DNA of 63,709 bases, filler included, from Reclinomonas americana ATCC 50394 (Eukaryota), in assembly GCA_048213135.1 (NCBI GenBank). It is 16 parts of 16 records of this genome, joined end to end, with 100 filler letters (N's around TTAATTAATTAA, not from the genome) between each part and the next. Parts side by side here need not be neighbours in the genome. Positions count along the whole stretch, not along the records: positions 1 to 8,049 come from AFZH01018858.1; 15 more parts are not named here. The stretch is one strand, 5' to 3'. A program made the translations under genes and the position numbers. Shown piece by piece: positions 1 through 63,709 of this stretch. Under the pieces are notes generated by a model. That model was not told where the DNA came from, made no database searches, and saw nothing but the letters and a program-made list of their open reading frames with translations. Position 1 is the stretch's first letter, and each line of letters starts with the position of its first letter.

Positions 1-119
1 TCCGTGGCTGGTGTCATTTCGGGAGTGGAGGACAATGATGCATGAAGAGCGTGAAGGTTGCGGCAAGCCAAATTTCGAGCCTATTGGTGTATTCACGCCC
101 ATTCTCTCGACTGCAAGGC

Positions 120-3100
120 CTACACGTCGACATCCATGGCAGCTGCAGCGGAGACTTCTCGTTCGCGGTCGCGCAGCTCCAGCGCTTGGCGAACTTCGCG
201 GGCCAGTGGACTGTCTGGTCCAAGTCGCTCACGAGCCTTGCCTCGCGCTACCTCGAAAGGCATTCGATTCTTGGAATCGCGAGCCTCGAACATCTTCGGA
301 AACCGCAGGGCCACCATCCACATCATACTCTGTGCATCACGCACGATCAGCAACGACCAGTTGCAAAACATCAACAATTCCATGCTACTTCGCACCACAG
401 AGTTCCGATGTTTAGCATAAGCAATCGTGTGCAGCAGAGTGTACCCCCACTCGCTAGTCACTCTGAGCAGTACTGACTCGGGCACCCGTTCACTGGTCAA
501 GAATAACCTGAGGACGGCCTCGTTGCCGGAGCGGCAAGCTTTGTGCGCACTGTGCATTTCGTGTTGAGAATATGATCGGACCAACAAAGTCAACAAACCG
601 GGTACTCAACGCAGTCGCTCCGTTGGCATCATCCACCTCGACTAGTGCTGGTACTGTCTCCAACAACCACTCTGCCAGCTCAACTGAGCCCCTTGCAGCA
701 GCGGCCATGTGCAACAGCGTGTGCCCTGAAGAATCACGAGCATCGCGCACGAGCTCGACACCGTACTTCTCCACCATGGCTTGCATGAAGCTCGGCTTGC
801 AGCGGCAGCCGGCAACCATAAGCAAGTATTGCAACGAAGGCACGCAGTTTCCAGCTCCAGGATTCCGCTGCGCCATCTCCGTCATCTTGTCGAAAAGATA
901 GACCATCATGCGGGGATGTCCCACTGGCGAGCAAGGACGTCGACTGAGGAACGAGTTGAAATCTCGGAGAGATTCACGAGACGCAACTGTGGGCAGCCCA
1001 CTCCGCAGGCAACGTCGGTTGTGGTCCGTATATCGTATGCTTTTCGTTCGCGTGAGGGCTCTGAGACCACAACAGGTTGGGCTCGATTTCAAGGAGACGT
1101 GCTGCGGTCTGCAAGTTTCCTTCCGACTCCCAGCTGACACACAACTGGAAACCGTTGCGTTTGTACATAATATCGCTGTGCACCACCGTTGAGTCAGCCG
1201 CAAGAAGCGATGCCACAACAGAGCGATCGAAAACGAACACATCGTAGATGGCCTCCAAAAACTCGGCGCGCGCACAAAGAGTATACAGCATGTTGACCAC
1301 GTCCAAGCGACCTGCATGATGCAGCAACTCTCTTGAGAACACCTTGTAGAAGCCACAAAAAGAACAACATCACCTCGCACGAACCCCACATTGCAGCCAC
1401 GGCAAGCACATTGTATCCTCTGATATCTTTGACACGGAACAGCGATGGATCCCTCTCCAGCATGCACTTGACCACCTCTACGTGGTCGTGTTGGGCAGCC
1501 AAGTGAACTACACGCATGCTTAGAATCAGAACGGCAGCTAGTAGGCGAGCGTTCGCACGGAGGACATCAGCAGCACACGATACTCAACTGGCTAACTTGC
1601 GCGAATAGTTGCAGGCAAGAAGACTCGACTTGAACTCAATCAGTTTCTGCACAACTTGCAAGTGGCCGCTAAAGGAAGGAAGAAGGATAATAAAACACCA
1701 AGTCCAAGACAGGTGCGTGAGACCTGACACAGAGACGCAACTTGGTTGCAGCTACGTGAAGTGGCGTGTCGCCAGTTTCGCCCAACGCCGCACTCATCAT
1801 GCGATCGCGGTCGCCGTCAGACAATTGCAGTACTAACAGCTTGTCAAGCATTTGCGAGTGGCCGCATTGCGCCAACCAGTGCAACGGAGTGTACCCTTTG
1901 TCGGACAAGTCGCACAGTTGGAAACCGTGCCTAGCCGTGTGCAATAACTCGATGAACAATTCGTTGTCAACTGGCAATCGTCTCCACTTGCTGAACGAAG
2001 CCAGTGCAAGTGGAAATTTTTCGAGAAACGCCTGCAGCAAGTCGTAGGCCTCCTGCCTGGTTATCGACGGCTGCATTTGGAGGAGGAACTCTTCGAGTTG
2101 GTCCGCCCAAATATCCACACCTGCAGTGATTTCAGAGCAAAATGAGCAACAACACGCACGCATCGCAGACATGTGCAGTGAAACCCATTTGCGAACCGAG
2201 AGTACAATTGTTCGCATAGACGCCGAGCGGGATCAAGAGCCGCTGGTACTCATCCGTGATTTCACAGAATTCCTCGCGGCTAAGCACTCGCTGCGGCATT
2301 TTGAGTCTCCAAATGTCGATCAAGAGACTAGACTGCAGCGAGTCAATCACACTTTAGTGCATGTGGACACCGCAACAAACACGCAGGGAAATAGTTGCAA
2401 AAAGGCATAATTGCATACCCAAGAACGCCACGTCTTGCACCGCTCGACGCCGTGAGTCTCCAACACGGGCATGTGAACGTCCAACTTGTTGATGAATCTG
2501 TAATCCACACCATGCACACCCATCTCGACTGCCAGCTTCTCGACCTCCTGCGTGGTGCGTGAGCGACATGCACTGCACATTACGAGATCTAGACTCTTAG
2601 AGTAGAGCCCTCCAGGTCTGCGAAACTGAGGCATCATTTCGTTGTGGGTTCCAACGATCGCTCCATTGCTGAGCAAACAGGTACCAAAGAGCCGACACAA
2701 TGGCGCGGTTCATCGGACGTCGCTGCGTATAGCCCAGATTGCAGTCGAAATCCCGACTTTGGAGACTACGCAGCCACTCAGCCACAGGCTGAATGACACT
2801 CAAAGTAATAATAACCACATCCCCAGCCGCTCCCTGTCACTAAAGCAAGTGAGAATTTAAATGGCGGCGCAGTAGGAGCGAGCGACATCTCACACTCACA
2901 TGCGAGCTATGCCGTGAGCGCACCAGGAAGCGATCTATGTGCTGCAGACATTGATCCAGACGTACGGAGTCCCAGCCAGCAGCTGGTTCCCATATCCGCA
3001 AAACAACGAGAAGTTCATCCGCAGTGAGAGGAATCTGGTACGAATCGTTACCGCACCAGTCTTGGCCGACAAGCTCGGACCCTACGCGCTCAACCGCCGG

Positions 3101-6100
3101 TAAGAACAAGGGAGTACAACATCAGCACATGTGCGACACAACGCAACAAAGCAGAACTTGCAGGATCGGCTTGACATCGTTAAACTTGAGGGGCGATGAA
3201 CTTGATCCGTGCCCAACAGCAGGCACTGGTGACGGTGGAGGTGAATACGTCTTCAGTTGCGCCACAATCTTGCCGATGAGTGCTCGAAGCTCAGGTGCAT
3301 GTAAAGCATGGAGCGCCTCTTCCAAAAGGTGCTTTTGTCCTTTCTCCGTGTAGTTATCCACGACCGCTCGCAAATCCGCTGTTGCGGGATTCCCGTCCAG
3401 CTTGCGAGCAAGTTGACGACACATGGCGTCGTCCATTTCATCGCACTCATCCAGAAAATCGACCCACGATGGACCGCTGGGAACGAAGTGCATTCTGAAC
3501 AGCTGTTCGTACAACTCGGAGAGACCCTGTTTGACCCGAAGCTCTCAGTAAAACCACAGCAGAGACTGGTAAGGTCTAAATAAACGTTACAGTCTACAAA
3601 CCTCGGGAAGACTGCCGCTTTGCTTCCCTCCTTTGCTGATGACGTCCAAAAGCTGAGAAAAATACGCAAAATTGTTGCTGGCGATGCTGCATAGCCTCTG
3701 GACACCGTTTTCGAACGTAGCAGCGTCCTCGTGCGCGACCGACCATTTGCAAACCGCACGGAACACCAGCTCGTCCTCACGAGCTCGAGTGCGTGCGTAC
3801 TTTGACACAGCCGCAAGATACGGAGCTGGTTCGTCGAGTCGAATCGGCTCAATTGGTGGCTGGCAGGGAACACGACAAGAAATTACACAACAACTCGTGT
3901 GCGAGGCAGACGAGAATGCTGAGGTTGAGACGCACCAACGATGCTGTATCGAGCAGGGCGCGGATATTGTCGACAGCAGTCTCGCTGCAATCAGTCCATG
4001 TGAGCACAATCCGAAGCCACGGAGGTGTGCGTGCAATCCTGCAGCAATCAAGCGAGACTTCACACAGTGACGCAAATGAGGGACGTGACTCTCCCATGAA
4101 CGCACATAGAGAAGAGTGTCGCACAGAAATCGCGATCGGCGTCTCTGTCCAGATACTGCATGCCGTCGATGAAGAACAGCTTGTGTGGCTGTGGGGTGGT
4201 GAAGGAGTAATTGCAGTGAGAATTTCGAGTGCAGGAAGTCAAATGAATCACCTACGTACGCAGCTTGTTGTGAGAGACGGCCCAATGGATCATGTACAAA
4301 CGATCCCAACCCAGCACTTGACTGAATATCGGTCACATCGCCCATTTGGAGCACGACGTGCAACTGTTCGCGGTATCCAGGCACAGACCGAAGCAGCATG
4401 GACGACACGGAGCGAGTAAACTGGCTAGCTTGCCGGGTCGCGTGATCATCACGGCGAATAAAGTAAAATCCAGCGACGTGATCCAAAGCCATGCCAAGGC
4501 CAACGAGATCCTGTTCCAGTCATGCAGTAAGTTAGCGCTCTCTTTTCTGCCGAGTAAGATGTGACAAACCTCTCGTACCGAGCCCTCGTGATCAAAGTAA
4601 CGAGAGCAAAACTTACTGGCAACATCAGTAACGAGGTACGTTTTGCCAGTACCGGTCGCTCCATGCAGAATGCACAGCTTAGCGGGCGACGTGTTCCGAA
4701 ACCTCGCCAGTTGCTCAAGGACATCGTCACGCCGACAATAATCCCGCATGGCAAACGCATTGAAATGCTCAGCCTGTGTAACAGCCTGCGATTGGCTATC
4801 GACAGCAGCAGTCACCGCATCGCTCCGCAGATGAGGACTGCGTGTGCGTCGCTGTCAACAAGGTCCGAGCGAAGATGGTCTACACGCAAAACAGACGCAC
4901 CGCCGATGATACTTTTTAACAGCAAACTCAGAGTGCGATAGCGTGATGAACTCGTGACCAAGGAGCTGTTGCGCACTCCAGCGAGACTCTCTGTTGGTGA
5001 AGATGCAAGTGAGAGGATGGAGTGGCACTGGAATGCAGGCAATCGAAGTAACGAACTTGTCTACGCAGAAGCAGTGGCTCAAGAAGCTCTTTGCTGCATC
5101 GCTCAATCCGGGGTGCCTGTCATACTCAGCTTGCAGTTGGCTGATTGCTTCTCTGAAGTCGCCGACTATGTGGTCCCGGAGAAGCATCTGCACCACCGTC
5201 GAGCAGCTAACGATGAGACAAGAATATTAGACACGCCAACACCGCCCACACATTGTTTCACCTCCAGCACCACGACTCCCAGCGACCATATGTCGCTCTT
5301 GACGGTTGCCGCTTCCCCGCGCACAACCTTAAAACACACACATAGAGAGGGACGTGAGAGAGAGAGACAGGGAGAGGAGGGAGAGTGAAGGGAGGGAGAA
5401 CTAGTGAGCGAGTGAGTGAGAGTGATCCTGAGTATGATTTCCACTCCACCTCTGCACATACAAGCAAAAGTAAGCAACAATGCATCCAGCAAGATACTCA
5501 CAGCATCTTATCAATCTCAACCTGGAGCCATGTATCCGGCAGTTCCGCACACAGTCTGTGTGATTTCACCTTCAACCACTGGCTTACTTGTGCCTGTGAA
5601 AGCAGTGACCATGAGCTCCACGAGTGAGTACCACGAGTTTCGACTGACCGACACATACCAAAATCAACGATTTTCAGAACGACAACACGGCCGCGATCAC
5701 CGTCAAGCTCGTAGTGCACGAGAACGTTTTGAGGCTGCACATGCTTGTGAGAGCGAGAACCAAGCTATTCTAGCACATGAACAAGCTGGGACGTCATCAG
5801 GTAACCTTTAGATCGCGATGCTTGAAATCAGTAGTTAGCGCAAGAGTACAGTTTGCATGAGACAATCACAAAACACACACTCACCACAATCGGAAATGTG
5901 TGCAAGTGGTGGAGACCTTCCAGCAGCTGCCACGTCAAATGTGCCTGAGAAATACAGTGCCTGGTGAGCCCTAGCAATGACGCGAGAGGTGTTCTCGCGC
6001 GAGAGGTACGCAACAGCCCAATTTTCGTCGACCTCATACTGGTGAACGAAGTTTTTCAGTGTTCCCCCACTGTAGCACTCCATGACTGGCGTGACGGAGT

Positions 6101-6448
6101 ACGTGTGCGCGGTGAAACACCGGAGGACGAGGATGGAGAGTAAAGAAGACGATGGAGATTCGTACCGAGGAACTCCGTACGAGCACCCATCTTTGCCACC
6201 ACAGATTGCAGGTTCTCCGCCACGTACCCGCGGCACAGGTTCTTGTGCGGATGCCGAGTTACAGCCGCCAGTGCGCGGCGCTCGCGCATAATATCTTCGA
6301 TGCGATGCTGCACCGCGGATCCGGAGGTGAGACACAAACATGACACCAAGGCGCACGCACATTCACGCGTGCAGACAGACCCCTGCGCGTCCGCCTGAAA
6401 ACACTGAGAAAATCTTCACAGCCGCATGCTGTGGCGAAAGTCCCTTGT

Positions 6449-6482
<34 letters not shown>

Positions 6483-6590
6483 AACAGACGATGCGCCGCG
6501 GCTGCTCCCAGATCCATCACCATCATCCACCCAAGTCACCGACTCCAGCTTCACCTGACACACGCCTCCAAAGGCGCCTCTGCTGTGGAT
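120..6590 (-). CDS. Multi-exon NLR/STAND-like protein: Ser/Thr kinase - NACHT-type NTPase - helical domains - ankyrin repeats (5' end uncertain)
   Basis: Spliced translation gives kinase motifs RGAFGGV, AAVKIF, HRDLKPQN, DFG, GTAGYMAPE and DIWSLG. An in-frame GT-AG join leads into Walker A HGATGTGKT, then GFYFIRRDD...SVSSMLL, Walker B LFFIDGM, PPWLRIVLT, SNNFAY and LPEGLSELYEQLF. Ankyrin repeats follow (GYTPLHWLA, GDTPLHVAA, GHTLLHMAA, GYTLLHTIA). Splicing across about 2100-2850 is not fully resolved. Confidence 0.75.
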
Positions 6591-7709
6591 GCTTGCGTTG
6601 CTCCGACACATGGCAACATCTGCGTGTGTGCGACAGCGAAGAGAGAAGAGCGGAACAAAGAGGGTCAACCCGGCACAATAAGACAACTCGGCACAATAAG
6701 CCTTCGCCACACACCGGACTCCGTGAGTACAACGTGCCACGGCATGATGATGTCGACGATGACTGGCAAGTGCGTGTGCACGATGGTGTGCACTCGCAAC
6801 ACCGACTGACTGTGACGGACTGCAAGTCTGTGCAGGACACAACGAAACTGGAGTGCCTGAAGGAGAGTGAAGCAGGCATGAGGTGTGCAAGGAAGCAGGT
6901 ACCCTCATGGATCACGCAGCAGTCACAGTGCAAAGAGCGACGGAGAAAACGCATGCGCAGACGTTGACGTCGCATGCGCAGTCGCTTGCTTCTGTGTATC
7001 GTCACTGATCACAGCCCAGCAGACCAGCGGATTTGCTTGTGAGTGCGCGTGCGTGCGTGAGGAGAAGTGCCTGTTGCGTGAGTGCAGACACAGTGACTCG
7101 AGAGTGAGAGCGGGCGCGCTGATTCCGGACAACTCAACCTGCAAGCCCGACGATCCCATCAATGCTCAGACTCCTCTCTGCAACATTCTTCCTCTCCCCT
7201 TCCTCTCCCTCCCTCCTCCCTCACACACACACACTCTCTCACTCACACACACGTACACTCTCTCTTTCTCTCGTTGCTGCTCAGCAGGTCGGCACACGTA
7301 CACACACAAACACGTGGTGCATACGCGATTCACTGTACATGCGCCACCCGTCCTTGCATCGCGACAGAGAACGAGAAAGCGTGGCGGAGTTTCCGGACGA
7401 CGCTGCGATCTTGGCGAAGCTCCGATCAATGTATGGACGGATTCGAATTCTCGTCGCGTTGTGCGCTGGAGAGTGCGTTGAGTGAGTGAGAGAGTGTGTA
7501 AGTGGTGAAACAGTAAGCTCGCCTACCATGATGATGATGCATATGACGTTCTACAATGTTGCGTGCGAACGACAGGAAGGAGAGAGAATGATGAGGAAGA
7601 TGGGGTGTGCGTGATTGTGTGTGTGTGTGTGTCAGAGAGAGAGAGAGGGTGTGAGAGCCTGAGAGAGAGAGCAAGTGAGTGAGTGCGCGTGAAAGAGCGA
7701 ATCAGTGTG

Positions 7710-7753
<44 letters not shown>

Positions 7754-7989
7754 TGAGTAGTGGGAGAGAGAGTGAGTATGGGAGAGAGAGTGAGAGCCTG
7801 AGAGAGCGCGCGAAGTCGCGATTGATTCCCGACACGCATCTTCCCGCTCTCTCTCTCACACCTCTACTCTCTCTCACACACACATACACACACACAAGCA
7901 GTGCACGACAACAGCACAAAGCACAAGAGGAGAGAGAGAAAGAAAGAGAGAGAGGAAGAGAGAAAAAGTGGTCGGCCATTTCAACTCTT

Positions 7990-8049
<60 letters not shown>

Positions 8050-8149
8050 NNNNNNNNNNNNNNNNNNNNNNNNNNNNNNNNNNNNNNNNNNNNTTAATTA
8101 ATTAANNNNNNNNNNNNNNNNNNNNNNNNNNNNNNNNNNNNNNNNNNNN
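8050..8149. other. Assembly gap linker (N44-TTAATTAATTAA-N44); first of 15
   Basis: The same all-frame-stop linker occurs at about 8094, 12245, 13669, 23457, 25214, 27556, 30757, 33137, 35292, 36557, 44534, 46854, 55768, 57901 and 61160. Confidence 0.97.
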
Positions 8150-8383
8150 GAGAGAGAGAGAGAGACGCGTTGAGAGAGCTGACGCAGGGAGTATAAGCAG
8201 CAGAGGGAGGGCTTGTCTTCCTTGTCTCTCGAGCCTGAAGCAGAACCTTTCATGTCCTCGCATAGAGAGAGAGACCCTTTGAGAGGGGTCAAGCAGGAGA
8301 AGTAGCGCTCTATTCTTCCAGTCTTGGCTCCGCCTGTCGCGCACTCCGTGGAGCAGCAGATCTCGCCTGTCTTCACACAAACA

Positions 8384-8421
<38 letters not shown>

Positions 8422-9130
8422 CTGACTCTTGGAGAGAGGTGAAGCAGGAGAGGGAGGACTCTATTCTTCCTTGCCTCCCTTGTCTCTCGCGCATGAAGTA
8501 GAACCTTGTCTGTCTTCTCTTTGAGAGAGGGAGGATAAGCAGCAGAGGGAGGGCCTGCCTTCTTTGTCTCTCGCGCCTGAAGCAGAACCTTGCATGTCTT
8601 CTCTTCGAGAGAGGTGCAGCAGGGAGGATAAGCAGGAGAGTTAGGACTTGCCTTCCTTGTCTCTCGAGCGTGAAGCAGAACATTGCTTGTCTTTGCAAGG
8701 AGAGAGAGAGAGATACTCTTTGAGAGAGGTGCAGCAAGAGAAGGAGAGTTCTATTCTTCCTTGCCTCCCTTGTCTCTTGTGCATAAAGCAGAACCCTGCC
8801 TGTCTTCTCTTTGAGAGAAATGCGGATACGCAGGGGAGGGAGGACTTGCCTTCGTTGTCTCTTGAGCGTGAAGCAGAACCTTGCCTGTCTTCGAAAAGAC
8901 TGAGCGAGCGAGAGGGAGGACTGTCTCTCCAGGAGTGCCTTGCTGATATTGCCTATCTTCGCAGAGAAACGCAGAGGGAGTAGTCTTTGTGAGACTCTAT
9001 TCCTCCTTGAAAATTGTGTCTCGAACCCCGCCTGTCTTCACGAGATCGAGAGGGCGGTCTGTCTCTCGACCACTCCGCGAGAGCAGACCTTGCAGATCTC
9101 GCCTGTCTTCACAGAGTTCCTCTCTATCTC
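8150..9130. repeat. Imperfect tandem repeat (GAAGCAGAACCTTG..TGTCT core), probably intronic
   Basis: Recurrent gcgtgaagcagaaccttg and ctctattcttccttgcctccc blocks spaced about 80-120 bp apart. Confidence 0.75.
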
Positions 9131-9536
9131 TCGATCACAAGTCGTGCATGTGGCAACTCTCTTCTCGCTTGGCATTGTTCATCCTTGCCGTTTCTCTCGC
9201 CCCGGTCGTTCGTATTCGTTGCGGACAGGGAGCTGCCATTGTTACACATGTTAGCCTGCACACATTCTCAGAGAAAAGAGCGATTACCGTGACACTCGTT
9301 GACTTGCATGGAATGTGAGTGAGAGAGCATCCACACTTGTGTATGCAAGAGGCAGTGAGCTCTTCCTTGGCTCTTTCCCTTTCCTTCCCTCTCTCACTGT
9401 CTCTCTGTCTCTGTCTACATGCATGTATGCTTGCATCATTCCTCTCTTCTCTCCCTTCCCTCTCCCTTCTCCCCTTCCCTCTCTCTCCTCCCCCTTCCCT
9501 CCCATGTCCCTCATCCCCCCTTTCCCCTATTCGCAG

Positions 9537-9801
9537 CCACTTCCACGTCAACACCTCCACCTCCGACCGCATCGGCGGCAACCCCCGCTCCACCGGCACC
9601 CGCGTTCTCGTGATTATCGCGCAAACACTGCTCACGACCCTCGTCACCGCTCTCGGCTACTTCCTCATGCTGGTCTCCATGACCTACAATGTCGGCGTCT
9701 TCCTGTCCATGATGGCCGGCTTTGCCATCGGCTACGCCGCCTTCCTCAGGAGTGCGCTGGCCGCCGGAGCCGTCACCGGCAGCCACTGTGCCGGCCTGTG
9801 A
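9537..9801 (+). CDS. Ctr/SLC31 copper transporter, last exon (5' exons unresolved)
   Basis: After a pyrimidine tract and CAG: ...LGYFLMLVSMTYNVGVFLSMMAGFAIGYAAF...HCAGL*. This contains the Ctr MxxxM-x12-GxxxG signature and a C-terminal HC. Confidence 0.85.
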
Positions 9802-9915
9802 GGCGGCGCGCGTGTTCGAGTCATTTTGTTGTGAGTGTGAGTGCGAGTGTAGAAAATATCAGGGAAAAAACACCATCAAGTGAAGACACCATTTGATTTA
9901 CATTCAACCCCCCTC

Positions 9916-11969
9916 TTAGCAGGCCTCGGGCGCCAGCTGCTTCTTGGCAATGATCTCGTCGACGGGCAGCGGGCGGAGTGAAGTCGTGTCGAATGACTGC
10001 GCTCACGCGGAAGTGAGTGAGAGAGAAGAAGAAGAAAGAGAAAAGAGATATCGTGGAGGCGAGAATAACGAGTATGAGAACGCTACACGCAAAGAGCGGG
10101 AAGGAGGCAAATCAAGAGGCGAAATGGCAGACACAGACAACGGGTGAGATAGCCACTCGCAAAACAACAGTGGGAATGAGACGGAACCGGTGATAAATGG
10201 ACAGCGTAGACACACAATGCGCGTGAGAGCTACACGCAATCAATAGTGAGAAGGAGGGAGGTCATGAGACATACTGACACCGAGAAAGGTTGACAGACAG
10301 ACAGCACGCTCGTTCGCAAAGAAAGGGTGAGAAAGAGCACAGACGGCGACTCACTGACATCCACACAGACAAAGAGAGCTCCTTTCTTCCCTCCCTCTCC
10401 CCCCACCCCCCTTCTCGTTCGCAACGAAAGGGCGAGAAAGAGCACAGACGGCGGCTCACTGACATCCACACAGACAACGAGAGCTCCTTTCTCCCCTCCC
10501 TCTCCTCCCACCCTCCTTCTCGTTCGCAAAGAAAGGGTGAGAAAGAGCACAGACGGCGACTCACTGACATCCACACAGACAAAGAGAGCTCCTTTCTCCC
10601 CTCCCTCTCCCCCCACAACCCTTCTCGTTCACAAAGAAAGGGCGAGAATGAGCACAGACGGCGGCTCTCTGACATCAAGAAACCACACAGACAAAGAGAG
10701 CTCCTTTCTCCCCTCCCTCTCCCCCTACCCCCCTTCTCGTTCGCAAAGAAAGGGCGAGAATGAGCACAGACGGCGACTCACTGACATCAGGAAACCACAC
10801 AGACAAAGAGAGCTCCTTTCTCTCAACCCTCTACCCCCACCCCCCTTCTCCCCTCCCCTCAATCTCGACGCACATCAATCACATGCAGCTTGCCCTTCAG
10901 GCGCCGATCCGACGCGCTAAACTCCACGCCCTCCTCGCTCAACAGACGCCGCTTGCGCACCAGCTCGTCGCTGTCCCAGTCGGTGGCGCCCGAGAAGCCA
11001 CCAATGCCCGTGTCGGTTTTCACCACGCTGCGCGCACACAGTCAAGCACAGGCAGCGACAATGGAGGCGCATGTCGTCACTCACCGATGGCACGGAATGT
11101 GTGGCGCGTACGGGTTTCTCCGCAGCGCCTGGCCAACGGCCTGCGGGGCGGCAGCGAGGGCCGTTGCAATGGCCTTGTAGGTGGTCACGGCGCCTGGAAG
11201 CGAAAGGGTGGAGTGAGCGTGATGGGCAAAGGCAACAGCGAATGAGGCAAGAGAAGAAGTGAGAGAAAGAGGAAGGAAGGAGGGCGGGAAGGAGAGCGCG
11301 AGAGGGACATCTCATCTTCTCTTTTTTCTTCCCCCGCCCTTCCCCGTCGCCCTTCTCTCTTGCCTCTTATCGTCTCCTTTCTTACGCCGCTCTCGATCTC
11401 TCGCCTTTTCTCCTCCCTCTATCATCGCCCGTCTTCCCCCTTGCCCTTCTCGCTTTCCTCTTCTCTCTCTTTCTCACTCTCTCTCTCTCCTTTCGCCTCT
11501 CCTCTCACACTCCACTTTCATTCCTTCTCCCTTGCCCTTCTCCCTTTCCTCTTCTCTCTCTCTCTCTCATTCTTCTCTCTTCCCCCTCACTTCCCCTTCC
11601 TGTCACTCGCCCCTTCTCTTTCCCTTTCCTCTCCCTTCTCTCTCTTCTCTCCCACTCTCTCCACATCCAGGCCTTCTCCCTTCTCTCTCCCTCCCACTCT
11701 CTCCACTTCCTGTTCTTCTCCCCTCCTTCCTGTCACTCGCCCTTCTCTTTCCCTCTGCTCTCTCTCTCTCTCTTTCTCCCTCCCTTTCTCTCATCTCTCT
11801 CCTTCTTCCTCTCCCTCCCTTTCCTCTTCCTCCCATTCTCACCTGGCGGCACATTGCAGAGGATCTCATACACCTTGGCCTGAAACTCAGTGATCCCCAG
11901 CTGTTTGGCCACAGAGGCATAGTCGCGTGCACCAGCAGCACTCTCAGAAGACGACGACGAGGCAGAGGA
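9916..11969 (-). CDS. MGMT: O6-methylguanine-DNA methyltransferase (4 visible exons, 5' partial)
   Basis: Spliced: ITEFQAKVYEILCNVPPGAVTTYKAIA...AVGQALRRNPYAPHIPCHRVV...GIGGFSG...KRRLLSEEG. The PCHR active-site motif is intact. Confidence 0.92.
10310..10860. repeat. About 105-110 bp intronic minisatellite, 5 copies (MGMT intron)
   Basis: Units starting gttcgcaa(a/c)gaaaggg at about 10312, 10417, 10523, 10627 and 10739. Confidence 0.9.
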
Positions 11970-12034
11970 CTGTGTGACAAGAGCGAAGAGTGGGGGTCAG
12001 TGTGAGAGAAACCAACTCTCTCTCTCTCATACAC

Positions 12035-12077
<43 letters not shown>

Positions 12078-12536
12078 GGACGACACACACACACACACAG
12101 CGCGTACGTCTTCGTTGTTTGTTCGTCGTACTCCTACACGTACGACGAACAACGTAACGTAAGTAGGTAGGTCGGTGGTGGTCGGTCGGTCGTCCGACGG
12201 NNNNNNNNNNNNNNNNNNNNNNNNNNNNNNNNNNNNNNNNNNNNTTAATTAATTAANNNNNNNNNNNNNNNNNNNNNNNNNNNNNNNNNNNNNNNNNNNN
12301 GTGGGAAGGGGGAAGGAGAGAGTACCAACGTGGTAAGACAGTGCAGCGGGGTAGGAATGTCAGAGAGCGACTCAAGGAAACATCGGAGAGTACGAGGAGG
12401 TGCTTGCAGAAGGGAGAAGAAGAGCATCGATGATGAGGTGTGGCCAACGGTGGCTTGTGCTGTCTTATTCCTTGTTGTGGTGTGCCGTGGTCTTTTAGCT
12501 CTTCAGAAAAGTGGCGCTCACTCTCTCATGCTCTCA

Positions 12537-12573
<37 letters not shown>

Positions 12574-13015
12574 TTCGAGAAGAAGGGTGGATTGAGCTGT
12601 CTTATTCCTTGGTGTGGTACGCCGTGGTCCTTTGTGTCTTCTGAGGAGCGCTATTGGCTCTCTCTCTCTCTCTGTTGTCGAGGAGAAGGGTGGATTGAGC
12701 TGTCTGATGTGGTTTTTGCTTTTCTGAAATAGGTGCTCACTCTCTTTCCTCCTTTCTGTGGTCAAGGAGAAGGATGGATTGAACTGTCTTTTTTCCTTGC
12801 TGTCGTATGCCGTGGTCCTGTGTCTCCTCTGAATAATGGCGCTCTCTCTCTCAGTCGTTCTCTCTCTCTGTGATCGAGGAGGGTCTCATTCCTTGATGTG
12901 GCCGTTTGCCGCTTCTATGTCTCCTTTTCTTTCTGTGTGCGTTATCGTCCTTTGCTCCCCTGTGCCCTTTTCCATCTCGCTTGTCCTGCTGTCTAACTCC
13001 CCCCTCCTTTCCCAG

Positions 13016-13724
13016 AAACGCCGCGGCGGCAACGACGACTCCACCGAGCTCAAGGGCCACACGGGCCAGGTGGACACGCTGGCCTGGATGCCCACGGATC
13101 CGTCAGGCCTCGGCTCCGCCTCCACCGACAAGACGCTGCGATTGTGGGACACACGCAGCTCATCCAAGGAGGCGCACACGGTCATCAAGACGCCGGGCGA
13201 GAACCTGAACATGGCGTGGAGTCGCGACGGCCTCTACGTCGGTGTGATCAACAAGAACGACTTGTGTTGGATCATCGACTCGCGCACACACGAGGTGGTG
13301 TACAAGAAGCAGTTCAAGATGGAGAGCAACGAATTCGCCTTTAGTCCGCGAGGCGACGAGTTCTACGTGACCGTGTCGCCGACGTATGCCACCAACTCGC
13401 TGGAGGTGTACTCGTTCCCGTCGTTTGAGCATGTGCACACGCTGCAAGGGCACACCAGTGGGTGCTTCTTCTTGGATATGGATCCGGAGGGAAGGTGTGT
13501 GGCGGAGGGAATGGAAGGGGGAATGGAGGATGTGGGGAAAGGGGAGGGGGACGGAGATGGTAAGAGAGAGAGATAGATTGAGAGGGAGAGGAATGTCGAA
13601 TGAGCGGTGTGAGATAGTGCGCGGNNNNNNNNNNNNNNNNNNNNNNNNNNNNNNNNNNNNNNNNNNNNTTAATTAATTAANNNNNNNNNNNNNNNNNNNN
13701 NNNNNNNNNNNNNNNNNNNNNNNN

Positions 13725-13760
<36 letters not shown>

Positions 13761-14426
13761 GGCATGGCCGCAATCACCGTCCCGCTGACTGGCTGTGGCG
13801 CGATCGCGGGTGCAACTGGGAGTGAGTTTGAAAGAGTGAGAGACACGCGATAAGAAATGCAGGAATACAAAGTATCGAGCGTTGCTTGGAGTTGCTTTCC
13901 TCCAGCGTGAGAGAGAGGGCGAGAGGGCGCCCAAGCAGTGCTGTCTCTCACGGAAAACCCTTTTCTGACCTTTGCCATCACTTCCCCTCCTGTGCAGGTA
14001 CATTGCCACCGGCAGCGCCGACAGCCTGGTCATGCTGTGGGACGTGCGGGAGCTCGCCTCCATTGCCGCCTACTCGATCTCCGACTTTGAGGTGCGCTCC
14101 GTCCGCTTCAACTACAACGGCGAGCTGTTGGTGGTCGGCGACGCACCGCCACCTCCGAATGAGAAGATGGCCGGCAACCCGGATGCCGTGGCACGCACCG
14201 GGCGCATTGAAGTACTGCGCACTCTGACTGGTGACTCGGTGTACCGATTGGACACGGTGTCGCCGACGCTGACCATGGCCATGCATCCAAAGTTGCGTCC
14301 CCGCCTTGTGCGTGTCGTGTGTGCGTGTGTGTGATTCTCATTGCTGCCCCAATCAGGCAAAATACGCTGTCCACCGCCCTCGACGACCGCGACCGCACCA
14401 TCACCGTGTGGACCATGCCCGAGTGA
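13016..14426 (+). CDS. THOC3: WD40 protein, THO complex subunit 3-like (5' partial, spans a gap)
   Basis: ELKGHTGQVDTLAW..., TPGENLNMAWSRDG, FKMESNEFAF, LQGHTSGCFFLDMDPEGR|YIATGSADSLVMLWD...VRSVRF. This matches the THOC3/Tex1 pattern as I recall it. Confidence 0.8.
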
Positions 14427-14492
14427 CGGGCGTGCGTGCATGAGAAAGGGCAGTAGAAAATTGAGTGAATGAACGAATGATAGGTCAACAAT

Positions 14493-16192
14493 TCACAGCT
14501 TGGCCAGCAGCTTCTCCGCCGCGCTCTCAGCCACACCGCGCTGCTTCTCCACGCCGACCCAGGAGATCTTGCCGCGCTCGACGAGCATCGCGTATCTGCG
14601 GAGATTAGCAAAGGGAAACAAATGAGCAACAGGGCGAGGAGGAGGAGAGAAACGAAAGACATAAGTCTATATCTGTGTCTTGTTCAGAAAGCAATCTGAG
14701 ACCAAGAATCTCTCACTTCCGTATCTCTCGAGACCTTTGATGCATACGCTCTCGTGGGTTGCAGCAACAACCTTTTTGAAACAGCGAGACAGAATGCAAC
14801 AGGAACGGGGAGAGGGAAGACGCGAATGACAAAACACACGAAGAGAAGAGAGAGAAGGCAGGGAGAGAGGAAGAGGAAAAAGCGAGAAAACTGCAAGAAA
14901 CTCTCGCTGACGAGCACACAAGAGACGGAAATCAGCAACTGCACCGCTCATCATTCCTCTTGTTGATTCATCTCTTCCTGCGCGCGCGCTCTCTCTCTCT
15001 CTCACACACACATACACACACACTCACACGTTCCAGTAAAATCATGACAAAGAAAGTCTCTCTCTTGCCCACTTGTCTCCTCCCTCCTGCCCACTCGCCT
15101 CCTTCTTCCCCCTTCTCCCCTTCCCTTCCCCTCCCCCTTCACCCACCTCATGGACCGCTGACCCATGCCAAACGCCGACGCATCCGTCAACAACCCCAGC
15201 GCCGCCGTCAACAATCCATTCCCATCGGCCACCATGATCAACTGCACAAGATGAAGCCTGTGAACAACTGCCACCGCCACCACCACCACAGCTGCTGCCA
15301 ACGCAAGAGAACCTTACTGGGCGCACCCAGATGGCGCCACCACTCTTGCATCACAAACGCGTCGTTCACAGAGACGCAGACAACGCGATCAACGCCCTAG
15401 ACGACAGACATTAGCAGTGAGGGAACGTGAGAAGGGAAGGGGAGGGAGTGTGAGAAGGGTGGGAGAGGGAAGGGAGAGAGAAAGGAGAGGGAAAGGAGAA
15501 AGGAAACGGGAAGGGAATGTGAGAGAAAGGAGAGAGAAACAAGGCGGGAAGGAGAGAGAAAGGAGAGAGAAAAGAAAGGGAAAGGAGAGGGAAAGGAGAG
15601 AGAAAGGAGAGAGAAAGGAGAGTGAAAGGAGAGGGAAAGGAGAGGGAAAGGAGAGAGAAAGAAGGCGGAAAGGAGAGGGAAACAGGACGGAGAGGGGAGG
15701 GAGAGGGCAACACAGAAGAGTGAGAGAAACGGGAAGGGAAAGGAGTGGAAAGGTGAGGGAAAGGATAGAGTAAGAGACAGGAGAGGGGAAGGAAAGGGCA
15801 GCTCACTGAGCAACACCTTGCTTTCAAAGTCGCTGAGCTTGGCAATGACACCGGGAATGTGCGACTCGGAGCACGTGGGAGAGAAGGCTGCATGCAACAG
15901 CATTGGTAACATGCATGCATGCATTGGCTTTGCTCGTCATCACTCTCTTACCTGCAGGCACTCCAAACACCGCCACGCGCTCTCCTCCCGCACCCAGCAG
16001 TGTCCGCGCGTTCTCCACGCTCACTGTCGCACCTGCAGAGGAAGATCCGTCGCGGGAACACGACTCGCCACTCGCGGCAGTGGTGGTGCTTGCGCGCACC
16101 ACTCGCACGTTGAGAGTGGCGGGCACTCGGTGGACGAGCATCTCGCCGGCGGTGACTGGGGGTGGCGTGAGGGGAGCAGTCTGCTGCGACAT
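14493..16192 (-). CDS. Type II (PRX5/Ahp1-like) peroxiredoxin, 5 exons
   Basis: Spliced: [21 protein letters not shown]...[15 protein letters not shown]...IMVADGNG...[16 protein letters not shown]...AEKLLAKL*. Confidence 0.9.
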
Positions 16193-16312
16193 TATGGTTC
16201 GTTGAAGGAGAAGTGGAAGGACACTTCATTGGCCGCGGGCCAGCGGACCATGCTGTTCTCTTAAGCAGTGGTGGTGGTCGTGGGGGACTCCGCCATGATG
16301 ACCATCGGTGGA

Positions 16313-17301
16313 TTAACGGAGGCACTTGTACACAATCTCCAGCACGCGGAAGCCGACGTTGCCGGTACCGTTGCCGAGCGCACCGGCGTTGGTCTGGTGG
16401 TTCCAGCACTGCGCAAAGGGGCCGGTGAACGGTGCACCCTCCAGCAGCTCGACGCGACTCCAGCACTGCTGCAGGCCGTTGCAGCTGGAACCGACCACCG
16501 CCTGCGAACGCGCGGGATGAGGAATCGTCACTTCACACGCGCACCATATGCCAGTTGGCATCATGCACGACCGTAACAACGCACCGTGTAATCGCGGACC
16601 AGTGCGCATGTACCGGTGGTGGCCACGTTACCATAGCAGCCGTCAGTGATCACTGCGCCACGCACGGTGGCCGACACAATGGAGATTCTTCCGCCCTCGG
16701 CGCGGCAGTCGAGATCCACAGCCCAGCCGCCGCAGGCCTTGTAGGTCTTCGTTGGCACCACCACCTGCGAGCACGAGTAATCGAGCCACAGGACGCGGGA
16801 AGGCGTGCACGGCGCATTGGCCGGCTGCACCATGGCACATACAGATTTAAATTTGGTGATCATGAGGCCTGCGCGAGAGAGAATCTGCGCATAAAAGCAC
16901 CACACACACACACCTCAAAGTCCTCCACGCGCAGCCAGGCACTAGTGCGTCCGTTGATGGCACGCACAAGGGGGTTATTGGTGAGGTTGTTCACGGAGGA
17001 GCAGAGCGGTGTGGCAATGCTCTTGCATCCGTCCGCTGAGAATCCGGACACAAGTTATCGTAAGCCACCCCGGCAAAGGATCACTCTGCAACAAGGCTGC
17101 TCTCAAATACGCACCTTGCGTGCAGCCGCGAATGGTGACAGAGTTAACAGAAATGGTGCCGCCGTTGTAGCACTGCACGTCGACTGAGGTCGGCGGGTTG
17201 TAGCCGCCGGCAGCGCGCAGAATGTCGCCAGCCGCCGGGCTCGTGAGGCACAGTGCCACGACGAGGAGAACGAGGGTGGAGGTAAGAAGCTTCGACAGCA
17301 T
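16313..17301 (-). CDS. Secreted Cys-rich protein with two SUEL/rhamnose-binding-lectin-like domains
   Basis: Signal peptide MLSKLLTSTLVLLVVALCLTSPAAG. Two repeats of C..GG.IS..S.T.RG...C...C...L...Y.C (CYNGGTISVNSVTIRG...LDYSC; CRAEGGRISIVSATVRG...SCNGLQQC...LEIVYKC). Confidence 0.55.
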
Positions 17302-17579
17302 TGGTGGTGGCAGTGGTGATGAATCAATCAGCAAGCAAGCAGGTTGTGCGCTCTCCACAGTGAACGGCAGAAATAATACAGGTGCTGCTGATATTTGTTG
17401 TCGGACGCTTTTCACGTGCGATTCCAAGCAGCGCACTTGCAATTCCTGGGAGCGTGTTGGCGCCATGTGCAAGCATGCTCTGCACATTCGATATTCGGCG
17501 TGCATGCGCGCAGCAGGCGTGGGTGGTGATGGTGCACAATGCCTCCAGGCTGCAAATGTCTTTAAATTTGCGACATGAC

Positions 17580-18010
17580 GACAACAACAAATTAATAATC
17601 ATTCACCATCAAACAAGCAACAGCTTTCTTTCTTCCAAAAGTTTACAGTGACTGCCGATCATCACTCAAGATGGCGATCGTCCTGCAGCTGTTGTTGCTG
17701 TTACAAACAGCTGTCTCGCAATTGGTCATCAAGACAGCTGTTTGCTTGTTTGTTGGTGAATGAATTTGTTGTTTTTGGATACAATGCGCAACGCAGCACA
17801 GAACTAAAGCCATCTCCCGTCGGGCATCGCCGACCGGTCAGCAGCAGGTGGTCTCTCGCACACTGGTTGATGCCCATTGTGTGTGGATGATCAGTGAAGT
17901 TTCTTATCTATATGATTGGTGTCTGTGTTGCTGTTACAAACAGCTGTCTTGCAATTGGTCATCAAGACAGTTGTTTGCTTGTTTGTTGGTGAATGAATTA
18001 TTGTTGTTAT
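17580..18010. repeat. Cluster of a dispersed intergenic repeat, direct and inverted copies
   Basis: ttggtcatcaagacagctgtttgcttgtttg at about 17722 and 17955, an inverted partial copy at 17580-17625, and related copies at about 30831 and 45115-45160. Confidence 0.8.
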
Positions 18011-18125
18011 GTTTCGTATCGTATGATGAACACATCGATTCATTTGTACATGTTGCATCCATCACCGGAAGGTAAATTACACATGCATAGAAAACCGGCG
18101 CGCTAATGAACGATGCTGTTCGTAT

Positions 18126-19093
18126 TCAGTATCGATAGCTCGTTACGCTGACACATTTCATCCGAAAATGCCGCAAGAGGACCACGCAATGCGTCCTGTG
18201 GCAGGTCCGAACACGCCCATCCACCTGCAATGCGTTGCTCTTGTCGTCAGTCACATATTGCGCACCACTGGCACACGTGCACAAGCACAACGTTAACAAA
18301 CCAGTTGAACGTGGCCTCGTCCACTTTGTCCGCACGAGACTCGACTCCGAAACACTGTGCACGCATGCGCATTCGAAATCAGTACCGTACGTTCGATGGC
18401 TCGCGATCTTTTCAAGATCAACAGCGGAGAAGAAACAAATATTGCGAGTTACCAGCGCAGCAGCAACGCAACGTTATGAGTGTGTTCATGTGCCATCAGA
18501 GCCGCGATGCAAGCGCGACGGTTCTTACGCGTGTTGGTGACATCTCCACCGGCAGCGCTCGAGGCATTAGTCTGCATCGTGGGTGCACAAGAAGAAACAC
18601 GATGAGCTGAGAGAGACCTACAGCGGGCAAGCATACTGTACACGCGCATGCATATGATCATGAATTCGAACCTGAATGGCGTCGAGCCAGCCGTCGTCGA
18701 TGTAGCAAGTGTTGAAGCCCATGTACGCCAGACCGGCAAGACCGGGAGACAGAGTGGTGCACACCACATCACCGGAACTGCATGCAAAGACACTCCATTA
18801 GCAAGAAGGAGAAAGCATTTGAACACTGATCATAAATGTATTTGGTAAAAACTGCGCAACGTAGAGAACTTGTTGTGTAGGCACGAAGAAATGCCCAGGC
18901 CAGTGGCGCGCTCAACAGTGGACTCGTAGTCACTCCAGCGGTCGGCAATGTTGAAGTAGATGGCCGAGATGTCGGTGTCGAATGGTGACTCGCAGCTGGA
19001 AATCGAGTGTGATGCCGAAGCGAGTTGCGCATGCAGAATGGCGCATGCGCTGAGCGCCACAAGCGCGATGAGGAAAAGATTGCGGTTGATCAT
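18126..19093 (-). CDS. Small secreted protein with HExxH motif (zincin-like metallopeptidase candidate); 3' end uncertain
   Basis: Signal peptide MINRNLFLIALVALSACAILHAQLASA. Spliced ...LAGLAYMGFNTCYID...RACIAALMAHEHTHN|CFGVESRADKV. Confidence 0.55.
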
Positions 19094-19765
19094 ACTGACG
19101 GAGAAGCAAGCTGTTGCTGTTGTTGCTGAGTTGCCTTGGCTCGCAAGTGAGTGCGAATGACACAGTGAGAAAAAACAGCAGTGCAAGTTCGGATTTTGTA
19201 GGGTGGCGCAAGTCGGTTTGCCAATGTAATGTATTTTGCATTGGTGGTGTTGTGGCGGCTCACTCTGTGTGTCCGGCTCAGCGGCCAGCGCGGCGGTTGA
19301 AGTGACGGGGATGCTGTGCTCATAGCTGAACCGCCTGTGGCAGTTCAGCGGCGCGTGCCTTGTGCGCTCGATGTGGTGGCGCACGTGAATACCGACGACA
19401 ATTGCGCATCATGCAATCGCGTATCCAGCTATGCATGATACTCCGTTGTTGTTGTTGCTCCGCTGTTTAGCTATATTGTGTACACTGGATAGAGAGGCAA
19501 ATGCACGCATTCCAGCGGAAACTCAGTTTGTGTGGGAATGTAGCGACAACCGATGCTTCGAGATTTATTTTTAGCCGAACCGTGTACAGAGATCACTTCA
19601 AAATCGGAAATCATCCAAAGACGGATCTGATCAGACACGCACACGGGCAGGCAGTTTGCTGGTGCACATTGCTCGGCGACGGTTCACGTATCACTCTGGG
19701 CTTGGACCATCATCACGGCCATGGGGAGTGATGCTCCAGCGCGCGACTAACGCTTCCATTAATAC

Positions 19766-20356
19766 TTCTGGTGGAGCACACACAAGATGGTGATCATCAT
19801 GCAGCTGTGTTACTGCCTGGATGAATGTAGTTGTTGCTGGTATCGCAGCTGTTTGCATTGTTAAAGTTGGACGTTTTGTGTGTAAACAACCTCCCCCAAA
19901 CCTCGGACATCGTCTCTTTGCAGTCGGCGATCACGAATGAGCGACCGTTCCTCCTCCTCCTCGGCCTCCTCCTCGATGCCAAGCACCCCGAAACAATCCA
20001 ACGCCCACCGTGGCGGCGGCGCACCTCCACCACCAATCGCCACTCCAGCAGTGGCATCAATGTTTCAAACTTGCATTTGGTTTCTCTTCCACTCTCTTCA
20101 ACGCTTCCGTTTCTGGTGGAGCTCACACAAGATGGTGATCATCATGCAGCTGTGTTACTGTTTAATGAAGTTGTTGCTGCTGCTGTTGATCATGAAGTTG
20201 GACGTTTTTGTGTAAACAACCTCGGACATCACACCACTTTACAGTCGGCGATCACCATGAGCGACCGTTCCTCCTCCTCCTCGGCCTCCTCGTCCATGCC
20301 AAGCACACCCAAACAGTCCAACGCCCACCGTGGCACACCTCCACCACCAATCGCCA
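19766..20356 (+). repeat. Tandem duplication (about 345 bp offset) covering the upstream region and first codons of the Kelch gene
   Basis: 19766-20045 matches 20111-20356. Both copies encode MSDRSSSSSASSSMPSTPKQSNAHRG. Confidence 0.85.
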
Positions 20357-23300
20357 CTTCATCCTCCTCCTCCTCCACAGCAGCAGCAGTGGCCGCGATT
20401 CCCGCCGTGTCGGCGACGGCCACAACGGCAGTGGTGACGACTCCCAAGTCTCCGCGGTCGCCGCGATCGCCTCGCCCGCAGGCGACTCTGGCGTCGGTGT
20501 TGGCCGAGAATCGAATGTCGGTGACGGGGGCGGCGAGTGGCACCAAGGTGGCCACGTCGGGAATGTCGATTTTTGGGTTGGCGTTGAGGAGGCCGGGCGC
20601 GTTGGGAAAGCGGTGGGTGGATGGGAAGGGAGAGGGAGAGGGAGAAGAGGGAGGGAGGGGGGAGGGAGGAGAAGGGGGAATGAGAGAGGGAGAGTGAGTG
20701 AGTGAGTGAGTGAGTGAGTGAGTGAGTGTGTGAGTGAGTGTGTGGGAGAGTGAGAGTGAGTGAGTGAGTGAGTGAGTGAGTGAGTGAGTGAGTGAGAGAG
20801 TGAGCCAGCGAGTGTCAGCTGCAGCCATTCATCCACTGTTGATCTTTGTCGCACTCCTTCCCTTCCTCCTTTCTCAACCGCCCTCCCTCACCATGGCGTC
20901 CTCCTTTGCCTGTTGCTGCTGAGCTCTGCCCTCGTGCTGGCGTTGTTCCTCATTGTCTGAACCTGGTAATGCTTGGAGGCAGCGTCACTTGACTCGAGGG
21001 GTGCACTGCCTCTTGCGGCTGACGATGTGTCTTGGACTCTCCTTCTGCTTCCTTGGGTTGTGCCCTCACTGCCTCTATCAGTTGCCAGGGCAAGAGCACG
21101 CCAGACTTGCAAGCAGTGCGAGGACATCGCAAGAAAGCAGCACGACCTCGTCAGAGACACCGAGAAGAACTCATGTCGGAGGCACACTGTGTGCAGCGCT
21201 TGCAGTCAGAGAGCAGAGCAGAAGAGAAGAGAGAGGATGGAGGACGAGAAAAAGAAAGAAGAGCAGCTGCTTTATGAGGAAGAAGGAGATAGCGACGAGA
21301 AGAGAATGAGGGCGAGAAGAGAGAGAGAGAGGGAGAGCAATGAGAAGTGAAGAGCAGAGAAGAGAGGAACCCGCTGACTTGTGAGCTCATCACCCTTCTC
21401 CCTTCCCCCTTCCCCCCTTCCCCCCTTCCCGTTTTCCCCCAGTGACCCTCCCCCTCGACCTGAATCCCCTCCACCACCCCCCATGGCCTGCGAATGGGAC
21501 CTGCTGCCACGACGCGGCATCAACTTGGTGGCCAAGCTGGCGCAGCAAAAGGCGCGCGCCAAGTCTCGTGGTTCCGGTGCTGAGGATGGGTGCGCTTTTT
21601 TTTCTCTCTCTCTCTTCGTTGTTGTCGTGCTTCCTGTTATTCACATGTGCACGCAGCGGCGACACGTCGCATGTGGAGGAGGCGCCGAGTATTAGTGCCG
21701 CGGCGCCCGCCGCCCGCAACTCGTCATCCCCCAAGGATCTCATGCCTCCGCAGAGCTCGTCGCTGCCAAAGCACGGCACACGCGAGGCCCGCATCATGGA
21801 TTCCGACACGAAGCGCGGACTGGAGGACCTGCGATTGCCGGTGTTCCCCAAGCCAGTGAATTCGGGTGCGATGACGAGATGCAGATAAGAGTGATAGGTG
21901 GTGGAGGGGGCGCTCACTGTCTTCATAACACAGCTGCGTTTGTACGCATTCCCGGCGGCGTTTGTCTGTACGGCGGCGTGGCCGACGAAGGCTGCACCAA
22001 TGAGGCGTGGGTGTACGATCTCGGTGAGCTACATCGACGTTCGCCAGAGCATGCCACGAAAAAGCTGACTGTGGTTTGCAGAGAAACGTGTGTGGAAGTT
22101 CCTTATGGCGGAGAGCATCATCAAGGACACGATCGGCACGGAAAACACTCGTGATGTCGATCTCGTCATGCCAGCCCCTCGGTGAGACGTGCATGGGAGC
22201 GGTGTGTGTGTCGCAGCATGCCTCCTTCTCACCTTACGCACGCAGTTGTGGCCACACTGCGCAAGCGTCGGGCGACAATCCGTTCCTCGTGTACTCGTTT
22301 GGTGGTGTCTCGCTCGAATCGGGACGTTACATGAACGACATGTGGCTGCTTGGAACTGGTGCGCTTCCGCAAAATGCCCTCGTCTTCTGCTGTTGCGTGT
22401 CGCTCACACACGTGTGCGCTTGCCTTGCAGGCTCGCACCCAGCGTGGGACGAAATCCCACAAGGCGGTGACATTCCGTGTGCACGCTGGCACTCCGCCTC
22501 AGCCATGCTCAACAATCGTTTGTTTGTGTATGGCGGCGAGTCGTCGGATTACGAAAACCTGGCCGATTTGCATGTGTTTGACGTGGGTGAGTCGCACAAG
22601 GAGGATCACAGTATTGTTGTGCTCTTGTGACTGAGTGTGTCAATGCAGAGCATCGCGAGTGGATGACCATGCGCACCGTGTACCCGTATCCGCCTGCGCG
22701 CCAGCTGCACACGTGCTCACGTGTTGACGAGAGCTTGTGGGTGATTGGCGGGATTGGCACGCAGGGACTCGGCGATGTGTGGCGTTTTGACGTCCGTTGC
22801 GTCGACATTGCCGGGAGGTACAAGGTCAACTGCTTCGTTTCTCACCTCGCCTTTTTCGTTATAACAGGCGCATTGACATGGAAGGAGGTAAAGCCGCGCA
22901 GAAAGGGTCCTTTCCACTCCAGCACCGGCGAGAAGCAGTTGCGTGCTTGTTCGCTCGCCGATTGGGTGGTATAGCAACTCACCCTCTCAACCGTTGTAGG
23001 TCGCTGAGTGCACACACATGCACGGTGTGGAACGACAAGTTGGTGGTGGTTGGCGGGCGACGTGGGCACTCGTTGTCGTCCACCAATTGGATTTTTGATA
23101 TCAGTGCGTGAAAGGGGAGGATATGGGGGAAGAAGGAGGGGGGGAGAAGAGAAGGCAGACATGCGAATTGTCTGTAATTGCGATGTGTAAAGTGGATAGG
23201 AGTAAGGGATGCGGCAAACGGAAGGTCAACAAGCGGGAGCGGAGGGCAAACGAGAGAAGACAGGGGATGAGGACAACGAGAGATAGAGAGTGAGAGGGAG

Positions 23301-24439
23301 CGGGAGAGAAGAGGAGGAGAAAGGAATTGCAGCCGTGTAGTTGTCCAGAGTGCGAGAGAGAGAGAGAGTGCGAGAGAGAGAGAGAGAGACGGAGAGGAGG
23401 ACGGAGTTGCGANNNNNNNNNNNNNNNNNNNNNNNNNNNNNNNNNNNNNNNNNNNNTTAATTAATTAANNNNNNNNNNNNNNNNNNNNNNNNNNNNNNNN
23501 NNNNNNNNNNNNGCAGCTATGTGGTGGTCCATAGTGCGCGTGAGCGGGAAGAGAGACACCGGGAGGACGCGGGAATCGCAGCCATGTAGTAGTCTAGAGT
23601 GAGTGAGTGAGAGAGAGAGAGAGAGAGAAGCGGAGGAAGACGGAATTGCAGCCATGCGGTGGTCCAGAGTGGGTGCGAGGGAGAAGGGGAAGAGGAGAGA
23701 GTTGCAGCCATGTGGTAGCGCGAGAGATAGGGAGTGAGAGAAGGAGAGGAGGAGCGACTTACAGCCATGTGGCAGGCCAGTGGCAACGAATGACAACATA
23801 GAGACTTCAACCGTGGGAGTGGCTGTCACCAGAGATATTAGTGAGACACAGTCGCAGATGAGAAGAACGAGTTGTTGTTGCGTACACTCATGTGATCCTC
23901 CTTCTCCCACCCACTTTGCAGCCAGCGAGCAATGGGTCGAACTGGTCACGCCACCGGAAGCCGCCAATGCCTCTGGTCGATGGAAGCACATGTCCACCGC
24001 CAGGTACTTCGCCCCCGTTCGTGTTTGCATTCACTTCTGTCCTCTCTTTGTCTCTTCTCTTCGCTCCTTCTCCATTCTCCTCTTTTCTCTTTTCTTGTCG
24101 TTCTTGTCATCTCTACTCCTTTCTTTTCAATTCTCTTCTTATCTCTCTCTTTCTCTTCACTTCTGCTCTCCTGTCCTCCCCAATCATCTCTTCTTTTTCT
24201 CCTTGCTTTCACTTCTCTCCTTCTCCGCCCCTCTGTTCTCCTGTCATCTCTTCTCTTCACTTCTTTTCACTTTCTTCTCTCGTCTTTTCTCCTTCTCTCT
24301 TCCCTTCTCCTTTCCTCTTCCCTCTTCTCATCCCCGCCTCCACCCCCACAGTGGCCAGTCGGACTTCCTCTACCTGTACGGCGGCATGGGCACGCATCAC
24401 CGATACTCGGACTTGTGGCGCATGGAAATCATTCCATAG
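20257..24439 (+). CDS. Kelch-repeat protein with low-complexity N-terminus (multi-exon, spans a gap)
   Basis: Repeated Kelch motifs: CLYGG, CGHTA...YSFGG, ARWHSASAMLNNRLFVYGG, ARQLHTC...WVIGG, SAHTCTVWNDKLVVVGG, GRWKH...LYLYGG. Confidence 0.85.
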
Positions 24440-24754
24440 TGAAAAAAGAAAGCACTGTACATTTGTGCACAAACACATAGACAACAAAGACAGCGAGGCA
24501 CAAACAAAAGAAACCTTTCCACACACACACACCAGACACACAGCGATACACATATTCGACATACACGCACATTCCTGCCAAAGACTAGAGCACATCATCA
24601 TCACGGGAAAAAAGAGAGGGGGAAAAAAAGGGAGGAAGACCGTCGCCAGCACGTCTGCAGAGCGCACGCTTCGCTTCTTTCACATACAGCGCGCGCCTCA
24701 TCTGGTGATCGACGTCGACGAGGCCATTTTGTTGTAAACTGTAACAGGATGCAA

Positions 24755-25005
24755 TTACAGCACGTTGCAGCCGCCCTTGCGTCTCGGGGCGGGCGGTTCA
24801 GATCCACGCTCGATTTCGGCGAGCAGAGTCTTGAAAACATTGGCTGGAGGTGGCGAGGTAATGAGGGACAACAAGCGGAGGAAAGAATGCGAATGAAGAG
24901 AGACGCACCAACTTGGTCGTGCGATTTGGCCGAGCATTCCACCACTGGGCACTTGAGACGCTCACCGAGGGCCACCAACTCCTCGTGCGTGACCATTCGT
25001 TGGCT
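24755..25005 (-). CDS. Ras-family small GTPase C-terminal exons (Rheb-like), 5' part missing
   Basis: RMVTHEELVALGERLKCPVVECSAK (G5 motif)...VFKTLLAEIER...KGGCNVL* (CaaX box). Confidence 0.8.
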
Positions 25006-25049
25006 GTGGGGTCGCACTCAAGGGTGAGGTCGATGAAAGGAACGCGAGG

Positions 25050-25080
<31 letters not shown>

Positions 25081-25269
25081 GAGAGGGAGAGGGAGAGGGA
25101 GAGGGAGAGGGAGAGGAGAGGAGAGGAGAGGAGAGGAGAGGAGAGGAGAGAGGAGAGGAGAGGGAGAGANNNNNNNNNNNNNNNNNNNNNNNNNNNNNNN
25201 NNNNNNNNNNNNNTTAATTAATTAANNNNNNNNNNNNNNNNNNNNNNNNNNNNNNNNNNNNNNNNNNNN

Positions 25270-26051
25270 TGAAAGGCCACACGAGTGTGGTGTCAGCAGT
25301 GGCAGTGACACCCGATGGCCAGCGCATTGTGAGTGGCAGTCATGACATGACTGTACGGGTGTGGTCACTGGCCAGTGGCAAGGAGGTGCTGCGACTGGAA
25401 GGCCATACGAGGGAGGTGTGCGCAGTGGCAGTCACGCCCGATGGGCAGCATATTATTAGTACCAGTAAGGACGAGACTGTGCGGTTGTCGTCACTGGCAA
25501 GTGGCGAGGAGGTGCGCCGATTGAAAGGCCACACGGCTGCGGTGCTTGCAGTGGCAGTGACACGCGATGGCCAGCACATTGTGAGTGGCAGTGGGGACGA
25601 GACTGTTCGGGTGTGGTCACTGGCAAGTGGCGCGGAGGTGCGCCGACTGGAAGGCCACACGAGTACGGTGCGCGCAGTGGCGGTGACACCCGATGGAAAG
25701 CACATTGTTAGTGGCAGTTATGACGAGACTGTGCGGGTGTGGTCGGTGGCAAGTGGCGAGGAGGTGCGCCGGCTGGCAGGGCACACACATTGGGTACGTG
25801 CAGTGGCAGTAACTCCCGATGGCCAGCACATTGTGAGTGGCAGTTGGGACAATACTATACGGGTGTGGCCCACGACGCGCGGGCATGCCCGCGCCGAGCT
25901 GCAGGCCGTCAGCGACGCCCACCAAGCCGTACGCGAGATCCAACCAGCTGTCGATGCTGCCGATGACAGACGATGTCTCGTGGAGATTGTGCTGCGCTGC
26001 TTCATCAGAGAGGATGCGATAGTCATTCTCTACCGTGCGCCAATCTTTTGA
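25270..26051 (+). CDS. Intronless WD40 protein with highly similar 42-aa repeats (5' partial)
   Basis: Five 126-bp repeats GHT..V.AVAVTPDGQ.IVSGS.D.TVRVW followed by a short helical tail. Confidence 0.9.
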
Positions 26052-26826
26052 GTGCGTCGTGCGATGCCATTCTGCGCTGTGTCCATCCATGCTTGAGGGA
26101 AGAATGAAGAAGAAGGAAAGAGTTTTTTTTTACAATTCCCTTGTTTCTTTTACCTTCCCTTGTATATTACTTTTCTTTTGATAAAGAAGAAAGAATATAT
26201 ATACTACTTGATGATAGAAGATATGATCATGATGAGAGCAAAAGCAAAAAATTATTGTACACCTTTCCCTTGTTTAAATTTATTCTTTTCTTTTGAATGA
26301 AAGAGAGATATGAAACAGAACGCGATCGACATCATCACCCATCGAGCATCGCCGACCGAGCAGCACAGAACTAAAGCCATCATCCAACGAGCATCATCGA
26401 TAAATCCATCGACAGCAGCAGGTGGTCTCTCGCACCAACAAATTTAAACGAGCAACAGCTGTTTTGCAATTGATCGCAAGTAATCAACAGAAACACCTGT
26501 CTTGAGGGCAGCGCTAGCAGCAGGTTCTCTTGTGCGTGTGTTCGTTCTTGGAGCTTTGACATACAGGCAATTCGCGATTGCTTGGAAAAGGGAGCATGCA
26601 CAATATTAGTGAGCACAACGAAAAGCCGACGAATCACAGCAACGCTCCGAAGAAACCTGCAGGTGCCTCAAGACATGGACATCACCTGCTTCCGGATCTC
26701 CGTGTATCACCACAGCAGAGTACCGACCAGGTGGCTTGCTCTCCAAACCAACAGAAGCGAACTGTCAGACTACCCTCCTCTCTCCAAAACAACCCGCTCA
26801 CCACTTTTCTGCTTTCGCCTTCACTG

Positions 26827-27333
26827 CTACTTTGATTCGACAATCACGGTCAGAATCGTGTTGGGCGAGATGTTTGCCGCATGCACAATCTCCACAATGT
26901 ACGGCATGGTCGCCGAGTAGCGCCACGAGGCCGCCGACGGCGGGTCGATGGTCAGCACGAATCCTGCGCGCGCGTGCAGCGAGTGAGCCGGAAGGTCACA
27001 CTCACACATTCCTCCATCAACCTCCCTTTCACCCACGCACCGTTCGGGTAGCGCCACTTTGTCGGCACCACCAACTCCGTCGGCAGCTTGCACGCCGTCG
27101 ACGCCTCGTACACCAACTCGGCGTACGATGTGGTATGATTGAAACTGAAATGCAGCGTCCGTCCGGCCACTGCCTGTGCGTACACGCGCGTGTACTGCAG
27201 CACTTGGTCGGGAAGCAGGCACTCCTCCAGGGTGCCGTTGCACGGCAAGTACGGGCCGTTGGTCTTGAACAGACCGGGGTTGTCCCAGGTGATGTTGGCG
27301 AACCTGCGGGGTGAGCGGGAGAAGGAGAAGTCA

Positions 27334-27389
<56 letters not shown>

Positions 27390-30300
27390 GAGAGAGGAGA
27401 GAGAGAGAGAGAGACGAGAGTACGTCTCTCTCACTCTCGTCGTACGACGACGAGGTAGTACGTACGAGCGAGTCGCGAGTAGACGACGAGGTCGCGACCG
27501 ACGTAGAACGANNNNNNNNNNNNNNNNNNNNNNNNNNNNNNNNNNNNNNNNNNNNTTAATTAATTAANNNNNNNNNNNNNNNNNNNNNNNNNNNNNNNNN
27601 NNNNNNNNNNNGAGAGAGAGAGAGAGAGGAGGAGGAGGAGGAGGACGTAAAGGCGAGGAAGTGGAGCACAGGAGTTTCACTCTCCATCTCTCGTGCTCTC
27701 AGAGAAGGAGAAGACAAGGAAAGAGAGAGAGGCAGGGACACGGAAATAGAAGGAGCAAAGGTGAGGGAGATAGTGGGAGGAAGTGAAGCAAAGAAAATTC
27801 ACTCTCCATCTCTCATGCTCTCAGCAGGAACGGGAGAAGGAGAAGACAAGGAGAGAGAGAGAGGGAGAGGCGGAGGAGGGATCAAAGGTGAGGAAGTGAG
27901 ACACAGGAAATTCACTCTCCATCTCCGAGAAGGAGAAGACAAGGAGAGAGAGAGAGAGAGGAGGAGGAGGTAGTAAAGGCGAGGAAGTGAGATACAGGAA
28001 ATTCACTCTCCAACTCTCGTGCTCTCCGAGAAGGAGAATACAAGGAAAGAGAGAAAGAGGCAGGGACACGGAGAAAGAAGGAGGAGGAAGTGAATTCACT
28101 GTCTCCATTCACAGCAAGAAAGGGAGAAACATCTGCCACACTCAACCATATCTCTCTCTTGCTTCTTGCACACACTTCATCGCCAATCTAACAGATCGCC
28201 TCTATGTCTCAAAGTCTGTTGCTCAGCACTCATTCGATCGCAGACAGACACACAAATAACACAGGATCAGACGCAGACTGTTACACGCGGACAGAAAGTA
28301 AACCCAACAGCCTCGCAACCGCAACTCGTAAATTCCCACTCAGCAAGCAGCCGATAACCATGGCAACATAAATTCGTCTCTCTCTCTCTCTTTCTCTCTC
28401 TCTCTTTCCCTTCCCCACTCTCTCTCTTCCCCTTCTCTCTCCCTCCCTCCCTTCCCCAGCTCTTCCCCCATCCTCACCACTTGTAATCCCAGTGCATCCA
28501 ACTAAACCCATACTGATCGGCAACATCCAGCTGCCCGAATCCAGTCTCCGTCACCCACCCACCGGCACCGAGGCGCTTCATCTCCGCCAGTTTCATGGCG
28601 TAGTACTCGGGGTCGGGCGTCACATTCGATTCCACCGAGTTGTGGAACGCCAGCACCGACTTGGTGCGCCAGGCGTCTCCGCCCGGCACATGCGTGAACC
28701 CCGTGGCCTCCCCGATGCCCGTAAACTCCCACGTCACCGACTGGAACAACACAAGGTGCTCCTGGTCGACGGCGCGAATGGCGGTGGAGACCACGTCGTA
28801 GAGGGGTTGGAGGCGCTCGCGGTCCGCCACACCCGGCACGAGCAGGAGTGGGTCGGCGTAAATGTCGCCACTGCCAGCATATTGAGCGATTTATGAAAAG
28901 TGGGGAGACATGAGGAGCAGACGCACCACCATGGCTCATTGAGCAGCTCGTAGCCGACAACGTATGGCGACGATGCCCACTTGGCGGCCACAGTGCCCCA
29001 GACTGCGGTGAGAGAAAGTGAGAAGGGAGAAGGGAAAGAGGGGGAAGGAGAGGTGAAGAGAGTGGTGAAACGCAGTGCCTGTGGCGCCGGGGAGGTCTCT
29101 CTTTCTCACACATTGTTGCATCGCTATCGCCGGCTCCCTGTGGCACGCACACTCTCTTCCGCTTGCAGTCTCAAGTTTCCGCCATTCTTCTCCCTCGTCG
29201 CTATCGTGCACTCTCCCGTGTTAACAACATACACTCTCAGCCACATTGACTTTAGTAATTTCCCGTTTTCCTCCATCCTACTTCCTCTGTCGTTCTACAC
29301 GCATGCCGTCGCGCGGTGCCGCAAACTGGCTCTAATTTCAGTTTCGTCTCGCTCTTTCCTTTCTGTCATATCTTCCACTGCCACGACTACCTTTGTCGTG
29401 CTGCTTTCTCCTCTCGCCTTCCTCTCTCTCCTCGCTCTCCACCCTTTCCCTCCCCTCCCTCCCCTCATTTACCCCTTCCCTTGCTACTCACACTTGGCAA
29501 ACTTATCGCGCAGGCCATTGACATTGGTGTAGATGGCCTCGTACGAGCTGCTGGTCTCATACGTAAAGTGATACTCGGGCCAATCGTTCCCGTTGATGGC
29601 GTCGCATGTCTGTCGCGTGGGCATGCCCGTCGACGGATCCACCGGCACCGGCTTGTGCGTCAGCGGCAGCGGGAAATTGTTGGCGCCGGCCTTGGGCTGC
29701 ACCGCCCACGGCGGCACACCCGTGCCGCACACCTTCTCGCTGAGCGCATCCTGATGCGAGTCGAGCACCGAGTAGATGCCGTACTGCGAACCGGCGCGCT
29801 CGACAATCTTCGCCACCTGCTCCAGATAGGTTTGATTGTACTGGCCCTCCACTGGTTCTGCACCAGCCCACATCATGCCTGTGTGTGGGAGGAAGGAGAG
29901 AGAGAGAGAGAGAGAAGGAAGGGGGAGGGACGACTGAGGAGTCGATTGCGCTGCTTTCCCTCTTTCTCTCTGTTTGTGTATGGCGCCACGAAGTCGACGT
30001 CTCTCACTTTCTCATGTGCGGCAATCGTTGACGAAAGGGAGACAGAGATAATGGGTGGGAGAGAGCAAGGAAGGACACGTGAGAAGAGGAGAGATGACTT
30101 GCAAGGTGGAGAGTGCACAAGAGAACAGGATGCTCAGTGACAGAGGAAGAAGCAGAGATGTCACTCCTGCAACACTTTGTTGCTTTCCTTTTGCACTCTT
30201 TCCATTTTGCAAGCATGAGTGGAGAATGCACAAAAGAACAGGATGCTCAGGGAGAGAGGAAGAAACAGAGAAGTCACTCCTGCAACACTTTCTTGCTTTC

Positions 30301-30710
30301 CTTTCGCACTCTTTTCCATTCTCGTGTGCTCTCCCGTCGCTGTTGCCCACCTTTTCTCGCTCTAGTTTAGAATTGCCTCTCACCCCTCTCTTCTTTCAGT
30401 TTCGCTCTGCCTCTCTCGCTCTCAGTCAGCTGCTCCCCTCAGCATGACTGCCATACGACTGAATCTCTCCCGCTGTGATGCACAATCGCTCTCACATGGC
30501 TTTCCCCTTGCTTGTCTCTCACCAAGACGAATGACATTGTATCCCATCGACTGCATCAACGCCATGTCCTCGTCACAAAACGACCACTGCGCGTCGAACT
30601 TGTCGGTACGCGGATACCACGGAAAGCGCTTGGTCACCACTGCGAAGAAAGGGGTAAAATGATCAAGGGAAACCCAAGGCAAATGTGATGGCTAATGCGG
30701 AGAAACTCAC
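26827..30710 (-). CDS. GH5 endoglycoceramidase-like glycoside hydrolase (5' partial, spans a gap)
   Basis: GYNVIRLGMMWAGAEP...YNQTYL...VLDSHQD...GVPPW, acid/base GYELLNEP, nucleophile WVTETG, SWMHWDYK, TRVYAQAVAG. Confidence 0.88.
27640..28110. repeat. Imperfect intronic tandem repeat in the GH5 gene
   Basis: Recurrent aaattcactctccatctc...gaaggagaagacaagga blocks. Confidence 0.7.
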
Positions 30711-31849
30711 CGNNNNNNNNNNNNNNNNNNNNNNNNNNNNNNNNNNNNNNNNNNNNTTAATTAATTAANNNNNNNNNNNNNNNNNNNNNNNNNNNNNNNN
30801 NNNNNNNNNNNNCGTAGTCAGGAGAGGAACTTGGTCATCAAGACAGCTGTTGCTTGTTTGCTGTTGTACATGTACACATCGGTATCGTCAGCTGCAGCAG
30901 GGTGTCCTCGACTTTGCGTTCGCTCCTCTCCTCTTCTGCCACATGACTTCACCAGCAAAGCGCTTGCTTTCAGCGTCGGGATGGTGCTGGCGGGCAATCA
31001 AAGGCGACCCCCATCCCGGAAGCAAGAATTCATTCGTATGTTCTCTCTTCTGATCAGCAGGTTTCGTGCAACTCTCTCTCACTCTCTCTTTCTCTCCTCC
31101 TCCTCCTCCTCTCAGCTTGGAACCCCACCTGTAGCAACTGTCTGATGCATCGCTCCATTGGCATTGCGTCGTGTTCGAAAACTCAAAACGCTTACGTTTT
31201 CCTTGTTCACGAGAAATCCCGGACAACGACATGCACGGTCGTCCTCCCGCACACACACACGCACTCCCGTTGCAATCAAGTGCGTGTTGCATCAGTGTCG
31301 ACACTGGAAGACTTCACATTGTCCGCCCATTCTCATGCATCACTCCGTCATGCCGTGCAACGGTCCACTCACACTCACACTCACTCTCCCTCTCTCTTTC
31401 TCTCTCTCTGTTCTTCACACACGCGTACGCGGACATTTGCTGTCCATCGCACCACCGAGTGCACGCACGTCTCGTCATTCCACGAACTGCCGCCGGTTGC
31501 CTGCAACCAATCGCATGCGCAGAAAAACGCGTGCTCATGATTGATTGTCAGGAATTGCTCCTGTGTTTGTGTGCGTGCATCAGTGCGGACAAAGATACAC
31601 TCGTGTGTGTACGTGCACACACAGAGAAGGCGCGAGAGGCGCACACACGCGAAAGACAAAGTGAGAATGAATCACGCGTCATCAACTCAACGGTTTTGAG
31701 TTGTACTTTCCCGAAAAAAGTATTGTTGTCAATCGACGTGTAGTGCGAGAGGAGGCAACCGACACACACACACACACTCTCTACACTTCATGTCCACGCC
31801 ACCGCGTGTCGCCTGTGTGCTCTCACTACCCAACATCTTCGCCGAGCGC

Positions 31850-31882
<33 letters not shown>

Positions 31883-31980
31883 CATGCACGCACTGCGCCA
31901 CCTTCGCCCACTTCGACACACACCTCCTCTGATCAGCAGCAGCAGCAACGGTGTGGCAGCGCCAGTCGACGAACTGCTCT

Positions 31981-33092
31981 GATGGAATACATGGACGCAA
32001 CAGCGGTGCGGAGTCAACGACGATCGTCGCTCACTGGTGCAGCCTCCTCCACAAAGCAGCACCAAGTCGTTGACTTGTACGATTTGCTTGTTGGCGGTGG
32101 AGGTGCAAGTCGCGCACCTCCTCCTATGCCTGCTCCTCCTCCTCCTCCTCCTCCTGTACAAGAGGCACGACTGCGATTGCCGCGACTGCCGCTCATTGAT
32201 CGACTGTCGCAGCAGCAGCAGGATCGAGTCATGGCGATTCACTCAGATCGACCCTCGGCGCCTCTCAAGTCGCGCCCTTCGGCTGCTGGTGGTGTGCAGC
32301 TCATCATGCCACCGCCTCCGTCGACTGCGGTGAGTCCTTTGCCTGTCTGCTCACGACCGCGGAGTGCGAGAAAGATGCTAAACGCGGTGTGCTGGGGCAG
32401 AGGAACAAGGAGAAGGAGGACAACTATGAGCCGCTGCCGACGATTCGACGACGTGTGTATACTGCGCGGGTGCCGGTCCCACCGGTTGGCATGTACTCTA
32501 CACCAGAGTTGCGTGGAATGTGTGTCTGTCTTGTACATGCGTGAGGGGCACTCAATTATTAGGCGGACATGCAGAGATGATCCTCGACATCAGCAGCAGC
32601 AGACTCCGCGAGCTGGGCAGCCGCCGTCTCTGCCGCTGGCGTCGATGGCGTCCATGGTTGCTGCGTGTGGGACAACAGGTGCTTTGGGATCGGCAAGGCG
32701 GCCACTGTCGTTGTTGCCGAGATGACATTCGTAATATGGCAATCAATCAATTGGGAGGACGTCGTCTGTAAATAACAAAGACTGACTTGTGGTGGTAGCG
32801 CGGTAATGAACACGCTCTGCATAATAGCATCGGCTTCTAATACTCGCCGCGCGAGGTTTTCTATTACGGTTTCTTTGCGAGACCAAATATGCGCATGTGG
32901 CCACGTGCCTGCTCCACTTCGTCGCGCCCGTATCTGCACAGGCGCTTCCGCAGCGGCTCCAGCAGCGCCGCCTCGCGTTGCGTCACCTCAATTCCTTCCT
33001 CTACTTCGGGTTCCGGCACGGTCTCTGCCATTGTCGCCTCGCCGTCGTCGACGGCAGCCGCCGCCGCCGCCGCCTCCTCCTCCGAGTCACGC
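31981..33092 (+). CDS. Hypothetical low-complexity Pro/Ser/Gln-rich protein (3' partial)
   Basis: ATG-initiated, coding-like ORF (MEYMDATAVRSQ...) with plausible GT-AG introns. No recognisable domain. Confidence 0.4.
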
Positions 33093-33192
33093 NNNNNNNN
33101 NNNNNNNNNNNNNNNNNNNNNNNNNNNNNNNNNNNNTTAATTAATTAANNNNNNNNNNNNNNNNNNNNNNNNNNNNNNNNNNNNNNNNNNNN

Positions 33193-36135
33193 GGCTGCGG
33201 CGTCCAGCGCACACACCGCGTCCACCGGCAACCCGAGGGTCCGGCGCCATTCGCTTCGACGGGCGATGATGCTGCCCCTGGTGCTGGCGGCGGTGGCGGT
33301 GGCGGTGGTGGTGGCATGGTGGCGAGCCAGCCCTCGATTTCTATTGATTTGGGGGTGAGTGTCAGAAACGCAGCAAAAACGGCGTCCCAGACAGCAGACA
33401 TACCCGCGGTAGGGACGGTTGCCGCCGTGCTGGAAGCTGTCGTGCTCTGGATCTCAATCAACTCCAGCCACTGTGCAAGGCCAGTCAGACCATGAATGGA
33501 GCGGAGAGAGACACAAATAGGGAACGGAGGGACAAGGGACAGAAGTGCGGAGACCAGAGACATTGATGGAGTGAGAGACGAAGCACACACAAGAAGATAT
33601 AAATGCGGAAACTGAGGCATTCTGTGACGGGGAGCAACCAAAGAACTGAGGAACGAGGGATACTGCAGGCGGAGGACTTGTGGGAGCACAGAGAGACAAA
33701 GGATGGCAACACAGAGGAAGACTGCAATGAACACAACCAAAGAAACTGAGGAAAGAGGGACACTGCAGACAGAGGACTTGCGGGAGCACAGCGAGATAAA
33801 GGATGGCAACGCAGAGGAAGATAGAAGTGCAGAGATTCAGGGATACTGAGACGGGAAGAGGAGGGACGGAAGCACAAGGGGATCAAGAATAGCAACACAA
33901 AGACGGAATGCAGAGACAGACGCAACCAGATGCACTGAGCGGATTAGGAGACACAGTGACGGGCAGAGGGGAGACGGAAAGCCAAAGGGATAAAGAGCAG
34001 CACCTAAGGATGGATGCATTTACAGAGATGCAGAGACAGACGCAACCAGATGCATTGAGAGGTCGATAGACACTGTGGCGGACGGAAACCGACAAAGGAC
34101 AAGGAGAGATGTACAATACAGCAGAATTCGCGGTCAAATGCTGAGAAAAAGAGCAAAGAGAGAGAGAGAAAATGGAGCATATCGAAACTCCCCATACCCC
34201 CTTTGCCTTCCCTCCTCCACTCTCACCGTCCGTTCACTGTCGGTAAGTTGATGCGCCTGGGCTCGTGCAAACAGAATCCGACCAATGCGACGCACCAAAC
34301 GCGCGCATCTGCACACCTCGTCACAACACTGGCTCACTCACAGCGTGAATGGAAGAAGAGTACGCAACTCGGCAAGCGGATTGTGACGCAGCGAGGCCCA
34401 CAAGCGCGACAGACCGAGAAGTTTCGGCAGCGATAGTGTGTCAACGAACTTGGCGAGGATGTAATCGGTGATGATCGTGCCGAGTTTGCGCATCTGGGCG
34501 ACAAGCAGGTGCTTGGTGAGCGACAGGCACATCAACGGCGAATGGAAACGTCTCTTCCTTTCGTCTTCTTCCCTTCGTTCTCCTTCCCTCCTCCTTCTCT
34601 TTCTTCTCCTCCTTCTCCTTCTCCTCTTCGCTCTCTTCTTCTCTCTCTTATTTTTTCCCTTCCCCTCTTCGCTCTCTCTCCTCTCCCTTCTCTTCTCCTC
34701 CTTCTCTTCCCCTCCTCAACTTCTTCTTCTCTTCGCTCTCCGTCCCTCGTCCTCCTCGTCCTCTCTCCTTCCTCTTTTCTATCGCTTCCTCTTATCTATC
34801 TCTTCCTCCTTCTCCTTCTTCTCTTTGCTCTCTCCTTCTCTCTCTTTTCCTTTCTCCTTCCTCTTCTCTGTCTCCTCGTCTCCTTCTCCTTCTTCTCTTC
34901 GCTCTCCCTCCTCTCCCTTCTCCTTCTCCCTCTCCTCGCCCTCCCTCTTCCTCAACTCCTGCATCAGCGGTGGAGGACCACAGCGCGCGCGCCAGGTGCG
35001 CGATAAGCGACGTGGAGAAATGCGGCCACGCCACGCGGCACCGCTGCAGCAGGGCATCCCACAGCCGAAAGTCAAAGTTGTCCGGCGACCCTCTGCCCAA
35101 CAAATCAGCACAAACCAAAAAAAGCAAAACACTCTCTTTTCTTGCATCGCCTCACCTGGACGACCACGACTCAATCATGGCCTCGCACAAGGCCGGGCAC
35201 AGCACATCATCGACATTGTTGTAACTCGTCACGTGCACCAAACGACCNNNNNNNNNNNNNNNNNNNNNNNNNNNNNNNNNNNNNNNNNNNNTTAATTAAT
35301 TAANNNNNNNNNNNNNNNNNNNNNNNNNNNNNNNNNNNNNNNNNNNNAAGCAGCGCTGCGGAGCAACAACAGTTGGTCATCACACACAGCACTCTTCCCC
35401 ATCACAAACACACGCGCGCACCACGCATCGGGTCCACATCCTCATCCTCCTCCACATTGCCGTCCACACTCGCCTCCTCGTCCTCCACATCCTCGTCGCC
35501 ATCGACGGGGTCCTGCACCATCAGGCCCTCGACATCGGGTTCCACCTCGCGCCCGCCACCACCGTGCGGTCGCTCGTACAAACCAAGCAGCGCCGCCATA
35601 CTCGACCGCTTGCTGCTCGCCGCCGCCGCCGCCGCCGCCAAACCCGGCGACGACACCGACACGAACGCAGCAGCCCCACCACTCTGCGTCTGCATCGCCA
35701 CATACGAGCTCACCAAGCGCACAATCGCCGCCTTGCGCTCCTCCAAGTACGCCGCCTGCTGCTCCCAGTAGCTCTCACGCAGCCACACCAGCGCCTGCCG
35801 CCTGGCCAGTCGCAGCGTCGACCACGACGGCAGCGCACCATGCGTGGCCGCGTGTCGCACATTGACCAGCAGCGGAGGCAATCGCATGCGCTCCGCACGC
35901 AGTCGCACCGACGACGCCGTGGCGCCCTGCGTCTGATCCACGAGTCCATTCACTAGTCGCACAATGGCCATGCACAGTGTCAGTCGCCGATGCTGGCGAT
36001 CCGCGGACGACAGTGATGCCTTCTTGTCATCGTCGTCGTCGTCATTGTCGTTGTCGTCGAGTTGTGACTGGAGGAGGTCGCAGGTCACGTCGGCTGCCAC
36101 GGGAATGCGACCGCGGGAGCGCCACATGTGTAGCT
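33193..36135 (-). CDS. LAS1: LAS1 pre-rRNA HEPN endoribonuclease (partial, spans a gap)
   Basis: WRSRGRIPVAADVT...LCMAIVRLVNGLVD...LPPLLVNVRHAATHGALPS...ALVWLRESYW (HEPN RHxxxH). Downstream WDALL...WPHF and W...WTPQ fit the C-terminal region. Confidence 0.88.
33500..34100. repeat. Imperfect intronic repeats in LAS1
   Basis: Duplicated accaaagaactgaggaa..gaggga.actgcag and gcagagacagacgcaaccagatgca blocks. Confidence 0.65.
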
Positions 36136-36392
36136 GCAAGGGACAAAAGGGAAAGCGAGAGGGAGAAGGAGAGAGAAGGGCGAGGCAGAGGAAAGGGAGA
36201 GGGGAGTGAGTGAGAGGGTGTGTGTGAGAGTGAGTGAGTGAGTGAGTGAGTGAGTGTGAGTGTGGAGAGAGAGAGTGTGTGTGTGAGTGAGAGCGAGTGA
36301 GTGTGAGTGTGGAGAGAGAGGGAGTGTGAGTGAGTGAGTGACTGAGTGAATGCATGCATGAATCAATGCATTCTTCCGCTCCACTCATCCCT

Positions 36393-36478
<86 letters not shown>

Positions 36479-36695
36479 GTTACTACTACAACATAGTGAG
36501 TCGTTCCGTTTCNNNNNNNNNNNNNNNNNNNNNNNNNNNNNNNNNNNNNNNNNNNNTTAATTAATTAANNNNNNNNNNNNNNNNNNNNNNNNNNNNNNNN
36601 NNNNNNNNNNNNTCTCTCTCTCTCTCTCTCCTCCTTCCTTCCTTCGTTTTCGTTTCTTCTTCTCTACTACGTCTCTCCTCCTCCTCCTACCTCTA

Positions 36696-36753
<58 letters not shown>

Positions 36754-36767
36754 GAAGCTCGAATCGT

Positions 36768-39700
36768 ATGGGTCGAACATCATCGACACCTGCGCTGCTT
36801 GCTGGTGGTGGTGGATCGTCATCGTCTGCCACTGTTGCTGGTGGTGCTGCTGTTGCTGCTACTTCTTCTGCGTCGATGGCTGCTGGTGGCAGTGGGAATG
36901 TGGTGTCGTCGGTGGCTGCAGCCAGTGCGGTGTCGGTGGCGCGACGAGGGTCGTCGCCGTCGGTGGGCGATCGGGTGGCGAGGTGAGTGGGAGGGAGGAG
37001 GAAGGGGAGAAGGATGGAGGGAGTGGATCGTCTGTGGTCTGTGAGAGCAGTGGGAGCTGTGGTCTGTGAGAGCAGTGGGAGCTGTGGTCATGTGAGTTGT
37101 GAGAGGGAGACGGGAGCAGTGGATCTTCAGTGGTCTTGGAGAGCAGTGGCATGAGCGGAATAAGGGAGCTTGTGGTGTTCACTGGTCTTGTGGGTTGTGA
37201 GTGCCGGCAGAACAGTGGCGTGCGAGACGGGAGCAGTGGTCTTGTGAGTTGTTGTCGACTTGTGAGCTGGTGGCTTTGGAGACTAGTCGATCACTGCGAA
37301 TCGTGCGCTCCTCTCTCTCTTTCTCTTTTTCTTTTCATGTTCCAGAGAGCGGGGGTGAAGCGGTGAGGAGATCATGACATACCACCGACACAGATTGATC
37401 ACGCGATCATCAGTTGATGCAGAGAAAAGCGCAGCGAGCAGTGAGTGAGCTTGATCGCCTTGTGAGTCGTCACTCATGATTCTTGCGAGAGCTGGCATTT
37501 GACAGGCGATTGTGATCCCTTTTCCTCCTTCTCCTCCCTCTCACTCCTTCATCACATTGTGCAGTCGCGACTGGTCAGCCCCTCGACAAGTGGTCCAGCG
37601 CCCAGGCACCTCTGCTGGCAAGGTCCCTGCGCTACGCACACTTCTGCCCTTCCCTTCTCTTCCGCTCACTTGCATCGCCAGGCATCACTCGCCGTGAAAA
37701 CGATGCAACTTGTCGGCGCAGCGGAACCATCAGCTGCCGCTGCGTCGAACACGAGAAGTTGGGTGCCTGCCGACTATTGGTGCTGCACAGCCACTCCCTG
37801 ACCCGCTCTGTTGCAGTTGTCCGCCGGCCCACCAGCGCTCCACGAACACACTCGTCATCCGAAGCCGGCCACCGTGGCACCTGTTGCGTCGAAACACACT
37901 CTCCATTCTCTCCCTCCCTCATCATCTCACCCTTCCCGTGCCACACAGCACCCTCAAACGCCGGCATCACGGCAAGCGCCCTTACCGCCGCGGCACCCGG
38001 AGGCGCATCTGGCGCAGCCGGCGGAGGATCGTCGTCGGGCGGGCAGTCGTCTGGCCGCGCACCCACTCTCGTACTGTATCGCACACCGGAGGAGAAGTCC
38101 GCCAATCCCGAGCGACTCAACATAGATCGTCGAAATCTCACTGTTGCGTGAGGATGGAAGAAAGGATGTCCCTCTTTCCTTCTCGGGTGTGTGAATGAGC
38201 CTCTTTCTCTCTTCGTCGTGATCATCTCTCTCTTGCCACGCTACACAATCCCCATCCTTCACTTTCTCTCTCTATCTCATCCTTCCTTGTCGAGTCTACT
38301 TTTTTCCATACGTCTTCTCCCCCGGCCTTCGCTTTTCCCATTTTCTTCTTTCACCACTCTGCCCTCTATTTTCTCGGTTGTCTCGTTTCTCTCCTTCTCC
38401 TTGTCTCGTTCTCTTTCTCGTTCTCTCTCTCTCTCTCTCTCTTTCTCGTTCTCTCTTTCTCGTTCTCTCGTTCTCTTTCTCTCCTTCTCTCTCATCATCC
38501 CCTTATCTCGTTCTCTAACCCGCTTTCTTCCATATCCCTTTCTGTCTTCCCTTCCGGCCTGTGCCTTTGCCACTTCCTTCTTTCACCACTGTGCCCTCTA
38601 TTCTCTCCTTGTCTCGTTCTCTTTCTCTCCTTCGCCTTCTCTCATTCTCTCCGTCTCTCCTTCTCTCCTTCTTCTCTCTCTCCTTCTCTTTCCCCACCCT
38701 TCCCCTTCCCCTGTCCCCACCCCTTCTCCTTCCCCTTTCCTCAACCCCCCCGCAGAACTGCCCGGTTCTCCACGGCGAGGAGCGGCTGAAGCTGCTCAAC
38801 TACCAGAACAACCTCATCACGGAGATCAGCAACCTGTCGGGTCTGCCCAACCTGATCTTCCTCGACCTGTACAATAATCAAATTACAGTTTCGCACCGCC
38901 GAGTCCCTGTCTCCCTTTCCCTCAACCCCCTTTGCGTAACTTGTGGCAACATTGCAGCACATTCGCAACCTCGACTGCGTACCGACGCTGCGCGTGCTCA
39001 TGCTCGGCAAGAATCGCATCGAGACTATTGAGGGCTTGGAGTCGCTCACTCGCCTCGATGTGCTCGATCTGCACAGCAATCGGATTCGAGCAATTGGTAC
39101 GCGCCAGCTTGCTGCTTGTATGAGTGAGCTGGTGATCGAGTCTCATCACTCCGCGCGCCAACAGAGAATCTCGGGCACTTGCGCGAACTGCGCGTTCTCA
39201 ACTTGGCCGGCAACGAGATCACACACGTACGCAATCTGGATCAGCTCATGGCGCTGACGGAAGTGAATCTGCGGCGTAACAAAGTTTCGTTTCTCTTTCT
39301 TGGTCCTCCTAGTGATGGTGTCTGCGGCGCCTCACTCGCCCACCCGTAGATCAATCGCGTGGAGGGTCTCGGTCGTCTCGTGCAACTGCAGCGAGTATTC
39401 CTCTCCAACAATCTGCTGGCGACCTACTCGCAGTTCGAGTGCGTGTTTGATGTGCCGAGCTTAATGGGTGCGCTCAGTCTCGGCAGGGGTTGGAGGAGTC
39501 TCTTTCTTGTGCAGAGAGGCTTACTTTGAATGACAGAGCTGGCGCTGGACAGCAATCCAGTGGTGGAGCAACGGGCCTACCGACAGTACGTGCTGGAGAG
39601 ACTACCGCGCTTGCGCCACCTGGATCTCAAGCGTGTCACTGATGAGGTGAGGATAGTGTTGAAGGTCACCAAGTGCTGTCAAAATATCGGTGATTGAGTT

Positions 39701-40072
39701 CTTGTGCGCAGGAACGAGTTGCCCTGGATGCGGATGCGAGGCCGGTCGAGGTCAGCACACATCTCACGCACTCCTCGGTCTTTCCTTCACTTCCTTATTC
39801 TCCATGCAAGCTCTTTTCAAACTCTCCCCTTCTCTCACTCTCTCCACCTTCTTTGTGTTTTCCTCTTTTCTTCACCATGCAAGCTCTCCCTTCCAGATCT
39901 CTTCTTCCTTCTCCTCCTCCTCCTCGTTCTCATTATTCTCTCTATTCTCTGCCTCTGTACTGCTGGTGCCTTCTATTGCTCTTCCCCTCCTCCTCCTCCT
40001 TTTTCTTCATCTTCTTCTTCTTCTTCTTTTTCTTCTTCTTCTTCTCCTTCTCTCTCTCTTCTCCTTCTTCCT

Positions 40073-40103
<31 letters not shown>

Positions 40104-42263
40104 GTTCTCATTCTCTCTATTCCCTGCCTCTGTGATGTTGGTGCCTTACACTTGTATTCCCTCCTCCTCCTTCTCCTCCTCCTCCCCTTCTGCTCCTCTT
40201 CTCTCCCTCTTCTTTCTCATCCTTTTCGTCATCTTCTTCTCTCTCTCTCTCATGACCCCCCCACAGGCACCCTCCGTCGCTGCCATCCCAGTCGCCCTCG
40301 AGGAGATGGCGAGCGCCACTGCCAAGTCCACGCTCATGATTCAGCGTCCGCGGTCAGCCACGGCAAGCTCCCGTGAACCCAGTCCACAAGGAAGTCTAGC
40401 GGCTTTGTCTCAGCCAGCGCCACAGCCACCGCCTACACCACCACCTCCACTACCCGCATCGGCAGCACAGCCTGCTGCCGCCTCGCGCGCCTCAGCAGAT
40501 CCACGACCGTCGCCATCGCAGAGCGCTTTGTTCAGTGTCACGCGACAGCCGGTGACACCAGTGGTTGCCCAGGGCACCTCTGCTGGCAGTGGTGGTGGTA
40601 CGCAGGCCACTCGCCCTCCGCCAGTGAGTCCACCCACCGAAGGTATCTTATCTGCCTCCTGTTTCTTGCATCTCGTCGCATCATGATGTTTTGATGTGCA
40701 CCAACAGGAGAAGGCGAATCCGATGTCGTGTCGTCGCCATCGACAAAACCAAAGATGCCACGAGTCAACACGGCTCCCGTGTTGCAGACGCCTGCCACGT
40801 GTGGTCAGTGGTGTTCATATGTCGCGCCATACTTCGCCCCTCCTAAATTCTGTCACAGCAAATGCTGCCGACGACCGCATCATGCAGACCTCGTCGGTGG
40901 CGCAGGTCACCAGTGATTCACTCTTCATGTTGCGAAGCCCGCTTGTCGTTCTCGTGCGCATTTGAAAATGTTCCCTCACTGCACTCCAGTCAAGGAAACG
41001 CCGCCGATTTCCCCGAGACGCCCAAGTACCTCAACTGCATCAGTGTGACGCTGTCACATGTGGACTCGCAGGCCATCCTCACGCACTTCCTGCCCAAGCT
41101 GCGCCGCATGAGCAAGCTGCGCTCCATCACCTTTGTGTACAACCACATCACGTCGTTTGTCTTTTTCGAGCGGTGCGTCGTGCGCCACTGGCCTGCCGCT
41201 CAGTCTTTCGTGTTGAGCTCACTTCCAGGGCCACACACAGAGTGGCTGCCGTATTGTGTGGTGCGGGTGTTATGGCACCTGTGGTCGCATCATCCGCGTC
41301 CAATTCTGCTGCAGCCACGACGGTCACGGCGGCCACTGGTAATGCCAGTGTACCGGCGTCGTCGGCCAGTTCGGGAGCTACAGCGGCGACTCCATCGTCC
41401 ACGACGGCATCTGTGACCTCGACAACGGGTGCAGCAGGCGCTTCCACCGGCGGCAGTGCATCAGGCTCCGGAACTCCAGTGTCTGCCGGCACACCGATTG
41501 GTGGAGGTGCCGCCGGTACAGCAGCCGGCACGCCCTCCTCCGCTGCTGCTGCTGCCGGAGCTAGTGGTGGCGCACTTGCCACCAGTGCCAGCACTGCAGC
41601 AGCAGCAGCACCAGCCACGTGCTTGTTGACGACAATCAACGTGGAAAAGAATCCAGTTTGCCTTATGCGTTCGCTCTTCAGACCACTGATGGTGCACCAC
41701 TTTGGCCCGACGCTGCTGTCGCTGAACGGATTGCCGGTCACGGAGGTGGACCAGAGGGCGGCACGAACCATGTTTGGTGAGGAGAGGGAGAGAGAGGGAG
41801 AGAGCATGCATGTTTGGTGTGTCGGTGGTCTGACATGTCTCGCGCACAGGCCGTGTGAAGAGAATCCCTCGAGCACGCAGCTCGTCGGGCCGTCAGCGCT
41901 TCGGAGGCGCCTCGAGCAAGTCGGCCACGGTGGCGAGATCATGTTGAGCTTGCGGGATGCTGCTGTTGTTTCTCTTGTTGCTGTTTTTTTCTCACGGAAA
42001 CTGCGCGTGCGCGTGCGTTTTAGACGTGGGCAATGTGGTGTCGCACGCCACCGCAGTGGAGAGCAAGATTGCAGTTCTCAATGCCGAGTGGCCGCATGCC
42101 ATTCGCCAGTTCATCAGGCAGGCGATTCTGGAGCACCGCGAGGGGCAGCCGTTGTTGCGGGAGATGCTAGAGGTGCGTTCGTGTGTGATTGCCCGGCGGT
42201 TTTGCCGAATCTGTTGCGGAGTGATTGTTTATTTCCTTCTGTTTGCTGCGCCAGACGCTGTGA
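36768..42263 (+). CDS. LRRC49: Leucine-rich repeat protein 49 (tubulin polyglutamylase complex subunit), multi-exon
   Basis: LYRTPEEKSANPERLNIDRRNLT|NCPVLHGEERLKLLNYQNNLI...LDLYNNQI...LRVLMLGKNRI...LDVLDLHSNRI...LDSNPV...YRQYVL...LRHLDLKRVTDEER. This matches the LRRC49 pattern as I recall it; the 5' exons are approximate. Confidence 0.8.
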
Positions 42264-42395
42264 CGATAAGGGATGAACTATGAAACCTATGTTTATATTA
42301 CTTTACATCGTGATGGTGTTTCTCTCTTTTTCTTGTTGCAATTGCACGCGCGCGCCATGAACGTGCGGTGCGAGTGGGTGGCGAATGATGCCGTA

Positions 42396-43605
42396 TTAGG
42401 GTGGTGGTGGTGGCGGCTGCAGTGGTGGCCGCGCCGCCAGTGATGATGGCAGTGTCGCCACGGCGTGTGGATTAGTCGTCAGCTGGTACGACGTGGGAAA
42501 GTGCGCGAGTGGCGCTGAAAAGTGCACAGGTGGGAGTGTTGGCGGCTGCGGCAATGCACCGCCGCCGCCGCCGCCGCCGCCCTGTAATGCGAACGGAGCC
42601 ATGTCCGCTCTGAATCCACCCGCGTATGCTGCGTGTGGCACTGCTGCTGAGGCTGCAAGGCAGAGACAGTCAGGCATCCATTCACGCGCGCGTCACATCA
42701 AACACGGGAATCTCACCATTCAGCAGCAGATTCATGTGTGGCAGAGCATGTGCATGCGCAAACGACGGCAGCATCTGCGGCTGCTGCTGCTGCTGCTGCT
42801 GCTGGTGATGGTGATGGAAGCTCACCAATTGATGCAGCATGTTGAGCTCAGCCATGCTCGTGCCATGACCAGCGGCAAACGCGCTCTTGTTGGCGGGAAG
42901 CTGCAGTGGTGGCAGAGGCGGCGGCAGAGCCTCCTCCAGAGTCCGTGTCGCACTTGTTGTCGTCGTTGTCGTTGTCGTTGACGAATGCACCCAGTCCTCC
43001 TCCACCGAATCTCTTCGACTCAACTCCGGCACCGTCTGCATCCTTCGCGGTGCTGCTCTCCTCGTCAACTGCTCCTCATCCTGTCATGCAAACAAGCCAA
43101 CAAACCGCACCCCATATTTCAAAATCGGACAACAAGGCGCGCGCAAACAGGCGATTGGAAGGAAAGAGAGGACGCACATCGCCGCTGAGCGGTGACTCCG
43201 CAGGAGGCACATCGCCCTCCTCTGTCGGCGTCGAGGCATCGGCCTGAATCTTTCGGCGACGGTTCTCGAACCACGTCTAAGTGTGTTGCCCCGCGGGGTG
43301 AGTGGTAATGTGAACAGCATTGCGCGACCGAACAAGAATTCCGCACGAGACCTGAATTCTATTCACAGTCGTATGCAGGCGCTTAGCTAGGCGCGTTTTC
43401 GTGTTGCGGTCGGGATATCTTCGGTGTGTGTACTCGGCCTCGAGAATGTCGAGCTGGAGGAGTGAGCCCGACACAATGTACAAATTAGGCAACCATCGAC
43501 CGCGCGCCGGACTTGAGAGACAGACACACGCGCGTGTGTATGCATGTGTGTGCGTACCTCTGCTGTGCTGAAGCGACGGTATGAGCGGCGACGAGGCGTG
43601 GTCAT
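42396..43605 (-). CDS. Homeodomain transcription factor with His/Gln/Pro-rich C-terminus
   Basis: Spliced MTTPRRRSYRRFSTAE|LDILEAEYTHRRYPDRNTKTRLAKRLHTTVNRIQ|TWFENRRRK. Confidence 0.88.
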
Positions 43606-44236
43606 GCCATCGGGAGCCGTCTGCATTTGGAGAGTGAGTCATGATGACTGTGGTGGTGTGTGTGTGTCTCATGCAGCGCAACGTAAATTGTCCATTGAAA
43701 GCTGTCTCCCATGAGCAAGTCGTGCACTGCGGTGTGTGTGAGAGACAGTGCATGCACGCGAGGAGAGAGAGAGCGAGACACGCACATAACAAAAAAAGCT
43801 GCACTGGTCGCTGGGGCGCGCTCTCTCACTATCTGTTGCTCGCCCGCCCGCCCGCCTGCGCACACACGCACACCCCACTCTCTCTCGTTCACTGAAGAAC
43901 TCCGCTTGGTGTGCTCTCTCCACACAGTCAAAACAGTGATTTTCTCTATTTTGTATAGAACTCCGGATGATGCAAGATCCACGGCCACCAAAACCACCGG
44001 AAAGAATCTGTGCCCGTATTCCGACTGGACGTCACTGTGGCAGAAAAAATTGTGTTGCGTGAGCAGCGGGTGGCGTGCTCGTGGCCCCGACCTTCGTCGA
44101 GACGCATGGCAACTGGTATTCATGTGTTTCTGGACTGCTGTTTGCAAGCGGCCACTCTGTGGCTGCCAAGATAAGCAAGTGACGAACGGGGATACACAAA
44201 GTGTTTTTACAGGTCGATGAGCGTGAATGTTGCGCA

Positions 44237-44268
<32 letters not shown>

Positions 44269-44595
44269 CACGTGTACGCAACATCAATGCGATGACACGA
44301 GGGAGGACGCTCGCGCTGCTCCACAGTCTGCGAATGGAGAGCGTTCGTGTGTGAAGGGAGAGAGAGCGGGAGCGGGAGTGGGGGAAGGAGAGTCCGGCTG
44401 TCTAGATCTTGTTTACCTCCGTCGATCAGCGTGAAGTTTCCACTAGTGAACGACCAGTCACCAATAAGACGGGGCATCTTTCATTTGCCNNNNNNNNNNN
44501 NNNNNNNNNNNNNNNNNNNNNNNNNNNNNNNNNTTAATTAATTAANNNNNNNNNNNNNNNNNNNNNNNNNNNNNNNNNNNNNNNNNNNNAGCAAA

Positions 44596-45327
44596 GTGTT
44601 GGTGTCAGAACACATTGAGAAAACCAACAAAGCCATGGCCAGGCAACATGCAAGCAAGTCCGGGAAGGAACTGAGATGCACTTGAGAGGTTGTTGTCGCT
44701 GATGATGGTGTTGCTCACGGGAGTTGTCACTGCCGCCTGTTGATTCTGGCAACGGCACCGGTACCGCAATGCGCCGACCAGATGTAATGGTCGTGGCGCG
44801 CAGCGCAGCTGCAGAGTTTCGACAGCAAGCGATCCGTGTCGTCACTGCTTCGACGCTCCTGAGGTGAACGGCCATGCACCAGTTCGGCCACGTTGTCACC
44901 AGTCCGTTTCGGGACGATGCCACCGGAGCCAAACACCAGTGTGTAGAAGACAACGCGCTTGTGCGTGTGTTGCTCGAGTAAAGCGCTTTGGCGTGGACCC
45001 CATGGCCAGTGCAGCTTGGACTGACGAACCACGAGACGAATTCAGTGTTTACCAACAACAATTAGCAGCTGTCTTTGCTCGAGCTCGTCAGTCAACGTTG
45101 CTGTATGGATCACAACAACAAATTCATTCACAAACAAGCAAGAGCTGTCTTGATGACCAAGTTCAACCGTATCCAAAACATCAACACAGACACCAATCTT
45201 GAGGCGGCAGCAGGTTCCTTGTGTGTGTGTGTGTTCGCAACCACTCGGCTGCTTTCTGTTCCCTCCCGGATTCACGTGCACGTTGCCTGGCTTTGTTGGG
45301 TTTTCCTATATGTTCTTACACCAACAC
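44596..45327. repeat. About 70-bp imperfect inverted repeat pair (44596-44671 / 45258-45327); MITE/foldback candidate
   Basis: gtgttggtgtcagaacacattgagaaaaccaacaaagcc...aggcaacatgca...tccgggaaggaac is the near reverse complement of gttccctcccgga...tgcacgttgcctggctttgttgggttttcctatatgttcttacaccaacac. Confidence 0.7.
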
Positions 45328-45679
45328 CTCTTGCCATCTTTCTGCATTCCTTTTTGGAATTCGGCGTCATTAGCCATGCTTGTCATGAGCCGTGGTTTCT
45401 CTTGCAGAAACGCCAGCATTAGCCATCTCGACTTTTTCTCGTTTTTTTCCGTGATGTCTGAGTTTCTGGTGCTCACTCAAGATGGTCATCATGCAGCTGT
45501 GTTGCTGTCTGTATTCACATATCAGGACCACCGTCCTCACAAACGCAGCGCCGAATCAGTCATACACCGCAGCGATGCAGCACCACCGCGGCGTCCTCGA
45601 CAATGAAGCAGCGCAACACAGTCTCGACCAAAAAACACCGTCGACTCGCCTCGCCATCCACCTCCCGTGCCTCCGCCCT

Positions 45680-46320
45680 CTGCATATGCGCGGTGGCTGT
45701 GGCTCCCGACGGTGAGCTGGTGGTCAGTGGCGATAATGTGGGTGAGATGAGGGTGTGGTCGACGCCGTGTGGTCTCGCGCGCTTGGAGCTTGTCGGTGCG
45801 CGTCATGCAATGCACGTCGTGCAGGAGCGAAGTGACCCGCCAAGCACTGCATCAGCGCGCCACTCTCCAGCGACCACACCACAGCATCAGCACGCCCGCT
45901 CACCACGTGCCGACCGTCGGGACTGTCATCACACTATCGTCGCCTTCCAACTCTTGCACCACATCACCACTCGCCGTCGACCACACCCGCACCGCGCCCT
46001 TCACACCTCCACTCACCACTCACCAACGACCACACAATCACCACCCCGAGGCCGCCACCGCCACACACAATTCACGCCGCAGCATGCCTGCGCAACACTC
46101 GCACCTCTTCTCCACTCGCCAGCGCCCACACTCGCACAGTCTTATCCCACGCACCAGTGACCACGTGCAGCCCATCGCGCATGACTCCCATTGTCGCACA
46201 GTGTGGTCCTCACTGGCACTGACTATGAAGCGGCCATTGGGTGTGACAGCGACAAGAGTGCATGCAGTCAGTGTGCCTCATCCACCACAAGTCGCCAGTG
46301 ACCACACACAAGCACGGTTT
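45680..46320. pseudogene. Degenerate WD40-repeat fragments in both orientations
   Basis: Plus strand: ICAVAVAPDGELVVSG...MRVWS. Minus strand: frameshifted VVWSLESG..LAGH and gtgtggtcactggc pieces resembling the 25270 repeats. Confidence 0.6.
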
Positions 46321-46929
46321 TATCGCTGCTGCTGATGAGGTGGGTGTCATCGAGGGTGAAAGGAAGGCACTGACGAGACAGGAAGGGAGAGAAGAGCAGG
46401 ACACTTTGAAGGACTTTCGCATTTCACGTCACAATGAGCACGCCAACACCCTCGTCTCTGCGCGCAATCACGCACTCTGCTGGTGCCGCAGCTGCCGGGC
46501 ACTCGTCAGGAGAGGTGAAGAGCGCGCGTGGACTCACAGTGTCTCTCTGGTTGTCTTCTTTTTGAGACTGCTCACTCTCGCACACTTTGGTTGTCTTCTT
46601 CTTCTCCTTCTTGTTCTCCTTGTTCTTCTTCATCTCCTCTAACACACGCACTTAGTCAGTTCACTCACTCTATCTCTCTCCTTCACTCATTCTCTCTCAC
46701 ACACAGACACACGCACACTCACTCACTCACTCACTCACACACATATGCTCCATCACTCACTCACTCACTCGCGCGCACACTCACTCACACACACCCACAC
46801 CCACACACANNNNNNNNNNNNNNNNNNNNNNNNNNNNNNNNNNNNNNNNNNNNTTAATTAATTAANNNNNNNNNNNNNNNNNNNNNNNNNNNNNNNNNNN
46901 NNNNNNNNNCTTCTTCGTTCTTCTTCTCC

Positions 46930-46971
<42 letters not shown>

Positions 46972-46996
46972 TCTCCCTCTCTCTCCTCTCTCTCAG

Positions 46997-49734
46997 TTGG
47001 ACGACTCCAGCACACCCGCTCCTCCACCTCCCACCTCCAATGTCGTGAACCAGCTGGCCGCGCTTGTGCGCAAACGCATTCACAACATGGACTACCTGCG
47101 TCGAGTGCACACGGGATCAGTGTTTTGGATGAACTCGGTGGTGCGCGAGGAGAGAGGCATAGGGAGAGAGAGGGAAAGGGGAAGAGAGGAGGGAGAGACA
47201 AAGGGAGAGTGAGAGTGAGAGAGAGAGGGAGAGGGAGAGGGAGAGGGAGAGAGAGAGAGGAGGAGAGAGAGGAGGAGAGAGAGAGAGAGCGGGAGAGACA
47301 GGAGACGGGAAGGTGAGATCGGGAATCAGACTCACTCACTCACTCACTCTCACGCACACGCACACACGCACACACACTGGGAGAGAACAGAGATCAAGGC
47401 ACACTCGGAAGAGGGAGGCAGGCGAGCAGATGGAGATAAGAGTGTGTGAGAGAGTACGAGATTGAAGAGAGGGAGAGAAAGGGAACACACGTACTGTCAC
47501 ACACTCAAGAGTGATCAAGACATGTGGGGGGGAGGGAGATAAATGGAAGGAGAGAGCAGAGAGACAGACAAAGCGAGAGAGATGAGCGCTTCAGTGGGGG
47601 AGTGTGCGAGAGAGAAAGAGCTACGGGAAGCTGACACACGAACACACACGAACACACACGCGCATACACAGAGAGACAAAGAGAGATCAAGCCACGCAGA
47701 GGAGAGTATGAAGGGAAGGAATAACGGAGAAGGAGAATACACACACACGCACTCTCACACTCACACACACGCACGCACAGGGAGAGAAAGAGAGATCAAG
47801 GCAGAGTACGAAGGAAAGGAACAACAGAGAAAGAGAATGATACAAAGAGAAAAAAGATCAAGGCACACTGAGAAAGAACGACGTGAAGTAGGGAAGGGTG
47901 AGAGAATGACATCACACTCCCACACACGCGCACGCACGCATGTGCACGTTCACTTTGAGAGACAGGGACAGAGCAGGGGGAGAGGATAAAAGTGATTGAC
48001 TTGATTCACGCTCACACCCTTTCCCCCTTGCAGCTCATCACCCACGACGATCTGCGCGCGTTTTGCCGCAAAAACGTCAACCTGATGGAGAAACGGTGTG
48101 TGATTCATTCCCTTGCAACCCATTCTCTCTTCCCTTCCTCACTGATCCTCCCCCGCCCAGCACCGAACACTGGTTCTTCTTGGGCATCAGCATGGCCCCG
48201 CTGTTGGCCATCGACAGCAGTCATGAGTTTGTGCGTGGATTGGCGCAGCTGCTGGAGGAGTACGAGTATTACTTTTCGAACGCGGCCGTGCAGGGAATGG
48301 TTTGTCATCCCTATCCTGTATCTCTCTCGTCCTCTGTCTGCTTCTCACCCGTGCGTGTCGCGCACTGTAGAAACGATTCATGGCGTGGACATCGTCGGGT
48401 CACGTGGGTCCGGAGGAGATCAGGCCCACGATCCACAAGACCATGGGATCGGTGGTGTACGAGTTTCTCCGCACGCCCAACATTGTTGCGTTGTCGGTTG
48501 TTGTTCCTCGGCGATGCAAGACGCTCATAATGTGTGCGGGACAGCCAATCGAGCTCGATTTCTTGCAAGTGGTGGTGCCGCTGTGCGAGCTGCTCACCAG
48601 CGTGTATCAGCGCTTCATGGAGGAGCGGAATCCGTCGGCGACGCTGTTTGAGAATGTGTTGAGGCTCGACGCGAGGTTGAAGGTGGGTGGGATGGGAAAA
48701 GGGGGAAAGGGGAAGGTAGAAGAGAGAGGATAAGGAGGAGGAGAAGGAGGGGGAGGATGAGAGAGGACAGGGAGAGAGAAGCAAAAGGACGAGTTAGGGA
48801 GGATAAGAAAGAAGTCGACAGAAGGCTTGCAGGAGATTAAATAAGGGGCGAGATGAGATGAGATGGGAGAAGGAGGAGAGAGGGAGACGATCTGCGAGAA
48901 GAGAATAACGGAGAGCGAAGTTCGAGGAAGTGTTAGAGAGAAAATGACTGAGCGGAGCTGTCCTACCCAGCCTCTCTCTCTCATTTCTCTTCTCTTCTCC
49001 CCTCTCAGCTCTATTCCTTTCCTGCGATGGAAGAAGAGAGAAAGAGGTGGGAATGAGGAGGGCGAGGGGAGAGTGGAAAGGGAACAGACAAGAGAGACGG
49101 CTGCGAGTCTCACTTATTCCTATCCTTTCCCTTCCCTTGTCCTATCCCTCGTCCCTTCTGTCGACTCCTTAGGTTCGAAAGGATAGGAGGACAGAGATAG
49201 AAGGATCATATCGAATCCCCTCATGCCTATCCTTTCCTCTTCCCTCTTCCCATCTCTCTTTTCTCTTCTCTCTGCTCCTTAGCTCTGCGAGGGGAGAGAA
49301 GAGAACATAAATGGGAAATGTGGGGAGAGATGGGGCCGAGTCTCACACCGAATCCCCTTCATTCCCTTCCCTTCCCTCCCATCGCAGCATCACTTTTTCG
49401 GCGCGCTGAGTCGCGACATCAACACCATCGCGCTGGCCAAGCTGCGGCAACAGCTGCAGTCGGTGGACTCGCTATTTGACTTTTGCGATCGCTTCGAGGC
49501 ACCCGTGTCGCTGACGGTGGAGGCGGCGCCGTACAGTTGCGTGCATGTCGTGTTGCCAGTTTTCTGTCTTGTTCTAACGCGACTGCAGGCGAACAAGTGG
49601 GCGAGTTGGTCTCGGACGACGACGACGATGAGGAGACCGACAGCTACATGGATGGAGACGGCGACGAGGTTGACGGCGTCGCACCCGCACAATCATCAAT
49701 CACGGCAGCAGCTGCAGCGGCGGCGGCGGAGTGA
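46997..49734 (+). CDS. Conserved-looking uncharacterised protein, multi-exon (5' partial)
   Basis: Clean spliced ORF: LVRKRIHNMDYLRRVHTGSVFWMNSV|LITHDDL...WFFLGISMAPLL...LLEEYEYYF...YEFLRTPNI|PIELDFLQVV...LDARLK|HHFF..., with an acidic tail. Confidence 0.75.
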
Positions 49735-50282
49735 AATCTCGAATTGCTGAATGGAAGGGGTCCGCAGGTAGATGCATGAGCTCCCTCGTCACCTTTAGGA
49801 TCATCATGAGATCCTGTTGCACGTGCGGTGTGCTTGCGATGGACCTGCATTCTTCTCTGCAGTGTTCGACGGATGCGACGGATTCTGTTGCCGTGACGAG
49901 GAGCTTCTGCTTTGTCGCCGTTGGCAGCCAGTCGCGAGCAGATTGACAGACTTGTCTCTGCGTGCACTTCGTGAAGGTGCACGCGGAGAGCAGGTAGGGA
50001 GGCGGCCTCATGTGCAAATGTGGCGTTGATTAGAGGAGCTAGCACTCCACGTGCATATCGCAACACTTGCAGTTGCATTTCGCGAACGTGGAGCATATGC
50101 GGATAGCTGGAGCAGAAGCGAAAGTGCAGCAAGCAGGAACTGAGGCACTCAGGTGGCATGTAGCGCACTGAGAGACATGACTGGTTTGCGTTTGGATCCT
50201 GAGGTGAAACTCGTCGCTGCAAGAATCGAGGCACTGCGCAGATCGATGCAGGTGGCAGGAAGAGACGAACATCAAGAGGTGT

Positions 50283-50530
50283 TTGTGTTTTGGTTCTGGT
50301 TGCTGTTTGCTGGTCCAGGTGCAACTCGTTGCTGCAGAAAAGAAGACTAGTGCTTGTTTGGATGTCTGGGAATGGTTGCTGTTGGCCTGCAGACAGGATC
50401 CGGAAGACTGGTGCTTTTTTGTTGATGCTTCGGACCCAGTTGCTGTTTGCTGGTCTGCAGGTGAACGCATTGCATCTGGTGCTTCTGTTGAGTTTGGTAC
50501 TGGTTGCTGTTTGCTGTCCGGCACGCAAGT
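50283..50530. repeat. Short imperfect direct repeats (ggttgctgtttgctggtc) upstream of the P4-ATPase
   Basis: Four copies at about 50297, 50373, 50439 and 50502. Confidence 0.55.

Positions 50531-63709: not shown

Follow-up and report, generated by a model that had tools for sequence, protein, structure and literature searches.

A single minus-strand gene model occupies positions 120 to 6611 of the window (the whole 63,709-nt stretch of DNA analysed here). Its predicted spliced frame runs through 1561 residues without a stop, from an ATG at 6611 to a TAG at 122-120, and places a kinase, a NACHT-type NTPase, and ankyrin repeats in one chain. This is the order read by an initial annotation, which had set the gene at 120 to 6590; the TAG falls at the first of these limits, and the start lies slightly beyond the second. 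The features are as follows:

120..6611, minus strand: whole gene model, a predicted spliced frame of 27 exons, 26 GT-AG introns, and 1561 codons plus TAG
4901..6611, minus strand: protein kinase domain, exons 1-11, residues about 8-325, by kinase profile match
5806..5820, minus strand: 15-nt microexon encoding HRDLK, with AG/GT flanks and introns of 64 and 71 nt
5402..5451, minus strand: 50-nt microexon bringing the frame back into register after GTAGYMAP and contributing the E of APE, with flanking introns of 70 and 74 nt
3158..4837, minus strand: NACHT-type STAND NTPase and helical/winged-helix part, exons 12-17, by hhalign, HMMER, and per-exon Pfam
4639..4662, minus strand: Walker A, GATGTGKT, no other site in the window being a credible Walker A
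4162..4179, minus strand: Walker B, LFFIDG, with MQY after it; its aligned counterpart in the profile is llivlDgLDe
1960..3088, minus strand: linker of ~380 residues, exons 18-21 plus the first part of exon 22, matching no family
123..1960, minus strand: ankyrin repeats, exons 22-27, with about ten copies discernible by eye

The whole gene lies inside one contig (positions 1-8049). All junctions are predicted, with GT-AG introns the sole class considered, and intron lengths in the 27-exon model range from 49 to 86 nt, 25 of the 26 falling within 61-86 nt. Codon usage was scored on an earlier 26-exon model, where the model frame scored best in 24 of 26 exons, among them all five linker-class exons (model exons 17-21, one of which is assigned here to the NTPase part), and where the pooled introns scored negatively in all three frames. 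The case for one predicted gene that comprises the kinase, NTPase, and ankyrin parts is built on the unbroken frame, the codon usage, and the regular size of the introns. In-frame alternatives exist for the exon 19 donor and for the 49-nt last intron. The start codon at 6611 is uncertain because a splice-acceptor-like site is present at 6621; ORFs upstream of it have poor coding scores. Antisense ORFs gave no family match, and tblastn of the model (E up to 1e-3) returned no paralogue from the rest of the 64-kb window. Chaining exons by maximal length was discarded, as it picked long non-coding frames.

The spliced protein matches a kinase profile over residues 61-314 (91.9 bits, E 2e-30). This profile was built locally from 27 Pkinase segments, cyanobacterial only, and gave at most 5.8 bits on 500 shuffles. 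Pfam Pkinase (PF00069), searched exon by exon, gave 16.8 and 15.9 bits, each below the 31.7 cut-off, at co-linear model positions 121-153 and 168-189. All catalytic motifs are present in the spliced model: GAFGGV, AAVK, IEDIMRE (with the alphaC E), HRDLKPQN, DFG, and YMAPE, together with DIWSLG. The G-loop and the VAVK-type lysine are located in exon 1 (6611-6381).

Two introns, of 141 and 194 nt, were outliers in size, and within each lay a microexon that makes a kinase motif whole again. Reading the 15-nt microexon turns the catalytic loop into IVHRDLKPQN and lifts the profile match from 72.9 bits to 91.9 bits; a pseudokinase reading, with the loop as IVH-VQPQN or HKHVQPQN, was then dropped. 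The 50-nt microexon was chosen among in-frame, stop-free GT-AG middle exons as the one with the most typical flanking intron sizes. It has a negative codon score and is the least certain exon of the model. Its discovery disposed of a supposed frameshift or assembly error where exon 7 leads on to exon 9. With the two predicted microexons read, the kinase, of the Ser/Thr type, looks active. The full set of catalytic motifs depends on these two microexons, which the initial annotation did not mention.

Every NTPase motif quoted in that annotation (GATGTGKT, LFFIDG, PWLRIVLT, NFAY, and LPEGL..LY) was found on the minus strand. Two other Walker A pattern matches in the window are both in stop-interrupted frames. 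Exons 13, 15, and 16 hold FYFIRRDD, PWLRIVLT, and NNFAY respectively, and LPE/GLSELY is interrupted by a 75-nt intron between exons 16 and 17. The likeness to HET-E/NWD proteins was borne out by an NPHP3_N-type (TEP1/NWD-like) match spanning Walker A to LPxGLxxLY. In hhalign against 20 NPHP3_N-type domains it reached 97.0% probability (E 9e-11, 249 columns), whereas the classical cyanobacterial NACHT set gave 26% over 39 columns and a control with the sequence reversed gave 0.5%. In HMMER the NPHP3_N-type profile scored 24.1 bits (E 5e-7 over 501 targets; 500 shuffles, at most 4.1-4.7 bits); classical NACHT (cyanobacterial PF05729 type) at 1.8 bits and NB-ARC at 6.2 bits were not matches. The local NTPase profiles had cyanobacterial sources only.

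Pfam searches by single exons gave NPHP3_N at 15.5 and 17.6 bits (cut-off 24.8) and NACHT at 16.8 bits (cut-off 26.7), all below the gathering score. These matches are co-linear across exons, with NPHP3_N positions 16-46 and 52-96 followed by a weak AAA_lid_TANC1. A PDB sequence search returned generic AAA+ P-loop matches alone for the Walker A exon (E at least 0.014) and none for exon 13. The language-model cluster nearest to the Walker A exon is named “tanc2 family” (0.94), which we treat as a lead only; scores for exon 16, at most 0.87 with low recognition, carry no information. In one alignment of this divergent sequence, the acidic pair after Walker B (DGMQY against the profile's DgLDe) and the sensor-1 arginine (LTWT against ltsR) tentatively appear to be missing. 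The NTPase may therefore hydrolyse ATP slowly or be impaired.

The linker has no Pfam family match at E up to 1. Beyond it, exon 22 matches Ank (29.3 bits; cut-off 21.1) and Ank_2 (29.2 bits; cut-off 27.3), exon 26 matches Ank_4 (27.5 bits; cut-off 22.7), and exons 24 and 27 give weaker matches. Ank-family matches thus occur in four of the six C-terminal exons tested in Pfam, and about ten repeats can be counted by eye. Pfam found no TPR or WD40 in the exons of this gene that were scanned. The ankyrin region has no tandem repeat or repeat identity at the DNA level, and therefore no sign of recent repeat turnover, which is typical of fast-evolving fungal NLR sensors. Elsewhere in the window there is a WD40 array with a 126-nt period and 80% matches.

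Searches for relatives were uniformly negative. An exhaustive phmmer search of ORF 3587-4519 against 1.84 billion representatives gave 0 matches, and word-indexed searches against longer proteins with this ORF, the Walker A exon, and exon 17 found no relative. A scan of metagenome contigs with exon 17 gave 557 pattern matches, 0 of them confirmed.

The locus encodes a real, intact, divergent protein of an already known architecture. As a predicted spliced frame, it is an NLR in the broad sense, with an effector domain, a NOD module, and C-terminal repeats in one protein. By analogy with general STAND behaviour, the ankyrin and linker part would keep the NTPase closed and ADP-bound until it binds a ligand or partner. 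Binding would let the nucleotide be exchanged and the NACHT modules oligomerise. The kinase domains would then be brought close together, activate each other, and phosphorylate downstream targets. The net effect would be a NOD-type sensor and its kinase within one chain. The sequence features, the unbroken spliced frame, and the identity of the domains are seen directly; a single transcript, kinase activity, oligomerisation as the trigger, and any connection with defence or stress are inferred. On balance, we think it probable that this is one gene for a 1561-residue ATPase of STAND/NLR design, comprising the kinase, a TEP1/NWD/NPHP3_N NACHT, a linker of ~380 residues, and about ten ankyrin repeats, and that it works as proposed.

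The locus might instead hold two adjacent genes, a small kinase and a NACHT-ankyrin protein, which can be joined in frame by chance. Were the 63-nt intron after 4901 retained, the kinase frame would stop 14 codons on (ORF 4855-5226), and an in-frame ATG lies ~20 codons ahead of Walker A. However, the spacing from stop to ATG would then be just about 100 nt. The splice proposed here earlier (cg/gtgcgt...cgcag/t) does join the kinase C-lobe to the P-loop exon in frame, between 4901 and 4837. Its donor (GTGCGT) is consensus-like, its acceptor is CAG, and its intron length is typical; the kinase part has the intron size and density of the rest of the gene. We regard two genes as quite improbable. 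That the locus is in decay or mis-assembled and yields nothing functional is less credible again and can almost be dismissed. This reading would fit a fragmentary assembly (15 spacers of 44 N + 12 nt + 44 N in 64 kb), a frame that needs two microexons, and the apparent lack of some NTPase catalytic residues, but it sits poorly with 1561 codons over 27 exons without a stop, coding-type codon bias throughout, kinase motifs that are all intact, and a gene wholly within one contig (1-8049).

It is possible, though we are doubtful, that the protein serves in innate immunity as an NLR-type receptor for non-self, with ankyrins that sense a pathogen or damage ligand and a kinase that starts a defence or death programme. 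The order of effector, NACHT, and repeats is that of NLRs, and the NTPase is nearest to the TEP1/NWD-type NACHT, the type that dominates fungal NLRs. Ankyrin repeats and, in rare cases, an N-terminal PKinase occur in fungal NLRs (PMC4986451; PMC12258605). Against this role, the ankyrin DNA differs from the WD40 array elsewhere in the window in having no tandem repeat, and so bears no mark of repeat turnover, and the gene has neither a paralogue within the 64-kb window nor relatives in the protein and metagenome searches. Furthermore, NPHP3 and TANC belong to the same NACHT branch and, to our knowledge, are not known as immune receptors. A broader claim would be that a non-fungal, non-animal, non-plant eukaryote has the whole of an innate-immune module, from sensor to kinase, within one chain (as if a NOD-RIPK-type pathway had been collapsed into one protein), from a TEP1/NWD-type NACHT lineage too divergent for detectable relatives in current protein catalogues. 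We consider that claim unlikely.

Fungal NLRs are among the closest parallels to the predicted protein. PKinase is tabulated with their N-terminal domains (Dyrka et al. 2014, PMC4986451); the initial annotation was thus fair in calling the kinase an uncommon effector, but the arrangement is not new. Fungal kinase NLRs carry NACHT with ankyrin, WD40, or TPR repeats, and resemble this gene in their three-part order, their TLP1/TEP1-like NACHT branch, and ankyrin as a common repeat type (PMC4986451; PMC12258605). In a Sordariales survey, the kinase is C-terminal in 9 of 12 cases and is read as a possible decoy, whereas the kinase here is N-terminal (PMC12258605). Also unlike the fungal proteins, this gene is without a detectable sequence relative among the 1.84 billion representatives, and its repeats are not internally similar. 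The animal TEP1/NWD1/NWD2/NPHP3/TANC group shares the NTPase type, since the domain here matches NPHP3_N-type profiles and, weakly, AAA_lid_TANC1. A preprint gives this group an N-terminal TeTIR or other domain, not a kinase (bioRxiv 10.64898/2026.09.21.753143). The present gene departs from the group in its N-terminal kinase and in that no TPR or WD40 was found. TANC proteins do carry ankyrin repeats, but an N-terminal kinase is not known as a TANC feature, and the defining combination of P-loop NTPase, ankyrin, and TPR is incomplete here, with no TPR in any exon scanned.

Other systems couple a STAND sensor to kinase output gathered by oligomerisation. NOD1 and NOD2 act via RIPK2, a separate kinase recruited through CARD domains, whereas the predicted protein has its kinase in the same chain. 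Wheat Tsn1 is a plant kinase-NLR fusion with an N-terminal kinase, an NB-ARC NTPase, and LRRs; the predicted protein, by contrast, carries ankyrin repeats and scores just 6.2 bits with the NB-ARC profile. ROCO/LRRK kinases, common in amoebae and other protists, likewise combine ankyrin-type repeats, a nucleotide switch, and a kinase in one chain. In these proteins a Ras-like Roc GTPase, accompanied by a COR domain, acts as the switch and the kinase is C-terminal to it, in contrast to the NACHT-type STAND ATPase and N-terminal kinase predicted here.

As found, the gene is a well-formed yet ordinary example of a known architecture, N-terminal kinases in NLRs being already known from fungi (PMC4986451). 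If it is expressed as one mRNA, it would offer a compact system to test the STAND idea that oligomerisation of a NOD module activates an output domain by proximity. Output could then be followed as phosphorylation, a simple enzymatic reaction, in place of cell death or the formation of pores. If the host is a protist, the kinase-NACHT-repeat design would reach beyond fungi. The model also indicates that microexons of 15 and 50 nt can encode motifs essential for catalysis; these would be easy to overlook when genomes of this kind are annotated automatically.

We find that on the minus strand, pieces encoding a kinase, a P-loop domain and ankyrin repeats lie in shifting frames, as judged from stop-to-stop ORFs and the raw sequence, and that they are separated by short stretches starting with GT and ending with AG. 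A gene model was assembled one junction after another, with candidate introns restricted to GT-AG. It comprises these features:

6611 (ATG) to 122-120 (TAG), minus strand: gene model, 27 exons in the final spliced version
6432-6543, minus strand: acidic/alanine-rich insert, in frame in exon 1, separating the glycine loop from the beta3 lysine
5820-5806, minus strand: HRDLK microexon, 15 nt, with adjoining introns of 64 and 71 nt
5451-5402, minus strand: APE microexon, 50 nt, with adjoining introns of 70 and 74 nt

The reading frame runs for 1561 codons with no internal stops. All 26 introns are GT-AG, which is built in because no others were considered, and measure 49 to 86 nt (61 to 86 nt in 25 of the 26). 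The closed frame and the regular intron size, by comparison, are outcomes of model building and were not assumed. When the model still had 26 exons, its frame had the best codon usage score in 24 of them, and pooled introns scored negatively in all frames. ORFs upstream of 6611 have poor coding scores; it is thus reasonable to take the ATG at this position as the start. Further upstream, at 6621, the sequence resembles an acceptor site, which leaves room for a possible additional 5′ exon. Antisense ORFs of the gene had no family match. The locus is clearly eukaryotic and intron-rich, and the gene is a real, intact, divergent member of a known architecture: its three-part layout is the NLR design in the broad sense.

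The kinase exons, searched against Pfam one at a time, give only two Pkinase matches, which are weak and co-linear. This is because the exons span just 5 to 77 residues. We therefore built a local profile from 27 cyanobacterial Pkinase segments (from 30 loci, with three short or duplicate ones left out) and ran it on the spliced protein. The first gene model scored 72.9 bits (500 shuffles, ≤5.8 bits); its catalytic loop read IVH-VQPQN, with the HRD aspartate absent, and one junction lacked in-frame closure. Both flaws fell in the only introns to exceed 90 nt, which measured 141 and 194 nt and each concealed a microexon. Once spliced in, the 15-nt microexon yields IVHRDLKPQNVLV, and the 50-nt microexon provides the E of APE and closes the frame. 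The model with both scores 91.9 bits (E = 2e-30) and has the glycine loop, beta3 lysine, alphaC glutamate, HRD, DFG, APE and DIWSLG. This full set of motifs predicts an active kinase. A pseudokinase reading was dropped, since the HRDLK microexon restores the catalytic loop. The 50-nt exon, of low complexity and with a poor codon score, is the least secure element of the model.

No detail of the gene is more instructive than these two microexons and the motifs they bear. They were betrayed solely by host introns of twice the usual length, and automatic annotation of the Reclinomonas americana genome would probably overlook both. The insert in exon 1 consists of GCC and GAC triplet repeats and could instead be spliced out as a 111-nt GT-AG intron, with the frame kept.

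The initial annotation had quoted a series of NACHT-like motifs downstream of the kinase, all of which we recover: GATGTGKT (4662-4639), LFFIDG (4179-4162), PWLRIVLT, NNFAY and LPE|GLSELY, the last interrupted by a 75-nt intron. GATGTGKT is the sole credible Walker A in the window; pattern matches at 48082 and 21453 were rejected, their frames being interrupted by stop codons. Per-exon Pfam searches of the Walker A exon return AAA_16 (3.5e-5), nSTAND_NTPase5, NACHT (0.006) and NPHP3_N (positions 16-46). The sole match of the following exon is NPHP3_N (positions 52-96, E = 0.0046), and AAA_lid_TANC1 comes up in an exon further downstream (E = 0.22). These matches appear consistent, though weak. 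The language-model cluster closest to the Walker A exon, named "tanc2 family" (0.94), is a lead only.

For the NTPase, three local profile sets were drawn entirely from cyanobacterial loci: NPHP3_N (20 of 24 loci usable in the final version), NACHT (28 of 30) and NB-ARC (29 of 30). That the P-loop domain is of STAND type, as first proposed, is borne out by its match to the NPHP3_N-type profile, the TEP1/NWD-like branch of NACHT: 24.1 bits in HMMER (E = 4.7e-7 over 501 targets) and 97.0% probability in hhalign (E = 9e-11, 249 columns). The classical NACHT and NB-ARC profiles give 1.8 and 6.2 bits, respectively, and shuffled sequences ≤4.7 bits; in hhalign, the classical NACHT set reaches 26% over 39 columns and a reversed-sequence control 0.5%. 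With an earlier version of the NPHP3_N-type profile, built from 14 sequences, the score was 18.6 bits. The final version scores a median of 12.7 bits on NB-ARC members and a median of 80.9 bits (minimum, 21.7) on classical NACHT members. Judged on this scale, 24.1 bits places the NTPase on the NACHT side, as a divergent member.

The HMMER alignment extends from the pre-P-loop helix to the nnplyl...LPkklqeyYe motif of the profile, which is conserved and aligns with NNFAYF...LPEGLSELYE. Between these ends, Walker A is followed by FYFIRRDD (the ilyfid strand of the profile), then by Walker B and by RIVLTWT (its vfvltsR strand). As the alignment covers six exons, it provides independent support for the splice model. 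In this one alignment, Walker B is followed by MQY in place of the acidic pair, and the sensor-1 arginine is replaced. On the evidence of that alignment, hydrolysis may be slow.

Ankyrin repeats do follow the NTPase, as the initial annotation held. Of the six C-terminal exons, four have matches to Ank-family models, and some of these models pass their cut-offs in two exons: Ank (29.3 bits) and Ank_2 (29.2 bits) in one, Ank_4 (27.5 bits) in the other. About 10 repeats can be counted by eye. The domain identities, like the intact frame, are shown here. Between NTPase and repeats lies a linker of ~380 residues that had no Pfam family match; it has coding-type codon usage, with the model frame best in all five linker exons (26-exon model).

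We infer that the kinase, NTPase and ankyrin parts share a single transcript. The previously quoted splice cg|gtgcgt...cgcag|t is indeed a 63-nt intron between 4901 and 4837; its removal links the kinase's end in frame with the P-loop exon. Retention of this intron would bring a stop 14 codons on, as would suit a kinase-only product or two separate genes. We consider either improbable: the frame is closed, intron size and density are uniform across all three parts, the linker has coding potential and every non-coding gap is ≤86 nt, all of which argue for one continuous gene.

The gene model had no paralogue in the remainder of the window, and no relatives were found in sequence searches, one of them exhaustive. 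A limited literature search on NACHT in protists and unicellular eukaryotes turned up no paper on a kinase-NACHT-ankyrin protein outside fungi. Other systems compared were NOD-RIPK2, Tsn1, TANC and ROCO kinases. Work on fungal NLRs tabulates PKinase among the N-terminal domains and gives ankyrin as the commonest annotated repeat (PMC4986451). In Sordariales, according to a survey in which fungal NACHT domains are mostly of the TLP1-like type, PKinase occurs in 12 NLRs, C-terminally in 9 of the 12, and is interpreted as a possible decoy (PMC12258605). TEP1, NWD1/2, TTC41 and NPHP3 are described in a preprint as having a common NACHT-type ATPase and a STAND layout (bioRxiv 10.64898/2026.09.21.753143).

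As a working model, the protein is most likely a ligand-gated STAND switch that would activate its own kinase by proximity when it oligomerises. Kinase activity, oligomerisation and any role in defence are likewise inferred. Fast-evolving immune NLRs are marked by repeat turnover, paralogue expansion and polymorphism. Among such marks, repeat identity could be tested here, and it is absent from the ankyrin region, where no DNA-level tandem repeat was found.

The gene sits in the contig at 1-8049. Fifteen spacers between 8050 and 61215 (e.g., 8050-8149 and 25170-25269) each hold 12 bases flanked on either side by 44 N; beside the N runs, the 12 bases translate as L-I-N. As the window is made of contigs joined by these spacers, sequence past 8050 is not necessarily a neighbor of the gene. 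Elsewhere in the window are:

25273-25868 (ORF 25272-26051), plus strand: WD40 array, 126-nt period, 4.7 copies, 80% DNA matches
12833-13576, plus strand: THOC3-type beta-propeller exon (E = 1e-44)
59711-60508, minus strand: phytochelatin synthase fragment (E = 1e-13)

The WD40 array has five repeats in Pfam (WD40, 190 bits), also matches TEP-1 beta-propeller models and has its ORF truncated by a spacer on the 5′ side. High internal repeat identity is typical of NWD/HET-E-type STAND proteins. The other two features belong to ordinary eukaryotic genes on other contigs. Long microsatellite-like CT/GA and CA/GT tracts (7200-12100, 15400-16000, 34400-40700 and elsewhere) produce ORFs rich in SLSL, HTHT and RERE. 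By eye, introns of other genes in the window seem longer and CT-rich, compared with ~70 nt in the kinase-NACHT-ankyrin gene.
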